Shown one piece after another: positions 1 through 64,000 of a stretch of 64,000 nt of DNA (the first letter of the stretch is position 1; the number at the start of each line of letters is the position of its first letter). Location: positions 1 through 64,000 of the IMG/VR virus record IMGVR_UViG_3300030616_000250. The stretch is one strand, 5' to 3'. The DNA comes from a virus. Under the pieces are notes generated by a model. It made no database searches and was not told where the DNA came from. It saw only the letters and a program-made list of their open reading frames with translations. The position numbers were made by a program, and so were the translations under genes.

Positions 1-865
1 ACCTGATTCTAAAATGCCAAACTATGCTATTATGAAGGTATCGGCATATCATAAGGAACAAGGTGACACGGTGGAGTGGTATACTGATTTGTGGGCACAC
101 ACCTTTGATAAGGTCTACTGTTCAAAGATATTTAATTATACACCTATGCCAAATATGCTTAACGATAACTGTGTTTATGGTGGTAGTGGTTATAATTTAA
201 CAACAAAACTGCCAGAAAACATAGAGAATATCAAACCGGATTATACTATATATCCAAATTATATTCATGCGTTAGGGTTTCTAACAAGGGGCTGTATTCG
301 GAAATGTAATCACTGTATAGTACCGGAAAAAGAGGGAAAGATAAGACCATATAGAGACATTGGTGATGTCTTACAAGGTAGAAAAACAGCAGTATTGCTT
401 GATAATAATATTTTGGCTTGTGAATATGGAATAAAACAAATTGAGAAAATTATTAAATTAAAAATAAAAGTAGACTTTAACCAGGGGCTTGATTGCAGAT
501 TAATAGATGATTCTATTGCGCAGATACTTTCAAGGGTTAAATGGTTGGAACCGATAAGGCTGGCGTGTGATTCACTTAGTATGATAGACCCGCTGATTAA
601 AGCTACAAGGTTGTTGCGGTGGTATAATTGCAAACCGTCTAATTATTTTGTTTATGTGTTAGTTGATGACATAGACACAGCCATTGAAATATTGAAGGTT
701 GTAAAGGGACTGGGGCTTGACCCGTTTGCACAGCCATATAGGGATAGAGAGGGGAATGAACCTACAAAAGAACAGAAAGACTTGGCAAGGTGGGTAAATC
801 ACAAGGCTATATTTAAAAGCGTATTATGGGAAGATTATGGAAAAATCACAAAAACAGCAAGTTAG
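1..865 (+). CDS. Radical SAM domain protein (phage type); probably starts before the window
   Basis: CxxxCxxC motif (RGCIRKCNHC), DNN and DFNQGLD motifs; frame open from the window edge (PDSK-MPNY). Confidence 0.85.
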   Translation, partial: PDSKMPNYAIMKVSAYHKEQGDTVEWYTDLWAHTFDKVYCSKIFNYTPMPNMLNDNCVYGGSGYNLTTKLPENIENIKPDYTIYPNYIHALGFLTRGCIRKCNHCIVPEKEGKIRPYRDIGDVLQGRKTAVLLDNNILACEYGIKQIEKIIKLKIKVDFNQGLDCRLIDDSIAQILSRVKWLEPIRLACDSLSMIDPLIKATRLLRWYNCKPSNYFVYVLVDDIDTAIEILKVVKGLGLDPFAQPYRDREGNEPTKEQKDLARWVNHKAIFKSVLWEDYGKITKTAS

Positions 866-1241
866 AGAATGGCTCGAATCGGGTAAATCCCTTACACCTA
901 AAGAGGCATATCGTTATATTGGAAGCATGAGACTTGCCGCAATAATAGAAATCCTCAGAAACAAAGAGAATATGAACATAACAGATCTGAATAAAAACGG
1001 AAATGAAAAATATTCCAATTATAAATTAGTAAGTGGGCAAAAATTACCTACCCCTGAGAAGCCCATAGAAGCTGTTTTAATAGGGGGTAGTCCCGCAGCA
1101 CAAAAAAATCGAGAAAGTGCCGAGAAACGCCTTAGAAGTGCCTCTAAATCAAAAATAGGTGGTTGTGTGCAGGTGGATTTTCCTTGTCCGGTATGCGGAA
1201 GCTATTATAGGCGTGAAAATAAATGTAATATATGTAAATAA
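837..1241 (+). CDS. Helix-turn-helix protein (HTH_39-like) with C-terminal Zn ribbon
   Basis: SQKQQVREWLESGKSLTPKEAY..GSMRLAA pattern; CPVC..CNIC. Confidence 0.65.
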   Translation: MEKSQKQQVREWLESGKSLTPKEAYRYIGSMRLAAIIEILRNKENMNITDLNKNGNEKYSNYKLVSGQKLPTPEKPIEAVLIGGSPAAQKNRESAEKRLRSASKSKIGGCVQVDFPCPVCGSYYRRENKCNICK

Positions 1242-1273
1242 TATCTGAAAAATGCCATGATTTTTAGTATATT

Positions 1274-1397
1274 TATAATAGGTCTGGAACTTCCAATGAA
1301 TACAAACGTAAGGTTGGTCAACCCATTAAAAGAGTGTGGTTCTCTCCAGACCTCCACATTCTGCCTTACGCTTTTTATGGTCTGGAGGACAATCATG
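1274..1397 (+). promoter_or_regulatory. TATAAT box followed by a structured leader upstream of the HNH gene
   Basis: TATAAT 1274-1279; stems CGTAAGG/CCTTACG and GAGTGTGG/CCACATTC; loop CTCCAGACCT complementary to 1280-1288 and to the RBS region 1379-1387. Confidence 0.55.
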
Positions 1398-1937
1398 GCA
1401 ACACGAAGGGTTAGGTATGTTAAGTTTGGTAGTGTGGTTCTTGAACAGAAGAAATGTTTAGCGTGTGGTGAACTTGCATACGTTACAAACGACGGAAGGT
1501 CATCATGTTGTAATGCAGAAATGGAAGATGCTAATTTAACGGGTTTTAGAGTAGAGGCGCAAAGTGGGTATAAAAGAAAGCAGCCACGAAAAGCAGCAAA
1601 AAGGAAAATATTACAAAAGCAAAACTATCAATGCTATTGGTGTGAGAGGGATTTTGGTGCTATATATATACACGAAAGAAATAAAACATTAGTAAAATTA
1701 AAGCCAACGTGGGATCATTATATACCATTTGTTTTTACTGGAAATTCAACAGATGATGATTTTGTTGCTTCATGCCAAAAGTGCAATCAATATAAAAGCT
1801 CATTTATGCCATATTTAAGAGGTAAAACAAACGAAGAGATTGAATTTTATATACGGGCACACATAGATGAAAAGTGGATGAATAATAAATTAATTTTAGC
1901 AAAAAAAGCACCGGATGATAAAGCGTTGATATATTGA
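1395..1937 (+). CDS. HNH endonuclease with N-terminal Zn-binding motif
   Basis: CYWC...WDHYIP...VASCQKCNQYK; start moved to in-frame ATG 1395 behind GGAGG. Confidence 0.8.
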   Translation: MATRRVRYVKFGSVVLEQKKCLACGELAYVTNDGRSSCCNAEMEDANLTGFRVEAQSGYKRKQPRKAAKRKILQKQNYQCYWCERDFGAIYIHERNKTLVKLKPTWDHYIPFVFTGNSTDDDFVASCQKCNQYKSSFMPYLRGKTNEEIEFYIRAHIDEKWMNNKLILAKKAPDDKALIY

Positions 1938-2005
1938 AATCCAGATAGCAAGGGGTAATTAGACTTGACATATAAAGGAGATATACAAAGGCAAGGGGAT
2001 TAAGT

Positions 2006-2254
2006 GTGTTAAATGACAATATGGATATAAAAATAGAAAAAAATATTCCTATTCCCTGCTCGCACAGTGAAAGGCGAATATCGTATGCAAATATATTGCG
2101 AAAAATGGAAAAATACGATAGTATTGTTGTCAAAAACAACGCTGAAGCACAAGTTGTCAGAAATGTGGCTAGACGTATAAAAATGAAAATTGTTACTCGT
2201 AAATTATCTAATAGCCAGATCAGAATATGGTTATTAGATACAGGCAGCGGGTGA
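2006..2254 (+). CDS. Small hypothetical phage protein (IKIEKNIPIP family, possibly DNA-binding)
   Basis: IEKNIPIP...MEKYDSI...IRIW pattern common in small phage proteins. Confidence 0.55.
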   Translation: MLNDNMDIKIEKNIPIPCSHSERRISYANILRKMEKYDSIVVKNNAEAQVVRNVARRIKMKIVTRKLSNSQIRIWLLDTGSG

Positions 2255-2331
2255 TATGACTGGAGCAAGTCAGTAAAAAGCAGATGGTGTAACCATCACC
2301 ATATCACCCCTACCCATAAAGGAGATATACA

Positions 2332-2952
2332 ATGCAGAGAACAAAAATAGACTGGCCGGGGCTTGATTACACATGGAATCCTGTCATCGGTTGTAAGCGG
2401 AATTGCTCATATTGCTATGCCAAAAGGATGAACACGCGTTTTAAATGGATACCTGAATGGACAGACCCGCAGTATTTTCCAGAGAGATTAGACATTCCTT
2501 TAAAGGTTAAGAAGCCGAGCACATTCTTTGTAGGTTCGATCTCTGATATTTGTTTTTGGAAGCCTGAGTGGATGGAAGCTGTTTTAACTGTATGCGATGG
2601 GTGTCCGCAACATACCTTTATGTTTTTAACGAAAGACCCAGAAACATATTTTAAACATAAATTTCCTAAAAATAGTTGGCTTGGTTGCACCTGTGAATTT
2701 GTGTGGAAAAATGAAATAATGAAAAATTATGTTTCCTGTATGGTCATATTGAGCAAAAAACTTAAACACAGAACATATCTATCGCTTGAACCTTTATCCG
2801 CACGTGTAGGTGAAATACCAAAAGAAATAGAGTTAGTCATAGTCGGTGCCGATACCTCACCGGGAGCAAAACCACCTAAGCAGGAATGGATAGATTCTAT
2901 TAAACACCCGAACATACATTATAAAGAGAACATTTTGAAATATATGAGGTAA
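2332..2952 (+). CDS. DUF5131 (phage Gp37/Gp68) radical-SAM-like protein
   Basis: TKIDW..TWNPVIGCKRNCSYCYA, FVGSISD, LTK and SLEPL motifs; RBS AAGGAG. Confidence 0.9.
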   Translation: MQRTKIDWPGLDYTWNPVIGCKRNCSYCYAKRMNTRFKWIPEWTDPQYFPERLDIPLKVKKPSTFFVGSISDICFWKPEWMEAVLTVCDGCPQHTFMFLTKDPETYFKHKFPKNSWLGCTCEFVWKNEIMKNYVSCMVILSKKLKHRTYLSLEPLSARVGEIPKEIELVIVGADTSPGAKPPKQEWIDSIKHPNIHYKENILKYMR

Positions 2953-2964
2953 AGGAGATATACA

Positions 2965-3483
2965 ATGGGAGACGGAAAGAACGCATATTTTTCAAAATTA
3001 ATACCACTTATTTATAATAAAGAAAAAGATAAAACTTACTTTTCGATTATTGATAGTGAAGATTATGAAGAAATATCTAAATATCGATGGCACTTACATA
3101 AACAATTTAAATTCCAAAAATGTATAAGAATGTCTGCACACACAAGAATTAAAAATAAAACGATTTATATGCATAGGATGATATTAAAACCGCCATTTGA
3201 TAGATTGGTTGACCACAAGGATAGAAATGGATTAAATAATAAACGAAACAATATTAGAATATGTACATATGCACAAAATAGTCAAAATAGAAAAAAACCA
3301 AACAATAATACTACTGGCTACAAAGGACTTAGTTATGTTAGTAAAAAGTCTGGTTATAAAGTAGAGGTGGGCGGTAAAGATATAGGGTATTCAACAAATA
3401 AAATTGAAGCGGCAAAAATGTATGATAAAGCTGCGAAAGAATTGTTTGGAGAATTTGCACGATTAAATTTCCCAGAAGATTAA
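2965..3483 (+). CDS. HNH endonuclease with AP2 DNA-binding domain
   Basis: MHRMI..VDHKDRNGLNNKRNNIR; NTTGYKG...EAAKMYDKAAKELFGEFARLNF. Confidence 0.92.
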   Translation: MGDGKNAYFSKLIPLIYNKEKDKTYFSIIDSEDYEEISKYRWHLHKQFKFQKCIRMSAHTRIKNKTIYMHRMILKPPFDRLVDHKDRNGLNNKRNNIRICTYAQNSQNRKKPNNNTTGYKGLSYVSKKSGYKVEVGGKDIGYSTNKIEAAKMYDKAAKELFGEFARLNFPED

Positions 3484-3501
3484 AGTAAAGGATTAACTAA
3501 C

Positions 3502-3822
3502 ATGCCAAATGACATTAAATATAAATGGGTTAGGTTGCCGGAATATATGATAAGGGATGCTGAGGAAAAGGCAAAGATGGACAATTTAACGAAAGAAATA
3601 ATATTAGAAAGAGATTATTTTGGAAAAGAGGTTGAAACTGAAATTAAAGAAGAGGTCAAAGAGGCATTGAGAAAACAGTTATTACATGAGATAGAGGAAA
3701 TTGAGCCGGAGAAATTAAGAATAATAGAAAACTGGTGGAGACGGCGCACTAAAGAGATGGGCACTGAGATAGTTAAAAGCTGCCGGGACATACTCGCGGA
3801 GAGCGTAGACCATGACACGTAA
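3502..3822 (+). CDS. Hypothetical protein
   Basis: RBS AAGGA; coupled to neighbouring genes. Confidence 0.5.
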   Translation: MPNDIKYKWVRLPEYMIRDAEEKAKMDNLTKEIILERDYFGKEVETEIKEEVKEALRKQLLHEIEEIEPEKLRIIENWWRRRTKEMGTEIVKSCRDILAESVDHDT

Positions 3823-4175
3823 AACCGTAGACCTGCAAAAAGCACCGTGGCAGCTATTCCCTTTACTTGGTATCCGAATAATCTGGCCTGATGACATAGA
3901 CATGGAGGAGTTTTTGAGAGGTGACGAGTGTATTGTAGAAATAGAGGTGCCCGAATGTACCTCTGGATAGATATGCTATGGCTATGCACATTACTATTTG
4001 TGCTATTTTGCACTCACGGAGCCGCTTATCTCATAGGCTATCTGGTACGCAGGCACCGGACACGGGAAGAGGTGCAGCGGGATTGCAAGCATAAGAATAT
4101 ACAATACGTGGACGAAATCAATTGTTATATGTGCAGCGATTGTGGAGTTATTTTCAGAAACAGGAATGAAATATA

Positions 4176-4505
4176 ATGGAAGACTTTGAAATAAGGACAG
4201 AGAAAATAGCAAAGGCTATTCCCCAATATGCCAAAGCCAAAGCGCAGCGCATATACATCGAGCAATTCAGGAAAAGCAAGAAAGCTATCTTAATGAGAGA
4301 CTTTGAGGCATTGCAGCTTAAAACACAATCGGAAAGAGAACAGTATGCCTATGCTCACCCTGATTACATTGCGCTATTAGAAGGATTAAGAGACGCGGTA
4401 AGAGTAGAGGAAAAATGTAAATGGGCACTGGAGAAATTTAAAATAGAATTTGAATACTGGAGAACCACCCAGGCTAACGAGAGATATCTAAAGGACAGAG
4501 TATGA
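4176..4505 (+). CDS. Conserved phage coiled-coil protein (UvsY-like)
   Basis: AKAKAQRIYIEQFRKSKKAILM...EREQYAYAHPDY pattern. Confidence 0.6.
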   Translation: MEDFEIRTEKIAKAIPQYAKAKAQRIYIEQFRKSKKAILMRDFEALQLKTQSEREQYAYAHPDYIALLEGLRDAVRVEEKCKWALEKFKIEFEYWRTTQANERYLKDRV

Positions 4506-4870
4506 GAAAACAATCCCGTATAAAAAGAAAGCTACAGAGAATCCGTGACCACCGGGAAAAGCAGAAAAAGAAAGTAAATAAATGCTATGGGTGTGGAATA
4601 CCTGACGATCACCCCACACTCAAATGCAGTTGTCCTCATCATAAACCCTTAATAGGAGAAGACGGAGATGTTAACATTTAGACTATACCGTTATTCCATC
4701 AGAAACGGAAACAGAGACACGGACACACCCTCTGAGGTAGAGTGGAAAGCCCGCACTACTAAGGATGGACTGTACATTGAAACAGAATCGAATGTATACT
4801 TTTTCGATATCAAGAACAAGGAACAGGACAGGGAAGCTCAGGTGTTTTTGAATAAAATTGTGGGGGATTA

Positions 4871-5926
4871 ATGAAAACACTTGAAATTATATGTAATAAT
4901 AAAGACTGTGTCTATTGTCAAAAGAAAGACAAAGATCGAGGCCTTTCTGGTGGTAGAGCGATGTATTGTCATTATATTGCATATTCACATAGAGTTAATA
5001 AAGATGGCATTTGTGAAAAATATCTTTTAATTAAAAAATATATTAATAACTATGTTGAAAAGCATAAAGATTTGGCAAAAAAAGTAGCACAATATGGTAC
5101 ACTCCCAAATACTAAAACACCATTTAGACTTATGAAGAAAATAAATACATTAATAGATGACGACACTTTATATAGCTTGGCATTGATTGTGTTAGAAAGA
5201 ATAGCTCGTAAATCTATCAAGGCTCGAAAATTAAGGAGAATGTCGGATAATTATCTTTTTACAGAAATACAATGGGGCTTGTTAGGTGAAATAGGAAAAT
5301 TAAAAAAAGAAGAAACGGTATGTGAATATAACCCTGAATTGAATCAACATAACAAAGAAATTGTGTATCTACCAGAAATAGACGGGGGTTCAGTTTCCGG
5401 TAAAACAATTACTGTTAAAGTAAAAAGTTATAATGGTTATCCAGATGAAGATGTTATAATTAATAAAGAGTTTAAGCCACACTTTGACGAATATAAAGAT
5501 AAATGGAGAATAAACATTACAAACAATCGTTCCGGGATATGTAAAAGGGTGATAAGATATTCTTCTAATAAATATATTATGTTGAATAGGTATATACTTA
5601 GCTTAATTGGTGAAAATATTTATAAAGGTGAGCGTGTTAGATATAAAGACGGCAATAGCCTAAATTTATCATTAGATAATATGGAAATCGTATTAACTAA
5701 ACACAGATTTAATCACATAGTAAATCGTGGTAAAAATGGCAGAAAGAATCATTCAACCGGACATCCAAATATATATAAAAGAGAAAGTGGGCGGTTTCAA
5801 ACTTACAGTGGAAAGAAAAATGGTGAAGGGCATAGTGGTAATGGAAAATGTTTGGGAACATTTGATACCATTGAAGAAGCGTTAGAAGCACAAAGAAAAT
5901 ATAATAAATTAAACATAGCAGCATAA
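4871..5926 (+). CDS. Cys-rich N-terminal region fused to a degenerate HNH-AP2 module
   Basis: LNRYIL...VRYKDGNSLNLSLDNM (HNH-like, first His replaced); STGHPNIY...LGTFDTIEEALEA (AP2-like). Confidence 0.6.
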   Translation: MKTLEIICNNKDCVYCQKKDKDRGLSGGRAMYCHYIAYSHRVNKDGICEKYLLIKKYINNYVEKHKDLAKKVAQYGTLPNTKTPFRLMKKINTLIDDDTLYSLALIVLERIARKSIKARKLRRMSDNYLFTEIQWGLLGEIGKLKKEETVCEYNPELNQHNKEIVYLPEIDGGSVSGKTITVKVKSYNGYPDEDVIINKEFKPHFDEYKDKWRINITNNRSGICKRVIRYSSNKYIMLNRYILSLIGENIYKGERVRYKDGNSLNLSLDNMEIVLTKHRFNHIVNRGKNGRKNHSTGHPNIYKRESGRFQTYSGKKNGEGHSGNGKCLGTFDTIEEALEAQRKYNKLNIAA

Positions 5927-5932
5927 AATTAC

Positions 5933-6195
5933 TGCGGGAAGGCAAGGCATGGATAATAGAATTCGAGATGACTATTGTTTTATATATGCTAATTGTATGG
6001 AAAGCGTATTAAGGAGAATTAGAGGTAAACACAGAGCCCAACGCAAAGGACAATTTTTTTAATTAACAGGATTTATTAATTTTTTAACCGACGCTTTTAC
6101 AATATATATAAAACAATTAATTCTTGAATCCCACTATATTGCCTGGCAAGGGTGCATTCCTTGCAATGGGGGTTCGATTCCCCCTCCCGCTACCA
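5933..6195 (+). ncRNA. tRNA-like RNA with a ~190-nt insertion at the D-loop position
   Basis: GCGGGA 5934-5939 pairs with TCCCGC 6185-6190; T-arm GGGGG-TTCGATT-CCCCC 6168-6184; encoded ACCA 6192-6195; AGGCAA/TTGCCT stem; GCAAGG-GTGCATT-CCTTGC hairpin. Confidence 0.6.
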
Positions 6196-6202
6196 TAAAA
6201 CC

Positions 6203-6220
6203 GTAACCCGAAGGAGGGAA
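6203..6220 (+). repeat. GTAACCCG(T)AAGGAGGGA translation-initiation motif, copy 1 of 3
   Basis: Identical 18-mer at 40637-40654; variant with one inserted base at 45200-45217. Confidence 0.7.
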
Positions 6221-6425
6221 TTGTGGTAATAACAAAAGAGATTAGACCAGCGATTCGCAAAGATGAAAATATAATTATTATGATATGGAAGAAGTATGCG
6301 CCTTTGTGGGTATTTGAAATAATTCATAAACTAAGATGGAGAAAATGGAAGCGGCTAATGGGTGTTGAGTAAATTAATAAAAAATAATTATACCATTTAA
6401 CCCGTTTTTATGATATATTGATAGT

Positions 6426-6848
6426 ATGGCATACGATGTAGAAACATGGGCTAAAGCTAAAGCTGATTATGAATCAGGTAATTTTTCCGTTGAAAAACTT
6501 GGGAAAAAGTGGGGAATTTCTGATACTCAAATAGAAAACAAAATAGCTAAAGAAGGGTGGGTTAAAGGAAAAAACGCTCCACTTATACAACAATCTATTG
6601 CTGATAAGAACATAGAAGCTTTTGCAAAGGCAAATTGTACACATAAAGACATAGTAGATAAAATGGTCGCTGTTATATTAAGTGATGACGACAACAGGCT
6701 TAGGTTGTCTTATATTCAGGAATATAATAAAATGTGTGGCACTCTTGCACCATCCAAAAAAGAAGTAACCGGGGAAGGCGGCAAAGACCTTATTCCCAAT
6801 ATGACTAAAGAACAGCTATTGGAAAAGCTGAGAAATATTACAGGATGA
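6426..6848 (+). CDS. terS: Terminase small subunit
   Basis: N-terminal HTH (KADYESG..S..KLGKKWGIS), C-terminal KKEVTGEGGKDL; overlaps start of terL. Confidence 0.85.
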   Translation: MAYDVETWAKAKADYESGNFSVEKLGKKWGISDTQIENKIAKEGWVKGKNAPLIQQSIADKNIEAFAKANCTHKDIVDKMVAVILSDDDNRLRLSYIQEYNKMCGTLAPSKKEVTGEGGKDLIPNMTKEQLLEKLRNITG

Positions 6849-9037
6849 TAATAGAGACAGATGAATTAATAAAAACAAAGTCAAGAGAAGAAATAGCCGA
6901 ATATGTGATATATCGGCAATCATTAGACCGCGCAGAATGTGAAGAGTCTTATTTTCACTTCTTCAAACAAGCCTGGAAAGTTCTTGAGCCCGAAACTCCC
7001 CTTGTAGATAACTGGCATATTAAATATATTTGTGATATTCTTCAGGCAGAAGTAGAAAGAATAGCCCGCAACGAGAATAAAACTAAGGACATTATTATAA
7101 ATGTTCCTCCCCGATCCGCCAAGTCATATCTTGTCACAATAATGCTTACCCCGTGGATATGGACTAAATATCCGCATTTTAAGGTCATTAATAGCTCGTT
7201 TTCTATGGAACTATCTACCAAGCATTGCTTAGACTCACGCAGGCTTATTGAGTCTGAATGGTATAAAACGTATTGGGGTAGCAAGTTCAGTCTAACCACA
7301 GACATGAATACAAAGTCGTGGTATGAGAATAACAAGCGAGGTATGAGGAAGTCTACCTCTACAGGTGCTCAAATTACAGGAACCGGAGGAGACATAGTAA
7401 TCATAGATGACGCACAAGACCCCGAGAAAGCAGAATCAGAGGTTGAGCGTGAGACTGTTCAAAGGCATTACGGTAAAACGTTGTACTCAAGACTAAACAA
7501 CCAGAAGACAGGATTAAGAGTTATAATTCAACAGAGACTACACGAAGAGGACTTGACCGGACATTTATTAGCGAATGCACCGGAACAGTATAGGTTTATA
7601 TGTATTCCCGCTGAATTGCAGGAAAATGTATCACCACCAGAGCTTAGAGAGAGATATATTGATAACCTGTTCTTTCCCGATAGGTTTCCCAAAGAGATAT
7701 TAGAAACAGCCAAATTGCCTACTAATCTCGGTGCGTATGGTTATTCTGGTCAGATGTTACAAAGCCCTGCACCACCTGAAGGGGGGCTGTTTAAGCGCTA
7801 CTGGTGGAAGTTCTGGATACCAAAGGGAATGAAGGTTAACCCTGTGCGATTTAAAGATGAATCAGGTAAATATCGCGAGAGTACAATAGTTGAACTACCG
7901 GATAAGTTTGATAAAATAATAGATTCGTGGGATTTAGCCTTTGGTGGTGAGAAAGAAAACGATGATGTTGTAGGTGTTAAAATAGCCAAGAAAGGTGCTA
8001 ATAAGTATTTCCTTGAAGAAGAAATAGATAAAATGGACTATCCTGCTACACGGAAGAGTGTAAGAAAGCTATATCACTCTAATAAGGGAACGTCTAATAT
8101 TATCATAGAAAAGGCTGCCAATGGCCCCGCTATTAAAGCTGATTTGGATAATGAAATTCCCGGTATCATTACTATTCCAACCGGAAGACTATCAAAAGAA
8201 GACCGTGTTAAAATGTCAGACACCGTACCCTATACTGCTCAGTGTGAAGCTGGGAACTGTTATTTGCCACATCCAGAGGTTAAGCCCTGGGTAGATGGAT
8301 TTATTGAAGAACACGCCAACTTCCCCAAAGTATCACAGGATGGACAGGTAGATGCAGCTTCTCAGGGAGTTAATTATCTCACTACTGCAAAACATATCTG
8401 GTACAACTTTTCAAAAGATACAACCGTCCCGCTTGAAATCAAATGGAAAGAAGCGGGTAAGCGACCCACACTACACTTTGCCACTATGTATCAACACAAA
8501 GACCTCTCACTCTGGGTATTGCAAATGCTATGGGATGACGTGGCGGGAAAGCTATTCGTCTATCACAATTGGATGTATGAAAACCCTGTACCAACGGTAA
8601 TCGCAATGGAGATTATCAAGCGTATGAAGCTAAAGCAATTCAGGCATGAGCGAGTGATATGTAATGAGAGAATGTTTGCCAAAGAGGGACACATACAAAG
8701 CGTAGCTCAAGTCATGCGTAATGAAATAAGAAAGACTCAGGTGCGGGTTAACATATCGGAAGACATACGTTACGACCAGACAGGAGCGATATTTGCAGGG
8801 ACACAGATGTTCGCAAAGAATGAGATATACATAGACGAAAGCTGTTCTGAGCCTGCACGACAGTTCGCAGGATGGATTATTGACAAGGGCAAACCAAGCG
8901 AGGAAGACTGTGGCTATTGTATATGTCTGTGTATGGTAATATCAGAGCTAAAGAGACGGCGTTTACTTGAGAAAAAGAAGAAAGTGAGGGACTACAAAGA
9001 TGCGTACCCTAAAAAATATTGGGACGAGGAAAGATAA
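6845..9037 (+). CDS. terL: Terminase large subunit with long C-terminal extension
   Basis: INVPPRSAKS (Walker A-like), IIDD (Walker B), IQQRLHEEDL, nuclease SWDLAF/IEKAANG/DGQVDA. Confidence 0.95.
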   Translation: MIIETDELIKTKSREEIAEYVIYRQSLDRAECEESYFHFFKQAWKVLEPETPLVDNWHIKYICDILQAEVERIARNENKTKDIIINVPPRSAKSYLVTIMLTPWIWTKYPHFKVINSSFSMELSTKHCLDSRRLIESEWYKTYWGSKFSLTTDMNTKSWYENNKRGMRKSTSTGAQITGTGGDIVIIDDAQDPEKAESEVERETVQRHYGKTLYSRLNNQKTGLRVIIQQRLHEEDLTGHLLANAPEQYRFICIPAELQENVSPPELRERYIDNLFFPDRFPKEILETAKLPTNLGAYGYSGQMLQSPAPPEGGLFKRYWWKFWIPKGMKVNPVRFKDESGKYRESTIVELPDKFDKIIDSWDLAFGGEKENDDVVGVKIAKKGANKYFLEEEIDKMDYPATRKSVRKLYHSNKGTSNIIIEKAANGPAIKADLDNEIPGIITIPTGRLSKEDRVKMSDTVPYTAQCEAGNCYLPHPEVKPWVDGFIEEHANFPKVSQDGQVDAASQGVNYLTTAKHIWYNFSKDTTVPLEIKWKEAGKRPTLHFATMYQHKDLSLWVLQMLWDDVAGKLFVYHNWMYENPVPTVIAMEIIKRMKLKQFRHERVICNERMFAKEGHIQSVAQVMRNEIRKTQVRVNISEDIRYDQTGAIFAGTQMFAKNEIYIDESCSEPARQFAGWIIDKGKPSEEDCGYCICLCMVISELKRRRLLEKKKKVRDYKDAYPKKYWDEER

Positions 9038-9203
9038 AACACCTATAGACCTTATGGTAGAAGAAATGTCTTATAGGATTGTGCATGAAGACATGGGAAA
9101 GCTATTAAAGGCTATAGATGATATGGCAAATGTAAAACCTGAAACATATCGGGGACAATATAAGAAGCTACCAAACGCTATTTATTTGAAATTGTCAAAA
9201 TAA

Positions 9204-9371
9204 TTGTCATACTTTCTCTGGAATTTATTATATTTATATATAACAAGGAAATCTCTATGACCCGCTCTCAATTAATTATCTCAGGTGATTTATTTATATT
9301 ATACGGGGCAGCCGTTACACTTGTAGCGGTGGACGCTATCTTTGCGGGTCACGTCCCGCCCCTTTTATATT
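9204..9371 (+). promoter_or_regulatory. Candidate promoter and three-way-junction leader RNA downstream of terL
   Basis: TTGTCA 9204-9209 ... TATTAT 9226-9231; stems GGGGC/GCCCC, CCGTTAC/GTAGCGG, GGACG/CGTCC; loop GCGGGTCA complementary to 9258-9265. Confidence 0.45.
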
Positions 9372-9677
9372 ATGGCAAACATACACATTAAACCAGACGT
9401 AGAGAGCAATCAGCCAAAGCCGTATGAGCAATACCGCAGAGGACACGGTATGCCTGCAAGTTTCATGTGGAACGTACAGACAGAGAATCGCAAGCAGTTT
9501 TACCGGAACTATGACAACTGGTTTGGGCACAAGCCTGATGAATTCATAGGTGGAAGAAACCGCCCACAGGTAAAGAGATGCAAGCGTGTTAAATGTCCCT
9601 ACGGTTATAAATCAGAGAAGAAACGATCAGGCTGTGTCATGTATGATGACGCAAGAAAGTGTGATGTGAGCTTATGA
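9372..9677 (+). CDS. Hypothetical protein with Cys-rich C-terminus
   Basis: In-frame ATG just after the leader; overlaps next gene. Confidence 0.45.
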   Translation: MANIHIKPDVESNQPKPYEQYRRGHGMPASFMWNVQTENRKQFYRNYDNWFGHKPDEFIGGRNRPQVKRCKRVKCPYGYKSEKKRSGCVMYDDARKCDVSL

Positions 9678-9961
9678 AGAAGCGGTTAAAGTTTCTTGTA
9701 GCAATGAATAACAAGGGGAAGTTTTTGGGTTTGCAAGAGTCTTTTGCTACAACTTCACCATTTGAGTGTGAACACCCATATGATGCCAAGAAGATGTTTC
9801 CATATATTATAAATGATAAAATGTTAACACCGGATTATTGGACAAACATACAGGCGCCTCCTTATTATTTTGAGAATAGTGAACGTATGAGAACTTGGCT
9901 TAAAGGATATAAAATGGTTATTGTAGAAATGGAATGTGAGGCAAAAATATTAAATGATTAA
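9674..9961 (+). CDS. Hypothetical protein
   Basis: Coupled ORF. Confidence 0.5.
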   Translation: MKKRLKFLVAMNNKGKFLGLQESFATTSPFECEHPYDAKKMFPYIINDKMLTPDYWTNIQAPPYYFENSERMRTWLKGYKMVIVEMECEAKILND

Positions 9962-10340
9962 CTACACCATAGTAACCCATAGCCTTGAAACTCTTGGCGT
10001 TCCCATGCTATTTAACATACACAAGCCTGAGAAGCGCAAGGAGAGAATAGGCTATGCACTGGTATTCACCAATCCTGATATCAAAGAAGCTATGCTCTGG
10101 GACATACAGATAGACAGAAACTACAGGAGACAGGGAGTAGCGTCTTCACTCATAGATGGAATTAAAGAAGTACATAACGCAATTACAACAAGCAACCGCA
10201 CCCCTGAAGGTGAACTCATGTGTTTGAAGAACGGTTTTGAATGGGAGAAATCAGACGGGGGAAACAGATATCTGGTATGGAGGAGAGTCAATGATAATTT
10301 GATGAACAATATTCGCAAGGAGGTCATAGATGAAGGATAA
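9954..10340 (+). CDS. GNAT-family acetyltransferase
   Basis: IQIDRNYRRQGVASSLI acetyl-CoA motif A; KNGF. Confidence 0.75.
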   Translation: MINYTIVTHSLETLGVPMLFNIHKPEKRKERIGYALVFTNPDIKEAMLWDIQIDRNYRRQGVASSLIDGIKEVHNAITTSNRTPEGELMCLKNGFEWEKSDGGNRYLVWRRVNDNLMNNIRKEVIDEG

Positions 10341-10470
10341 GGACAAATTCGGTAAACCGAGAACAGAAGCAGAACGCAAAGCACGGCACAAGAAGCTGTA
10401 TGGAAACACTAAACTTCCGCCCAGGGGCACAGGGATTAAGATGAAAGCGCGGGCAGCAGGGAGGGCATAG
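10330..10470 (+). CDS. 46-aa basic protein (not in ORF track) MKDKDKFGKPRTEAERKARHKKLYGNTKLPPRGTG...
   Basis: Manual translation; RBS AAGGAGG. Confidence 0.7.
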   Translation: MKDKDKFGKPRTEAERKARHKKLYGNTKLPPRGTGIKMKARAAGRA

Positions 10471-10704
10471 ATGTATGAATTACAGCAGAATCCCGATGGC
10501 AAAGTGCGACTTGATAACGGAGCTTGGGTACAACCAATTGCTACACTAAAAGATGAATATGGTGGCATATCACACATTATAGAAGACGACCATTGCTATG
10601 TACTTATTAACGGCAGCAAGGATCGAATTTTTAAAATGACGCACCATTGGTATGCTGAAGCAATAAAGGCTGTAGAATTTTTACCCGATTTAAAGGAGTC
10701 TTGA
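10471..10704 (+). CDS. Hypothetical protein
   Basis: RBS GGAGG; abuts the previous stop codon. Confidence 0.55.
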   Translation: MYELQQNPDGKVRLDNGAWVQPIATLKDEYGGISHIIEDDHCYVLINGSKDRIFKMTHHWYAEAIKAVEFLPDLKES

Positions 10705-10738
10705 TGAGAGAATTAAAGTATAGACAAAGGAGTTGTCA

Positions 10739-10885
10739 ATGCCGTTAACAAAAAAAGGTGCTAAAATAAAGCGCCAAATGCAAAAAACTTATGGTGGGAA
10801 AAAAGGTGAACAGGTGTTCTACGCCACAGAGAACAAGGGTAAGATACCGGGAATGGTAAAATCAAGACCTGCGGGGAGAGCATGA
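10739..10885 (+). CDS. 48-aa basic protein (not in ORF track) MPLTKKGAKIKRQMQKTYGGKKGEQVFYATENKG...
   Basis: Manual translation; RBS AAGGAG; ATGA overlap with next gene. Confidence 0.75.
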   Translation: MPLTKKGAKIKRQMQKTYGGKKGEQVFYATENKGKIPGMVKSRPAGRA

Positions 10886-11277
10886 AAGATATAATGTTAT
10901 TTTCCGGCAGGTTTGATCGTGTTCATCCGGGACACATCATAACAATACAACGACTTGGACAGCAATACGATACCGTCATAGTCTGCGTATTGGATTATAA
11001 GGGACAGCGATACCCGATAGAACAGCGGATGACCACCCTGAAAGATGCGTTGATGAATTCAAAGGGTAACTACATTGTCATATCAAATAAGGCTCACTTC
11101 GGGGAAATAACCATTGAAGACCTTGACAAATTGCCAATGTTTACCTATTATGGAGCAGGTAACGAAAAGGTATTAAACCACATGAGAGAGCTATCTGAGA
11201 CAATGGGAGTGCCAAAAGAAAGAATTATATTCGTTGAGAGATATCCTAACTACACAGCGTCAAAGGAAGACCGATGA
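10882..11277 (+). CDS. Cytidylyltransferase-like (HxGH) nucleotidyltransferase
   Basis: SGRFDRVHPGH; C-terminal RYPNYTAS (TagD-like RxxxxSS). Confidence 0.8.
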   Translation: MKDIMLFSGRFDRVHPGHIITIQRLGQQYDTVIVCVLDYKGQRYPIEQRMTTLKDALMNSKGNYIVISNKAHFGEITIEDLDKLPMFTYYGAGNEKVLNHMRELSETMGVPKERIIFVERYPNYTASKEDR

Positions 11278-11397
11278 AATACAGATTAACTGGTAAGGGC
11301 TCATACGATACATACAAGCCCAAAAAACCTAAGCAGCCGAAGAAGCCTGAAGCAAGGCGTGTTAAGGTAGTGCTTGCCCCAAAGTACGGAAAGGTGA

Positions 11398-12210
11398 ATG
11401 GTGAAAAATAAGCTCTGCATAACCACAGTGGTTGACCAGAACTACCAACACTATATCCCGTTATTCATATACACGTTAAAGAAATCCTATCCCGATTATC
11501 ACATAAAGCTATTCACCCACGGTAATTTTAATCAGCAGGTGCAGAACGCATTAAAACTGATAGACTATGATTATACCATAGTACCCGATCTCTTCAATAA
11601 ATATGCCAAATACAAATACTCTCCTATATCATGGAGATTTGTAATTCCCCCCGAACATTACAAAGAATACGACTACGTTTATATCACTGACATAGATATG
11701 ATGATACTGGAAGAAAAGATATCCCTGCTCAATTTCCACCTGAATGAAATGGGAGAAACCGGCCTGTGTTATTCCAACAGCAAGAGAAACGCTAAGCATT
11801 GGGAGGGACACCGCAGCCTGACCGGACTACACTTTGTATCCCAGAAATGGTTTGAGAAGACAGAGAAGGCGAGAAAGAAATATGACGAGCTATTGAGAAC
11901 AGGCTCAGTAGGAGAGAAGCGTGAGTTTGACGGTCACATGCTATATTTAATGGCAAAGGAAAGCGGATTGAAAACACCTGATAAGTCACCTCTAACTGGG
12001 AGACATCACGGGATACATCTTGGCAATTTCAGGCTATTTCATTCCTATAAGAAGCTCAACAAGAGAATGGGGCCACAACGCTGCGGACAATGGAAAAAGA
12101 TAAGAGAGACAGAAACCTTTGAAAAGATATACCGTTTTGTATCAAGCGACCCGATTGTACGACAGCAGATTGAACAGCTTGACGCACATTGTAAAAGGAG
12201 GTTAGGGTGA
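11398..12210 (+). CDS. GT-A fold glycosyltransferase (GT8-like)
   Basis: TTVVDQNYQHY, YDYVYITDID (DxD). Confidence 0.65.
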   Translation: MVKNKLCITTVVDQNYQHYIPLFIYTLKKSYPDYHIKLFTHGNFNQQVQNALKLIDYDYTIVPDLFNKYAKYKYSPISWRFVIPPEHYKEYDYVYITDIDMMILEEKISLLNFHLNEMGETGLCYSNSKRNAKHWEGHRSLTGLHFVSQKWFEKTEKARKKYDELLRTGSVGEKREFDGHMLYLMAKESGLKTPDKSPLTGRHHGIHLGNFRLFHSYKKLNKRMGPQRCGQWKKIRETETFEKIYRFVSSDPIVRQQIEQLDAHCKRRLG

Positions 12211-12476
12211 TAGACGAAAAAATGTGTCCAGCATATAATAAAAAGAAATGTAGAATAACCAAAAAATTGTGTAATCAATTTGATTGTGATACATTTGGTA
12301 AATGGTGTGAATATCTTAGGAAACACATGGATGAGGGTTTAAAAAAAGAGGCAAGAATGTGGAAATGTAAATATGATGAGTTGGCAAAAGACCTTGGTGA
12401 TTTAAAAGATTATGATATTGCCGATTTAAACAGATTGGTTAAAATTATAAAGAGAATGGTAGGTACAAGGTTTTGA
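12207..12476 (+). CDS. Cys-rich hypothetical protein
   Basis: Coupled ORF. Confidence 0.5.
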   Translation: MIDEKMCPAYNKKKCRITKKLCNQFDCDTFGKWCEYLRKHMDEGLKKEARMWKCKYDELAKDLGDLKDYDIADLNRLVKIIKRMVGTRF

Positions 12477-13423
12477 AAATACTTTTTATTGCGGATGTCC
12501 GAAACTGGGTCTTCGACAACATAGGCAAGATGCTACAGAAGTATGGCTCTAACACCTATACCGTGAGATACGGCAGGAAGTCAAAGTATAAGAAGTGTTG
12601 GAAGAATCTTGACCAGTTTGACCTTGTATTGTTTCCAGTCGACACGCGTCCCGACCGTGTAATCAAAGACCACAAGATAATAGTGCCTCCTGAAAAGCTT
12701 GTAATGATGATACGCTGTGATGTATTTCAACTATGCAAACCTAAGAGACTTGCCTATTATGAAAGCACCAAGCTAATGAACCGTAGAGTAAAAGCGTTCC
12801 TATGTTCCAATAAAGCCCTCTATGATGTGTTCAGGAAGAAGTACAACCGACCCTGCTACTATGCTCCCGGAGGTGTCGATACAGAACTATTTAAGCCTCC
12901 CACTGCTAAGGTTTGGAATAATCCTCCCCGTGTCGGCTGGGCTGGTAGCAGGGACTTTTTCGGCAAGGAACGTAGAGGTATTGACCTCATAGAAGAAGCT
13001 GTTAAGCAGTTAGGGTGGATATGGAATCCTGCATACAGAGAGGACAAGTGGCGCACCCCCGAAGAAATGGTTAAGTATTATCAGGAAGAAATAGATATCT
13101 ACATTGACTGTGACAGGGCACCGGGGAGACAGAATGGGCTATTGGAAGCAGGGGCTTGTGGGTTGCCGTTGGTTTGCACTAAGCATGGAATAGGAAATAA
13201 GTTAGTATATGCAAGACAGGTAGAAAGAAATGTAAGTGCTATTAAGCAAGGGTTAAGGTCAACATATCATACTTTTTATATAGAGTATAAAGAAAATCCT
13301 GTTTTCAAAAAGTGGAATTATAATATAGCCTTAGCAGAAGAAATAAAGTCTCGTTGGTCATGGCAGCACCATATTAAACTGTGGGAGGAGATGTTTTTAA
13401 AAATTGTTAGGAACGGAGAGTAA
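12473..13423 (+). CDS. GT-B glycosyltransferase (GT4-like)
   Basis: GGVDTELFKP, VGWAG, LLEAGACGLPLV. Confidence 0.85.
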   Translation: MKILFIADVRNWVFDNIGKMLQKYGSNTYTVRYGRKSKYKKCWKNLDQFDLVLFPVDTRPDRVIKDHKIIVPPEKLVMMIRCDVFQLCKPKRLAYYESTKLMNRRVKAFLCSNKALYDVFRKKYNRPCYYAPGGVDTELFKPPTAKVWNNPPRVGWAGSRDFFGKERRGIDLIEEAVKQLGWIWNPAYREDKWRTPEEMVKYYQEEIDIYIDCDRAPGRQNGLLEAGACGLPLVCTKHGIGNKLVYARQVERNVSAIKQGLRSTYHTFYIEYKENPVFKKWNYNIALAEEIKSRWSWQHHIKLWEEMFLKIVRNGE

Positions 13424-13424
13424 T

Positions 13425-13826
13425 ATGGATTTAAAATCAGTGTCAGAAGAGGTGATTTCAACATTTGCAGAAAAATTAAAGGATTGTAGTGATTATGAAA
13501 TATTAGAATTAATGGGAAGAAACCCAAAACGTGATAATTATATGTTACATGGGGGTAATTGGATTCCAACAAACGTATCATTACCACCAATGTTTGAGAC
13601 TGTATTTGTGCGAGGGGATACAAAAGAATATCCATTTCATTTATATTGTGCAAGGCGTTGGACTGGGTGGTCATCCGGTTGGCCTGGCATAAGCGAAGGC
13701 AAGGAGCCACCTTGGGATTGGATAGCGTCTCCTTCTGATTTTCCTATAACAAATGTTACACACTGGTTTCCTATGCCAAGAGGAGAGAGAAAATATGAAA
13801 ATAAAGTTAGTACATCCTTTGGGTAG
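13425..13826 (+). CDS. DUF551-like phage protein
   Basis: WIPTNVSLPP ... NVTHWFPMP. Confidence 0.6.
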   Translation: MDLKSVSEEVISTFAEKLKDCSDYEILELMGRNPKRDNYMLHGGNWIPTNVSLPPMFETVFVRGDTKEYPFHLYCARRWTGWSSGWPGISEGKEPPWDWIASPSDFPITNVTHWFPMPRGERKYENKVSTSFG

Positions 13827-14400
13827 TTAGTTGCAAAATTTGAAATATTGGATTATAACAGGAGAAATTTTTGATGTGTAACGGAGGTTATTTCGGTATT
13901 GGAATCGAACATGGAAAAAATGAGTTAAATTATGGCACATTGTATAGAACGGCGGGTATCTTGGGAGCTAAATTTTTATTTATAATTGGGAAACGTTTTC
14001 AGCAACAATCATCTGACACAATAAAATCTTGGCGACACGTCCCAATGTTTTCGTATCCAACCTTTAATGATTTTTATAAAAATTTACCTCACGATTGTAT
14101 GTTAATTGGCGTTGAGATGATGCCAGAAGCAAGCTACCTTGAAAGGTTCACACATCCAGAGCGAGCATGTTATTTGTTAGGAGCCGAAGATCATGGGTTA
14201 ACTAAACTTGCTATATCCAAATGTCATAAGTTTGTAAGGTTGCAGGGCGAGCACTCTTTGAACGTAAGTGTTGCAGGTTCAATTGTAATCTATGACAGGT
14301 TATCAAAAATTTCTCCTGCAAGATAATATGGAAATTTCAAATTCAACACACAACAGCCAAATGGTTAAACTAAAAAGCGAGCTTCACCATTAGGCATACG
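13827..14400 (+). mobile_element. Integron-type gene cassette carrying a TrmH methyltransferase
   Basis: Begins at G|TT (13826); single ORF; ends in attC-like element 14348-14406; AATTTGAAAT after the 5' GTT is the inverted copy of ATTTCAAATT before the AAC, at the same offset. Confidence 0.65.
13874..14326 (+). CDS. TrmH/SpoU-family (SPOUT) RNA methyltransferase
   Basis: NYGTLYRTA, LLGAEDHGL, SLNVSVAGSI. Confidence 0.9.
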   Translation: MCNGGYFGIGIEHGKNELNYGTLYRTAGILGAKFLFIIGKRFQQQSSDTIKSWRHVPMFSYPTFNDFYKNLPHDCMLIGVEMMPEASYLERFTHPERACYLLGAEDHGLTKLAISKCHKFVRLQGEHSLNVSVAGSIVIYDRLSKISPAR

Positions 14401-14406
14401 TTGTTA
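14348..14406 (+). other. attC-like recombination site (59 bp)
   Basis: ACACAAC-AGCCAAATGGT...ACCATTAGGC-ATAC-GTTGTTA imperfect palindrome. Confidence 0.65.
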
Positions 14407-14422
14407 ATATAGGAGAAAACAA

Positions 14423-15136
14423 ATGGAATTAAAACCAATACCAAACCCTGAGTGGCAAAAGAAGTACAACCTGTTAATGCTCGACCCGTATCTCAATCGC
14501 AAGTACAACCGTGAGAAACGTATCAAAGACCACAGAAAATACATGGGTAATTGCACTCCTGAGCTAAAGAACTGCACGGGAAAGAACGTACTTGAAATCG
14601 GCCCCGCTATGGGAGAGTGGTTGGAGATATGCAGGGAGTTCGGTCATAATGTCTTTGGCATTGACGCAGTAGTCACGGACAACGAAATGGGAGATGAATA
14701 CGCTCAGATGTCCAAGCTTATGACAGAACGGCAGGAGATTGATGTATTATACACCGGCTTTGACCGATACCTTTTAATGGACTTGGAGTACCGACAGGGT
14801 ATAATACCAAACGGTTCTATCTTTTATATTAATCTTCGCGGTTGTATAGAGCAGGTGTTCAAGGATTACATGACAGGCCCCCCACACAAACAGACAAAAG
14901 ACTGTTCACAGTTAGCATGGAAAGACACACCGGAAACGTGGGAGATGTTTGAGAGAATGTTCACCGAGTTTGACAGAATGCTTGAGGACGGCGGGTATAT
15001 CTATATCTGGGCAAACGGGTCAAAGAACAATCCAACCTATGACAATTACATACTTGAGACGTTGAAGAAGTTCCCGCAGCTTCAGTTATTCAAAAAGGTT
15101 GGCAAGGTACAACATAAGATAAGGAAGATGGCGTGA
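14423..15136 (+). CDS. Class I SAM-dependent methyltransferase
   Basis: VLEIGPAMG, GID, RMLEDGGYI. Confidence 0.75.
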   Translation: MELKPIPNPEWQKKYNLLMLDPYLNRKYNREKRIKDHRKYMGNCTPELKNCTGKNVLEIGPAMGEWLEICREFGHNVFGIDAVVTDNEMGDEYAQMSKLMTERQEIDVLYTGFDRYLLMDLEYRQGIIPNGSIFYINLRGCIEQVFKDYMTGPPHKQTKDCSQLAWKDTPETWEMFERMFTEFDRMLEDGGYIYIWANGSKNNPTYDNYILETLKKFPQLQLFKKVGKVQHKIRKMA

Positions 15137-15525
15137 GACGAAAATTAAGCTTATGGCAGGAATTAGAAGATGATTGGCAGGAAAAGTTTCAAGAACCAAG
15201 AGATGATTTATGGGTAAGTGGAATTGGGTATATCAAAATATTACAGCGAGAAACAGAAATTTTTCCAAGAATGAAATATGAAGGTGACAAGTCAAACAAA
15301 AAAAGAATCACTCGTAAAAAGAATATTATATGGGAAGTAGGTGATGTTGTAAGTGTTTCAGTGGGGGAAATATTTAAAAAGAAAGAAGAAACAAAAGATA
15401 ACATTACTGAATTGACCATTGAAAATAACCCACAAGGTGATGGGTGTATAGGCAAGCTAAAGTTAATAAAAATAGAGCCTCACAAAGATTTTGACAATCT
15501 ATACTTTGAAGTTGTGGAGTTTTGA
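15133..15525 (+). CDS. Hypothetical protein
   Basis: Coupled ORF. Confidence 0.5.
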   Translation: MRRKLSLWQELEDDWQEKFQEPRDDLWVSGIGYIKILQRETEIFPRMKYEGDKSNKKRITRKKNIIWEVGDVVSVSVGEIFKKKEETKDNITELTIENNPQGDGCIGKLKLIKIEPHKDFDNLYFEVVEF

Positions 15526-16553
15526 TGAAAGTACCAAAGGATAAGTTCAGAATAGTATTTCTCTGTGACAGGAAGATATACACTACAAAAATGAGTCGTG
15601 TTAGATTTCATGGCATAGATGCTATCAAGCGTCATCCGGGAGTGTGGCTTAAAAAGACCGGGCCGGGATGGAAAGATTTCTGCGGTTGCAAGAACGTAGA
15701 CAGAGAGTATCAGCCTCACTTGGTAATCTGGTACAAGCCTTTGGGAATGCCTCATTACAATAAAATCAAAGCCCCGCGTTGTCTCAGGTACAATGAAATG
15801 TGGGATTCCAAGTGGACTAAGCACGAGATAAAAACCTCTGACAGTCGATTGGTGATTTGTCATCACTTTAATGACATAGAGCGTTTCAATGGTAAGCTTG
15901 ACCCCAAGTACAAATTGGTACATAATCCACATTGCGCCGAGAAGGATATATTCAAAGACTACGGTCATTCTAAAACCATTGACGTTCTTCTGGTGGGAAA
16001 GGTGAGTGGTAGCGTATATCCTCTCCGTGCAAAGTTTAAGAGGACAATACTTAAAAAGCTTCGCTCTAAGGGGTGGAACGCTACCTTTCACCAACACCCA
16101 AGCTATAAGAAGCCGGGAGAGGAAGCTATTAAACGACAGGTGAAAAGCTATGCAGAATCCATTAACAGGGCGTGGATAGGTGTAACCGATGCCTCAGACT
16201 TCCACTACGCTCTTGCAAAACACAGTGAAATACCTATGTGTAAGACTCTCCTGTGCAGCGATCTACCCCGTGAGAACCAGGAATGGTATCGCAAATGGAT
16301 GCTCTATATAAGCAAAGACTACAATGCAGATAAAATAGTTTCCATAATAGAACCGTACCTGAAAGACAAAAAGAAACTGAAAGCCTTGATAGACAAAGGA
16401 TACACTGAGAACATGAAGTATCGCACACAGGAAGACTACGCAAGAAGGTTCATGCACATAGCACAGGACTTTGTAGGTGGTAAGATGAACGGGTATGACT
16501 TTGCGAGGGATAGCAGGTTATATTACAATGGAGGGGAGAGTGAATATGTATAA
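15522..16553 (+). CDS. GT-B glycosyltransferase (CgeB/Glyco_trans_1_2-like)
   Basis: IDVLLVG...YPLR, YAESINRA, KHSEIPMCKTLL. Confidence 0.7.
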   Translation: MMKVPKDKFRIVFLCDRKIYTTKMSRVRFHGIDAIKRHPGVWLKKTGPGWKDFCGCKNVDREYQPHLVIWYKPLGMPHYNKIKAPRCLRYNEMWDSKWTKHEIKTSDSRLVICHHFNDIERFNGKLDPKYKLVHNPHCAEKDIFKDYGHSKTIDVLLVGKVSGSVYPLRAKFKRTILKKLRSKGWNATFHQHPSYKKPGEEAIKRQVKSYAESINRAWIGVTDASDFHYALAKHSEIPMCKTLLCSDLPRENQEWYRKWMLYISKDYNADKIVSIIEPYLKDKKKLKALIDKGYTENMKYRTQEDYARRFMHIAQDFVGGKMNGYDFARDSRLYYNGGESEYV

Positions 16554-16772
16554 ATACCTAAATAGGAGGTTATATGATAAAAACTACTTGTGACTTTTGT
16601 GGAGAAGAAATAAAAATTAACAATGGTGTTTTGGTGAAAGTTAAAGAAAATGTAAGCTTTACATTTAGAGGTGGCACTGAACATGTGAAGAGTGATAAAC
16701 CAGAATTTGGTAATATTATGGTACATAGAGATGTTTGTGAAAAATGTGTTGAGAAATTTTTAAAAGAGAAAT

Positions 16773-17417
16773 ATGCAAATACCTAAATACTTCGCACACC
16801 GGGGAATAATCTCTCAGGAGAATACTATCTCAGGCTTTGAAAGGGCTCTGGAATTAGGAGCGCCTGGAATAGAGCTTGACGTACATTTCTACCATGACAG
16901 ATTAAAGGTAACACATTATAAAAGCCTTCTCGGTAGAAAGAGTGTGCCATACTTTGAAGAGGTATTAGACGCTATCCTTGAAAAGTGCAAGGAGCTTAAA
17001 CGAAAGAAACCTATACTCAACATAGACCTGAAGGGCAGGGGAACCGGGAAGATTGCCGTTAAGCAGATAAAGGGCAAGTGGGATATAGACGAAGTTATCC
17101 TCACATCATTCATGGTATTAACCGGAGATTCCAGAGTACGGTATCAGGAGCTTGTTAATACACGGGACTATTCCAAAGACGTTCCCATCGGTATAATCGG
17201 CTATGCAAATGATATTAAAAGATATCTTCACTTTATAAGAGAATTAAAAGCCTGTGCTTTGATAACCAAGTACAGCAATACATATACAAAGGAATTCGTA
17301 GACACAGTACACAAACATAACCTGTACGCTATTCCCTGGAATGTAAATGACAAGAATTATGAGGAAGTGGTTAAGACAGGGGTGGACGGAGTGATAAAAG
17401 ATGTACACGACCAATAA
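16773..17417 (+). CDS. Glycerophosphodiester phosphodiesterase (GDPD)
   Basis: AHRG, ENT, IELDV, NIDLK, WNVND, GVDGVI. Confidence 0.9.
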   Translation: MQIPKYFAHRGIISQENTISGFERALELGAPGIELDVHFYHDRLKVTHYKSLLGRKSVPYFEEVLDAILEKCKELKRKKPILNIDLKGRGTGKIAVKQIKGKWDIDEVILTSFMVLTGDSRVRYQELVNTRDYSKDVPIGIIGYANDIKRYLHFIRELKACALITKYSNTYTKEFVDTVHKHNLYAIPWNVNDKNYEEVVKTGVDGVIKDVHDQ

Positions 17418-18057
17418 ACACGTTTTCATCCATTGCAACAAAACAGGTGGAGTCTTTGTAAAGGACTGGATGATAAAACATCTTGGCGCAAAGGTACACC
17501 GCTACAAACACTCCCCTATCCGTATGCTCGATTCAAAACACCATAACAAAACAAAAATAGGATGTACAAGAAATCCATTTTCTTGGTATGTTTCGTACTA
17601 CGAGTATTTGGTGCAGAACAATGTATTGACCACTATGGACTTCCCGCAATTCCTGTTCACCTATACCGAACACCCCAGAGCGTTATTTGATTTTATGGGC
17701 AGGAAGATACGCAGGAAGTACGAGAACCTGTATCCGCCAAAGACAAAACTAAAGATAGGCAGTTGGACTTTTCATTACATAAATTATTTTAGTTATAACG
17801 CAAATAACATTCTCAAACAAAAGGTGATTGCAACGGTAGACCCATCAAACCTTGACGTGCTCATGCGCACAGAAACACTCAAAAAAGATATGATAAAACT
17901 ATTCGGTGAAGAACACCGGGAATCAATAGAGAACTTCCCCCGGAAGAACGCTACTAAGCGCAAGCCCTATCGTGAGTATTATAACGATGAGCTTCGTTCA
18001 ATAGTTGAACAGAGGGATGGAGTTTTAATGGAGTATTTAGGTTATGAATACGAATAG
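17401..18057 (+). CDS. Sulfotransferase (Sulfotransfer_2-like)
   Basis: FIHCNKTGG (5'-PSB), RNPFSWYVSYY (3'-PB), YREYY...D. Confidence 0.85.
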   Translation: MYTTNKHVFIHCNKTGGVFVKDWMIKHLGAKVHRYKHSPIRMLDSKHHNKTKIGCTRNPFSWYVSYYEYLVQNNVLTTMDFPQFLFTYTEHPRALFDFMGRKIRRKYENLYPPKTKLKIGSWTFHYINYFSYNANNILKQKVIATVDPSNLDVLMRTETLKKDMIKLFGEEHRESIENFPRKNATKRKPYREYYNDELRSIVEQRDGVLMEYLGYEYE

Positions 18058-18304
18058 CCTGCTTCCGAGAGAGTTGAAAACAAACGATGAAACATATCCA
18101 TTAGATTGGAATGAATTAAATCGTAGGGCAAGCCCAGAGGATATGTACATAATAAATTTTATGGAGTATAATAGTATGAGTTTTAAAGTATGCGAGTGTG
18201 GCAACAACATATTTCTTGTAAGCATTAGTAACAATACTCTTGTTTATAAGTGTACTCACTGTGGGAGAATGGAAGTAGTTACGCTTGATGGGAACGTCGA
18301 TTAA
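18044..18304 (+). CDS. Zn-ribbon hypothetical protein
   Basis: CECG...CTHCG. Confidence 0.5.
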   Translation: MNTNSLLPRELKTNDETYPLDWNELNRRASPEDMYIINFMEYNSMSFKVCECGNNIFLVSISNNTLVYKCTHCGRMEVVTLDGNVD

Positions 18305-18836
18305 AAAATATCTGGTCTGGTGTAACATTGAAAGAAGTGTTATGAAAGCATTTCTCCAGATGTTTCAAACCGATTATAAGAACGTCCGGGTACAGACCAA
18401 CAATCCAAGCCGTGTCAAGGTAGACGAGCTATTTGACCACGAGGAGTGGGCTGATATGCTCAGAATACACTATGAGCTTATCGACAGGTATGAGAGAGAC
18501 GGCAGGGAAGCCAACTATATGGATTTGGAATTCTGGAAGATAGAACACGCCAACGCACCAAAGGGAATAAAGAACAGCTTCACCCAGAGACGTGTAGATG
18601 AATTCCTGTCCCTGTATAAGAGCATAAAGAAAAAGGGATACTACAAAGAGGATAAAAAGCTTATCAAGGCAATCTGGATAGAGGGTTTTGAAATCAAGGA
18701 AGAACCGAAGTGGAGAAGCCGGATAACAGAGAAATACTACAGATTGAACGGTAAGCGCAGGATAATATGCTGTAAATATCTGGGAATCGAGGAGATTCCT
18801 ATTAGCTTGATAAAGGTAAAGGTGGTGAAATTATGA
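18288..18836 (+). CDS. ParB/Srx-like domain protein
   Basis: LYKSIKKKGY ... YRLNGKRR (DGxHR-like) ... LGIEEIP. Confidence 0.55.
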   Translation: MGTSIKKYLVWCNIERSVMKAFLQMFQTDYKNVRVQTNNPSRVKVDELFDHEEWADMLRIHYELIDRYERDGREANYMDLEFWKIEHANAPKGIKNSFTQRRVDEFLSLYKSIKKKGYYKEDKKLIKAIWIEGFEIKEEPKWRSRITEKYYRLNGKRRIICCKYLGIEEIPISLIKVKVVKL

Positions 18837-19432
18837 CTTGCCCGCTCGAACAAAAACCAAGATACCAAAAAGACACAAACGTAAAACAGCACAAAATAAC
18901 CAAAGAGTACAAGTCTATTGACAAGATACTGAGCCTTATACCGAATGGTCACGTTTTAGATATAGCTGGGGCTGAAGGATTTATAGCCTATTTAGCAGCT
19001 TTGTGTGGTCATTCTGCGGTTAATGTTGAAATAGACAAAGGTAGGGTTTTGAGAGGGTTAAAATATTTTGGTACTCATGCAAACCTTACAATATTAGAAA
19101 AAGATATTTTTGACGAACTTGACATGCTCGATTATTTTAATATCTTCATAGTAGCCCGCTTCTTCCACAATATAGGCATGAAAAAGTCTATTGAATTAAT
19201 GGATGCCATAGACAAGAAAGAAGATTACATCCTTATCGTAAAATACAAGCCCGGATTAAAGAAAGAAACAGGAGCACCGAGGGAACCGCTTGCCACTAAA
19301 AGAGGCATAAAAAGCCTTTTGGAACAGTACAATCTAAAGAAAAAATCATTTCCGCAGGAGGTCATAGTAGCTGCCAAAGGGAAATATGAGGGAATACCTG
19401 ATATGTTACGTAAACATTTGCCGGAGGGATAG
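18833..19432 (+). CDS. Class I SAM-dependent methyltransferase
   Basis: VLDIAGAEG, VEID, ARFFH. Confidence 0.7.
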   Translation: MTCPLEQKPRYQKDTNVKQHKITKEYKSIDKILSLIPNGHVLDIAGAEGFIAYLAALCGHSAVNVEIDKGRVLRGLKYFGTHANLTILEKDIFDELDMLDYFNIFIVARFFHNIGMKKSIELMDAIDKKEDYILIVKYKPGLKKETGAPREPLATKRGIKSLLEQYNLKKKSFPQEVIVAAKGKYEGIPDMLRKHLPEG

Positions 19433-19574
19433 ATGGAAAAATTAGATTATGAATCTATTGATGGGTATGATTTTAATACATTTAAGGAATTAGCTGCAAA
19501 AATCAACGAAATTATAGATGAGCTTACAAGGGTTAAGGCATTAAATGGAATAGATGTTGATGAATATGTAAAGG

Positions 19575-20297
19575 ATGATGATGATATCAGTCATAATGAC
19601 AGCCTATAACTCTCAGCGTTACATCCGTAATGCCATAGAAAGCATTGTAAACCAGACGTACACGGATTGGGAGCTTATCATAGTGGATGACGCAAGTACG
19701 GATAAGACGGTAGAAATAGCAAGTAGTCTTTTTAAATATGAAGATGATATTGAGATAATTAAAAATAAAGTTAATATTGGACACACCAAAAGTCTTAACA
19801 AAGCCTTGTTTGCATGTGACGGCGACTACATAGCCTGGATGGATTCGGATGACATATCACACCCAAAAAGATTTGAAAAGCAGGTAAACTTCCTTAAAAA
19901 GCGTCCTTCATACGGATTTGTTACCACTCATGGCATTGCAATAAATGAAGACGGAAATCGCATAAAGAATTTCTACACCGATCAGGCACAACGGAACAAG
20001 AAAACCACCATAACCGATAAGTTCAAAGACGATTGCTGGCTATTACTCCCTTCTATGATGTTCCGTAGAAGTGTAATTGATAAGATAGGCGGGTTTGACG
20101 AAAAATGCTATTACGCTCAGGACTTCAACTTCGTTTATAGAATGCTCATGGCAAAGTACAATTTTGACATAATACCCGAAGAACTGTTTAAGTTCAGGAG
20201 ACACAAGGATAGCGTCAGATCGCTTGGCGCTTTCAATGATAGAAATTGGCACAGATACGCAATCAAACGGGCAAAGGAGAATCCAATAATAAAATGA
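19575..20297 (+). CDS. Glycosyltransferase family 2
   Basis: ISVIMTAYN, ELIIVDDASTD, YIAWMDSDD, IGGFDE...AQD. Confidence 0.95.
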   Translation: MMMISVIMTAYNSQRYIRNAIESIVNQTYTDWELIIVDDASTDKTVEIASSLFKYEDDIEIIKNKVNIGHTKSLNKALFACDGDYIAWMDSDDISHPKRFEKQVNFLKKRPSYGFVTTHGIAINEDGNRIKNFYTDQAQRNKKTTITDKFKDDCWLLLPSMMFRRSVIDKIGGFDEKCYYAQDFNFVYRMLMAKYNFDIIPEELFKFRRHKDSVRSLGAFNDRNWHRYAIKRAKENPIIK

Positions 20298-20821
20298 TAC
20301 TCATATCCAACCACTTACTCAAAACATTACCATTGGTCAGATTCCCCAAAGATACTATCATCCGAATCAATATCGCGTGGGTCAAAGACACAGAAGAACT
20401 AAGGCGTTTCCTTGCCATAGACTATGATATTATGGTAGATTTTCCCGAAGGACGCACGAAGCCGCCAAAGCCGAATATAACCTATTTCCAGACTCTTGAT
20501 ATAGTCAATACGTTTGAGAATGTAAAATACTTTGCAGTATCTAACATTGAATCAGGGAACACCGCAGGACTGTATAGAAAGTCTATGGGTAGAATAAGCT
20601 TTGTGCCCAAAATAGAAACCGTTAAGGGCGCGGATAACATAACAGACATAATTGAACAGTCAAGACCCGAATACGTTATGATAGACACGGAAGACCTGTT
20701 TCTTGATGTCAAAGGAAATGTTACCGAATACCAACTCAAATACAATTACATAATTAGCCAGTGTAATTTTAAAAAGGTGAAAGTATTAAAAATACAGGGA
20801 GTTATCTTTGGAGAGGCATGA
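20294..20821 (+). CDS. Short pyruvate-kinase/HpcH-like barrel protein
   Basis: RINIAW, D..GRTK, PKIET..G, MIDTEDL; ATGA overlap at 20294. Confidence 0.6.
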   Translation: MILISNHLLKTLPLVRFPKDTIIRINIAWVKDTEELRRFLAIDYDIMVDFPEGRTKPPKPNITYFQTLDIVNTFENVKYFAVSNIESGNTAGLYRKSMGRISFVPKIETVKGADNITDIIEQSRPEYVMIDTEDLFLDVKGNVTEYQLKYNYIISQCNFKKVKVLKIQGVIFGEA

Positions 20822-21158
20822 TTGTTTCATAGGCAGATGGGTCACGTTTCACTTGGGGCACGAGGCCATAATTAAAAAAGTATATGAGAAAAATAAGCGT
20901 CCCATACTCGTTCTTGTGATGGACACAATAGAAATACCATTGCCGTATAAAAGGATGATGATTATACATAACAGGTTAAACACTCTCAAAATACCCCATG
21001 CTGTGAGAGTGATACCACCGATAGCAAGCTTTAACTATGGACGTAGGGTAGGATACGATATAAACTATGTTGAGGTGGACAAGGAAACGCAAAAGATATC
21101 AGGAACGGAGATAAGGAAAAATGGCACGGTTGATAATTTTCTTCCCGACATGGAATGA
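20808..21158 (+). CDS. HxGH nucleotidyltransferase (cytidylyltransferase-like)
   Basis: IGRWVTFHLGH, YGRRVGY, ISGTEIR. Confidence 0.75.
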   Translation: MERHDCFIGRWVTFHLGHEAIIKKVYEKNKRPILVLVMDTIEIPLPYKRMMIIHNRLNTLKIPHAVRVIPPIASFNYGRRVGYDINYVEVDKETQKISGTEIRKNGTVDNFLPDME

Positions 21159-21888
21159 TAGGGACTGGCTCGAAGCCCAGATAAAACAGATAGAATACTG
21201 GAACCCTGACAAATTGTATTTTTGCGAGGGAGCGTGGGATTCCCGGTTTCCTGCACGGTCTACTGATGGGACGTGGGAATACATTATGGACTACAAAAAT
21301 AAAAGAGAGAAAACCTATGTAGTAGAGAACATCCGTGACCAGGACTATCGCATGAATCAGGCTATGACATGCAATCTCATACTCGAACTATCCAGAGCCG
21401 AACCGGGAGACTGGATTATGTATCAAGCCTGTGATTTCTTTCTCCTCAAAAGCCACATAGACCGATACAAAAAACTTATGGCTGAGAGCAATATGGACTA
21501 TCCAATACATGAAATATGGAACTTCTGGGATACCCCACACAAATATTATCCACGATGGAACGACCAGTCACCTAACCTACCGTATAGAATCGTAAAGGGT
21601 ATGAAGTTTATACCCACCTGTCATCCGGCAATAGGTGGAAAGATATACAAAGACCATCCAACACCCACCGGATTAAAAATAGACAATATGGTTGGATTCC
21701 ATTATGAGGGTTTCCGCAATGATGAGCGGATAAAAGATAAGTATGCGGTAGGAGACAGGCAATCTCCTGTAGTATGGAAAGACGGTATTAAGCTGAAAAA
21801 GCGTGTTGATAGAATCGGGGTACATCCCGAATTCGCAATTGACGTACTTAAAGAGAAGGGATGGGATTTATCGAACGCTGGGAATTAG
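21121..21888 (+). CDS. GT-A fold (GT2-like) glycosyltransferase
   Basis: PTWND, EGAW...STDGT, DWIMYQACD, FHY. Confidence 0.6.
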   Translation: MARLIIFFPTWNDRDWLEAQIKQIEYWNPDKLYFCEGAWDSRFPARSTDGTWEYIMDYKNKREKTYVVENIRDQDYRMNQAMTCNLILELSRAEPGDWIMYQACDFFLLKSHIDRYKKLMAESNMDYPIHEIWNFWDTPHKYYPRWNDQSPNLPYRIVKGMKFIPTCHPAIGGKIYKDHPTPTGLKIDNMVGFHYEGFRNDERIKDKYAVGDRQSPVVWKDGIKLKKRVDRIGVHPEFAIDVLKEKGWDLSNAGN

Positions 21889-22406
21889 TAGAGATACTCA
21901 TACGGGATAGCCTCAAAAAAGAGATGGGTGCTGAAATAGGTGTGTGGCGCGGTAAAACCACTCACCACATCCTAAAGCAATTGCCGCAGCTACATCTTAT
22001 CTGTGTAGACCCGTATAAAGTATATGACCATTTTAAAAATCATCACGATATGGGAAAGTATGAATCACAGGTAGAATTCTCAGCACTGGCAGAAAGCTTA
22101 AAATACGACCTGATTAAAAAGTATGGAAAAAGGGTTATTTGGTATCAGAAGGAGAGTCTTGAGGTTGCGCCATTGATAAAAGACGGCTCACTCGACTTTG
22201 TATTTGTTGACGCAAATTACGGCTATAAATATGTGAAAGAAGACATACTGGCATGGTTGCCGAAAATACGCAGTGGTGGTATAATGATAGGACACAACAT
22301 AACAAGCAAAAAGGATAACACCGGAAGCGTTAAACAGGCAGTAGAGGAAACAATTGGCAAGGACTATAGAGTAAGAGAGGGAAGATGGTATTACGTCTTG
22401 GCATAG
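21861..22406 (+). CDS. SAM methyltransferase (Methyltransf_24-like)
   Basis: GAEIGVWRG, VDPY, LDFVFVDA, WLPKIRSGGIMIGH. Confidence 0.88.
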   Translation: MGFIERWELVEILIRDSLKKEMGAEIGVWRGKTTHHILKQLPQLHLICVDPYKVYDHFKNHHDMGKYESQVEFSALAESLKYDLIKKYGKRVIWYQKESLEVAPLIKDGSLDFVFVDANYGYKYVKEDILAWLPKIRSGGIMIGHNITSKKDNTGSVKQAVEETIGKDYRVREGRWYYVLA

Positions 22407-23098
22407 GATTCGTAACATGTGGTAGAATAGCATTTACCCGGCAAGTGGTTGAGTCGATATTCAAGTATAATCCTGTGGTTAGGAGATACCCTTGGATAAT
22501 AGCCGATGATAACTCAGAACCGTGTATGAGAAACTATTTTGATTCTCTTGACTTGGGTATGACCTATTTGTGGCACGAAAAACGTAAGGGGATTAATGCC
22601 AATTTAAAGCAGATGTTTGATGAGGCGCGGGGCAAATTTGACCTTCTTCTTATATTTGTGAATGACTTTGTATGTCTCAGGGAAGTGGATATTGGTGCAA
22701 TGATAGAGTTTTTTGCAGATACTCCCGAAGCCGGGCAGGTGCAGATGTTTCATTGGAAAGGTAAAATAGGAGACAAGAAGCGCGAGCGCAGCATGACAAA
22801 TTGGATAACCGGAGACCCTATAAAGGTCTCACAGATACTTCAGGTGGGAAACGAAACATTATTAGAGGCAAATTGGGTATGGACAGACGGTGTTAATTTT
22901 ACAAGAATACTACCGGAAGTGGATTACTTTGAAGGTTCCCTGGGACTTCCGAAAGAGGAAAAATACATTAAAATAGCCGAAATAACCAAAGGCAAAAATT
23001 TTATGGATACCGGCATGAAAATATATGAAATGGCAGATCAGCCGTTTCTTCATCTCGATCATGATGGTAAAAATAAAACAAAGGGGACTATTGCATGA
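22385..23098 (+). CDS. GT-A fold (GT2-like) glycosyltransferase
   Basis: VTCGR, IIADDNS, G.NAN, FVNDF, FLHL. Confidence 0.65.
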   Translation: MVLRLGIGFVTCGRIAFTRQVVESIFKYNPVVRRYPWIIADDNSEPCMRNYFDSLDLGMTYLWHEKRKGINANLKQMFDEARGKFDLLLIFVNDFVCLREVDIGAMIEFFADTPEAGQVQMFHWKGKIGDKKRERSMTNWITGDPIKVSQILQVGNETLLEANWVWTDGVNFTRILPEVDYFEGSLGLPKEEKYIKIAEITKGKNFMDTGMKIYEMADQPFLHLDHDGKNKTKGTIA

Positions 23099-23102
23099 AA
23101 AA

Positions 23103-23159
23103 TTTTAACGTACGCCAAAAGGCTGAACGTCTAAAGATTTTAGCCTTTGGCAGTTGGGC
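23103..23159 (-). other. attC-like site of cassette 1 (57 bp)
   Basis: Minus strand GCCCAAC-TGCCAAAGGCT...AGCC(T)TTTGGC-GTAC-GTTAAAA with one unpaired base. Confidence 0.75.
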
Positions 23160-23869
23160 GAAGGTTTTTCTTTTAATTAAGAAAGGTGCGACATGCTCTT
23201 TAAGTGATTTACCTCTTTTATTTAAGCATAACGAGAAACAAGATAATCAAAGCTCCAATAGTAAAATAAAAAGAAATGCGCTCACGGAATATGCTCGAAA
23301 CATAATAGTCATCAATATCTTCATAATATTGGGTGTTTTGTTTCTTGTGTTCGGGATCATTAGCCATATCTTTGGTAGTAGAATCTTCGAAATATTTAGC
23401 TCGTTTTGAGTCAAGATTTCTATGTGAATAAATGTTCTTTGAAATAAGGGGAGAAGGGAAATAAAAGGTTTTATAATAGTTTAAGTGCTATTAAAAGCAT
23501 GATAAGGGCAATTATAAATTTACTATCTATCCATAGTAACATAATAAAACCCCCCATGCAACACCTTGATTTCCAGCTATTCCGTTTACCCTTTGTTTAA
23601 TTAAACGCTCGGTTGCCGTAATTGGTGATTAAACCAATTAATCGGCTGGTGGGTTTTGGTATATAGTCACCCCTGCGTTTACCAAATCAAACAAAGGCGC
23701 GCCCCCTTCTCATAAGCCAAGAAATAATCTTGGTCATAACTAACCTCCTTTTGGGAAGTTGAGGAGGGGGATTCCTCCCCGTTATTTCAAAGAGCTATGT
23801 ATTAATCTTTAACAAAGGCTTTTCTCTTATGTCGCACAAGAAAAGAATCAGAGAACGAATTGAAACCAA
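23109..23869 (-). mobile_element. Reverse-oriented integron-type cassette 1 inserted in 52-bp site A
   Basis: Bounded by attC-like 23103-23159 and site A; deleting it restores a perfect TTTTAAC/GTTAAAA pair. Confidence 0.72.
23218..23542 (-). pseudogene. Frameshifted two-TM membrane protein gene (cargo of cassette 1)
   Basis: MLLWIDSKFIIALIMLLIAL.. stops at 23471; adjacent frame continues NYYKTFYFPSP...RISFYFTIGALIILFLVMLK; removing one A at CTTAAAC joins them. Confidence 0.5.
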
Positions 23870-23915
23870 CGAAACAAACGGTGGAAGTTTTAATTTCCAC
23901 CTTTGGGAGTTAAAA
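23864..23915. repeat. 52-bp attC-like target site A (occupied)
   Basis: AACCAAC GAAAC AAACGGTG GAAGTTTTAATTTC CACCTTT GGGA GTTAAAA. Confidence 0.8.
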
Positions 23916-24865
23916 TGAAAATACTTGTAACAGGCTGTGCAGGCTTTATCGGAACCAATCTATGTAAAAGACTCGTTGAACACGGGCACGAGGTAATAGG
24001 AATAGACAATTTCAGCTATGGTTATACTTCAAACATGAAAGACATAGGCTTTGGCAATTATTATGCCTCAGACGTGCGGTACTTTAACGGAGACAACTTT
24101 GGTGACATTGACGTTATTTATCATCAGGCAAACCTTAGAAAGAATATATCCTCAAACAAGCCCGACGAAGACATAGACATCACAATCCGGGGAACGTGCA
24201 ATCTATTACAATATGCCATCAAAAACAATGTGAAAAAGTTTATATATGCCTCATCTTCCCTTGCATACGGCAAATCCGATCCCGTTGTTACAGAAGAGAG
24301 CCCGCTATGTCCTATTTGTATCTATGGAATATCAAAAGTAGCTGCTGAAAAGCTCGTTAAATACTATCACGGAACCAACGGACTCGAAACGACAATCCTT
24401 CGGTATTTTCAGGGTTACGGGCAGTATCAGGACAGCCAAAGGGGAGCCGCAATAATACCGAAGACTATTCGGAATATGTTTGAAAACAACCCTATTATCA
24501 TAAATGGTGATGGCTCACAGACCCGTTCATTCACTTGGATAGAAGATATTATAGACGTGCTTATGATGCCATTGTTCGATAGCAAAATGTCCGGTGAGAC
24601 TTATAACGTAACAGCGGGGAAAGAGTATTCTATAATTGAAATAATTGATTTAATAATGAACTGCTATTGTGAATTATACCCTGAGAAGAAAGTAAACAGG
24701 ACTGACAGACTATGTTACAGAGCCGCCCTCCCGGATGACATAAAGCACCTTGCGGGAAACAATGACAAGATAAGAGACCTTGGTGTTAAATTCAATATGG
24801 ATATTCACGAAAACATAAAGGAAACGATAAGATTTTATGAACGTTACCATACTCAGTCATTATAG
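23915..24865 (+). CDS. NAD-dependent nucleotide-sugar epimerase/dehydratase (extended SDR)
   Basis: VTGCAGFIG, YASSS, YGISK (YxxxK), GDGSQTRSF. Confidence 0.93.
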   Translation: MKILVTGCAGFIGTNLCKRLVEHGHEVIGIDNFSYGYTSNMKDIGFGNYYASDVRYFNGDNFGDIDVIYHQANLRKNISSNKPDEDIDITIRGTCNLLQYAIKNNVKKFIYASSSLAYGKSDPVVTEESPLCPICIYGISKVAAEKLVKYYHGTNGLETTILRYFQGYGQYQDSQRGAAIIPKTIRNMFENNPIIINGDGSQTRSFTWIEDIIDVLMMPLFDSKMSGETYNVTAGKEYSIIEIIDLIMNCYCELYPEKKVNRTDRLCYRAALPDDIKHLAGNNDKIRDLGVKFNMDIHENIKETIRFYERYHTQSL

Positions 24866-25490
24866 AAGCGGTATCTACTGGCTGATAGAGATACTGAAGC
24901 GGAACATACCGAAGTTTCACTTGTACCCTGAGAACAACTTTGCGCACCTTGAGGTAACGAGAAACCCCAATGTGCCAAAGGCTATTCTATTGGTAAGAGA
25001 CCCCAGGGATTGCTTTGTGTCGTCTTATTCCTGCAATGTACAGAGGGCTGCGAATGACAAGGCATGGGCAGAGGGTAGAAAATGGGAGGGCAGGAGTTTT
25101 AAGGACACGCTCACATGGGAATACAGGGAAGTGCTTAACCGAAATAAAGAGGTCATATTAAAGCTTAATCCCGTTGAATACTGGGTAAAATATTACACTG
25201 ACTGGCTCGCTGAAAAGACCCCAAAGATAATGGTAAGATATGAAGATTTACACAATAATCAGGAATTTGAAATAAAGAGAATTCGCAGCTTTTACGGATT
25301 TGACCCTGACAAAAGAGTAGAGGCGTTGGATAGAACAAAGTCGTATAGCTTTGAATACAAACCTACAGATACCTATACACCAAGAACACCGGGTAACTGG
25401 AAAAAGGTATTCGATCACGAAGACAATGAGTATGTATGGAAAATGGCAGGTAAACTTATGAGGGAGTTTGGTTATGAGAGAAATGGATAA
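24837..25490 (+). CDS. Sulfotransferase (Sulfotransfer_1-like)
   Basis: SHYRSGIYW, LVRDPRDCFVS, RYEDL, GNWK. Confidence 0.88.
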   Translation: MNVTILSHYRSGIYWLIEILKRNIPKFHLYPENNFAHLEVTRNPNVPKAILLVRDPRDCFVSSYSCNVQRAANDKAWAEGRKWEGRSFKDTLTWEYREVLNRNKEVILKLNPVEYWVKYYTDWLAEKTPKIMVRYEDLHNNQEFEIKRIRSFYGFDPDKRVEALDRTKSYSFEYKPTDTYTPRTPGNWKKVFDHEDNEYVWKMAGKLMREFGYERNG

Positions 25491-26067
25491 CAGGGATATA
25501 CCGTGGAAAGTAACAGTACCCACAGACGAAAACACCAAACTGTTAAGAAGCACCATTGATTATATTGCCAAGTTGTATCCACCGCCTTTGAAAGTTTTTG
25601 ACGTTGGAGCAAAAGAGGGCTATTCCGTAAACTATATGAAGAGTCTGGGATATGACGTGTTGGGAACCGATATAAGGGAAAACTTTATAGAATACGCCCA
25701 AAGTCGCGGATGGAATGTTATTTTTGACGATATTATAGATACTAAAATAAAAGACAGGTTTGATATTGTGTTTATGAGGCATTGCCTGGAGCATGTAAGG
25801 CACGAGCGCAAGATGTTTAAAAATGGCGTGTCCCTGTTAAAAAAGGGTGGTGTTATAATAATTCAGGTTCCCATAGAGACCAAGAGCCAGTATGAAGCAC
25901 ACAAAAGAAAAAAGCACCTCACCTATTTCCCCTCATTCAACTTTTTCAAAGACAACTTCCTGAAATCACAGAAAGGCGTTGAGACTGTGGTATTGGATAT
26001 GGCAAGCACTTTGGGAATAGAAACAGCGGGATTAAAGGATATTTTCTATATAGGCAAAAAATTATGA
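25483..26067 (+). CDS. Class I SAM methyltransferase (Methyltransf_11/23-like)
   Basis: VFDVGAKEG, GTDI, FDIVFMRHCLEHV, LKKGG...VP. Confidence 0.88.
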   Translation: MDNRDIPWKVTVPTDENTKLLRSTIDYIAKLYPPPLKVFDVGAKEGYSVNYMKSLGYDVLGTDIRENFIEYAQSRGWNVIFDDIIDTKIKDRFDIVFMRHCLEHVRHERKMFKNGVSLLKKGGVIIIQVPIETKSQYEAHKRKKHLTYFPSFNFFKDNFLKSQKGVETVVLDMASTLGIETAGLKDIFYIGKKL

Positions 26068-26639
26068 AAAATGAGTATCGAAACAAACTCTATGAAAAAC
26101 ACCGGGAACCGTCATGGGACAAAGCTCACGGATGTTTCACCGTAGCCAGACTGGTCAAAGCGTTTAATGCAAAAGTAATAGCTGAAATAGGGGTTTGTGT
26201 GGGAAACACCGCAGTAGAAATATTACACGAAAACAAGCTATTGTATTATTTAATGGTAGATCACTGGAAAGATATTTCAAAATACGAGCTTATACTTAAT
26301 AACTTTTCCTCTACCGGAGTGGAAATAAAACGTTCTGATTCAATGGAAGCCCTGAAATATGTAGATGACGAATCCCTTGATTTTGTGTACATAGACACCA
26401 ATCATTCATATAAGCAGGCAAAGCGTGAGATATTTGGATGGATAAAAAAGGTAAGGCGCGGCGGAGTGCTTGCGGGCGATGGCTATGGATATATCAGGAA
26501 CGGAGACAATGGAGTAAAACGCGCTGTGCATGAAATATTCAGCGCAGATCAAATAAACGTTAATCTTGGCCCGGACTGTGTGTTCTGGGTAATGAGGCCG
26601 TATGATACACGAAACAGCAAGTTTTCACGGAATGCCTAA
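26064..26639 (+). CDS. SAM methyltransferase (Methyltransf_24-like)
   Basis: AEIGVCVG, LDFVYIDTNHSY, VRRGGVLAGD. Confidence 0.88.
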   Translation: MKNEYRNKLYEKHREPSWDKAHGCFTVARLVKAFNAKVIAEIGVCVGNTAVEILHENKLLYYLMVDHWKDISKYELILNNFSSTGVEIKRSDSMEALKYVDDESLDFVYIDTNHSYKQAKREIFGWIKKVRRGGVLAGDGYGYIRNGDNGVKRAVHEIFSADQINVNLGPDCVFWVMRPYDTRNSKFSRNA

Positions 26640-27003
26640 TGTCGGTGAATGTGTAGATATAGGCAAAAATACCAAAATAGGTCACAATGTATTTATAGGA
26701 AACTTTGTTAAGATAGGTGACAATTGTAATATTCAGGGAAATGTTTTTATACCTGAAGGTGTTATAATAAAAAACAATGTGTTTGTCGGGCCTTGTGCGG
26801 TGTTTACCAATACAAGAGACTTTGATAATATCGGCAAGCATAAATTTGATTCGACTATTGTAAAGGATAATGTTATTATAGGAGCAAACGCAACTATTGT
26901 CTGTGGAATAACAATATGGGAAAATGCCAGAATAGCTGCGGGTTCAGTAGTAACAAAAGATGTGGACGAAAACCAAACAGTGAAAGGAAATCCGGCAAGA
27001 TGA
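26602..27003 (+). CDS. Hexapeptide-repeat N-acetyltransferase (WbpD/WlbB-like)
   Basis: IGxNxxIG repeats, GPCAVFTN, IGANATI, AGSVVTKDV...GNPAR. Confidence 0.9.
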   Translation: MIHETASFHGMPNVGECVDIGKNTKIGHNVFIGNFVKIGDNCNIQGNVFIPEGVIIKNNVFVGPCAVFTNTRDFDNIGKHKFDSTIVKDNVIIGANATIVCGITIWENARIAAGSVVTKDVDENQTVKGNPAR

Positions 27004-28046
27004 TAAACGTAGCTTTTGTAGGATGTGGGCGTATAAGCAAAAAACACTATGAAGCGGTGTCGACTAATAAGAATCTTAAACTTGTTGCCGTATGTGATAT
27101 TGTTGAAAAACGTGCAAAAGACATGGCGGAGCAGGCAAAGGTTCCCTATTATCTTGATTATAACGAAATGATGCATAAGGAAAACATTCACGTAGTCTCG
27201 GTAATGACCGAAGCCGGATATCATGCAAAGATAGTAATTGACCTTGCGAAGTTTGGGAAGGTGGTTATAGTAGAGAAGCCGATGGCGCTTAAATTAAGTG
27301 ATGCTGACGAGATGATAAAAGCATGTAAAAATGGCAAAACAGACCTTGTTGTTGTTAAACAGAATCGCTATAATCAAACCGTTATGAAGTTAAAGGATGC
27401 CGTAGAAAGAGGTCGTTTTGGTAAAATGATTCTTGGTACGGTTCGATTGAGATGGAACAGAAGCCAGACATATTTTGATATGGACGATTGGCGGGGTACA
27501 TGGAGTCTTGATGGTGGGGTTTTCGCTTCTCAGGCAAGCCATCATGTAGACCTTTTGCAGTGGATAATGGGGCCTGTTAAAAGTGTTTATGCAAAGACCA
27601 CAAGAAGACTTCTCGACATAGAAGTAGAAGATACCGGAATAGTCATGCTTGAGTTTTATGATGGCTCTCTCGGATTGATAGAAGCAACAAACGCCGCTCA
27701 ACCAAAAAACATAGAAGGCTCGTTAAGCGTTCTCGGACAAGGTGGGACTGTAGTAATCGGTGGAGTAGCGGTAAATAAACTGGAAACTTGGGAGTTCTGG
27801 GAAAAAGAAGAAGATGACGAGAAAATGTTTGATTTCAGTGAAAACCCGTCAAATGTATATGGGTTCGGACACGTTAGACTTTATAATGAAATTGTTGAAA
27901 GGGTTAAACATGACAGGGGGAATCTATTAAGCGGGGAAGAGGGCAGAAAGTCTCTTGAACTTATCAATGCAATCTATGAGAGTGCTGAGACAGGGAAAGA
28001 AGTGAGAATTAAATTTCAACCGGAACATGTGAGGTTGGGAAAATGA
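27000..28046 (+). CDS. Gfo/Idh/MocA oxidoreductase, UDP-sugar 3-dehydrogenase (WbpB/WlbA-like)
   Basis: GCGRIS, VEKPMA, VVKQNRYN, WRGTWSLDGG..QASHHVD, NVYGFGH. Confidence 0.9.
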   Translation: MINVAFVGCGRISKKHYEAVSTNKNLKLVAVCDIVEKRAKDMAEQAKVPYYLDYNEMMHKENIHVVSVMTEAGYHAKIVIDLAKFGKVVIVEKPMALKLSDADEMIKACKNGKTDLVVVKQNRYNQTVMKLKDAVERGRFGKMILGTVRLRWNRSQTYFDMDDWRGTWSLDGGVFASQASHHVDLLQWIMGPVKSVYAKTTRRLLDIEVEDTGIVMLEFYDGSLGLIEATNAAQPKNIEGSLSVLGQGGTVVIGGVAVNKLETWEFWEKEEDDEKMFDFSENPSNVYGFGHVRLYNEIVERVKHDRGNLLSGEEGRKSLELINAIYESAETGKEVRIKFQPEHVRLGK

Positions 28047-28486
28047 TAAGTGGAGATGCGTGGATTGATAACGATGTTAAATTGATAGGAGAACAGGATA
28101 TTTGGCATTATGCACTTATCCGGGGTAATGCTGAAATAGGAAACAATTGCAGCATAGGCAGCTATACTGAAATAGCACATGATGTTATTATAGAGGATAA
28201 TGTTCGCGTTCATTCAAAGGGTTTTATACCTGAGTATACGATTATAAAAAGAGGTGCCTGGATAGGCCCCTGTTGTACTATTGTAAATGATTTACACCCG
28301 CAAACCAACGGAAAATACAGAAAAGGAATAACCATAGGAGAGGGTGCTATTATCGGTGCAAATACTACTCTTATGGCTGACATAGGAAAAAACGCTATTG
28401 TCGGTGCTGGTTCAGTAGTTACTAAACCCGTGCCAGAAGGAGTAATTGTTTATGGAAATCCCGCTATGCGACATAAGGGCAAGTGA
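28043..28486 (+). CDS. Second hexapeptide-repeat acetyltransferase
   Basis: IGNNCSIG, WIGP...ND.HP, IGANTT, GAGSVVTK...YGNPA. Confidence 0.9.
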   Translation: MISGDAWIDNDVKLIGEQDIWHYALIRGNAEIGNNCSIGSYTEIAHDVIIEDNVRVHSKGFIPEYTIIKRGAWIGPCCTIVNDLHPQTNGKYRKGITIGEGAIIGANTTLMADIGKNAIVGAGSVVTKPVPEGVIVYGNPAMRHKGK

Positions 28487-29561
28487 CGCTCATTACAGAG
28501 ACGAAATAGACGAAGCCGTTAAAAGAATAATTGACGACTCAAGCTTCATACTCGGTAAACCGGTAGAGGAGTTTGAAAAAAACTTTGCAAAGTATATTGG
28601 GACGAAACACGCAATAGGTGTTAGCTCGTGTACTATGGCATTATATCTTTCTCTCAAAGCTCTGGGTATTAAAGAGGGTGACGAGGTTATAGTTCCTAAT
28701 TTTACCATTGCCGCCGATATAGAGCCGGTGCTGATGTGCGGTGCCACCCCGGTTCTCTGTGGGGTCAAAGAGGACGGTTGTATAGATGAATATGAAATGA
28801 GGAATCGGATAACAAAGAGAACAGGTGCTATTATAGTTGTTCATTTATACGGTAACGCCTGTCCTGTTCCTGACATGGAGAAAATGACAGAAATCCCTAT
28901 TATTGAAGATTGCGCCCAGTCTACAGGGACTACATTTGAAGGACAGATGACGGGTTCATTTACAGACTTAGGTTGCTTTAGTTTCTTTCCTTCAAAAAAT
29001 CTCGGTGCCTATGGAGATGGCGGAATGGTTACAACCGATGATGATGAACTTGCAGGCACAATAAGAATGCTTCGTAATCACGGGCGGGCACCCGGAGAGC
29101 GATATCATCACAGCATGATAGGGGTAAACTCCAGACTTAACGCTATGCAGGCAGCCATACTTAACGTAAAGCTGAAACATCTTAATAATGCCATAAAGAA
29201 AAAAAGGAAGATAGCAAAACTATACAACAAGTATTTGAATGACATACCACAGGTTATAACACCTACTGAAATTCCAGTGGTTAATCACAGCTATTATATG
29301 TACTCTGTCAGAGCCACAGAGCGGCGTGACGAGCTGCTTAAATTCCTTGTAGATAACGGTATTAAGGCAAGTGTACACTATCCATTGCGACTGTCAGATC
29401 ATCCCATATATGCAAAATATTACAGCCCATTAGAAGATGAACCGACTATTGGGTATATACTCAGCAAAACAGTTTTAAGTTTGCCAATGTTCCCCGCACT
29501 TGAAGAAGAAGCGGTTAAATATATTTGTCAGAAAGTGAGAGAGTTTTATGAAAAAAATTAA
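28452..29561 (+). CDS. DegT/DnrJ/EryC1/StrS PLP aminotransferase (WbpE/WlbC-like)
   Basis: FILG..VEEFE, VHLYG, EDCAQS, SFFPSKNLGAYGDGG, NSRL, LSLPMFP. Confidence 0.95.
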   Translation: MEIPLCDIRASDAHYRDEIDEAVKRIIDDSSFILGKPVEEFEKNFAKYIGTKHAIGVSSCTMALYLSLKALGIKEGDEVIVPNFTIAADIEPVLMCGATPVLCGVKEDGCIDEYEMRNRITKRTGAIIVVHLYGNACPVPDMEKMTEIPIIEDCAQSTGTTFEGQMTGSFTDLGCFSFFPSKNLGAYGDGGMVTTDDDELAGTIRMLRNHGRAPGERYHHSMIGVNSRLNAMQAAILNVKLKHLNNAIKKKRKIAKLYNKYLNDIPQVITPTEIPVVNHSYYMYSVRATERRDELLKFLVDNGIKASVHYPLRLSDHPIYAKYYSPLEDEPTIGYILSKTVLSLPMFPALEEEAVKYICQKVREFYEKN

Positions 29562-29641
29562 CGTACGGCCAAGGTTTGTTGCAATTGCCTATAATCTCAC
29601 ACAAAAGTTACTGCAATTGTTTCAAACTTGGTCAGTTGTGT
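29556..29641 (-). other. attC-like site of cassette 2 (86 bp)
   Basis: Plus strand AATTAAC-GTACGGCCAAG(G)TTTG..GCAATTGC...GCAATTGT..CAAACTTGGTCA-GTTGTGT. Confidence 0.75.
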
Positions 29642-29947
29642 CTTGCCAAAATTTGCGTCATACATTCAAAAATAAGTCCAAATACACAATAAAACATCCA
29701 CCCTCTCCAACAACCTTAAAATTGCTTATTAAAGAATTAGGGCACTGGAAAAGAGCTAATGATAAAAAATATAAATATAAAACTGGTGTATTTAATCCCC
29801 ATGTAAAAATATGCTGTAGATGTAAAAACTGTAATGAAACTATAAATTATGAAATACATACTGTAATGCCGGAACCTGGTTATTTTAAAATAATACCCAA
29901 AGAAGAATATGCTTATATTAAAGAAAAATATAGAAAAAGTGAAATAA

Positions 29948-30187
29948 CTATTTTTTGTAAAAACGAATGTCTTTAACAGGATCACCGTCAGCGTTGCTAA
30001 CGCCATCAATGGCCTCAACATAAAAAGGGTTGCCATCATGAGAAAGGCGCTGTTTAAGTTCATTAAAATAAGGGTGTTTTAAACTATGTCTATCATAAAA
30101 ATCATTAGCATCCCATTTAAACGACTTTACATCATTAAAAAGATTAAGGATTTTTTCTTTGATAATTTCATACTTTTCATCAGTCAT
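29948..30187 (-). CDS. Hypothetical protein (cassette 2 cargo)
   Basis: RBS AAGGAG on minus strand; 79 aa. Confidence 0.65.
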   Translation of the reverse strand: MTDEKYEIIKEKILNLFNDVKSFKWDANDFYDRHSLKHPYFNELKQRLSHDGNPFYVEAIDGVSNADGDPVKDIRFYKK

Positions 30188-30219
30188 ACATACTCCTTTA
30201 TATGGGGTAAGAGATAATG

Positions 30220-30726
30220 TTAATAATTTTTTGTATGATGTTCAATAAGCTTTTTTTTAAAATCATTATAACACAAAGGTTCACCAAGTTCATTTTCCAT
30301 AAATACTTCAAGCCCACATTCAGGACACTTAACAAAGGCAGCGTTATGGTCAGGCCCCCATTTGGTTTTTCTGCTTGGCTGAAAAGGAACAAGATGCTTT
30401 GGACAATAAATTTGCCAACTTTCATCATACCAATATTGGTTATATTTAAACAATTTAGGTTTTTCTTTGATTTTATTAATTTCGATTTTAAGTCGTTTAG
30501 TATAGGAGTAAAACATATATGTTAGGATTAATCCCAGAGATAGCATTGTGGCTATGGTGTACAGGGACCACGGGTGGCACAATTTGCTCCCTAATATGGT
30601 CGGACGAATTTTGTCTATGGCGAAAGCTATTGTATTCAATCCTAGAGGGGATAGAAGATTCAACCATCCTTTCACTTTTTCTTTGGCTGTTTCTTCTACC
30701 GACGATATTATTAAATCCTTCAGCAT
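30220..30726 (-). CDS. Membrane-anchored Zn-ribbon hypothetical protein (cassette 2 cargo)
   Basis: Hydrophobic segment SLYTIATMLSLGLILTYMFY; CPKH...CPEC. Confidence 0.65.
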   Translation of the reverse strand: MLKDLIISSVEETAKEKVKGWLNLLSPLGLNTIAFAIDKIRPTILGSKLCHPWSLYTIATMLSLGLILTYMFYSYTKRLKIEINKIKEKPKLFKYNQYWYDESWQIYCPKHLVPFQPSRKTKWGPDHNAAFVKCPECGLEVFMENELGEPLCYNDFKKKLIEHHTKNY

Positions 30727-30804
30727 GGGGTATGCCCTTTCATAAAAATCTTTTTAGTGTATGGATAGATAAAATTGATATTTCTCTTAGCAAATTTTGG
30801 TTTG

Positions 30805-30856
30805 ATACAACGAAACAAACGGTGGAAGTTTTAATTTCCATCTTTGGAGGTTAATT
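30805..30856. repeat. 52-bp attC-like target site B (occupied)
   Basis: ATACAAC GAAAC AAACGGTG GAAGTTTTAATTTC CATCTTT GGAG GTTAATT. Confidence 0.8.
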
Positions 30857-30857
30857 T

Positions 30858-31814
30858 ATGCCCGATAAAGTTCTCCTGGTAGCCGATGTCCCAAACTGGG
30901 CATGGATGTACAAGGCTAAAGCTATACAGAAATACCTGAATGACCACTTCAAGAAAATAAGCGTTATCCATCTAAAGAAATTCCATAAGGGCTTAATGGG
31001 AAAATACCATACTGTGTTATTTTTCGGATGGATGGACAGGCGCAAAATAGCAGGGAAATACAAGGGGCTTATAGCGGGGGTATCTTCACATAACTTTGAG
31101 TATCTGCACCCTGAGAAAGCGAGAAAGTATCTTCCGAAATACAGTGCCATTACAGCTAATTCAATACTCATTTATGAAAAGCTAAAGGAATGGAATCTCA
31201 ACAAAAACATCTACTACACACCAAACGGAGTAGACGAGACAATATTCTATCCTAATCCGATTAAGCATGATAAGTTCCGTATAGGATGGATGGGACAGCC
31301 TTCAGGAAAGGGATTTAACCGGACAGACGGTATTGATATGCACGGCTACCACAATGTTTTGCTTCCCCTTGTAGAATCTCTTAAAGATGAAAAAGACATA
31401 GAATTTGACATACTTGCAAGGACACACAAGAATGCGAGAGCTTTTGATAAAATGCCTGAATACTATAATAATCTTGATTTATTTATTAGTACAGGCTTCG
31501 GAATTGGGACACCTAATCCGTTATTTGAAGCGCAAGCTTGCGGAGTAGCCGCAATAAGTACAGCCATAGGCGCAGCCCCAGAATTGATAGAAAATTCATT
31601 GAGCGGATTTTTAGTACCAAGATATTATAACAAGAAAGAAGCACAAGATAGAGCGGAAGAAATAAGAGAATGGATATTGTTTTTTAAGAAAGATAGAATA
31701 TATGCCAATGATTTTGGTAAACGTGCAAGGCATAATATAGAAAAACACTGGACATGGCGTGAATGCTCTAAAGCATACCTGCCTGTACTGACTAACCATA
31801 GGAAGAAAATATGA
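30858..31814 (+). CDS. GT-B glycosyltransferase (GT4)
   Basis: PNGVDETIF, IGWMG, LDLFIST, NPLFEAQACG, GAAPELI. Confidence 0.9.
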   Translation: MPDKVLLVADVPNWAWMYKAKAIQKYLNDHFKKISVIHLKKFHKGLMGKYHTVLFFGWMDRRKIAGKYKGLIAGVSSHNFEYLHPEKARKYLPKYSAITANSILIYEKLKEWNLNKNIYYTPNGVDETIFYPNPIKHDKFRIGWMGQPSGKGFNRTDGIDMHGYHNVLLPLVESLKDEKDIEFDILARTHKNARAFDKMPEYYNNLDLFISTGFGIGTPNPLFEAQACGVAAISTAIGAAPELIENSLSGFLVPRYYNKKEAQDRAEEIREWILFFKKDRIYANDFGKRARHNIEKHWTWRECSKAYLPVLTNHRKKI

Positions 31815-32746
31815 AAATAGCATTCGTATCTGACGTAAAAGGCTGGGCGTATGACGTTACATACAAGGGAATAAGGAAATATCTCGATGCAGACCTGTAT
31901 TATACCTCAGACGAACCCAGGATAAACTCTGACATAATCAACAGCTATGACAGGGTACATTTCTTTAACTGGCTCGGTGGACAGGAACATGCGGGAAAAC
32001 CCAACGTATCCGCTGGAGTTACACAACACAATTATGAAATTAAATGGGCTGATATATCCAAAAAGTACCTTACCCGCTATAAGAAAATAGTAGCGATATC
32101 GCAAATTCTCTATGACAAGCTGAAAGAGTGGAACCCAAATACATATCTTATTCCCAATGCAGTAGACGAGGAATTGTTCGCACCGACAGTAAATGACGGA
32201 GAGTTTACAGTCGGATTTGTAGGACAGGCAACCACCGGGGGGTTTGGTGAGGTCAAGGGTGGCGAGGGTCGTATGAAGTGGGATATCAAGGGCTTTGAGC
32301 TTATACTTAAACCATTACTTGAACGTATGAAAAGCGTAAATTTCAAGATTCACTCCTGTGATTATACAACTGCTACGCCTTATGAGAAAATGCCTGATGT
32401 ATACAAGGACATGGATGTTTTGATATGCACTTCTATTTTTGAAGGCGCTCCGTTTCCCGTATTAGAAGCTGCGTCCTGCGGTAAAGCGGTTATTGCCACA
32501 AGAGTGGGCATAACGCCGGAATTGATTAAACACAGCTATAACGGGTTTCTGGTAGACACTCCAAGAAATAGGGGTGAAATTCCAAAAGCCATAGATGACT
32601 TTGAGCGATACATAGATACTCTAAGCAGAAGCCGTGAAATGTGCAGGAAAATGGGAGAGCGTAACCGGGAAGAAATATTGAAGAAATGGACGTGGAAGCA
32701 AATTACACCTAAATGGGAGGAGTTTTTTGATGGGAATCGGAAGTGA
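31811..32746 (+). CDS. GT-B glycosyltransferase (GT4), paralog of the previous gene
   Basis: PNAVDEELF, DVLICTSIFEGAPFPVLEAASCG. Confidence 0.92.
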   Translation: MKIAFVSDVKGWAYDVTYKGIRKYLDADLYYTSDEPRINSDIINSYDRVHFFNWLGGQEHAGKPNVSAGVTQHNYEIKWADISKKYLTRYKKIVAISQILYDKLKEWNPNTYLIPNAVDEELFAPTVNDGEFTVGFVGQATTGGFGEVKGGEGRMKWDIKGFELILKPLLERMKSVNFKIHSCDYTTATPYEKMPDVYKDMDVLICTSIFEGAPFPVLEAASCGKAVIATRVGITPELIKHSYNGFLVDTPRNRGEIPKAIDDFERYIDTLSRSREMCRKMGERNREEILKKWTWKQITPKWEEFFDGNRK

Positions 32747-33578
32747 ATTAAGAGATATTAAGTGTGGGGTGTGTGGGGCTACCTATCATAATACTACTTA
32801 TGACCCCAAAAAGGATATTGTTAAAGTAAAATGCACCGATTGTGGTAATGAATGGGATGAAAAACCATTAAACAAGAGAAAGAAAACGGCAATTGAAAGG
32901 GAGGTTGTTGATTTAAGCTACAGAATAGATTACAAAGAAGTGCAACTTCACCAGACTGAAAAGCTGTTATATGGCGTGGTTAAGCAATTACTTACCAGAA
33001 TTGAAGATTTGCTGGATGACGAATAATGCACGAATATAATGATAATGGCTGTATTTATTTAGGCAATTGGCTTTATATTGGGCTTATAAAGCTATGGTGT
33101 TATTGGCGGGACGCTCTTAAAAAAGCCTATTGGCGTAAACGTGGCATTCCTCAATATGGTTGTGGTTATTATTCTGGCGAAGGAATACAAATACCACAAT
33201 ATGACACATTAGAAGAGGAAAGATTTGTTGAATTCGATAATATCGTTATTCTGCCAAGTAAAGTGTATTTCAATGCTAGAGGGATACAAATACCTATAAA
33301 GGAAAGTGATGGCAACGATTAAAAGACGCTGTAAAAACTGCCGTTTCTGGATAAACCGGGCGTGTCACAATCCTCACATAAGGATAGGTCATGCTTTGGC
33401 GAAAAGGTGTAAGGGCTGCAAAAAGGATATCTGGTTAAACAATGAAGGCTGTGATGTCGGTTCAAACGTGGTGGAAATGGAAGAAATAATAAAAAAGGTG
33501 CTTGCTTCAACTTTTCTCCAAACAGGTAAAAACTTTTGCTGCAAGCATTGGAAAAGCAAATATGAGGGTGTCGTATGA
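32727..33578 (+). CDS. Three small hypothetical ORFs (32727-33026, 33026-33322, 33306-33578), two with CxxC motifs
   Basis: Overlapping start/stop coupling. Confidence 0.5.
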
Positions 33579-34795
33579 ATGAAAAATTTGAACGATTCGT
33601 AAACACGTTGATAGTTAATTTTGACAATTTTTACAAGTCAAAAACAGGTGCCTGGTTCCTTGATGGATCGACTTTGATTGAATTTGTCTGCAATAGACGG
33701 CTTAAAGAACCCATAAATATCGGTATGGTAAATTGCAGCAAGGAGACATTTAAGGAAAGAATGTACCATTGGGAGGTTAAGGAAACCGGGGAAGATACGC
33801 TTAAAGCCGTACTTTTGGGCTACACGGTTAACGTAAAGTTCTATAAGAACCTAAATACTATCATAGCCCCTAAAGACAGGATAGAGGAAAACCTGAAGAA
33901 ACGCGATACTGCCATGAACCAATACGGGGTGTGGAGGTACAATTTAGACCAATCTCATTGGTATCACTTCCCGGTTCCCTATAAAGTCGGTGGTTTTCTG
34001 GACGACACATACCCATTATGGTTTATGAACATAAAGCATGAGGATATCAGCGGTATCTCCAATGACATCTTTTTTGACGATAAAAGGTCTGAAAACGCCG
34101 TTGAGTTAATGAAATTGATACGTGAATGCGCTGAAGCTGCGGGATTCGGTAATTATGTTTTTCCTGCATTCGGGACTCTTTTGGGAATTATAAGAGAGGG
34201 AGGGTTTATAGGTTCCGATAGAGACCTGGATCACGGGATAGCAGGATGGAAGATTACCGCACAGCAGGAAGAAAACTTCATACGTGAAGTAATGAAAGAG
34301 CGTATTGTTATTGAAAAAGCTCCCGATGGCAGGGAAGTTCCTGTAAAATACCCTCAAGGACTTGCAACCGGAAGATTCAAACACCCCCAGAAACGTAGCG
34401 ATAACGGGCGTTTTTTGTGGACATCCATAGGTCATAAGAAAATAAAGAGTCAGCAGGGGACGAAATCATGCGTGTGGAAATTCTTTAAGCATAAAGACTT
34501 TGCATGGCACTCAAAGGGAAGAAAGTGGTTAGCGGACAGAAAGTTTCCGGGAGTATTAAGTAGCCATTCCGGTAACGCTCAGGCTATTGCTAAAGGTATG
34601 CCTTTGGATATTATAGACGAATTTGTAAAAATGGAGTTTCGTGGGGTAAAAATAAACGTACCCCAAAAAGCAGGGCACTGTCTCGATATGTGGTATCCGT
34701 ATGGATGGCCGAGACCGAGAAAAGACAAAAGCTCTAAAGAATATACGATGATAATAACAAGATGGGAGGACGAGAAAAAATGGAAGATGGTGTAA
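33575..34795 (+). CDS. LicD-family nucleotidyltransferase-fold protein with apparent degenerate N-terminal duplicate
   Basis: FGTLLGIIREGGFIGSDRDLD; F.GVKINVP....LDMWY; N-terminal WFLDGSTLIEFV...FPVP..VGGFLDDTYP. Confidence 0.8.
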   Translation: MNEKFERFVNTLIVNFDNFYKSKTGAWFLDGSTLIEFVCNRRLKEPINIGMVNCSKETFKERMYHWEVKETGEDTLKAVLLGYTVNVKFYKNLNTIIAPKDRIEENLKKRDTAMNQYGVWRYNLDQSHWYHFPVPYKVGGFLDDTYPLWFMNIKHEDISGISNDIFFDDKRSENAVELMKLIRECAEAAGFGNYVFPAFGTLLGIIREGGFIGSDRDLDHGIAGWKITAQQEENFIREVMKERIVIEKAPDGREVPVKYPQGLATGRFKHPQKRSDNGRFLWTSIGHKKIKSQQGTKSCVWKFFKHKDFAWHSKGRKWLADRKFPGVLSSHSGNAQAIAKGMPLDIIDEFVKMEFRGVKINVPQKAGHCLDMWYPYGWPRPRKDKSSKEYTMIITRWEDEKKWKMV

Positions 34796-34796
34796 A

Positions 34797-34848
34797 ATTT
34801 AACTATAGAAACGGCTGTAGTTTTAATTACAGCCTTTGGAGGTTAAAA
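34797..34848. repeat. 52-bp attC-like target site C (empty)
   Basis: ATTTAAC TATAG AAACGGCT GTAGTTTTAATTAC AGCCTTT GGAG GTTAAAA; stem covaries with A and B. Confidence 0.78.
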
Positions 34849-35078
34849 TGGAAAAGGACTCAATAATGCAGGTAATAGAATCCCTTGCAAAAAAGAAAAA
34901 ACGTATCCTTACCCGTGAAGAATTTAAAATGCTTAAACGAGGTAGAAAAGAATTCCTTGAACGGGTAGACCAGACCGAGGGAAAAGCAATAAGGTTCACA
35001 AAATGGTATGACGACTGGAAGGAAAAGATATCAATGCCACTGGCTGCGAGCCATTCCTTAAGCGAAGTTTTTAAATAA
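34848..35078 (+). CDS. Hypothetical protein
   Basis: RBS GGAGG supplied by site C. Confidence 0.55.
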   Translation: MEKDSIMQVIESLAKKKKRILTREEFKMLKRGRKEFLERVDQTEGKAIRFTKWYDDWKEKISMPLAASHSLSEVFK

Positions 35079-35090
35079 AATAAATAATTA

Positions 35091-35119
35091 TTGACATTAT
35101 TCTGCATATTTTGTATTAT
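35091..35119 (+). promoter_or_regulatory. Sigma70-type promoter upstream of the virion operon
   Basis: TTGACA 35091-35096, 17-bp spacer, TATTAT 35114-35119; AT-rich upstream. Confidence 0.75.
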
Positions 35120-35141
35120 ATTATAAGATAGATACTATATA

Positions 35142-35312
35142 ATGGATAAACGCTTAAACCCTAGACGCATTTATAAAAAACCCAAAGACAAAACACAAGA
35201 GGGTATTGAATTAATAGAACACCGAAAGCGCACCAAGCGTAAGGGTCAGGTGATTTTTCACATAGACAGGGACGGCAATGTTCCTACAGTGGAAAATCGC
35301 GAGTTCTTTTAA
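35142..35312 (+). CDS. 56-aa basic protein (not in ORF track), weakly DUF2292-like
   Basis: Manual translation MDKRLNPRR...KGQVIFHIDRDGNVPTVENREFF. Confidence 0.55.
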   Translation: MDKRLNPRRIYKKPKDKTQEGIELIEHRKRTKRKGQVIFHIDRDGNVPTVENREFF

Positions 35313-35340
35313 AGCATAGCTAAATAGCCATAAAGTTAGG

Positions 35341-35385
35341 GCGTTAGCTTGTACGCAATTCAGCGTACTCGTTAACGCTTTTTTT
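35341..35385 (+). terminator. Long hairpin with T7 tract (attenuator/terminator)
   Basis: GCGTTAGC-TT-GTACGC AATTCA GCGTAC-TC-GTTAACGC TTTTTTT. Confidence 0.7.
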
Positions 35386-35391
35386 ATTTAT

Positions 35392-35667
35392 ATGCCGGAA
35401 GTCGTAAGGTGCAGAAACAGACACGTTCATTTCCGCTCCGAGGGAGTGGGGAACATTCTATTTGTCATAGGGGAAAACGCTATCTATGCAAAGTGTACCG
35501 ACAGAGGATGTAAACGCTGGACTCAGGTTAAAATCTCTTTACCGGGCGTAAACGTAGATTTTTCCAATGCAGGTATAACCCAAAAACTCATGCCTAAAAA
35601 TTTTAAATTCGACACTGACGGAAAAGACATCAAACGCGCCCCCGTTATTATAGAGGAGAAAGCATGA
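35392..35667 (+). CDS. Com-like zinc-finger protein
   Basis: VRCRNRH...ILF...IYAKCTDRGCK; directly upstream of portal. Confidence 0.45.
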   Translation: MPEVVRCRNRHVHFRSEGVGNILFVIGENAIYAKCTDRGCKRWTQVKISLPGVNVDFSNAGITQKLMPKNFKFDTDGKDIKRAPVIIEEKA

Positions 35668-37730
35668 ATAAAAGCTCCGGTTTATATAGCCCCCCTTCAA
35701 TAATGAAAGCTAACTATCGCAGCATAAGGTCAAGCAATACAGAAAAAGTAAAGCAGATATACCACGACAGGGAAAACGCAAAGAGGGCAATGCAGGGCGA
35801 TTATGACAGGGCGGTAATTGCTAACGAGTTTGTATTTGCTCTCAGCGGTATGCAGTGGTATGAAAAAGAACGCAAGAGACTTGACGAAGATGACCGATAC
35901 GCATACCAGTTTAACGTACTTACTCCAAAACTTTACACTATGGCAGGGGCTATTATTACAGACCTCCCAGACATAGACTGGTCGCCGATTGAGGGCGCAC
36001 GGACTACAGGAACGGAAGCAGTGAAATCAACCTTCTTTACAGATAAAGAGCTTTGTGATTGGCAGTGGAACCTTGTCATGCACTTTATAGGAATGCTTAC
36101 CCACGATTCATGGATACAAATGGTTGAGACAAAGAAACATCATCCTCTGGGAAACATAGCCCTTGAATGGTTAAGGCCGGGTTCTTTTGTACCATCAGCG
36201 TACTGGAAATCCAATAACGACAGGGATTGCAAAGAGGGATACAAGTCAACCTATCTTACCGCAGAAGGGATTAAGTTCAAGTATGAAGTAAACAACGAAA
36301 TGATTAATCAGGCAATTGAGCGTTACAAACAGGGAAAAAGCTTGCCACCCAAAGATATAGCAGATCAGCGCGAAACCTTTCAGGGACACATAGGAGACGA
36401 GTACGAAGTCATAGAACACTTCTGGCTTGAAATGAAAAAGGACAAGCGGCTTATAGGTAGAAAAGAAGGAATGTTTCAATGGGTTCCATTTCCCATAAGT
36501 GAAGACAGGGCTTATCTTGAACAGTTTGCCACAGAGAATGAAATAGATTGGGATACCGTAGTCGAACAACCGTATGACGACATGATACAGCACGTAACCA
36601 CAGTGGCCCCCTCTTTAGACCCGGAACTCATACTCTATGACGCAAAAACGAGAGTACAGGTTAAGGGTCTTTCCTTTTTCCACTCCACTACCCAGAGATA
36701 CAAGGGAATGAATAAAGGTCTTGCCGAGACCATGATGGATATTCAGGCAACAATTAACAAACGGATAAGCCTTGAAACAGAGTTAATCGAAAAGGCTAAC
36801 GGGGGGAGTCAGTTAGTAAATAAAATGCTGTTTGACGATGATAAGCAGGAGCGGGACTTTAAGCGTAACGCGGGGAAACCGGGAAGAAAATACTTGGTTG
36901 ACCTTGATAAAGTTCAAAAAACAGTGGAGAATGTTCACCCCGCAGACTATCCTTCTGCGCTTATGTCTCAGATTCAGTTAATGGTGGAAACACTTTTACC
37001 AATGGTATCTCAGGTATCGGATTCATGGAGTGCCGAAAGTGCGTCAGGGGAATCTGGAATACTCTATGAGCGCAAGGTTCAAATGAACAAAATAGCCACT
37101 CTGGTTTATGATGAAGCCGTTAAGCAATTAATGAACCACATAGGCGAGGCTTATTTCTATCAATGGCAAATTACCTATGGAGACGTAGAGCGCACAATAA
37201 ACATAGAGGGCGGGAAGAAACAGGTTGTTTTAAACGAACAGATGGATGAAATGGGAACCGTAAGGAACGCACCGTTATACACCCCAAGAGTACAGATAAT
37301 CGTAAAGGAAAACCCGCGCTCACCCACAAAGAGGACTTTAACCAGACAGCTTGCAGAAGAAGCGTTACAGAGAATCAATCCCGAAGTAAATCCATTGCTC
37401 TATTTAGACCACATGGAAATGTATATAGGTGCAATTGAATACGATGACGAGAAAAAAGAACGCATAGAATCTGATATGAAAATAGAGAGAATGAACGCAG
37501 TGGCGCGGTTAATATCATCTACGGCACAGAGCACAGCCACAACGAGTCAATCTGCCTTAGCTGATATGCAGGCTAAAATGGCTATGGCAGCACAGGGACA
37601 AGCAGAGCCCGGTCAAGCACAAATAGAGGAACAGGTAACAAGCCCGGAAGAACAGATACAACAGGTTCCTCAAGCAGCACAGCAACAAGCACCCCTGGAA
37701 ACGGCGGAAGTCGGTGAACAGGGTATTTAA
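35664..37730 (+). CDS. Portal protein (P22-like)
   Basis: GMQWY...R..FN.L.P, DIQATINKRIS, SGESGILYERK; 688 aa; precedes scaffold and capsid. Confidence 0.85.
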   Translation: MNKSSGLYSPPSIMKANYRSIRSSNTEKVKQIYHDRENAKRAMQGDYDRAVIANEFVFALSGMQWYEKERKRLDEDDRYAYQFNVLTPKLYTMAGAIITDLPDIDWSPIEGARTTGTEAVKSTFFTDKELCDWQWNLVMHFIGMLTHDSWIQMVETKKHHPLGNIALEWLRPGSFVPSAYWKSNNDRDCKEGYKSTYLTAEGIKFKYEVNNEMINQAIERYKQGKSLPPKDIADQRETFQGHIGDEYEVIEHFWLEMKKDKRLIGRKEGMFQWVPFPISEDRAYLEQFATENEIDWDTVVEQPYDDMIQHVTTVAPSLDPELILYDAKTRVQVKGLSFFHSTTQRYKGMNKGLAETMMDIQATINKRISLETELIEKANGGSQLVNKMLFDDDKQERDFKRNAGKPGRKYLVDLDKVQKTVENVHPADYPSALMSQIQLMVETLLPMVSQVSDSWSAESASGESGILYERKVQMNKIATLVYDEAVKQLMNHIGEAYFYQWQITYGDVERTINIEGGKKQVVLNEQMDEMGTVRNAPLYTPRVQIIVKENPRSPTKRTLTRQLAEEALQRINPEVNPLLYLDHMEMYIGAIEYDDEKKERIESDMKIERMNAVARLISSTAQSTATTSQSALADMQAKMAMAAQGQAEPGQAQIEEQVTSPEEQIQQVPQAAQQQAPLETAEVGEQGI

Positions 37731-37828
37731 TAAATTTCTAACGTGGCGGGATTTTATGAACCACACAAACCTACCTAGAGTAGCGGTTTTTAAAAGACCA
37801 CATAAACCCACAAGGAAAGGGGAATAGT

Positions 37829-39307
37829 ATGGCTGAAGAAAGCCAACAGGAAACAATGACTTTTGAGAGTGAAGAGGCAAGGGCGGAAGCTCTCGACGCA
37901 CTGGATGACAAGCCCGAAAATCTTGACCAGTTGCAGAAAATCCGGGATGCTGAAATAAAAGCCCCTTCTGAGGAAGAATCTTCTGAAGAAGAATCAACCA
38001 CAGAAGAGACCAAAACTGAGGAAGCGGCTGAAGAAAAACCCGCAAGTCAGGAAGAGGTTAAAGAAACTCCAAAAGAACCATTTACTGTTAAACCGGAAGA
38101 TTTACCTGAAGGGATTAAAACTCCCGGTGAATTAGCTAAATCCTGGAAAGAAGCGCAAGACCTGATTAAACGTCAGGGAGAGCGTATTCAAAAAGACCAG
38201 GAACGTATGGCTGAGTTATCAGCAAGCACTCAAAGGGCTGACTTTGCCGAAACCGAGCTTAAAACGGTTCAGAAAGAGGTGGGAGCCGAACAGAAAAAAG
38301 CCGAAGAGGACAAAGAGGTTCCCGAAAGCCAGTTGAGTAAGATTATGGCGCTTCAGGAGGAGTTAACTAAAATAGAAGACCCCTTTGATGAACGAGCCAT
38401 TGCAATCAATAAAGAATTGATTCCCTTGCAGAACAAGGAAATCATGCGAACTAATATGATTGTAAACAAAGCCAACGATGAGATGCAGAGTCTCAGGCAA
38501 ACTGTCACCGATTATCAATCCCGGCAGGACGAGTCTTCGTTAGCTGAAAAGAATAAGGTTGAATTAAGGAAGCAGTTGGAAGAAATGGATGAATTCGCAA
38601 AGATGGATGAATACAAGGATGAATACGGAATGTCCATTCCCGCTGCGGAAGCTGACCAGAAATACATTGACTGGAGAAATCAGGTAGCAATCCAGTATTA
38701 TGGTACTTTGCCCAATGACAGTACGGAAGAGGGTAGAGAGCAGTTAAACTATGCAATGTATATGCTTAAACAGCGAAGCCCTGATTTGATTAAAAAACTT
38801 CAGGAAGCCCAGGTTCCGATAGAGCCCACAAAAGATTTGGAAAGTTATCTGAAACTTTGTGAGCTTCTGGATGAACGGGACTGTATTCGCTACGATCCGG
38901 TTACAAGGAAAAGGGTTCAATTAACCCGTTTCAATCCCAAAACCGGAAAGCATGAGGCTGTCAGTTTTCCGACCTTAAAGGCAACTATTGAACATAAGCG
39001 CGTGGAAAGTGGTTATTACAAGCAAAAGGAGCTTGATGCGAACAAGAAAGGTGCCAAGAGTATGGCTGATGCCATTACCAAACGAGACACCAAAGAGCTT
39101 GAAAATGACACAGGAAGCGTTGCAGGTGTTGAAATGACTGCAGAAGCCGCTATGAAAACTCTGGCAGACTTCGACATGGATACGGCTTACAAAAAGTATT
39201 ATCAGACCGGAGATACTAAGGTCTTTGATGAATATAACAATGCCCGTCTAAAGATGGGTATGCCAAAAATGGATTTATCAAATGTTGCTACAGTAAATAA
39301 AGTGTAA
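37829..39307 (+). CDS. Capsid scaffolding protein
   Basis: Very acidic N-terminus, coiled coil, between portal and capsid. Confidence 0.75.
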   Translation: MAEESQQETMTFESEEARAEALDALDDKPENLDQLQKIRDAEIKAPSEEESSEEESTTEETKTEEAAEEKPASQEEVKETPKEPFTVKPEDLPEGIKTPGELAKSWKEAQDLIKRQGERIQKDQERMAELSASTQRADFAETELKTVQKEVGAEQKKAEEDKEVPESQLSKIMALQEELTKIEDPFDERAIAINKELIPLQNKEIMRTNMIVNKANDEMQSLRQTVTDYQSRQDESSLAEKNKVELRKQLEEMDEFAKMDEYKDEYGMSIPAAEADQKYIDWRNQVAIQYYGTLPNDSTEEGREQLNYAMYMLKQRSPDLIKKLQEAQVPIEPTKDLESYLKLCELLDERDCIRYDPVTRKRVQLTRFNPKTGKHEAVSFPTLKATIEHKRVESGYYKQKELDANKKGAKSMADAITKRDTKELENDTGSVAGVEMTAEAAMKTLADFDMDTAYKKYYQTGDTKVFDEYNNARLKMGMPKMDLSNVATVNKV

Positions 39308-39350
39308 CGTCGAAGAAGACGTGGGTAATGTTTATCGAAAGGTTTGACAC

Positions 39351-40601
39351 ATGGGTGTAGGCGTATTACCCCCGAATCAATTAGCCGCTAATAGTATTAT
39401 TAAGGGCTATGATAAAGAACTGCGTATGAAATCCGCACTGGATGATATCTATGAAGATTCCAGTGGGATGTACGTGTTGGAAAAAGAGCAGGTTCCTAAC
39501 GCTATACGTATGGTTGTGGACAAAACTGAAAAAGTCAAGTCAAATAATGTCACTATTACTATGGTTCTCAGGCTTGGCGGCGGTGGAGTTTATGACCCCA
39601 ATATATTGATAGGAACAGAGGCGCGACCCGTCACCAAGAGTTTTACTATTTACTACAATATTTGTCGTAAAGCGGTAACGACTCCGGGCTATGGCCCTGA
39701 TGACGAAGACGCAAAACCTTACGGACTTTATGAGAAGTGGGTTGACCAGTTAGCTTTGTGGAACAAGGAACATCATGGATGGAGTATCCGCCAGACTATT
39801 CTCGAACAGTATGGCGAAACCGTTGTACATGGACGTACCGCACCGTTCTGTCAGAGAAACTGGACTCCCAATATTCTCGTAGCAGGTATGGGATGGAGAA
39901 GTATGCAGGTTCCGTATAATACGAACCGGGCAAACTATACCACTGCCATTGTTAACAGGATTGTTACCTCTGGTGGAGGCTCCTTAGCTCCTCTCGTAAC
40001 TCAGACAATGAACGTACCGAACCTTACCAATGCACAGAATCTCGCGTTGGAAAATCGTATTGAAATGCTTAAAATACCGGGGCTTCCGGGTGGTAAGGGT
40101 TGGATATTAACTATGGGTGAAATCCAGTATGCGTTTCTCGGTGATGCAACATGGTCACAGAGAAATCTCGGTTCACTGTATGTCGCAAAGGCGGCTTTGC
40201 CCGACACGGTTCAAAAGTGGCGCGGTGTTGAAGGTGCTTACAAAAACTTCCTGTTAGTTCAGGATATGATGCAGCCGACCCTGATAATTTCAGGTACTTC
40301 CGAACCCTGGGGTATGACCGCAGGATATGTTGAGCCGGGTGACAGCGACCAGAGACAGAGAAATAATTCAATGACCAGAGACACTGCTAATATTCTCGGA
40401 AAAGCAGCGGTTGTAGATTGGGGCAAAATGCCTCTCAGACACGTAAAACAGGATGATGACTATGAGTACGTTATGGGTCATGGTACTGCGGTGTGTGAGG
40501 GTGTGCAGATGCCTATTTACGACCAGCAGGTTCCGGGTGTGCAGACGCACGAGCAGTATAGCTCAATGGTTATGATTCTCGGATTGCCCGATTATGTATA
40601 A
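39351..40601 (+). CDS. Major capsid protein (N4-gp56/DUF4043-like)
   Basis: 416 aa; follows scaffold; followed by strong terminator; LIGTE, ILGKAA, DDYE motifs. Confidence 0.78.
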   Translation: MGVGVLPPNQLAANSIIKGYDKELRMKSALDDIYEDSSGMYVLEKEQVPNAIRMVVDKTEKVKSNNVTITMVLRLGGGGVYDPNILIGTEARPVTKSFTIYYNICRKAVTTPGYGPDDEDAKPYGLYEKWVDQLALWNKEHHGWSIRQTILEQYGETVVHGRTAPFCQRNWTPNILVAGMGWRSMQVPYNTNRANYTTAIVNRIVTSGGGSLAPLVTQTMNVPNLTNAQNLALENRIEMLKIPGLPGGKGWILTMGEIQYAFLGDATWSQRNLGSLYVAKAALPDTVQKWRGVEGAYKNFLLVQDMMQPTLIISGTSEPWGMTAGYVEPGDSDQRQRNNSMTRDTANILGKAAVVDWGKMPLRHVKQDDDYEYVMGHGTAVCEGVQMPIYDQQVPGVQTHEQYSSMVMILGLPDYV

Positions 40602-40608
40602 TTTTAAC

Positions 40609-40636
40609 GGGGGAGGCTTCGGCCTCCTCCTCTTTT
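40609..40636 (+). terminator. Rho-independent terminator after capsid gene
   Basis: GGGGGAGGC-TTCG-GCCTCCTCC-TCTTTT. Confidence 0.85.
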
Positions 40637-40658
40637 GTAACCCGAAGGAGGGAAAGTA

Positions 40659-41273
40659 ATGAGTTTAGGTAGAATCGACCAGGAACAGGAAGAATTTGCA
40701 TTAAGGAGACAGGCCGCAATAGAAGAGTCAGGAAAGGAATTTATCAGCCTGAAGCTTAAAGACGTGAGATTCCGCAATGTTGCGGGTATAATGGAAGTTA
40801 ATGCAGTTCCTTATAATGAGGGAATGGAAGAAAAGTGGCATTTTGAAATGAGAGGTGGAAGTGCTCATTTCCAGAGAGACCGGGCAAGAGGTGGCGGATG
40901 GTACGATAAATGGGTTAAAGTAGACCACAATATGAGATTTCTTGCGTCCCATTACGACCCCGATCCTCTAAAAAGATATTGGGAAATTGAGGACAAGAAA
41001 ATTGAAAAAGAGGTCATTAAGATTCACAGCAAAATGGCTAAAGTTGCGAGGACGGTGCCGCTTGAAATCATGGATTTGAAGGACAAGATTAAAGAGGTTG
41101 ACAACGAACTCTTACTTTGTGATAAGGTCAAAGAGCCTTTACTGAGAAAAAGGAAACAGGAATTGCTTGAACGCATAGTTAAGATTACAACCGGAAGTGA
41201 TGATATCATACAGGGAAACGCACCGGTAAGCAAGGAGCCGGTATCGGACAGTGTAGATATTAAGGAGAAGTAA
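40659..41273 (+). CDS. Hypothetical virion-module protein
   Basis: Strong RBS; position. Confidence 0.6.
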   Translation: MSLGRIDQEQEEFALRRQAAIEESGKEFISLKLKDVRFRNVAGIMEVNAVPYNEGMEEKWHFEMRGGSAHFQRDRARGGGWYDKWVKVDHNMRFLASHYDPDPLKRYWEIEDKKIEKEVIKIHSKMAKVARTVPLEIMDLKDKIKEVDNELLLCDKVKEPLLRKRKQELLERIVKITTGSDDIIQGNAPVSKEPVSDSVDIKEK

Positions 41274-41962
41274 TGAATGCCGACGAAGTATTAAACATGC
41301 TTGAAGTACAATGTGACGGGGTGCTGAGGGACGGCCCTAACGGGCTTACGTTTTTTCTGAGAATCGTAAATGATATTTTCGGGAAAACCCCGTCTGAGCA
41401 GCATGTTGTTTTTGACGAATCCACCGGGAAGTTACCGACTTTTGATACTAAGAGTGGTGACTATAAATATGAGGCACCTTCTAATATATGGAGGGTAGCG
41501 GGTGTTATGGTGGAATCGGACGCTACGTTGGGAAGCTGTGTTAGCAGGCAGGATTACGGCTATTCTTCGAGTAGGAACGCAAGCGCAAAGACAGAGCGCA
41601 TTGTTATAGCCAATATATCTTATATAAGAATACCGTATATCCGCTCTCACGACGCAGAGGAAAACGCTAATGCGTGGGTGTTATTTACTACTAATCCCGG
41701 CGATACAACGGGTTTATACAGGTGGTACGGGTATAATTTACCTACTCCTGTTTTATCTGACTCTATTCAGTTATGTGAAAGTTCCGATAGTTATGTATGG
41801 GCGTATATATTTCCGGCTGTGACTAAAATGGTTCAGGCATTTAAAAACGGAGATTTTCTTGCGGCACACGCTGATATTGAAGTATTGGCGGATAAGTACC
41901 GCAGGGAAAAGAACAAAGGGGAACAGGGCGAGGACTCTGACGCAATAGATTATGGATTTTAA
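41273..41962 (+). CDS. Head-tail adaptor / tail tubular protein A-like
   Basis: Size and position; helical ends with a beta-rich middle (YKYEAPSN, NPGDT...Y). Confidence 0.6.
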   Translation: MNADEVLNMLEVQCDGVLRDGPNGLTFFLRIVNDIFGKTPSEQHVVFDESTGKLPTFDTKSGDYKYEAPSNIWRVAGVMVESDATLGSCVSRQDYGYSSSRNASAKTERIVIANISYIRIPYIRSHDAEENANAWVLFTTNPGDTTGLYRWYGYNLPTPVLSDSIQLCESSDSYVWAYIFPAVTKMVQAFKNGDFLAAHADIEVLADKYRREKNKGEQGEDSDAIDYGF

Positions 41963-44131
41963 ATGCGTAAACTGTTACAACCGTCTAATAACAAACAGGA
42001 CAGGGCGTATACTCCTGCTGAAAAGATAGATTATTTTCAGTATGGAATTATTAAAGATGCGCCCGCTTGCCGTATTCCCCGTCCCGGTTCTCTCGCGGAT
42101 GCCTTAAATGTTATAGTCTATCCCACAGAGGTTCAAGGGCGTACCGGCTCAAAGCTATATACCGAGCTATTGCCCCCGTCTATTTTCGGTAAAACAGGAA
42201 TTACCGCTTCTAAATCCAACGACATAATTACCACGACCACAAACGTATTTGAATATGGTGATGTGGGGAACTTTTTTGTGTGGCCTGGAGAGATTGAGGA
42301 GCACGATGAAATCATAGAGTATTTAAGCCCCACTCAGGTAAAGACCTCTGTATTAGGGAACAAAAACAAGCTCATTCTCGGTTGTTATTTAAGGGGCAAG
42401 AACAACGCTCATTTTTTCCACAGGCAGCGCAAGAGGTGGATGCGTCAGTTTGGAAAGAATTTCTATAACGCAGATATCCCAATGAGCGCATGGGATGAAT
42501 CAATAATAGTATCAAGGGACGTTCCGAGCAATACAAAATCAGGGTATAGCAGTTTCGATGAATATTCAGGGGTGTATTTTAATTCCAATGGAATATTCCA
42601 TATTGACATGGAAATTACCCCGTCTATCGCGTATAAGATTAATTGCCCGGTTCCAAATGTTGAGATACAGGGGAATCGCTTAGACAGCTTGTCCTTTGCG
42701 TTTAGATACAAATATGGCGCGGCGCGGTTTTCGGGCAACCAGACTCTCAGAACTCGCTTAGACCCTATACGCATAGAAACGGAGACCGGGACTAACGAGG
42801 AGGATGTTGAGACCAATATAGCCGGACTGGATAAGGTTTATCTGAGTCAACCAATTAGCGAGGATGAGCCAAACATAATAGGCCCGTTCTGGGTTCCAAT
42901 AGTACCTAACACCAATCCGCAGGAATATCAATGGCACTATACCCACTATCCGGTATGGAGGACGGGGGATACCGAACATCTTTACTCTAAGACCGGGTAT
43001 TTTGATTCGGCAAACGGAACCTTTAATGACCCGGAACGGTTTATCTGGTGTCACGATTTAAGAATAATGGGAGCCTTTTTTGGCAGGAAAAGAAATGGAA
43101 TTGTTGAAGCATGGGTAGGAGAGTTTGAAATAGCCGATGTAGGGTGTGTACTCGAATGGGACAACGGGGACAGGGATGAGATTATTGCATACATAGACAA
43201 GTATCATGTGAGGATTGAATGGACGGGTGATGAATATTACGAAGAAGAATATATAGGAGCGTGTTGCATAGGTAACGGTAGAGTAATGAGAGCGACCCAG
43301 AACGGTTATGTAATCACACGAACCCACGGGAGTACATTTACATCAAATGACCTGAGAAAGACTATTCAATGGGCAAACGGTTACAGATCGTACATAATGG
43401 AAGTCATAGGGCCGAACAAGGTAAGGGTGCATAATTCACTCAATCAGGAAGTACAGGGGCTTACCTTAGACCCGCGATATCGCTATTTCAACGACACGGT
43501 GACGGATAACCAGTTGAGAGCAAGGATATCGAGTCTTTTACTTAGAAACCGCTTTTGGGAGGCTATGCCTAATTGTAATATGGGAGTAGTTGCACCGGGA
43601 TTTATGGTAACAGGTATTCGCAATTACGGGGAAGTAAATTACTGCCAGCTTCCTCTCAATTACGAATATATGGCGGGATACCATAATAAAGGTTATCAGT
43701 TCTCCAAAGACATCAAAGATGACATTCAGCAAATGTGGGTATTTGAGAATGAGGTAATTATATGGACTTCCTCAGATACGTACCATGTGGCTACAAACAT
43801 GCCTGATATGGTCACAGTACCGGAAATAGGAGAAGCAGTGGCAGTTCTACCGGGAATAGAAGTATTGTGTCCCAATATCGGTTGTTTCGATCACGGAAGC
43901 ATAAAGGATATAGGAAACGGGCAGATACGACTTTTAACCAGTGAGCCGGGATTTGTGGGAATGAGAGATTTTAACGGGCACTCTTACTCTGAAAACAAAG
44001 CTTATGCTATGGATTTGGGTATGGGTAGAATGTCCAAAGACTTAAACAATTTATATCATGCCACTGCAAGTATTTATAACGGGCATGATGGATATGTATT
44101 GTGGGGTAGGGTAAATGCCAACAGTGATTGA
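41963..44131 (+). CDS. Tail nozzle / P22 gp10-like stabilization protein, N-terminal part
   Basis: LADALNVI...VQGRTG start; DVGNFF..., IIIWT and NIGCFDHGSI propeller-like motifs. Confidence 0.6.
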   Translation: MRKLLQPSNNKQDRAYTPAEKIDYFQYGIIKDAPACRIPRPGSLADALNVIVYPTEVQGRTGSKLYTELLPPSIFGKTGITASKSNDIITTTTNVFEYGDVGNFFVWPGEIEEHDEIIEYLSPTQVKTSVLGNKNKLILGCYLRGKNNAHFFHRQRKRWMRQFGKNFYNADIPMSAWDESIIVSRDVPSNTKSGYSSFDEYSGVYFNSNGIFHIDMEITPSIAYKINCPVPNVEIQGNRLDSLSFAFRYKYGAARFSGNQTLRTRLDPIRIETETGTNEEDVETNIAGLDKVYLSQPISEDEPNIIGPFWVPIVPNTNPQEYQWHYTHYPVWRTGDTEHLYSKTGYFDSANGTFNDPERFIWCHDLRIMGAFFGRKRNGIVEAWVGEFEIADVGCVLEWDNGDRDEIIAYIDKYHVRIEWTGDEYYEEEYIGACCIGNGRVMRATQNGYVITRTHGSTFTSNDLRKTIQWANGYRSYIMEVIGPNKVRVHNSLNQEVQGLTLDPRYRYFNDTVTDNQLRARISSLLLRNRFWEAMPNCNMGVVAPGFMVTGIRNYGEVNYCQLPLNYEYMAGYHNKGYQFSKDIKDDIQQMWVFENEVIIWTSSDTYHVATNMPDMVTVPEIGEAVAVLPGIEVLCPNIGCFDHGSIKDIGNGQIRLLTSEPGFVGMRDFNGHSYSENKAYAMDLGMGRMSKDLNNLYHATASIYNGHDGYVLWGRVNANSD

Positions 44132-44312
44132 TTTAGACCTGTTTTATGGAGGGATTGACGCAACACCGAGAAACGGATATGCGCCTTTGGGTGTGCAATT
44201 CACAGATGGAAATGTATACAATGCAATTATAGAAAAATCTGATACCGATTATATTCCTGATATCATTATAGAAGACAGTTCTGTAGTAGACAAAGTTATT
44301 ATAGAGAGGTAA
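44115..44312 (+). CDS. Small protein with the N-terminal half of a PKD domain
   Basis: IDATPRNGYAPLGVQFTD. Confidence 0.55.
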   Translation: MPTVIDLDLFYGGIDATPRNGYAPLGVQFTDGNVYNAIIEKSDTDYIPDIIIEDSSVVDKVIIER

Positions 44313-44315
44313 ATT

Positions 44316-45203
44316 ATGCCAATTTATACGAATCCTATTTACATCAATGTAAGGCGAAGACATTTTAAAACCCGTTCTGCAATGAAATCCGACATGGCGG
44401 GCAGGCTTCAGGAGTGGGGCTATGTAGAGGATGACGACTATCTGGGAGTGTTACGGTCAGGAGCGTCAAGTTCGGACTGGAGATGGTTTTCACGCTCTAA
44501 GTTATTTGAACCCGGAACTGAGATTATCGAGAGAGTCTCTGCCGGAATAAACGATGTGGTTATTAACGAACCCGGCGCTGATGTCAATTTCAGGGTAGAA
44601 TCAGACACCCACCAGAACGCTCTCTATATGGACGGACAATACGGAAACTGGGGATTTCATACTGCTACTATTCCAGACTGGGATCACGATAATTACCATG
44701 CCATAAAAGTAGGAACTGGTACAAATGCAGGACATATATATAATGGAAACAATGATTGGGGTGTGACCCAGAATGCTTATTATGATGAGACTGATACCCG
44801 GTGGGAATATATAGTAGCTTCAAGGGCGGCAAGGTGGTACATACAGGATGGCGTGTGGACTGTTCAAAGCACCGGAGTAGGAGCAGCAGCTAATGATCCG
44901 ATAACATGGACTGACCTTATAACAGCGCGAATTGGCGAGGTAGCAATTAATGAGGGGACATCCAACGTAGATTTTAGAGTAGAATCAGATACTAATACTC
45001 ACATGTTTCATGTAGACGCAGACGCAGAACAGATAGGAATAGGTGCCGCACCGGGCTTCTTTTTTGACTTGAATTTTCCCACTAATCCGTTAGGTATGGT
45101 GGATTGTATTGTTGACCCAGGTATCACCAATATTACTCATGTTATTCAGGTTGATGTAAACGATGGAACTACAAGATATATACCAATTTATGAAACAGCG
45201 TAA
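44316..45203 (+). CDS. Tail fibre-like protein
   Basis: Two INE...V(N/D)FRVESDT repeats; NAYYD...WEY; ends RYIPIY. Confidence 0.7.
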   Translation: MPIYTNPIYINVRRRHFKTRSAMKSDMAGRLQEWGYVEDDDYLGVLRSGASSSDWRWFSRSKLFEPGTEIIERVSAGINDVVINEPGADVNFRVESDTHQNALYMDGQYGNWGFHTATIPDWDHDNYHAIKVGTGTNAGHIYNGNNDWGVTQNAYYDETDTRWEYIVASRAARWYIQDGVWTVQSTGVGAAANDPITWTDLITARIGEVAINEGTSNVDFRVESDTNTHMFHVDADAEQIGIGAAPGFFFDLNFPTNPLGMVDCIVDPGITNITHVIQVDVNDGTTRYIPIYETA

Positions 45204-45220
45204 CCCGTAAGGAGGGATAG

Positions 45221-45391
45221 ATGGAAAAAGTTGACATTACCAAGTTAAGTGTAGACAGGTTAAAGGCCATGGTGTATGACCACCAGAAAGAGTTAAGAGG
45301 ATTAAGAGAAGAGTATCAGAAAAGCGAAAGTGAAATAAAAAAGGAACTGCTTCTTTTAGAGAAAGAGATTGAGAAGAAAGAGAAGAAATGA
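45221..45391 (+). CDS. 56-aa coiled-coil protein, possible fibre chaperone (not in ORF track)
   Basis: MEKVDITKLSVDRLKAMVYD...; RBS AAGGAGG. Confidence 0.6.
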   Translation: MEKVDITKLSVDRLKAMVYDHQKELRGLREEYQKSESEIKKELLLLEKEIEKKEKK

Positions 45392-46287
45392 CTATATACA
45401 GGACAGTAGGAGTAGGTGGGGATTACGCTGATATAGGAATTGCATGTGACGCAATTGAAGCATATTACGGATTGCCTACACCTCACATTACTGATGATTG
45501 GGTGCTTACTGTTGTTTCTGATTTTACAGAAAATACAGGAGTAGACCCAACGACATTTGATGTTTTTTATGATGGATATTATATAGAAATCAGAAATCCT
45601 AATCATTATACAATTACTATTGCATCATCAGGGGGCGGATTAAAAATATTACGATTTCAGAGCCGGAGTAATTTACTAACTGATAGGATGTATTTCAATG
45701 ATTTGATTTTTGATGTGCCCTTTATTAATCCGGCAAATTCCTTTTCACTTTTGTCTTTTTTTTCTGGTGCCCAATTTAATTATGTAACAGCATTTTATAA
45801 TAATTGTGTTTTTAAGGGAAATGGTTATCAGGCTTCTGCTGCTGCACGAGGATGTAGTTTTATAGGTTTAGAAGGTTCCGCTGGTTTACAATGGAGCAAT
45901 GCGTCAATATCAAATTGTAAATTTGGTAATTATGGTACTGCTATTGGCGCCAGGACTCTTGGCGCTAACCAGATTGTAACTATTGAAAATTGTAGTAGCT
46001 ATGGTTGTTATTATGGATTGCGTCATTCTAACGCAATTGCAGCAACCATACAATATAATGTCAGAAATGTTGTTATGTCTGGTTCAGTTAGTGCTGATTA
46101 TAGCTCTGAGCTTTCAACTTTAGCAAATATCAACTTTTACAATTGCGCCGATAGTGACAATACATTAGCAACAGCAGGCGGGAACCTTTTTTCTTGCAGA
46201 CCAAACATAGTTCCAGCTGATGAATTTCAATCTTTAGATATTACTAATCCAAACTGGCTAAAGCTTAACAATGGGACATATACGTAA
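45388..46287 (+). CDS. Beta-helix (pectin lyase-like) virion protein
   Basis: VGVGGDYADI start; NNCVF, SNCKF, ENCSS repeats. Confidence 0.65.
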   Translation: MTIYRTVGVGGDYADIGIACDAIEAYYGLPTPHITDDWVLTVVSDFTENTGVDPTTFDVFYDGYYIEIRNPNHYTITIASSGGGLKILRFQSRSNLLTDRMYFNDLIFDVPFINPANSFSLLSFFSGAQFNYVTAFYNNCVFKGNGYQASAAARGCSFIGLEGSAGLQWSNASISNCKFGNYGTAIGARTLGANQIVTIENCSSYGCYYGLRHSNAIAATIQYNVRNVVMSGSVSADYSSELSTLANINFYNCADSDNTLATAGGNLFSCRPNIVPADEFQSLDITNPNWLKLNNGTYT

Positions 46288-47915
46288 TGGGTTTTAATTC
46301 AGGAGCACCGGATTTAGGCAAAAACGGATGTACGCCGACTCTGCAATTTACCGATATAAGCGGAAATGCCAGACCCGGAGTGGACTTTGCTTACTCCATA
46401 GGTGCCGAAGAAATGCAGTATACGATTTTAACGAATCCTAATCCAGTAAATCCCTGGCCTGATTCCTATATAACGGGAGGTGGTTCTAAAGGAGACACAA
46501 ACGTACAGAGTAAGTATATATGGTATTTTGGGGACGGGGAGACCTCTACTGAAATAAATCCCTATCACATCTATAAAATGCCCGGTGAATACGAGGTAAT
46601 GAGAGTTAGAACCTGTCCCAACGGAATCACCGATATTAACTATTTGACCGTGTACGTCTACGAATTAGAGCGAATAGTAACGTATACCAATAAATGTATC
46701 AGAAGCGCAGTTACCCAGCAACAGGGCGTGGGTATGGTGGAGTGGGGAGGCGTTAACTGGTTATGGCCTGAAGCGTATGTGGGAACATGTAACGGATACG
46801 ACATATATAATGAAACTATTTCCTTAGTAATGGATACTTATTCGGGGATGCACTTTAGAATAGGAATTCCCGAACAGTGGTTAGACAGGTTAATGAACCT
46901 TGACTATCTCAGGGGGGGATATGAAATACCGACATGGTTCAGACTTCCCGAAAACACTTCCAAACAGGGAGAGTTTCAGGACATAGAGCATAATGAGTCT
47001 TATGTATACATGAAGCCCTTTTATAAAGAGGACAAGAACAAAGACGGTTACAGGGATGACGGATTCAGGGATGAATTTCAGGTGGGCGGTGTCATATACG
47101 AGGGGCAAAAAATTGTCCACAGTGATGACCTTAAAAGAGTTCCCCTGGAAGCAGACTGGGTATTTAGAAAGAAACTCAAAGCCAGACAATTACAATTAGA
47201 GATAAATACTACCACAAGCTCTTACAGGTGTACGGGTGTACAGGAAAGAGTAGTCGAACACGATGCAAAGCCGGGACCTTTGTTAAACACCAAAACAGAG
47301 ACCACTTTAAGAAGGGAATTTAAAACACCGGACTTCTGGATAGCACGGAATTCTCAAAATCCTTTAGTGAACAGGGCAACCGCTTTTACAGTTACAGGCT
47401 CTTATGACTATCTCAGTGAAGGGCCTGATAAGTATAGTAAATCAGCAATTGTTTTCGGAGCTTCGGATGGCTTAACAATTGACTTGAACACAGTTACAGA
47501 AAGCACTATATTACAATGGGTTAAGAGCCCCGTTGGTAACGTAAGTTTGTGGAGTTTTGACGGTAATCAGTCGATACGATTACACTATGAAAAGAACGAA
47601 TGGGTGGTTGATATAAACAACGGACATGAGACCCTGGAAGTAGGATTGGATTGGGACGGAAACAGTTGGATACTTCTTACTATAAAAACCAGTGGAGACA
47701 TGGTAAGGGTATATAAAAATAAAACGGATATGGGATGGCACAAATTCAGGTTTGGGAGTTACGGGCGAAACGCTGCTTTTATGAATAATTCCCAGGCAGA
47801 AGTTTATAGCATAAGACGGCTTCCGAGAACGGTATCCAAAGACGCTATTGACGACTATTACGAATCAGTTATTGAACATAGAGGAAATCGGGGATACGAA
47901 CCTGTTTACAAATAG
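46287..47915 (+). CDS. Virion protein: anchor-Q-like N-terminus, half PKD, nozzle-like C-part, LamG-like domain
   Basis: TDISGNARP..YSIGAEE; WYFGDGETSTEINPYHIY..PGEYEV; ARQLQLEI; TILQWVK..WILLT..VRVYKN. Confidence 0.6.
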   Translation: MGFNSGAPDLGKNGCTPTLQFTDISGNARPGVDFAYSIGAEEMQYTILTNPNPVNPWPDSYITGGGSKGDTNVQSKYIWYFGDGETSTEINPYHIYKMPGEYEVMRVRTCPNGITDINYLTVYVYELERIVTYTNKCIRSAVTQQQGVGMVEWGGVNWLWPEAYVGTCNGYDIYNETISLVMDTYSGMHFRIGIPEQWLDRLMNLDYLRGGYEIPTWFRLPENTSKQGEFQDIEHNESYVYMKPFYKEDKNKDGYRDDGFRDEFQVGGVIYEGQKIVHSDDLKRVPLEADWVFRKKLKARQLQLEINTTTSSYRCTGVQERVVEHDAKPGPLLNTKTETTLRREFKTPDFWIARNSQNPLVNRATAFTVTGSYDYLSEGPDKYSKSAIVFGASDGLTIDLNTVTESTILQWVKSPVGNVSLWSFDGNQSIRLHYEKNEWVVDINNGHETLEVGLDWDGNSWILLTIKTSGDMVRVYKNKTDMGWHKFRFGSYGRNAAFMNNSQAEVYSIRRLPRTVSKDAIDDYYESVIEHRGNRGYEPVYK

Positions 47916-47926
47916 AAATTATTGAG

Positions 47927-48832
47927 GTGATTATGTTATTAATACACAAAAGACCAAGTACGATAGCGGAGGAAATGTACCGCAACGAATCAGGACAGCA
48001 AATTGTAGCTGAAAGTCTTCATGTCTGTAATGTTTCCGGTGGAGATGTTGGCTTTTATGTCTATGTCGCAAGAGGAGAGAGTTTCGGCAGGGGAAACGCA
48101 ATTATTTACCATGAAGTATTAGATGCAGGGGGATTTGATATTATTTATTTCTCCCTTTCTGGATTGCAGATGTTTGACAATAGTATTGCAATTGGCGTTG
48201 GAGCGTCTACCCCGAAAACAGTTACCTTTACTTTGATGGGGTCAACGGTAGAACACAGGAATCCGAGATTGCTATAAATGAAAAAGTCAGAAATATATAC
48301 ACATAATGCGCCAAGGTTTCTTGACGCAAAATTAATGAAGGAGAATCCCGAAAAGGTTGCGAGTGATGCCAATAAAACATTCAAGGATTTATGGCAGAGA
48401 AATATCGACCACGAGAACAGGATAAGGTTTTTGGAAGAAGCTCTTGAGAAGTTAAAAAATATAAGACCATTTCCGAGGTATCCGGTATAAATGCAGACAT
48501 ATCAGGAAAATTTATTATTTCAACACAGGACAAGTTCTGTTAATGATGAATTTGTATGGCAATGCCCGGAATATAAGACGATTATTATTAAGTCAATAGT
48601 TATCGCCAATGTTACGGATGCTGCAATTACATATAGATTATTTATGAACCCAAGCGGTGTATCTGTGGGAATAGCGAACTCATTGGGATACGACATTGCA
48701 ATTTTAGCAAACTCCACTCAACTATGGAGAGGATTTGGTGGAATAACAAACCCCACTTCCGTTGGTGTACGATCAAGTGTAGCAAACGCTATTGTAATAA
48801 CAGGGTATGGCGTTATTATGGAGACAGGTTAA
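47927..48832 (+). CDS. Three small virion ORFs; 47927-48277 and 48491-48832 look paralogous
   Basis: Shared (I/V)xxS(L/I)x(V/I)xNV(S/T) and GV..S....TxxG patterns. Confidence 0.55.
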
Positions 48833-50721
48833 TGAAAGATATTCTATACTATCCTCCCAATTCAAGCCCCACCGCAAGTTGGTGGAACAGGTTTGTAGCT
48901 TATCTCACTCCCCGGATAGCGGGTGATGTTCTGGGTATGGGAGACGGGGCTGTCGGTGCGCCAGCGTATTCATTTGCGCTTGACTTTGATACTGGTATGT
49001 ATAGAATAGGAGCCAACAATATAGGCTTTGCGGTTGGCGGGGCACAGATAGTTGGGATAGAGGCGGGAAACCTTGATGTTGACGTGCCTATTTACAACAT
49101 AGACGGGGCGGCAGGGACACCGAGTTATACTTTTGACGCTGATGTTAACACGGGAATGTATAGAAATGCTAATGATGTAATAGGCTTTGCCGCAGGTGGA
49201 GCCGGAATAGCACTTATAACAAACGATGCTACAGCACCACAAATACTTCTTGTGGACGGCTCAGACGCTAATCCCGCTTACAGTTTTATAAGTGACAGAG
49301 ACATGGGAATGTACCGGATAGGTGCGGACAACATAGGATTTGCGGTAAACAATACTCTTGTCATGGGAATAGAGACCACGAATATAGACATAGATTTACC
49401 AATATATGCAGCAGATGGAGCAGTGGGAGCACCGAGTTACTCATTCGACTCAGACACCGATACGGGGATGTACCGATTTGGGGCAAACACAATAGGATTG
49501 ACAACTAACGGTGTTATAAGGCAAACGATTTCTACAACTGAAATACAAGACGTGCTTATACATTACTTTGTTGACGGAGCCGTTGGAGCACCGAGCATGG
49601 CTTTTTCAGGAGACCCCGATACCGGATTTTATAGAATAGGCGCAAATAATTTTGGCGTTTCAACCGGCGGTGCCCTTATAATGGGATTTGAGACTACCAA
49701 TATTGACGTAGACGTTCCCATATACGCAGCAAACGGAGCGGTAGGGACACCTTCTTACAGTTTTGATGCCGATACTGATTGTGGTATGTATTACTCAGCT
49801 ACACAGTTGAATTGGGCGGTAGCGGGTGTGCAGGAAATGTATTTAGATGGGACAAGGCTTACTGTTAATGGAGAATGCAATATTGCTACTGGTCAACATT
49901 ATGAAATAAATAGTATAGACGTTTTTTCTATAGATGGAACGTCAAATATTCTTTTGGGAGACTGTGCAGCTAATTATACTGGTAGTTATGGTGTTGCTAT
50001 AGGTGCTGGCTCTATGGGCGATAGTGGCGCTGGTTGTTCTGGTGATTATAATTTTGCGCTTGGTTATAATTGCTTAACAGCGTGTACCTCTGGCAATCAA
50101 AATATAGGAATCGGTGCACAGTGTTTTAATACTCTTAATACAGGAATATTTAATTGTTCTGTGGGTACTAATTCGTCTTATTCTATGACTTCTGCACGAT
50201 ACAATACTGCGGTTGGATTTCAGGCTCTTTATACAGTATTAACAGAGTGGGGCAACGTGGGAATTGGATTTAATGCAGGTCGCTATTATCGTGGGCAATA
50301 TAGTGTGTTAATAGGATATGAAGCGGGGAGAGGCGGAGCTGGGGCTACTTACACTGGAGCTGATTATAATGTTTGTATTGGTTATGGTGCTGGATGGAGT
50401 ATGATTACTAACCAAGACCATTGTGTTTTTCTGGGAAATAATGCAGGGTATTATGAAACCGCTGACGATAAATTATTTATTGACAACAGGGCAAGAACAA
50501 ATTTGGCTACTGGTAGATTAGAAGCTATGATATATGGAATATTTAATGCTACGGCAACAAGTCAAGAGCTTAGGTTTAATGCTTCTGTTTATATAAAGGA
50601 AGGGCCAGCTGGGGGTAATACCGATTATGCCGGATATGGACAATTATATTGCAAAGATAACGCCGGAACCACAGAGCTTTGGTTTGTTGATGACGCTGGG
50701 GCAGAAACCCAATTAGCATAG
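48832..50721 (+). CDS. Long tail fibre: six ~53-aa repeats plus YadA-head-like Gly repeats
   Basis: (D/N)GxxxxPxxxFxxDxxxGxY x6; NxxxGxxA repeats; start moved to in-frame ATG 48832. Confidence 0.85.
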   Translation: MKDILYYPPNSSPTASWWNRFVAYLTPRIAGDVLGMGDGAVGAPAYSFALDFDTGMYRIGANNIGFAVGGAQIVGIEAGNLDVDVPIYNIDGAAGTPSYTFDADVNTGMYRNANDVIGFAAGGAGIALITNDATAPQILLVDGSDANPAYSFISDRDMGMYRIGADNIGFAVNNTLVMGIETTNIDIDLPIYAADGAVGAPSYSFDSDTDTGMYRFGANTIGLTTNGVIRQTISTTEIQDVLIHYFVDGAVGAPSMAFSGDPDTGFYRIGANNFGVSTGGALIMGFETTNIDVDVPIYAANGAVGTPSYSFDADTDCGMYYSATQLNWAVAGVQEMYLDGTRLTVNGECNIATGQHYEINSIDVFSIDGTSNILLGDCAANYTGSYGVAIGAGSMGDSGAGCSGDYNFALGYNCLTACTSGNQNIGIGAQCFNTLNTGIFNCSVGTNSSYSMTSARYNTAVGFQALYTVLTEWGNVGIGFNAGRYYRGQYSVLIGYEAGRGGAGATYTGADYNVCIGYGAGWSMITNQDHCVFLGNNAGYYETADDKLFIDNRARTNLATGRLEAMIYGIFNATATSQELRFNASVYIKEGPAGGNTDYAGYGQLYCKDNAGTTELWFVDDAGAETQLA

Positions 50722-50729
50722 GAGGACTT

Positions 50730-51196
50730 ATGACAGACGAACAGAAACTAATGGAAACAAAAATGGCTTTTATTAATAAAATAGAATCAGTAAGTGATTG
50801 GGATACTTTTAAAACAGTGCTATCACAATTAACAAAGGCAAAGGTAATAACCTTTATTAAAAACAATTTGCAAAATTCACAGCAGGCTTATACTGATGCG
50901 GCGCAAAATTCAACGGATACCGCAAGTGATATTGGAGATTTAATAACTGAAGTTGACAACATATAACTGCCTACGGCAAGTTAAAAGGAGAAATTATGAA
51001 GAAGAAAAAATCAACACCACTATCAGCGGCACCACAACCTCAGATGCAACAGCCACAGGTGCCACAGCAGAATCTCAGCGTAGAACAAATGTTATTTCAA
51101 CTTAATATGCAGTTCGATAATATAAAGACATCATACAATAACATTATCTTGCAGCAAGACCAGAAGATAAGAGAGCTTATGCAGAAAAATAAATAA
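50730..51196 (+). CDS. Two small ORFs (50730-50966, 50996-51196), probable fibre accessory proteins
   Basis: RBS GGAGG/AAGGAG; position. Confidence 0.5.
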
Positions 51197-51219
51197 ATTT
51201 TTAACAAAAGGAGTTAAAA

Positions 51220-52500
51220 ATGGACTTTGAACGGCCTGTAAATGAAATCGGTTTGGGTAATTTATTTACCGGTTGTGTCCTGAGTAAATGGGATTCCCTG
51301 AACAGCCAATGGCTTCATATTCAATATATACCTGCATTTAGTTTGCCTTCATTTTTAAGCGGAGCAACAAATGTAGCGTCTTCTCAAAGTAGTCTTGGTG
51401 GTGTTAATCTGGATGCTGATACTGAATACATATATATGAATATGTCGATAAACAGTGATTGGTGTACACAAAAAACACCCTTTGTGGATATTTATTTTGA
51501 GACCGACCAGAGTAATTTAGAAGGCGGGAATGATGATATGGTTCAGTTTCAAATGTTATATCACATGAAAGGGATTCATGAAGTTGAGCAGAGAAACCAG
51601 ACCGTAATAACAAATGTTAAAATTGGCAAGGCGGCGCAGGGAACGCTGTTTCTTGCTACCTTTCCCGTTAATATTACAGGAAAAAACGCTATTAAAATAA
51701 ATGATGAAGTTGCTGCACGATTAAGTTTTGTGCAATCAGAATCGGCAGTAACAGATGTAATAGTATGTCAGATACACTGGCATTATTCTACAAACAAAAT
51801 TCATTTAGACAGAATCGGAGACCTTTCACATTAACAAAAGGAGTCAGATGTGAACTATCAATCACCAATCAACATACAGGGAGCACGTGCCCTGTTTTCA
51901 GACAATGTAATTGCAAAATGGCCTTCAATGGACGAAGACCAGTGGTATCGGTGGATGCTTATTGACGCGGCTGCTGCGAGTGTTCATGCTCAGGGAGCTA
52001 CGTTAACAGTTCCTACCACAAGAACAATCGGGGGTTATTCTCTCGATGCTTCGACAGAATATATCTATCCGTCAGTATATCTTATGGATGACTATGCGGG
52101 CGGGGCGATAAAGTTCTACACCTTTTTTGAGACGGGTGAAGACAACCTGCCGGGGCACCAGAGTGACGAGGTAAGGCTTGTGGCTAATTTCTTTTTTAAG
52201 AGTCTCCATAGAGACCTTGATGGGACGTTGTATCCTATCTGTAATACTTATGGGCCTGTCAATCACGATGTTAAGATTAAGCAGGCAAAAACATTCGAGA
52301 CCTATGTTTCTCTCCATGAGTTTTACGGGAACAAGGATGCGAAACCACGCTCAAATATGATTGTAAAGGCGCGTATCCATCTCGATACAACCCATTCAGA
52401 AGTAAGTGAAGTTATTGTCAATTATTTTCTCGTTGGCTACAAAACAAACACTGTTCACAATCGCAATATCCCACTGGACTGGCAGTCAAATTTGAGATAA
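51220..52500 (+). CDS. Tandem paralogous virion proteins (51220-51834, 51850-52500)
   Basis: GG(V/Y)(N/S)LDA(D/S)TEYIY, FET..N..G..D.V and VKI..A in both; both preceded by TTAACAAAAGGAGT. Confidence 0.65.
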
Positions 52501-52509
52501 GGAGGGATT

Positions 52510-52848
52510 ATGTCTATCAATGCGGATTTTCCTGCTGAACAAAGTATTGAAATACCAGATAACTGGGCTACTACTCATTCAAGCGGTATATTCTGGATAG
52601 CTAACCCAGACAGAGGCAGCGATAAGCGTTCTCATAATAAAGAGCAATTCAGGCCGAGGGGTATATTTGTAAGCACAAGAGATGGAACAGACGATACTAC
52701 ATGGGCTGAAGTAAATGGTATTCTTTGGGGTGAGAACGAAAACGACTACAAGACCAGAAGGCTCGCTTGTAATGTAGTACATCCAATTGCATATAAGGCT
52801 ATTAATATGCTTAAAACGAATGCAAGGGGGATTCAGATATTCGGTTAA
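52510..52848 (+). CDS. Hypothetical virion protein
   Basis: RBS AAGGAGG; RGIFV...VHPI...TNA pattern. Confidence 0.55.
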   Translation: MSINADFPAEQSIEIPDNWATTHSSGIFWIANPDRGSDKRSHNKEQFRPRGIFVSTRDGTDDTTWAEVNGILWGENENDYKTRRLACNVVHPIAYKAINMLKTNARGIQIFG

Positions 52849-52867
52849 TCAAATAAGGAATATTAAA

Positions 52868-55126
52868 ATGGGTAAATTTGATTGGGTTAAGGAGCATAAA
52901 CGACAGGCTCAGCAAGACAAGCGCCAGTCGCAGGTGGACTATACTGTCTCTCCGGTAAGCTCACGATTCGGTATGTGGCGAAATACAGGCTATGGGCCGG
53001 ACGGGATTAATCAGCCTAACATGCCTGCTATGCAAATGCAATCAGCGCGTGGGCCTGTTAATCTGCATGAGAGAGAACCATATAGACAGTTGCCGGATGG
53101 CTCTGTTCAGGTAGTATCTCAACGTGATTTACTGAGAGACGAACAAACGGGCAGGGCGGGCGGAATGCAACAGGGGGGTATTATATCTCCACGTAAGACT
53201 CCGGCAGCAAGGCAACCTTTTCAACCACAGCAAGTAGTTCCCGATGTCACGCCTGTGAATATAACGCAACCGCAGAATATTAAACCGATAGACATAACGC
53301 AACCGATAACACCACAGACACAGGATATAACACCCATACAGCCATTGCCAAAGACAAAAGACCCATTTGGTGAACCGGTAGGAGATGTCCAGGACATTAA
53401 TATAACACAGCCAAAGCCGGGACTTGCGGGAAGACCACCTGTTTCAGCAATCGGGACGGCACCGGATACTGTTACCGGAGTAATACCGGGAGCCGAACCT
53501 ACACCTACCCCACAACCGGAAGCGGACGTTACCACCGAACAGCAGGATTTCTACGAGAATATGTATAAAAAGGGTATGGGATGGGTAGAACAGATGATGC
53601 AGGGTGGAAGCCCCGCACAAAAAGCATTGTATCAGAAGTGGATGGATGATACCGCAGCGAGACAGGCTACTGAAAGACTTGTGGGGGCACAGCAGGCGGC
53701 ACAGGGCAGGCTCGGAGAGTCTACAGCAGCGGCAAGAGGGCTTATGATGCAGAGGCTACACGGTATCGAATTAGGCGATATCGCTGCTAAAGGAGGTATT
53801 GAACAGATGCAGGCAAGCGAAAGAGCGGCTGAAAAGTTAGCGGCGTTGGGACTTCAGGGAATGAACTTTCAACAGGCACAGGAGCAATTTGAATTTGCCA
53901 AAGACCAGTATGAATATGGAAAGCAGTTAGACACCATTAACGCTCTCTTAGCAGAAGGAGGAGAGGATAACTTCAAACAGGCAAGCCTTATGTTTCAGGA
54001 TATGTACGGAAAGGACATTGACTTCTCTAACAGTCTCACTCAGGAAAACATAGGCAAGTTTAATCAGGGCTGGAACAATCTCGGTGGACTCATAGCAAGT
54101 GGTATGTCATGGGAAGACGCAGTAAAAGTAATGCAACAGGACGGTACGTTAGACCTTCTTGGTTTGACTGAGGGTGATGTAGAAAGCATTTACAAGCAAC
54201 AGCAATTAATGAACGACCCTCTCTATAAGCAGATGCAAATGGTAGACACATGGATAGATCAGGGCTATATTGATGAAGAAGACAAGGATATGTGGCTTGC
54301 AATAATGGGTGATATGTTTAAGAATCCGGAAGGGTGGAACGTAGAAAACGGATGGGTTGTTAAAGACAAGGCTGGAAACGAGGTAGGATTTTTCACCGAT
54401 GAAACTGAAGCTGATGAGTTTATGAAAGATAATCCAGAATATTCTAAAGAATTTATGGAGAAACATATAACAAAAACAGGTGCGGGGCCGGGAAGTGGAA
54501 CCGGAACAGGAGACCAGACACCAAAGGAAAACTACGAAGACTTTCAAGCTTCTCATGTACCACAGGAAGAAATGGATTGGTTCACTCAGGACGTGTGGGA
54601 AGACTTAGATAAGCCTAAGACATGGGAAGAAGCACAGGAAAAGATGAAAGAAAAATACGGTGAGGTCTATGAGCTTTATAACAAGCACGACAGGGAAACC
54701 GACCTGCTTAAATCTGATGGCGGGTTCACTTATTCAAGTGACGAAATGGAAGAAATAGGAAAGGCTTTAGAAAATGACAATCCTTTTGTCCGGGAAAAGT
54801 ATGGTGTTCCGGAAGACCACGTATTTAATGATTTCATGGACAGAATCAGAGAGAATCCTGTAAGCGGAGAAGGGACGACCAAAAACCTTACAATGTCCGG
54901 TTCACAAGACGAACTAATGCCAATAAGCGAAGAGGAAATGAACCAGTTAAGGGGAAAAATGGTAACCTATACCGACCTGAAGGGAAACAAGAGACAGGTT
55001 ATAATAGATAGCTATGAAGAGGTTGCAGGAGAAGGAATCGCAGCAAATCAGGTAATGCAGAGATTCTGGGTAATAGATGCCAAAACGGGCAAAAAAGACA
55101 TGATACAATTAAGAACTTCAGTATAA
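52868..55126 (+). CDS. Internal virion / DNA ejection protein
   Basis: Gln/Ala/Met-rich helical core; P/Q/T-rich xITQP repeats; position. Confidence 0.6.
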   Translation: MGKFDWVKEHKRQAQQDKRQSQVDYTVSPVSSRFGMWRNTGYGPDGINQPNMPAMQMQSARGPVNLHEREPYRQLPDGSVQVVSQRDLLRDEQTGRAGGMQQGGIISPRKTPAARQPFQPQQVVPDVTPVNITQPQNIKPIDITQPITPQTQDITPIQPLPKTKDPFGEPVGDVQDINITQPKPGLAGRPPVSAIGTAPDTVTGVIPGAEPTPTPQPEADVTTEQQDFYENMYKKGMGWVEQMMQGGSPAQKALYQKWMDDTAARQATERLVGAQQAAQGRLGESTAAARGLMMQRLHGIELGDIAAKGGIEQMQASERAAEKLAALGLQGMNFQQAQEQFEFAKDQYEYGKQLDTINALLAEGGEDNFKQASLMFQDMYGKDIDFSNSLTQENIGKFNQGWNNLGGLIASGMSWEDAVKVMQQDGTLDLLGLTEGDVESIYKQQQLMNDPLYKQMQMVDTWIDQGYIDEEDKDMWLAIMGDMFKNPEGWNVENGWVVKDKAGNEVGFFTDETEADEFMKDNPEYSKEFMEKHITKTGAGPGSGTGTGDQTPKENYEDFQASHVPQEEMDWFTQDVWEDLDKPKTWEEAQEKMKEKYGEVYELYNKHDRETDLLKSDGGFTYSSDEMEEIGKALENDNPFVREKYGVPEDHVFNDFMDRIRENPVSGEGTTKNLTMSGSQDELMPISEEEMNQLRGKMVTYTDLKGNKRQVIIDSYEEVAGEGIAANQVMQRFWVIDAKTGKKDMIQLRTSV

Positions 55127-55135
55127 GGAGTCATT

Positions 55136-55492
55136 ATGGCATTAGCAACATTATTAGGTGCAGTTGTTACCTTTATAGGTGGTATGGTAGGCGACTCACT
55201 TGAAAGCCAAGACCTTGAACACGCACAGCGAGAGGCAAGGGCTATGGAAGCATTAAGGCGCAAAGACGAACAGGCAAGAATTGCAGCCACGGAGAGAATG
55301 GAAAAGGCAAGACTTGGACTTTCTAAAGAACAGCTTATGTTTCAAAAACGGGAAGCAAAAGAATCTCGCAAAGAACGTGCCTATGACCGTGGGGTAACTG
55401 CAAGGGAAAATCAGTTTGGCAAGGTTATGGGAATGTTGAATTCACAGGAAGTTTTGAAAAGTAACTTTTTAAATAATTTTATGAGGAGATAA
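55136..55492 (+). CDS. Small ejection (pilot-like) protein
   Basis: N-terminal hydrophobic Gly/Ala helix followed by coiled coil. Confidence 0.55.
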   Translation: MALATLLGAVVTFIGGMVGDSLESQDLEHAQREARAMEALRRKDEQARIAATERMEKARLGLSKEQLMFQKREAKESRKERAYDRGVTARENQFGKVMGMLNSQEVLKSNFLNNFMRR

Positions 55493-55493
55493 T

Positions 55494-56906
55494 ATGCCTT
55501 ATAATCCCGCACAATATGTTAGACCAAGAACGGGAATCAGAGCAGGAGCAGCGGCTTTAGGTGGTGCAATTGCACAAATCCCCGGTGAAATACGTGCCGA
55601 CAGGGAATACGAATATCTACAGGAACAGCGCAGAATAGCCGTAGAGGAAGCTAAGAAAAACTGGAGCGACATGGAGCTTACATGGAAGACACTTAAAAAG
55701 CAGTATGGCGCTATGGTACAACCACTACTCGACTCTAACCAGATGACCTTTGATGAATACAGCACCAATATTAGCATGATTCCACAGCCCACACAGGTCG
55801 ACAAAAAAAATCCCGGTCAATATATAGATAGGCTCACACAAGCCTATGGGTCTATTGTAAAAGACGCTAAGAAACGCATACGCACACAGGAAGTGGCACC
55901 ACAGGTGCAGACAGCCATACAAGGTGGTGAGACTCCTGAGAGACAAGTAACCGAAACCACAGGATATCAGCCTGCTGCAAGAGAAGGCGCGGCGTATGTT
56001 CCATCAAAAGCTGAAGGTGCCCCGGCAGGTGCTTATAGTTCAGAAGGTGGACAAGTAGGTGGATTTACTAAATATGAACCTACCTTTGGACAAAAAACTT
56101 TACCTCCAGAAAAAGAACCCGCAGCACGAACAAAAGAAGAAGCTTATGGTAGACTCCCCGCAGGTAGAGGAATTACAACTACAGAGTTTGAGGAATTCGG
56201 TGGGAAGTATTTGCCTACAGGAATGGATATTAAAAAACAAAAAGCTAATGAAGAATATAAAAGAAAAATGTTGGCAAGAGGGTATGGGAAGGATGCGGTT
56301 GACAATGCCTTAAAAGAATTGGATTTATTAAGAAAATTCAGAAACGACGATACCCGCGTTGAATTGTCCCTTGAAGATGATAAGAGAATGCTTACTTCTT
56401 TGAAAAGCCGTGTGCAAAAAGGTGATGCTTTAACTCCTGATGAAATTCAACAATTAACCGAACAGGGCATAGACCCACTAACAGTACAACAGGGCGGAGA
56501 AGACTTGGCGGTAGAAATAGGAGACATAATTAAAGATACCGATGGAAAACTTGGAATTCAAAGACAAAAGTCAAAGAGAACAGAAGAGGCAATAAGATTA
56601 AAAGCAGAAAATCCCAATGCTGATATTCATGAAATAATAAGCGAAACACAAACAACACAATATCCTCAAGGCGCACCTACTATAAAAAGCCCGCTTGGTG
56701 TACCTCCGGCAGCAGGGGGAAGAAAGCAAATAGGTAGACAGGGAACGGTAGCCGGGAGACAGGGAATACAAACACAAAAGCCCCCTTCGGCACAACCCAT
56801 AGGCAAAATGGAGCAGGCTATACGAGACACACTATCGAAAAAAGGTGTAAGCCCACAAGTAATTGAAGATTACATAGCTGAAAAGAAAGCGAAAGGACAG
56901 CTATAG
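55494..56906 (+). CDS. Internal virion / ejection protein
   Basis: GAAALGGAIAQ N-terminus; coiled coil; position. Confidence 0.55.
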   Translation: MPYNPAQYVRPRTGIRAGAAALGGAIAQIPGEIRADREYEYLQEQRRIAVEEAKKNWSDMELTWKTLKKQYGAMVQPLLDSNQMTFDEYSTNISMIPQPTQVDKKNPGQYIDRLTQAYGSIVKDAKKRIRTQEVAPQVQTAIQGGETPERQVTETTGYQPAAREGAAYVPSKAEGAPAGAYSSEGGQVGGFTKYEPTFGQKTLPPEKEPAARTKEEAYGRLPAGRGITTTEFEEFGGKYLPTGMDIKKQKANEEYKRKMLARGYGKDAVDNALKELDLLRKFRNDDTRVELSLEDDKRMLTSLKSRVQKGDALTPDEIQQLTEQGIDPLTVQQGGEDLAVEIGDIIKDTDGKLGIQRQKSKRTEEAIRLKAENPNADIHEIISETQTTQYPQGAPTIKSPLGVPPAAGGRKQIGRQGTVAGRQGIQTQKPPSAQPIGKMEQAIRDTLSKKGVSPQVIEDYIAEKKAKGQL

Positions 56907-59900
56907 TGGGAATCTTTGACGAATTTGACAAGGAATTTGGCTTTACCACAACCGAACCATCTGAGGATATGTTTTCTCAGTTTGATAAGGAATTTGGTTT
57001 TACGGAAGAACCCACCGCTGCACCTGCCATACAGACAGAAATGCCTTTGGAGCCCGCCACGGAAACTACCCAAATAGGCACTACTGCTATTCAACCCGCA
57101 GAACCCATAGAGCCGGAACCACGTATATTTGCACCGGACACCGGACAGCAAATAGCGGAAGAGATATTTACCGGAAAGGGAGCAGAATTAGAGGAGCCGG
57201 AACCAACGCCGGGAATACAACCTATCAGGAGTCTTATAGAAGGGGTAAAGCAAGTTCCCCGCCAATTAGCTCAGTATATGAAGGGTTCGGCATTGGCAAG
57301 CAAGGGTGAATCTGAAAAATATCTTGAAGACTCAAAGCGCAAGGCAAAGGAATATAAAAAGAAAGCCGATGAATTCAGGGCAAAGGGAGACGAAAAATCT
57401 GCAAGCGCATGGGATAGGTTCGCACGGATACAGGAAGACGAGGTTAAAAAACATACAAGCGACATAGGCGTGTTTAAGGAAATAGACAAAGCCTCTAATT
57501 ATGTAGTTGAAGCCTATCAACCAGACCCGGAATTTAAGAAAGCAACCGGATTAAAAGGATATGTTCAGGATGTGATTATGATAGCCCCGCAGATAACTAC
57601 ACAAATTGCAGCAACGGCAGCGGGAGGGCCAGCCGCAGGCGTAGCATTTATGGGAGGTCAAATAGCAGGCGGTAAATATGAGCAACTTGTAGAACAGGGT
57701 GTAGAGCCCGAAAGGGCTTTAGCTGCGGGAATAACCGATGCTGTTCTACAGGCACCTCTTGAACAAATAGGTATCGGTAAGGTAATGAGCGTGTGGAAGC
57801 CGGGAAAAACTGCTTCAAAAGTATTAAAGGAAATTGTTGAGGCCGGGGGAACGGAATTTGTTACCGAATGGCTACAAGCCTATCCCGAAGCAATAACGGA
57901 AATATGGGCAAAGTCAAAAGGTAAATCTAATCAGGAAAGAGCCGAACAGTTTGTAGGTGATTTCTGGGAAGTTACAAAGAACGGATTGTATCAGGGGTTA
58001 GTGGCATTTCCTTTGGGGGCAGCCGGGGCAGGAGGAGGAGCAGCGGTTACAGCACAAACACAACGACAGGAAGCGTTAAAGAGGGGTGATATTGTTCCCG
58101 AAGGTTTCGTCAAAACCGAAGAGGGCAAAGTAGTCAGAAAAGAATTCGTTGAAAAAGGACTACCCGCCTTAGAAGAAGAAGTCAAAGCAGTATCACCGGA
58201 GGAGCGCAGGGTAAGAGAGGAAAAGTACGAAGCTGAAAAAGCCGCAGAAAAGGCACCCCCGATAACAGAAGAAGAAAAGCCGATAGTTAAAAAGTTTGAG
58301 CCCTATAAGCCCACAGAAGAAGAACTCGCAAAGCTTCCGAAGCCACCCCCTATTGAAAAAACAGGCATTAAAGAAATGCCAAAGGAGCCACCTAAACCCG
58401 CACCAAAAAAAGAAACACTCCCCCCACTGAAAGAGGAGATAGAATCAAAGCCACTCTATCGTGGTGGAATATCTTTTGAAACAGAAAGACCCGGAATACA
58501 CCTTACTCCAGAAAAAACAACCGCAGAGGAGTTTGCCAAAAGAACAAAGGGGAAAGTTGAAACATACAATGTTGATATCAAGAACCCGCTTAGAACTGAG
58601 GATAGACAAACAGCTTTAGAGGAAGTGTTTGATAAGCAAAAAGCAAAAGATATTATTCTCGGTGAATATTCAAAATATCCAGATGCTAAGAAAATATATG
58701 ATGAGATGGGCGATCAGTTTGACGAATCGTTGCTTGAGGAAAAGTTATTAATACCCGCGTTAAAGAAAAAAGGGTATGATGGACTTATATTAGAAGTTGG
58801 ACAGAATGAAAAACCAGAAGTGGTAGTTTTTTCTAAAGAACAACTGACACCCGTAAAACCACTGAAAGAGGAGATAAAAGAAGCGATTGAACCTGAGAAG
58901 CCTGTAGGAGAAAAGGATGTTACACGTTATATTAGCGACAAACACAAGGATACTGAGTTTTTGTTGCATCCGTCTACTGAGAAAGTTGGCAATTGGCAAG
59001 TAACACAAATGAAAGATGGTGATCCACACGGACACACCATATACCCATCTAAACAAGAAGCTATAGATGCTATTCATGGCAAGGGAAAAGAGCCTGAAAT
59101 TTGGGGAGATGATTCGTGGAAAATAGCAGAAGTAGTCAAACCCAAAGCACCCGAGAAGCCCGTGGAGAAGCCGGAGAAGGCAAAAGAACCTGAAAAGCCG
59201 TTGTTGGCGAAAGGGTTACAAAAATATCCTAATGAGATATACGAAGCAATTGAAACATCAACAGGCGCAAGGTTCACGAAAAAGGAAATAGATTCATGGG
59301 ACTTTGACGAAGTTAGGAGAGATGCGGAACCGGGTTTGGAGGGTGGAAGGGATGAATTTAATAAGCTTGTTGGAAAAGCACCGAAAGAAGAAAAGGTAGA
59401 TATTAAGAGAAAACAATACAAAAACAAATTAGTGAGCAATGTAATAAAGGAACACGGGACAACGGAAAATGTTGGAGATATTGGCTTTATATTAACTGAT
59501 GGAAGGGCAGTTAAAAGTGAACAACGGGGTATAGACCATAGGCAAATGGCATTAGACGCATTGCCTGAAGATACAAAAATTACAGAACCCGGAGAAGCCC
59601 TTGATGAATTTTTAGATAAAACAGAAAGCATAAGAGTATTAAATGCAGGAAAGGCATTAAATATAGATATTCGCACTGAACCCACCGACCAACAATTAAA
59701 TAAAATAGAAAAATTAGCTGATATAGCAAAAGAAATATATGTTGATATAAGCGAAGGCAAAAGGAAAGACTCTGGTTCGTTTAATAATAAAAGAGAATTT
59801 TTAAAGTTCGTGAATTCTTTTTATAGAGGAGAAGGGTATAGACCACCTTCACTTGCACAACAATATCATTTAAAGAAACAAATAGCCCCTACTACTTTCA

Positions 59901-62900
59901 AAGAGTCTCTCACTGAAGTAGAAAAGAAAGTTTCCCCCGAACTATGGAAACGTAGTAAAATTACCTTTGCCGAACACTACGGCAACAAAGGACAGTACAC
60001 TCTCAAAAAAGGAGACAAGGGAGCTATATGGTATGACAAGGGACGGTTTAACATAGTAATCAATCCCGCCAATACCGCACAGGAAACAGCAACTACACTC
60101 TTCCACGAAATAGCAGGACACGCAGGGGCGGCGAATGTTCTAAAGCAGAATCCTACTATAGCAAAAAGGATGAATTCCCTATATAAGCTGCAGAAAGACA
60201 GTGACCTTGTAAAAAAAATCCGTGAAGCCTATAAAGAAGAAATGGCAAAAGACCCCACCAAAGCCGAGGACTTGGTATACTCAGAATGGATAGCCTCTAA
60301 CGTAGAACAGCACCTTGCCAATCCCAAGAAGCAGGGAGTAGCCTATCAGGTATGGAAGCATATTAAGAAGTTTCTTATCGACTTAGGAGTAGCGAAAGAC
60401 AGCGTAGATGACGTTATAAACAGTATGGTAGGAGAGATACGAAAGGTTAAGGGGATTAAGGGAGAGGTAGCGGCGACGGTTGAATTGGCAAAAGATATTG
60501 AAAAGGCAAAGCCCAAGACAGAAACACCTGAGTTTAAAAAGTGGTTTGGGGAATCAAAGGTTAAGGATGAAAAGGGAAAGCCTTTGGTTGTATATCATGG
60601 GACAGATGAAGATTTTGATGTTTTTGACAAGAATTTAAGAGGAAAAAATTTTGGCGACACAAAATCTAAGAAGGGTTGGTTTTTTACAGAGACAAAAGAA
60701 ATGGCAAAGTCTTACGGGGAAAAACAAATTCCATTATATTTAAGCGTAAAAAACCCACTTAAAATAGACGCAAAAAAAGTTCTAAAAACAGAGCGTGACT
60801 ATTTGATTAAAAAGGGTGAGTTTGATGGAAGCTTTGATAAATTTGTGAAAGATTTTTTAGGTGAATTTGGCCCCTACGGATATGTTGAGCAAGCAATAAA
60901 TAGCTACGTGGATTCCGCTATTGATGACAACAAAGATGGTGTTATTATTGATTTTGGTGATTTAGAAGACCCTGATTTTGGTAAACTTAAAAAGGTTATA
61001 ATTGCCTTTGAACCCACTCAAATAAAATCCGCAATAGGAAATGTGGGAACTTTCAAAGAAACTGAACCAAGCATTTTAAAAAAGAAAAAAATTAAAAAAC
61101 CTATCAAGAGAAGAAAACCGAAACCCAAACCCACCCCAGAACCTACAACTATGCTTGCAAAGGATATATCTACCAATAAAGTACCGGAAGAAACATTCTC
61201 TGAGAGATTTGTTCAAAAGTGGGTAGATAAACGATACCGACTAAAGGTTCTGCAAGACATAATTACTCCTGATATTAGTGAGGATATGGATACTTATACA
61301 AAGGCGGAGTTAATAGATAGCAAGATAGAATCAATGCTTGATGAGTTTGAAGATAATCACTTTAAACCTCTTAGAGAAAAACTTGTCAAAGCAGACATTC
61401 CCTTAGAGAAGTTTGAAGAATATCTGTATGCGAGACATGCGAAAGAGCGGAACGCTTATATCAATAAAATCAATCCCGAATTCAGGGAAAAAGATATAGC
61501 AGGCTCAGGAATGGAAGATGTCGAAGCCGATGCCATATTATCAGAAGTAAAAAAATCAGAAAAAGCAAACCAGTATAATGAGCTTGGAAAAATAGTTGAT
61601 GATATTACTTCTCGCATAAGAAGAGTGCTTTTTGATGCAGGGCTTATTGATGCAGAAACTAAAAAAGCTTGGGAGAATTATAAATATTATGTTCCGTTAA
61701 GAGGTATAGGTGAAGAAGAAACACGCATGAAAGTGGGGCGTGGTTTTGATATACGAGGAAAGGAATCAAAAAGGGCATTAGGAAGAAAGTCTAAAGCAAG
61801 AAACATTTTGTCTCATCTTGTAATTCAAATGAATGAAGCTATTGTAAGAGCCAACAAAAACAAGGTGGGGCAAGTATTTCTAAGATATGTCCGTGAAAAT
61901 CCCAATCCTGATTTGTGGGAAATAGATGAAGTTCAGATAAAACCAAAATTTAACGAGAACACGGGCGAAGTTGAGTACAAGGAAGAAAAGGTAAGGGTAT
62001 ATAAAGACCCTAAAACGGGCAAGCTTATTGAACCTATGTCGGTTAAGGTCGATGGTAAGGAATATCATATCACCATAAAGAATTTAGGGCTTGCCAAAGC
62101 TATGGTGAACATGGGCGCAGAAAAAGCTAACATAGTAGTACAAGTAACGGGATATGTAAATAGATATCTTGCCATGGTGAACACTTCTCTGTCGGCGGGG
62201 TTTATACCTACTAACTTTGGTAGAGATATACAAACAGCACTAATAAATATAGCGGGTGAAAAAGAATTGTCTCTTAAAGAATCTATTAGTGTAGGGAAGG
62301 ATATTGCTAAAAACTCAATAGTAAAAGCTATGCCCGCGGTGTGGAGTGTTGAGCGTGGAGGAAAAGAATCGGAATGGACTCAATGGTATAGAGAATTTAA
62401 ACAAGAAGGGGGAAAGATAGGCTTTTTTGGTTTAAGGGGTATTGATAGAGTACAAAAAGAACTTGTGCAGGAAATATCATTGCTTAAACCAGGAAATAAA
62501 AATCAGATAAGAAAATATGCAAGAGCGTTAAAACATTTTGTATTAAATGCAAACGAAGCAGTTGAAAATGGTACTCGATTAGCTACATACGTAGCCATGA
62601 GAAAGCGTGGGGTATCTAAACAGAGAGCGGCAAGTATAGCTAAGAACATCACAGTAAATTTTAATAAAAAGGGTGAATATGGGGCTATGATGAATGCTTT
62701 TTACATCTTCTCTAATGCAAGCGTACAAGGTGTGGCGAGACTTTATAGAGCAATAAAACACCCAAGAGTGCGAAAGATAGTAGGTAGCATTACGGTAGGC
62801 TCATTTCTTTTAGCTCAAATGAACCGCTGGCTTGCAGGCGAAGATGACGATGACGAGAACTATTATGATAAGATACCGGACTGGATAAAAGAAAACAATA

Positions 62901-63889
62901 TCATCATAATGAGACCGGGAATTAAGACGCTTGACAAGGATGGTTTTTTAAACAGTATACATTATTTTAAGTTTCCCGTTCCTTATGGTTATAATATTTT
63001 TCATGCTTTGGGACAGGCGACAGATAAAGCTGTTCACAATAGAAATAAAGATAGTTTGCTTGAATCTGCGGCTATGGTAGGAAGTGCAATAGGGAATGCC
63101 TTTAATCCACTTGGAAGTTCGGCTTCGTGGCTTCAAACAATTACCCCAACAATAGGTAGGTGGGCAACAGACCTTTCTCTTAACAAGAATTTCTTTGGTG
63201 CGCCTATAATGAAGGAAGAAAAGTTCGGTGTGCCTAAAGCAAAAGCACATCAATATTTTAAATCTACTTCCGAACAAAGCAAGCAGATAGCTCAGACTTT
63301 AAACGATCTTACAGGTGGTTCAAAATATCAACCGGGAATGATAGATATTTCACCAGATTTAATGGATTATGTAGCTGAATATTTTACGGGCAGTGCAGGG
63401 AGACAGATTAATCAGCTAATTAGTGTAGCAAGCAAAGTCGCAACAAAGAAAGAAGTTTCTGTTCGTTCTATCCCTGTAGTGAGAAGATTTCTTGGTGAAG
63501 TGCCTGAGTTTCAAAACGTACAAACCTTCTATGAACACTCTGACAAGCTAAAGGCTATACGTGCCGATTACAAGGAATATCTCAAAACCAATCCAAGAAA
63601 AGCAGCGGAAATCAGAGAAAAACAGAAGCCCAAACTAAGGGTGACAATGAAGCAGCCGTTCTCTCCACAGTTTCTTAGAGTGGCTTATCCTAATTATTAT
63701 GCCTCACTTAAACAGAAAAGGACTATACGCTCAACCGAATTAAACATCATGCAGAAGGAGTTAAAAGAACTTAACAAGAGAAAAAAGCGTTTCGACGAAC
63801 TCGGTAATCTCAGAAAGAAAAAGGAATACGAAGACAAAATACAAGCTACTGTTAAACAATTTAACAAACGACTTGGAGGACTAAAATGA
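56906..63889 (+). CDS. Giant polyvalent internal virion protein (2327 aa): two ART-like domains, zincin-like HExxxH, C-terminal LPD38-like region
   Basis: LYRG..GIHLT..KNP..GYDGLI; TPEFKKWFG..VYHGT..GWFFT..PTQIKSAIGNVGTF; LFHEIAGH; YLYARHAKERN, YVPL, NFGRD, IPDWIKENN..FPVPYG. Confidence 0.8.
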   Translation: MGIFDEFDKEFGFTTTEPSEDMFSQFDKEFGFTEEPTAAPAIQTEMPLEPATETTQIGTTAIQPAEPIEPEPRIFAPDTGQQIAEEIFTGKGAELEEPEPTPGIQPIRSLIEGVKQVPRQLAQYMKGSALASKGESEKYLEDSKRKAKEYKKKADEFRAKGDEKSASAWDRFARIQEDEVKKHTSDIGVFKEIDKASNYVVEAYQPDPEFKKATGLKGYVQDVIMIAPQITTQIAATAAGGPAAGVAFMGGQIAGGKYEQLVEQGVEPERALAAGITDAVLQAPLEQIGIGKVMSVWKPGKTASKVLKEIVEAGGTEFVTEWLQAYPEAITEIWAKSKGKSNQERAEQFVGDFWEVTKNGLYQGLVAFPLGAAGAGGGAAVTAQTQRQEALKRGDIVPEGFVKTEEGKVVRKEFVEKGLPALEEEVKAVSPEERRVREEKYEAEKAAEKAPPITEEEKPIVKKFEPYKPTEEELAKLPKPPPIEKTGIKEMPKEPPKPAPKKETLPPLKEEIESKPLYRGGISFETERPGIHLTPEKTTAEEFAKRTKGKVETYNVDIKNPLRTEDRQTALEEVFDKQKAKDIILGEYSKYPDAKKIYDEMGDQFDESLLEEKLLIPALKKKGYDGLILEVGQNEKPEVVVFSKEQLTPVKPLKEEIKEAIEPEKPVGEKDVTRYISDKHKDTEFLLHPSTEKVGNWQVTQMKDGDPHGHTIYPSKQEAIDAIHGKGKEPEIWGDDSWKIAEVVKPKAPEKPVEKPEKAKEPEKPLLAKGLQKYPNEIYEAIETSTGARFTKKEIDSWDFDEVRRDAEPGLEGGRDEFNKLVGKAPKEEKVDIKRKQYKNKLVSNVIKEHGTTENVGDIGFILTDGRAVKSEQRGIDHRQMALDALPEDTKITEPGEALDEFLDKTESIRVLNAGKALNIDIRTEPTDQQLNKIEKLADIAKEIYVDISEGKRKDSGSFNNKREFLKFVNSFYRGEGYRPPSLAQQYHLKKQIAPTTFKESLTEVEKKVSPELWKRSKITFAEHYGNKGQYTLKKGDKGAIWYDKGRFNIVINPANTAQETATTLFHEIAGHAGAANVLKQNPTIAKRMNSLYKLQKDSDLVKKIREAYKEEMAKDPTKAEDLVYSEWIASNVEQHLANPKKQGVAYQVWKHIKKFLIDLGVAKDSVDDVINSMVGEIRKVKGIKGEVAATVELAKDIEKAKPKTETPEFKKWFGESKVKDEKGKPLVVYHGTDEDFDVFDKNLRGKNFGDTKSKKGWFFTETKEMAKSYGEKQIPLYLSVKNPLKIDAKKVLKTERDYLIKKGEFDGSFDKFVKDFLGEFGPYGYVEQAINSYVDSAIDDNKDGVIIDFGDLEDPDFGKLKKVIIAFEPTQIKSAIGNVGTFKETEPSILKKKKIKKPIKRRKPKPKPTPEPTTMLAKDISTNKVPEETFSERFVQKWVDKRYRLKVLQDIITPDISEDMDTYTKAELIDSKIESMLDEFEDNHFKPLREKLVKADIPLEKFEEYLYARHAKERNAYINKINPEFREKDIAGSGMEDVEADAILSEVKKSEKANQYNELGKIVDDITSRIRRVLFDAGLIDAETKKAWENYKYYVPLRGIGEEETRMKVGRGFDIRGKESKRALGRKSKARNILSHLVIQMNEAIVRANKNKVGQVFLRYVRENPNPDLWEIDEVQIKPKFNENTGEVEYKEEKVRVYKDPKTGKLIEPMSVKVDGKEYHITIKNLGLAKAMVNMGAEKANIVVQVTGYVNRYLAMVNTSLSAGFIPTNFGRDIQTALINIAGEKELSLKESISVGKDIAKNSIVKAMPAVWSVERGGKESEWTQWYREFKQEGGKIGFFGLRGIDRVQKELVQEISLLKPGNKNQIRKYARALKHFVLNANEAVENGTRLATYVAMRKRGVSKQRAASIAKNITVNFNKKGEYGAMMNAFYIFSNASVQGVARLYRAIKHPRVRKIVGSITVGSFLLAQMNRWLAGEDDDDENYYDKIPDWIKENNIIIMRPGIKTLDKDGFLNSIHYFKFPVPYGYNIFHALGQATDKAVHNRNKDSLLESAAMVGSAIGNAFNPLGSSASWLQTITPTIGRWATDLSLNKNFFGAPIMKEEKFGVPKAKAHQYFKSTSEQSKQIAQTLNDLTGGSKYQPGMIDISPDLMDYVAEYFTGSAGRQINQLISVASKVATKKEVSVRSIPVVRRFLGEVPEFQNVQTFYEHSDKLKAIRADYKEYLKTNPRKAAEIREKQKPKLRVTMKQPFSPQFLRVAYPNYYASLKQKRTIRSTELNIMQKELKELNKRKKRFDELGNLRKKKEYEDKIQATVKQFNKRLGGLK

Positions 63890-64000
63890 AACTCATTAAA
63901 GACTGGGCTACTGTATTTATTACTATTACAGTAATCGGTGGTGGGGTGGTATTCGGGTACGGCTCGCTAAACTCACGGGTAAAAGCTGCGGAAATACAAA
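63886..64000 (+). CDS. Partial membrane protein (possible start of lysis module)
   Basis: MKLIKDWATVFITITVIGGGVVFGYG...; RBS GGAGG; runs off the window. Confidence 0.45.
   Translation, partial: MKLIKDWATVFITITVIGGGVVFGYGSLNSRVKAAEIQ

Follow-up and report, generated by a model that had tools for sequence, protein, structure and literature searches.

Hairpin elements and reversed cassettes in a phage glycan operon point to probable integron-style gene capture

The source of the DNA is an uncultured marine-sediment phage with a complete genome of 74,434 bp (74.4 kb; CheckV completeness 100%), of which the window analysed here covers 64,000 nt. On the late, structural side lies a long glycan (sugar-synthesis) operon, and at three of its gene junctions we found 52-nt hairpin elements, referred to here as pads A, B and C. 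The gene 3' of pad A encodes an epimerase, that of pad B a glycosyltransferase and that of pad C a 76-aa product, all on the plus strand. Pads A and B each adjoin an insert lying backwards in the operon; across both intervals the AT skew drops and GC is slightly reduced, and the minus-strand open reading frames (ORFs) have Shine-Dalgarno (SD) sites. The features are as follows.

23095-23109, plus strand: left junction of A, with ATGAAAA (a copy of the epimerase start, recurring at 23915-23921) followed by the TTTTAAC box
23103-23159, minus strand: H1A, the attC-like palindrome of cassette A, reading CCCAAC-T-GCCAAAGGCTAAAAT ... AGCCTTTTGGC-GTAC-GTT
23110-23870, minus strand: cassette A, 761 nt, reversed, ending in its own palindrome H1A
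23864-23915, minus strand: pad A, an attC-like mini-palindrome; its plus-strand end is GGGAG (SD), and the epimerase ATG starts at 23915
29548-29562, plus strand: left junction of B, homologous to that of A, reading ATGAAAAAAATTAAC
29556-29641, minus strand: H1B, the long imperfect palindrome of cassette B, ending ...CCTTGGCC-GTAC-GTT
29563-30811, minus strand: cassette B, 1249 nt, reversed, missing from relatives L003 and L005
29948-30187, minus strand: cassette B ORF of 79 aa, winged-helix-like (an atlas lead)
30220-30726, minus strand: cassette B ORF of 168 aa, with a membrane segment and a zinc-ribbon-like part
30805-30856, minus strand: pad B, 94% identical to pad A; its plus-strand end is GGAGG, with the glycosyltransferase ATG at 30858
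34780-34795, plus strand: remnant of the overlapping start that the 76-aa gene had ancestrally, ATGGAAGATGGTGTAA, now only the 3' end of a LicD-like gene
34797-34848, minus strand: pad C, with no cassette joined; its plus-strand end is GGAGG, and the ATG of the 76-aa gene starts at 34848
67,513-70,425 of the genome (L001 about 3,513-6,425), plus-strand ORFs: cassette array of eight forward-facing units in the early region

A degenerate hairpin pattern matched the window exactly three times, against 0.04 matches expected by chance, and a scan of the whole genome found no additional GTTTTAAT loop with a stem of at least 5 bp beyond the three pads. They group as one repeat family, with identities to A over 47 nt of 94% (B) and 74% (C). 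The structure comprises 13 pairs, and on the plus strand all 39 of 39 cells are paired. Three stem pairs have changed on both sides in a compensatory manner; pad C differs from A at three pairs, every one compensated. In pad B, one G-C pair has become G-U: the plus strand has G-T there and the minus strand mismatches as A-C, so that the stem of this pad is predicted to be intact on the plus strand only, which hints at selection on the mRNA strand. Each element folded 2.2-3.8 SD better than its shuffles. Both the existence of three such elements and the covariation of their stem, as given in a preliminary description of this DNA, thus held up. That description also set them between genes; they do lie at gene junctions, but none is a free-standing intergenic element, as each runs into the downstream SD and ATG, and the hairpin adjoins the SD and pairs its first G.

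The pads do not resemble the strong terminators of this phage. The plus-strand tail is CTTTGG, with no T-run after the stem as an intrinsic terminator would have, whereas the real terminators of the phage are GC-rich and carry at least 7 T. In a loose terminator scan only the minus strand of pad A passed (tail GTTTGTTT), and no transcription enters from that side. No sigma-70-like promoter was found in or beside pad A, and no Rfam family was matched by the pads.

Around each locus, the outer boxes are complementary over 8/8 positions at A (ATTTTAAC / GTTAAAAT), 8/8 at B (AAATTAAC / GTTAATTT) and 7/8 at C, a stronger pairing than had been claimed, and the two differences between A and B are both compensated. 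For the inner boxes, which surround the cassette, the pairing is 5/8 at locus A and 7/8 at locus B. TTAAC ... GTTAA is common to the three loci, and A and B are alike in both flanks (25 nt on the left; 47 nt on the right at 94% identity). The swapped complementarity at A and B is the pattern expected after recombination between two folded sites.

Both inserts had been described as minus-strand blocks with their own AAC...GTT palindromes at the left end, which agrees with the skew, the SD-bearing ORFs and the palindromes H1A and H1B; the latter two share a terminal GTAC|GTT on the minus strand. Cassette A carries small ORFs of 16, 28 and 49 aa, the 28- and 49-aa products being hydrophobic, while the 168-aa cargo protein of cassette B is almost an orphan, which leaves the proposed origin of the cargo in host integrons conjectural. 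The minus-strand 5' frame of cassette A, GTTGGTTTCAATTCG, is similar to how array unit U4 begins: its first 15 nt match, a score equalled by only 2% of the GTTG 20-mers of the genome, mostly array starts. At its other end, the arms of H1A match those of array units U0, U4 and U7, and the highest-scoring local alignment of H1A to the array, at 30, lay above 60 of 60 background samples.

In the array itself, the first 8 nt (GTTnnnnn) of seven of the eight units have an exact reverse complement further on in that unit, 130-175 nt ahead of the following junction, as for GTTGAATG / CATTCAAC in U0; the chance of such an 8-mer self-match is below 1% per unit. This is the arrangement seen in integron cassettes. 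The array is also mosaic, with breakpoints at both boxes. When the pads are read in the cassette sense, they share with U0, U4, U7 and H1A a 5' side of the form xAAC-N(1-2)-[GC]CCAAAGG..-AAAT and a 3' side CC(G)TTT...-(A/T)AC|GTT. The palindrome family and the junction core (A/T)AC|GTT are thus common to array and pads, and the 5' frames of array units and dispersed cassettes are similar; however, array palindromes span 131-175 nt with ORFs reading through them, whereas the pads appear as 52-nt stripped-down versions in the late-side operon. By this comparison of arms and boxes, the pads (on the minus strand), the H1 palindromes and the array sites are shown to form one family of AAC...GTT-bounded imperfect palindromes, and the inserts are, as judged from their ends, reversed cassettes of the array family, with A resembling array cassettes at both ends.

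Comparison with related phages changed the picture of the junctions. In L003 and L005, the DegT and glycosyltransferase genes at junction B overlap by ATGA, with neither insert nor hairpin, and in four relatives (L002-L005) the LicD-like gene and the 76-aa gene at junction C overlap directly, with no pad. At site C, 68 nt have been inserted in this lineage next to a duplicate of the gene start, and the working start of the 76-aa gene has been rebuilt at 34848. Since relatives have the plain overlapping junction, C is a lineage-specific insertion rather than a conserved landing pad, and two earlier proposals, that the phage keeps its own landing pads and that C is an empty docking site, are not supported. 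Empty alleles had been predicted in related phages; insert B is indeed absent from two of them, but a pad-without-cargo allele was not seen at A or B, nor was an alternative cargo or an excised circle, and recombination is deduced here from sequence logic. The pads themselves brought with them duplicated starts of the downstream genes, the copies measuring about 7 nt, about 6 nt and at least 13 nt. Conservative site-specific recombination makes no such duplications, and these copies speak against it.

We then compared the sites with integron attC. AAC and GTT are invariant in 13 of 13 sites, and the terminal boxes pair over about 7 bp as in integron attC. The consensus RYYYAAC / GTTRRRY is partly kept: the pads read TTTTAAC or AATTAAC, and several array boxes fit fully (ACCTAAC, GTTAGGT). 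On the minus strand, the pad geometry is 7-4-3-7-(8)-7-G-3-5-7, with unpaired spacers of 4 and 5 nt, a 3-bp inner box and a single extrahelical base, G at position 16. Canonical attC sites have two or three extrahelical bases, with G16 on the strand that is recombined (bottom). One is also found in the validated TJE1_attC1, a 50-nt phage attC recombined by IntI1 (PMC9892861), whose bottom strand reads 7-5-3-6-(7)-6-G-3-5-7 and likewise places the extrahelical G at position 16. Clusters of attC in phage genomes have already been published in the same work, and the pads resemble those sites in their xAAC/GTTx boxes of about 7 bp, 4-5-nt unpaired spacers, 3-bp inner box, short terminal loop, total length of about 50 nt, tight packing against ORFs and occurrence in a phage without an integrase. 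They differ in being single and dispersed at late, structural-side junctions rather than clustered, and in that each overlaps an outward-facing SD and start codon.

The polarity is also different. Both the minus-strand cargo of the two cassettes and the plus-strand ORFs of the array lie on the strand with the extra base on the 3' arm, the canonical 'bottom' strand, so that genes are on the strand bearing the extrahelical base, unlike in TJE1 and bacterial integrons; the integron rule of a cassette ORF opposite the strand carrying the extrahelical bases holds for neither A, B nor the array. A small covariance model trained on four phage attC sites validated with IntI1 picked up a held-out TJE1 site (33 bits) and another PH101 site (26.6 bits). 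With filters off, the same model found nothing above 13 bits in this genome and scored 0 of 13 pad, H1 and array sites, which sets them apart from the TJE1 and PH101 sites, although the model is narrow and its negative therefore weak. The preliminary reading of an integron-like capture system is partly upheld, by the hairpin family shared with the array, the swapped boxes, the absence of insert B from two relatives and the lack of any detected recombinase gene, but not in its gene orientation, which is the reverse of the canonical rule.

No recombinase had been visible in the window, and this extends to the whole CheckV-complete genome: a six-frame search of the 74-kb sequence with PF00589 found nothing at E<=1, six-frame searches detected no tyrosine, serine or Y1 recombinase, and the early proteins left unassigned also showed no recombinase when compared with Pfam and NCBIfam. 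Provided that these sites count as attC, they are attC without a nearby intI, as in CALIN/SALIN. An IS200/IS605-type or PATE element would have a Y1 (HUH) transposase or family copies elsewhere, subterminal hairpins and insertion 3' of a fixed tetra- or pentanucleotide; it was considered and rejected, as PF01797 is absent and IMG/VR and the GTDB species genomes contain no true copy of the motif, though hairpins and a TTAAC flank exist. In SALINs and attG insertion, IntI inserts single cassettes outside att sites (Loot et al. 2023, bioRxiv 10.1101/2022.09.11.507474). SALINs are isolated single-attC cassettes, remote from an integrase and set into ordinary genome positions in either orientation, and A and B are similar in this. 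They differ in lying in a phage rather than a bacterium, in having two flanking palindromes (pad and own) instead of one, and in junctions with duplicated gene starts in place of a simple GWT join.

Taken this way, the hairpins at A-C are somewhat more probably than otherwise integron-like capture sites, a variant of phage CALIN/SALIN in which dependence on IntI is only presumptive. The pads themselves would be, with a little better than even confidence, miniature representatives of an attC-like family of recombination sites that the phage carries, folded and bounded by AAC...GTT. At A and B, an array-family cassette may have been joined to the pad by conservative site-specific exchange at AAC|G (C|GTT on the other strand), each joined cassette lying backwards in the operon and being made up of its 5' frame, the cargo and a palindrome of its own. 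Such an exchange would leave the boxes swapped, with whole-locus boxes pairing together and cassette-flanking boxes pairing together. The recombinase, not encoded by the phage, would act in trans from the host or a co-infecting element and would be a tyrosine recombinase of the integron-integrase kind. The pads seem to sit exactly where two translationally coupled glycan genes formerly overlapped, and the plus strand of each carries the SD and start codon that re-initiate the downstream gene, which is probably why insertions are tolerated there. We infer the exchange reaction, its enzyme and the first-resident hairpin at each locus; whether that was the pad or the longer palindrome is ambiguous because, with the reversed polarity, exchange by a canonical IntI would instead take place at the box beside the ATG. 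A wider scheme is conceivable but doubtful, in which the phage has its own exchange system beyond one array: 52-nt pads bearing a ribosome-binding site (RBS) and start codon would be seeded at coupled junctions in essential operons so that docking avoids polar damage, cassettes from the array or other phages would be parked antisense and silent, and a non-IntI or unrecognised enzyme in trans would read sites with polarity opposite to that of bacterial integrons.

Three other explanations were weighed. The inserts may be composite 'moron'-type modules (left motif, reversed genes, 47-nt right motif) moved whole between co-infecting phages by homologous or illegitimate recombination, the hairpin being mainly a regulatory RNA by which the insert is insulated and translation resumes at the following gene. 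A documented phage precedent is provided by the PeSL mobile regulatory cassettes of T4-type phages, which have promoter and terminator motifs and are thought to act by homologous recombination (Arbiol et al. 2010, PMC2839356); like them, the pads are short conserved stem-loops bordering accessory genes that are specific to a lineage, and they mark the edges of indels when close relatives are compared. The shared flanks of A and B, the SD and ATG supplied by every pad, the survival of the pad B stem on the mRNA strand only and the gene-start duplications, which resemble illegitimate or homologous joining, all fit. But such modules predict neither the swapped 8/8 outer boxes, whose sequences are not the same at the two loci, nor the exact 8-mer self-complementarity of the array units, and AAC/GTT boxes with swapped complementarity are absent from PeSLs. 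Those have an early promoter and a stem-loop terminator flanking variable genes, whereas the pads carry an RBS: insert A has no promoter-like site, the 7-bp stem followed by TTTGG is a poor terminator, and pad C exists without any module. We regard this explanation as unlikely.

MITE-like non-autonomous elements with hairpin ends, inserting at and duplicating TTAA in AT-rich palindromic targets, would make C the smallest form, of 52 nt, and A and B longer forms with cargo. The TTAAC ... GTTAA of all three loci makes a TTAA duplication formally possible, the pads are lineage-specific insertions, and the ends of A and of B are inverted repeats of each other, since both ends are palindromes of one family. 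Against it, 8/8 outer pairing would need 10-nt palindromic targets twice, the flanking duplications are gene starts of differing length rather than a fixed target-site duplication, there is no transposase (PF01797 absent), no true copy of the motif occurs in IMG/VR or in 185,579 GTDB species genomes, the 52-nt element is restricted to sites paired with family cassettes, and the array topology goes unexplained, which makes this account improbable. Even less probable is an RNA-only operator, a conserved stem-loop just 5' of the RBS whose binding by a protein of phage or host origin would regulate how three genes of the glycan operon are translated or processed, with the inserts nearby by coincidence. 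The constant GTTTTAAT loop on a covarying stem, the contact with the SD and the pairing of every position on the mRNA strand would suit it; yet relatives express the same genes without such an element, at 74% overall identity, common descent would leave an 8-nt loop unchanged in about 9% of cases, so that its conservation is not significant, the pad is homologous to DNA palindromes of the cassette array, and Rfam offers no match.

Known phage integron-type sites are clusters in a few genomes, whereas here they are single, miniature and placed at three glycan-operon junctions, two of the three holding foreign genes in reverse orientation. Active sites would let accessory genes into the middle of a densely packed operon with coupled translation and leave it intact, because the site rebuilds the RBS and start codon of the next gene; the pads would then be a compact, 52-nt natural fusion of a structure-specific recombination site with a translation signal, which is relevant to engineering. 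Given the reversed gene polarity, phage cassette systems may be something other than simple borrowings of bacterial integrons, and the hairpins and reversed cassettes together point to putative integron-style gene capture inside an essential phage operon.

The IMG/VR virus record, rated as complete by CheckV, is a single contig of 74,434 bp, and the window covers its first 64 kb. The plus strand carries nearly all genes, neighbours mostly overlap by a few bases, promoters are of the TTGACA/TATAAT type and ribosome-binding sites of the GGAGG type. A glycan-gene block of ~24 kb, encoding glycosyltransferases, an NAD-epimerase, a DegT aminotransferase and a LicD-like protein, lies between the terminase and the portal. 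The features concerned are as follows.

6845-9037: large terminase
23103-23159: H1A, the AAC...GTT palindrome of cassette A
23110-23870, minus strand: cassette A
23864-23915, attC layout on the minus strand: pad A
29556-29641: H1B, the AAC...GTT palindrome of cassette B
29563-30811, minus strand: cassette B
30805-30856, attC layout on the minus strand: pad B
34797-34848, attC layout on the minus strand: pad C, without a cassette
35664-37730: portal
67,513-70,425 of the genome (3513-6425 in the numbering of L001), beyond the window: cassette array, eight small-gene units (U0 to U7) joined by (A/T)AC|GTT

Several observations concern the setting. Positions 1-1073 are a diverged copy (84-96% identical) of genome positions 72,167-73,237. 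This suggests that two strains were joined in a wrap-around assembly or that the terminal redundancy is diverged, and that the true unit is ~72.2 kb long. ARAGORN called no tRNA; positions 6140-6200 match the 3' two-thirds of one, with a GCA (Cys) anticodon arm, a T arm GGGGG-TTCGATT-CCCCC and an acceptor 3' end with CCA, and lack the 5' acceptor and D arm. This fragment resembles the relic of an att site, although no integrase was detected in the genome. Just ahead of the portal, positions 35090-35390 form a stand-alone unit of a strong TTGACA-N17-TATTAT promoter, a 56-aa basic ORF and a strong terminator; the ORF is 93% identical in the related contigs L002 and L003 and 77% in L004, with no match in L005. 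A minus-strand ORF of 132 aa (3615-4013), set between gaps of 131 and 162 nt in the otherwise plus-strand early region, has no family match and no family-type palindrome alongside.

The preliminary description had reported three 52-nt elements, and these proved real and unique. A degenerate pattern gave exactly three matches in the window against 0.04 expected, the pads were its top repeat family, and no fourth copy occurs in the whole 74,434-bp genome. On the plus strand, all three copies keep the 13 pairs of the named structure; between A/B and C three stem pairs are changed on both sides, and B has G-U in place of one pair. Each pad leads straight into the Shine-Dalgarno (SD) sequence and ATG of the downstream plus-strand gene. 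We rejected a bridging mini-ORF as a conserved feature because the frame ends differ: the frame through pad A halts at an ATGA overlap, that through pad C enters the next gene by 5 codons, and that through pad B ends elsewhere. For 22-36 kb, Megablast found no match among 50,697 phage records, the exact pad pattern was absent from IMG/VR, and a 15-nt arm motif gave only chance matches there. Two pad-pattern matches among 185,579 species genomes were dismissed as chance, both lacking the stem, and Rfam gave no relevant match at the gathering threshold or at E<=1.

To the left of pads A and B lie stretches of 761 nt and 1249 nt in which the AT skew is reversed and ORFs lie on the minus strand; each begins with its own AAC...GTT palindrome. 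In the sense of the cassette, the pad is upstream and the palindrome downstream at both loci. The proposed complementarity of the outer boxes was confirmed, since ATTTTAAC pairs perfectly with GTTAAAAT at locus A, as does AAATTAAC with GTTAATTT at locus B; the two positions that differ between A and B are both compensated. The boxes flanking the cassettes pair at 5 of 8 positions at A and 7 of 8 at B. Such a pattern would remain after strand exchange at AAC|G if the partners were a self-complementary site and a circular cassette that carries a site of this kind as well. The cargo proteins had no Pfam or PHROG match; a zinc ribbon and a winged helix from the protein atlas are only leads.

The sole public run with related sequence was a marine-sediment metagenome. 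In it, a diverged strain is represented by a 419-nt contig, 85% identical, that crosses the left junction of A (22863-23203); coverage elsewhere was patchy and reached neither the junctions of B nor any joint across an insert. This strain keeps the junction and the H1A palindrome, has TTTCAAC instead of TTTTAAC at the left box (23106), and carries 5'-arm changes at 23120 and 23123.

The array beyond the window links these sites to a larger family. In 7 of its 8 units, the opening eight bases have an exact reverse complement elsewhere in that unit, 130-175 nt ahead of the next junction. This self-complementarity is far beyond chance and has the topology expected where circular cassettes excise and insert at one fixed position in a folded palindrome. 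The array ORFs run through the AAC box into palindromes of 131-175 nt. Units 3/5, 1/7 and 4/7 have different modules in common, and the breakpoints therefore lie at both boxes. On the minus strand, the dispersed sites join those of the array in one AAC...GTT hairpin family. U0, U4, U7, H1A and pads A-C have in common, on the 5' side, xAAC, 1-2 bases, [GC]CCAAAGG, two variable positions and AAAT, and, on the 3' side, CC(G)TTT ... (A/T)AC|GTT. The stem AAAGGCTG / CAGCC-G-TTT occurs both in pad C and in U0, with an identical bulged G. The best array match of H1A exceeded every background sample, and the first 15 nt of cassette A match the start of U4. It follows that inserts A and B belong to the phage's own cassette family and are placed backwards in the operon.

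A portal search yielded four related contigs (L002-L005; 71-79% portal identity) with the gene order of the window. At junction B in L003 and L005, the DegT and glycosyltransferase genes share an ATGA overlap and have neither insert nor hairpin, which agrees with the earlier prediction that insert B is a lineage-specific gain. At junction C in L002-L005, the LicD-like gene overlaps a 76-aa gene by 16-19 nt, whereas the window has 68 extra bases, made up of the 52-nt element and a repeat of the 76-aa gene's start. The landing pads had been taken as kept by the phage; their conservation is contradicted by the missing element at C in all four contigs and the missing hairpin at B in L003 and L005, and none of the relatives has a pad without cargo at junction B. 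A custom AAC-stem-GTT scanner, too unspecific to serve as a statistic (22 matches against 8-16 in shuffles), detected no site of the family type at the loci of the relatives. Since the relatives have plain gene overlaps at these junctions, not only insert B but also the "empty pad" C is a gain in the window's lineage. The downstream gene start is duplicated at all three loci (ATGAAAA at A, TTTATG at B, at least 13 nt at C), and these duplications are not a product of plain conservative recombination. Searches of IMG/VR with the epimerase, glycosyltransferase, GT2 protein and early exonuclease found no close relatives.

The pads may also act at the RNA level. The hairpin directly precedes the SD, whose first G it pairs, and the lone stem substitution of pad B keeps pairing on the mRNA strand only. 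The pads also put a fresh SD and ATG where the relatives have a translational overlap, which we read as the probable reason why insertions at these junctions survive. As relatives express the same genes without the element, we do not take the RNA-level role to be its origin; it is likely a secondary function of the pads.

The canonical attC bottom strand consists of RYYYAAC, a spacer, an arm, a loop, an arm with extrahelical bases (G at position 16), a spacer and GTTRRRY. The minus strand of the pads has the layout 7-4-3-7-(8)-7-G-3-5-7, with G at position 16. TJE1_attC1, a 50-nt site from a virulent phage that is recombined by IntI1, has a similar layout, 7-5-3-6-(7)-6-G-3-5-7 (PMC9892861). 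Given this match in layout and G position, the pad architecture appears to be that of a known working mini-attC. Gene polarity differs: the dispersed cassettes and array ORFs lie on the canonical-bottom-like strand, while bacterial integrons and TJE1 show the reverse, and a canonical IntI would therefore exchange at the box beside the ATG, not at the cargo-side box. Either the pad or the longer palindrome may thus have been the resident site; the array has mosaic breakpoints at both boxes. Kinship with phage TJE1 was rejected, as nothing but the generic epimerase matches.

P12002L_attC1, from Polaribacter phage P12002L, failed the IntI1 assay (PMC9892861, Supplementary Table S3). Its bottom strand contains AAACGG, two bases, GTTTTAAT and CCGTTT, short motifs of the pads' plus strand, with the bulge on the opposite arm (PMC9892861); the resemblance may be a coincidence. 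A narrow covariance model trained on four validated phage attC sites found held-out TJE1 and PH101 sites and none of the 13 sites of this genome, which is weak evidence. A six-frame search of the genome found no recombinase of PF00589, PF00239 or PF01797, and the unassigned early proteins gave only GIY-YIG, HNH, exonuclease, DUF1064 and similar matches.

The analysis bears out the sequence observation and adds strength to it. Family membership, box swapping and lineage-specific cargo support integron-like capture as a class of mechanism. The relatives contradict the idea of conserved pads, and loading of such pads by IntI with cassettes of host integrons remains a hypothesis. Phage CALINs have already been published (PMC9892861), as have isolated cassettes (SALIN, attG insertion; bioRxiv 10.1101/2022.09.11.507474). 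As far as our literature searches reach, single mini-sites fused to ribosome-binding sites at operon junctions, with reversed cassettes, represent a new variant.

Follow-up and report, generated by a model that had tools for sequence, protein, structure and literature searches.

Candidate attC-like hairpins that may lend start codons to inserted cassettes in a phage sugar-synthesis operon

A phage sugar-synthesis operon carries three solitary hairpin sites (A, B, and C) between its genes, 4–7 kb apart; A and B are filled with inserted cassettes, and C is empty. The empty site is read through by a short open reading frame (ORF) that overlaps both neighbouring genes, and the original prediction held that such ORFs encode a bridging peptide keeping the operon translationally coupled. 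This locus raises the question of what the short ORFs are for, and whether it is the peptide, the act of translation, or the start codon that matters. Throughout, the window denotes the whole 64-kb stretch of DNA analysed, which belongs to a genome of 74 kb.

Anatomy of the sites and duplication of stop/start junctions

The 28-codon ORF across site C was found as described earlier. Translated as MEDGVKFNYRNGCSFNYSLWRLKWKRTQ, it begins in the upstream LicD-like gene, the last 16 nt of which it covers (stop codon at 34793–34795), and extends 19 nt into the gene downstream, whose 76-residue product aligns to the protein of a relative from residue 1. ATG 34780 is preceded at 9 nt by GGGAGGA, a motif also conserved in a relative, in which it serves a real gene. 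In-silico deletion of cassette 1 (23110–23870) gave the mini-ORF MKNFNETNGGSFNFHLWELK with ATGA overlaps at 23095–23098 and 23915–23918, and deletion of cassette 2 (29563–30811) gave MKKINETNGGSFNFHLWRLIYAR starting at 29548, reproducing both previously proposed products. The three mini-ORFs stop at 23916–23918 (within ATGA), 30867–30869 (12 nt past the ATG of the next gene), and 34864–34866 (19 nt past it). AAGGGGA is located 7 nt before ATG 23095, and only a weak GAGAGAG precedes ATG 29548. GGGAG or GGAGG precedes the downstream start codons at 23915, 30858, and 34848 by 5, 7, and 5 nt, respectively; genome-wide, Shine-Dalgarno motifs were found before 62 of 97 crude genes, as compared with a background of 11%.

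Table 1. Positions in the window of the docking sites, cassettes, and junction-crossing ORFs
Feature	Position	Strand	Description
Site A left arm	23095–23109	+	ATG in ATGA overlap with GT2 stop; box TTTTAAC
104-codon ORF	23095–23409	+	starts at site A ATG, enters cassette 1; putative membrane protein
Cassette 1 (761 bp)	23110–23870	−	inverted relative to operon; own imperfect hairpin 23103–23159
29-codon ORF in filled site A	23829–23918	+	starts within cassette 1; hairpin read in mini-ORF frame; ends in ATGA at epimerase start
Site A right part	23871–23917	.	stem 23880–23886 with 23895–23901; GGGAG 23905–23909; box GTTAAAA 23909–23915; epimerase ATG 23915
Site B left arm	29548–29562	+	ATG; box AATTAAC; DegT stop TAA 29559–29561 inside box
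142-residue protein gene	29548–29976	+	start and first five codons from site B left arm, rest from cassette 2
Cassette 2 (1249 bp)	29563–30811	−	inverted; own hairpin ~29556–29641
79-residue cassette 2 ORF	29948–30187	−	start region conserved in L012
168-residue cassette 2 gene	30220–30726	−	membrane segment plus zinc ribbon; 52% identity to L012 154-residue minus-strand protein
Site B right part	30812–30860	.	stem 30821–30827 with 30836–30842; GGAGG 30846–30850; box GTTAATT 30850–30856; GT4 ATG 30858
Mini-ORF across empty site C	34780–34866	+	28 codons; ATG 34780; TAA 34864–34866
Site C, attC-like hairpin	34797–34848	.	left box ATTTAAC 34797–34803; right box GTTAAAA 34842–34848
Site C stem	34813–34819 with 34828–34834		GGCTGTA pairs with TACAGCC; loop GTTTTAAT
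Site C right-arm GGAGG and ATG	34838–34850	+	ATG 34848, true start of 76-residue downstream gene

The reconstructed pre-insertion states, for which the original prediction had claimed independent support, were borne out both by the boxes and by relatives. The number of complementary bases in the 7-nt terminal boxes rose from 3, 3, 4, and 4 to 7, 5, 7, and 6 upon in-silico excision, and the boxes of the empty or reconstructed sites were complementary at 7/7 (TTTTAAC/GTTAAAA), 7/7 (AATTAAC/GTTAATT), and 6/7 (ATTTAAC/GTTAAAA) positions. Relatives showed overlapping stop and start codons at the corresponding junctions. In L005, which has no site, the LicD stop overlaps the start of the next gene by 19 nt, and this one junction aligns with both the left and the right copy flanking site C in the window. 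L010 has an ATGA overlap between DegT and GT4, and DegT of L014 and L016 ends in EFYA over the ATG of the next (small) gene, an end that matches the YAR tail of the site B mini-ORF. These single overlapping junctions in relatives without sites indicated that the start and stop of each mini-ORF are duplicated ancestral start and stop codons. Judged by alignment, ATG 34780 is the left copy of the ancestral start of the downstream gene, and TAA 34864–34866 is the right copy of the ancestral stop of the LicD-like gene.

The hairpins occupy junctions whose stop and start codons once overlapped, and each site is flanked by a short direct repeat that includes the start codon of the downstream gene (ATGAAAA, TTTATG, and AAAATGGAA). 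The left copy retains the ancestral Shine-Dalgarno motif and ATG, the latter sharing its reading frame with the AAC box at which cassettes join, and the right copy retains the true start, now with a new GGAG from the right arm of the site, together with the old stop of the upstream gene. In an empty site, the left ATG would yield only a short read-through ORF ending on the old stop just within the next gene, so that the former arrangement of stop and start is rebuilt to the left and to the right of the hairpin. The number of independent insertion events is only two or three, and sites A and B are near-identical. The GGAG that the original prediction assigned to the right arm as ribosome-binding site (RBS) of the next gene is present at all three sites, but a general rule was not supported: the orthologous site of L012 has TTTCTAG in place of TTTGGAG, with a separate AAGGAGG ~20 nt later.

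Resemblance of the hairpins to integron attC sites

The hairpin motif occurs in three copies in the 64-kb window, as compared with none expected, and nowhere else in the 74-kb genome. Covariation was computed on a set of four sequences and then on six versions of the hairpin; in the six versions, 66 of 66 positions were paired with 12 compensatory double changes, and none of 500 shuffles was as good. The compensatory changes fell in four of the seven core stem pairs, and the inner arms were conserved in structure and not in sequence. Each of the six versions has a single bulge, a C on the + strand and a G on the − strand, which separates the AAA/TTT pairs from the core stem. AAC and GTT were invariant among the four docking sites. 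Integron attC sites are folded sites bounded by AAC and GTT, and at their two ends stand core boxes in inverted orientation, R'' (RYYYAAC) and R' (GTTRRRY); the outer box positions of the phage sites fit this R/Y consensus only loosely.

The inserts have the corresponding geometry. Both terminate between AA and C on the + strand, which is between G and TT on the − strand. At the 3' end of its − strand, each also carries another hairpin, an imperfect one, and swapping of the hairpin halves in silico restored box complementarity. A cassette orthologous to cassette 2 occupies the same site in L011 and L012, and the hairpin arms and 5' frame of cassette 1 resemble those of a + strand cassette array at 67–70 kb. 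These features suggest that all three sites are recombination hairpins resembling integron attC and placed in inverse orientation to the operon; this proposal is one part of the reading developed below, to which, taken as a whole, we assign an even chance. A search of the 74-kb genome with the integrase profile PF00589 gave no match at E ≤ 1, and all 14 of 14 control genomes scored. It is possible that the host supplies the integrase, in which case the arrangement would be CALIN-like.

An alternative would be that the hairpins are RNA-level signals, such as terminators, processing sites, or attenuators, and that the putative cassettes are ordinary variable genes. The minus-strand hairpins do precede T-rich runs and score as terminator-like. 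Nevertheless, we consider this alternative highly improbable, as only three U residues follow the stem on the transcribed strand, the hairpin family is found in both orientations relative to genes, and the exact boundaries, the restored boxes, and the second hairpin of each cassette fit site-specific insertion. An Rfam scan also returned no matching family; the curated attC models are those of IntegronFinder and HattCI and lie outside Rfam. Two classes of mobile element were rejected: an IS200/IS605-type element, given that the hairpins at the two ends of each insert are unlike each other, and a group II intron, given that the inserts contain neither a reverse transcriptase nor intron ends. 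A tRNA scan found none.

Searches were extended beyond the genome. Pattern scans of IMG/VR and JGI metagenomes yielded no true copies of the site; a pattern match in L007 was a coincidence inside a terminase-small-subunit-like gene (NGGAGFNSRLWSL), and L008 and L024 were rejected as further sites for want of a hairpin. Megablast of the 21–37 kb region against GenBank phages gave no match. Among sequencing runs, one marine sediment DNA run contained 7% of the sampled words, and its contigs showed no joint skipping either cassette; no RNA run with this DNA was listed.

Chance, selection, and a proposed relay of translation at the mini-ORFs

The three mini-ORFs share a common frame (NxxNGxSFNxxLW), as the original prediction had stated, but this frame is largely forced by the sequence of the site, because the loop and both boxes carry TAA in the other frames and only one of the three frames is open. 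A selected bridging peptide was not supported: the shared residues are the fixed part of the DNA hairpin, and the variable columns of the motif fell on codon positions 1, 2, and 3 in a ratio of 2:3:3, mostly non-synonymous. By the same criteria, a bridging ORF was present in 8 of the 23 other 21–150-nt gaps of this genome (~35%). Three in-frame start codons have a probability of roughly 0.04, a value to be read with sites A and B being near-identical copies. The 28-residue ORF should not be treated as a conserved peptide family.

These base rates favour a neutral explanation, in which the mini-ORFs are by-products of hairpin insertion and start-region duplication in overlapping junctions, and neither the peptide nor its translation has a role. 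In addition, this frame through the loop is also open in L022, on the strand that is antisense there, and antisense ORFs of 70–100 codons are ordinary in this genome. We consider this explanation unlikely, since at all three sites, and by inference in P0037 (a protein discussed below), the left ATG and the AAC box share a reading frame, a relative uses the initiation region at 34780 for a genuine gene, and the long ORFs that start at sites A and B are a conserved protein in one case and improbable by chance in the other.

Following the original prediction, the mini-ORF could instead be a selected device, by which ribosomes melt the hairpin, relay translation from the upstream to the downstream gene, and prevent polarity; a cassette would break the relay and tune the downstream genes. 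The stop/start geometry is rebuilt at all three sites, where the inserts measure 59, 61, and 68 nt and in each case place the old stop of the upstream gene in frame. The predicted mRNA fold of site C in its empty state has the outer box pairing over GGUUAAA immediately 5' of AUG; the pairing spans the spacer, so a translating ribosome would open it. A 37-codon ORF bridges a related hairpin on the transcribed strand in L022. Such mechanisms have been documented in class 1 integrons, as reviewed in PMC8876359: in attI1, a short ORF (ORF-11/17/18) with its own Shine-Dalgarno motif and ATG spans the crossover (Hanau-Bercot et al. 2002, in PMC8876359), and the ORF-11 type stops at or just past the junction and passes its ribosomes on to the next gene, whatever amino acids it encodes (PMC8876359); short ORFs within attC sites relieve the barrier that the stem-loop poses to ribosomes (Jacquier et al. 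2009 line, in PMC8876359), although later work gives the translation rate of the cassette more weight (PMC11511950).

Against such a relay stand the base rate of bridging ORFs and the hairpins that are not bridged. The orthologous site of L012 has no start in the mini-ORF frame, and GT4 there has its own RBS; the gaps at the forward hairpin after the TrmH cassette and at the hairpin in L023 are unbridged, which argues against a need for translation across such hairpins. Coupling is not needed, because each downstream gene has a good Shine-Dalgarno motif of its own, and the two filled sites lie upstream of glycan genes without any relay. The relay would moreover leave the long junction-crossing ORFs unexplained. 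Translational coupling is plausible, but a relay selected as such seems rather unlikely.

Possible lending of start codons to cassette ORFs and comparison with known systems

The long ORFs pointed to a different use of the left ATG. In a filled site, the same ATG would start an otherwise start-less ORF that crosses the cassette hairpin on its way out of the cassette, giving 142 residues in cassette 2 and probably 104 in cassette 1. The probability of staying open by chance was <5e-5 for the 142-residue ORF and 3.5e-4 for the 104-codon ORF, and a homologue search with the latter found none. The 142-residue protein is conserved, with homologues P0037 (48% identity over 140 residues, beginning MEDGI) and P0039. 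From its start up to the conserved domain at the C terminus, neither the protein of the window nor P0037 has an in-frame ATG. Identity within the family is only ~29% over the first 45 residues, and the similarity there could stem from the DNA hairpin. P0037 starts with MEDG, as does the site C mini-ORF, and the protein of the window starts with MKK, from the DegT junction, which would be consistent with members of one family at different junctions (LicD-type and DegT); the MEDG start is the choice of the gene caller, and its tie to the LicD junction consists of four residues. Start donation would place a LicD-type 3' end, ATGGAAGATGG, an AAC box, and the cassette hairpin upstream of the conserved domain of P0037.

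On our best reading of these data, which we regard as evenly balanced, each site would donate an RBS and start codon, much as ORF-11 does in attI1, with the empty-site peptide as a default product; on the same reading and with the same confidence, the peptide sequence would be irrelevant, and the initiation region and reading frame would be what matters. Use of the ATG is our inference, as are a possible benefit to the next gene from ribosomes that cross the hairpin of an empty site and the movement of cassettes by a host integron-type integrase.

No family was found for the cassette proteins in Pfam, PHROGs, or ESM Atlas; searches of IMG/VR with GT2 and the 142-residue family and of GTDB genomes with a GT4 profile likewise returned nothing. 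The idea of a shortage of antisense stops in cassette genes, which would let ribosomes cross filled sites, was rejected as not significant under synonymous-recoding nulls (P = 0.035 for the 168-residue gene, 0.15 or 0.014 for that of L012, and 0.3–0.8 for the 79-residue gene); control genes showed antisense runs of 68–82 codons, and the two long antisense ORFs were unlike as proteins (E = 0.37).

The phage mini-ORFs resemble attI1 ORF-11 in having their own Shine-Dalgarno motif and ATG, spanning the crossover, and ending at or just past the next start. Cassettes that lack an initiation region depend on the attI1 ORF or become fused to it, according to PMC8876359. Unlike attI1, which is a double-stranded attI beside an integrase gene, the phage site is an attC-like hairpin and lies inside a late operon between glycan genes; the start and stop of its ORF are duplicated copies of the codons of the neighbouring genes, and the ORF proposed to receive the start is on the strand antisense to the cassette. 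As with the short ORFs of attC sites, the proposal is that ribosomes translating through the folded site maintain expression of downstream genes through termination and reinitiation, but the docking sites are inverted, whereas integron attC sites are oriented as their genes.

A more specific version of this reading, which we hold only tentatively and consider somewhat less probable than start donation itself, is that the sites are inverted attC-like sockets made from a duplicated stop/start junction: when empty, a site would relay translation via a dummy ORF, and when loaded, it would lend its RBS and start to a start-less gene antisense to the cassette. A cassette could thus be expressed in the late operon without its own promoter or initiation signals and be plugged into different junctions. 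If so, a recombination hotspot would fit inside a tightly coupled operon without breaking it, as the duplication preserves the geometry, and the phage would have a way to express captured genes that lack a start codon. The ORF-11 principle of clinical integrons would then extend to attC-type sites in a virus, and the sites would offer a natural design for landing pads within operons. For annotation, the 142- and 104-residue ORFs should be called as genes starting outside their cassettes, and further cases may be sought as an ATG in frame with an AAC box, followed by a long junction-crossing ORF.

CALINs are clusters of attC sites without an integrase, including ones predicted in virulent phages (PMC4889954; Qi et al. 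2023, PMC9892861). The phage sites share with them AAC/GTT-bounded folded sites, covarying stems, promoter-less cassettes, and the absence of a nearby integrase, as well as a phage setting. Unlike CALINs, they are solitary, inverted, and situated in coupled junctions of a core operon, with two of the three holding inverted cassettes. Stem-loops at gene boundaries also mark the units shuffled between genomes in the PeSL cassettes of T4-type phages; PeSLs consist of a promoter and a stem-loop and act by homologous recombination. The phage sites likewise place stem-loops at gene boundaries, but they carry no promoter motif and, unlike PeSLs, have AAC/GTT boxes and exact insertion points.

Hairpin sites and their cassettes

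All genes of the virus record (74,434 bp, of which the window is bases 1-64000) are oriented on the + strand, and the glycan-synthesis module lies at 11-35 kb, upstream of a P22-like portal gene. Shine-Dalgarno sequences were present at 62 of 97 crude genes versus a background of 11%, indicating that the phage uses them. The region's top match to a sigma-70-like promoter (TTGACA, 17 nt, TATTAT; 11/12) was found at 35091-35119, shortly before the portal block; the structural genes may therefore be independent of read-through from the glycan operon.

The ORF predicted across the empty hairpin site C (LicD-like gene/76-residue downstream gene; 34780-34866) was present with the expected translation; it begins ahead of the LicD-like stop (34793-34795) and runs 19 nt into the next gene. 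In-silico deletion of cassette 1 (23110-23870) from site A (GT2/epimerase) and of cassette 2 (29563-30811) from site B (DegT/GT4) reproduced, letter for letter, the mini-ORFs proposed for the pre-insertion states, with ATGA overlaps at 23095 and 23915. The GGAG(G) ribosome-binding site (RBS) expected ahead of the next gene was likewise found as GGGAG or GGAGG 5-7 nt before each downstream ATG. The hairpin motif occurred exactly three times against an expectation of zero, with no further copy in the genome.

Four docking sites are known, namely A, B, C, and an orthologue of B in contigs L011 and L012, and a relaxed pattern search detected the same hairpin family in two more phage contigs, L022 and L023. 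Across six hairpin versions, 66 of 66 positions were paired, 12 of them with double compensatory changes, which none of 500 shuffles equalled; conservation of the stem is structural, not sequence-level. That the hairpins act as an RNA signal is very improbable in our assessment. AAC...GTT boxes bound the sites, and another, imperfect hairpin is present at the + strand left end of each insert. In-silico exchange of the box halves as in excision raised complementarity from 3, 3, 4, and 4 to 7, 5, 7, and 6 of 7. Moreover, the arms of the cassette 1 hairpin (AAAGGCTAAAAT / AGCCTTT) and its minus-strand start (TTGGTTTCAATTCG) matched an array of cassettes on the + strand elsewhere in this genome, at 67-70 kb. 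By these features the sites resemble integron attC sites in behaviour; they are inverted with respect to the operon, and two of them contain inverted cassettes. The genome encoded no tyrosine recombinase; attC clusters without an integrase are already known from virulent phages (PMC9892861).

The one sequencing run found, which covers a small part of the window, contained no empty-site joints. The marine-sediment metagenome run contained contigs ~98% identical to the DegT gene (28451-29329) and an 85% relative spanning the junction of GT2 with the left end of cassette 1 (22901-23203), so that site A is filled there too; start codon and frame were retained. Within cassette 1, a G+C-rich hairpin that precedes a T-run (23761-23780, + strand) resembles a terminator and could exert polarity on the epimerase block. 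A TrmH-like cassette in forward orientation (13826-14425) is followed at about 14340-14410 by an attC-like hairpin reading ACACAAC...AGCCAAATGG...CCATTAGGC...GTTGTTA, and the gene upstream of this cassette ends in CCTTTGGGTAGTTAG (13810-13826), similar to the right arm of site A.

Origin of the mini-ORFs

Site-free relatives settled where the mini-ORFs come from. In contig L005, whose LicD and portal proteins are 67% and 79% identical to those of the window phage, the LicD stop overlaps the start of the next gene by 19 nt, within ATGGAAGATGATATCTTAA; this junction occurs twice in the window, with one copy on each side of site C (see table). At the DegT junction, DegT overlaps GT4 by ATGA in L010, and in L014 and L016 a DegT ending in EFYA* overlies the ATG of the next gene, which fits the ...YAR* tail of mini-ORF B. 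Flanking repeats were visible by inspection at site A (ATGAAAA) and site B (TTTATG). Each mini-ORF thus runs from a duplicate of the downstream gene's start to a duplicate of the upstream gene's stop, the old stop/start geometry now standing on both sides of the hairpin. We consider it rather unlikely that the mini-ORFs are simply a neutral scar.

Junction copies at site C and ORFs entering the cassettes
Feature	Position	Strand	Observation
Left junction copy, site C	ATG 34780	+	Shine-Dalgarno GGGAGGA retained
Right junction copy, site C	true start 34848	+	protein alignable to L005 protein from residue 1
Right junction copy, site C, LicD frame	old TAA at 34864	+	retained
142-codon ORF	from ATG 29548 into cassette 2	+	P < 5e-5 (shuffling)
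104-codon ORF	from ATG 23095 into cassette 1	+	P = 3.5e-4

Conservation of peptide, frame, and RBS

The original prediction treated NxxNGxSFNxxLW as an encoded bridging peptide, for whose selection our data give no support: the motif represents the invariant nucleotides of the DNA site (AAC, loop GTTTTAAT, CTTT), and variable columns fell at codon positions 1, 2, and 3 in a ratio of 2:3:3, without codon-position pattern and mostly altering the residue. Across the hairpin family, the motif degrades to N-x-x-S-F-N-x-x-L-[W/S]. Only one open frame is possible through the site, because the loop and both boxes place TAA in the other two, and L022 has this frame open too, antisense to the genes there. 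Under identical criteria, a bridging ORF was present in 8 of the genome's 23 other gaps. A related hairpin is bridged in L022 and unbridged in L023; the hairpin at 14340-14410 lies in a 96-nt gap with no bridging ORF, and the RBS of the gene that follows is outside the site. The claim that the site supplies the RBS held for A, B, and C and failed for the orthologous site in L012, which reads TTTCTAG in place of TTTGGAG, is followed roughly 20 nt later by a separate AAGGAGG, and offers no start codon in the mini-ORF frame. Taken together, these comparisons indicate that the mini-ORF peptide is not conserved at the peptide level, that the RBS within the site is a lineage-specific feature, and that translation across such hairpins is non-obligatory. 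A selected relay is an unlikely reading of the mini-ORFs.

In L022 (817-930, minus strand), a 37-codon ORF spans the forward-oriented hairpin; it extends 20 nt into the downstream gene and overlaps the end of the upstream one, whose stop (TGA) sits within the stem. The orthologue of GT4 (78% identity; L012:640-700, L011:492-552) has an apparent non-canonical ATC (or ATA) start 5 nt after AAGGAGG, with no in-frame ATG, GTG, or TTG after the preceding in-frame stop; the sequence was identical in two separate samples. A candidate site at L007:6431-6832 (minus strand) was rejected, since its DNA, encoding a terminase-small-subunit-like protein with NGGAGFNSRLWSL, matches the loop and right arm and forms no hairpin; such coincidences will be caught by pattern searches.

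Start codon use in filled and empty sites

The 142-residue protein reading into cassette 2 has a homologue, P0037 (48% identity over 140 residues), with conservative replacements and a common C-terminal domain with CxxC, and a more distant homologue, P0039. For both the 142-residue protein and P0037, no ATG lies in frame from the start up to this conserved domain. The N-terminus of the former, MKK-IN, consists of codons of the DegT junction; that of P0037 is MEDG-IT, whose MEDG is shared with the starts of the LicD-junction gene and the site C mini-ORF. The match suggests that in another phage the same cassette gene occupies a LicD-type junction and borrows its start. No other ORF of cassette 1 exceeds half the length of the 104-codon ORF, for which no homologue was found. 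On the minus strand of cassette 2, the 168-residue gene is real, given 52% identity to its L012 counterpart; long + strand ORFs antisense to it were unconserved and of non-significant length.

Our preferred reading, given about even chances and drawn from few independent events, is that the left arm of each site is an initiation region kept in frame with the crossover point. In a loaded site, the left-arm start would begin a cassette-borne protein lacking its own start; in an empty one, it would give a short read-through ORF ending at the former end of the upstream gene. Ribosomes are likely to initiate at 34780, since in L005 a genuine gene uses this initiation region. When the mRNA of site C is folded, pairing of the outer boxes masks GGUUAAA immediately 5' of the AUG, so ribosomes on the mini-ORF could expose the downstream start.

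The closest known system is ORF-11/17/18 in attI1 of class 1 integrons, along with the short ORFs suggested for attC sites (PMC8876359). Unlike attI1, the phage sites are attC-type and inverted, are located within a phage operon, are assembled from duplicated neighbour codons, and would lend their start codon to an ORF that runs antisense to the cassette.
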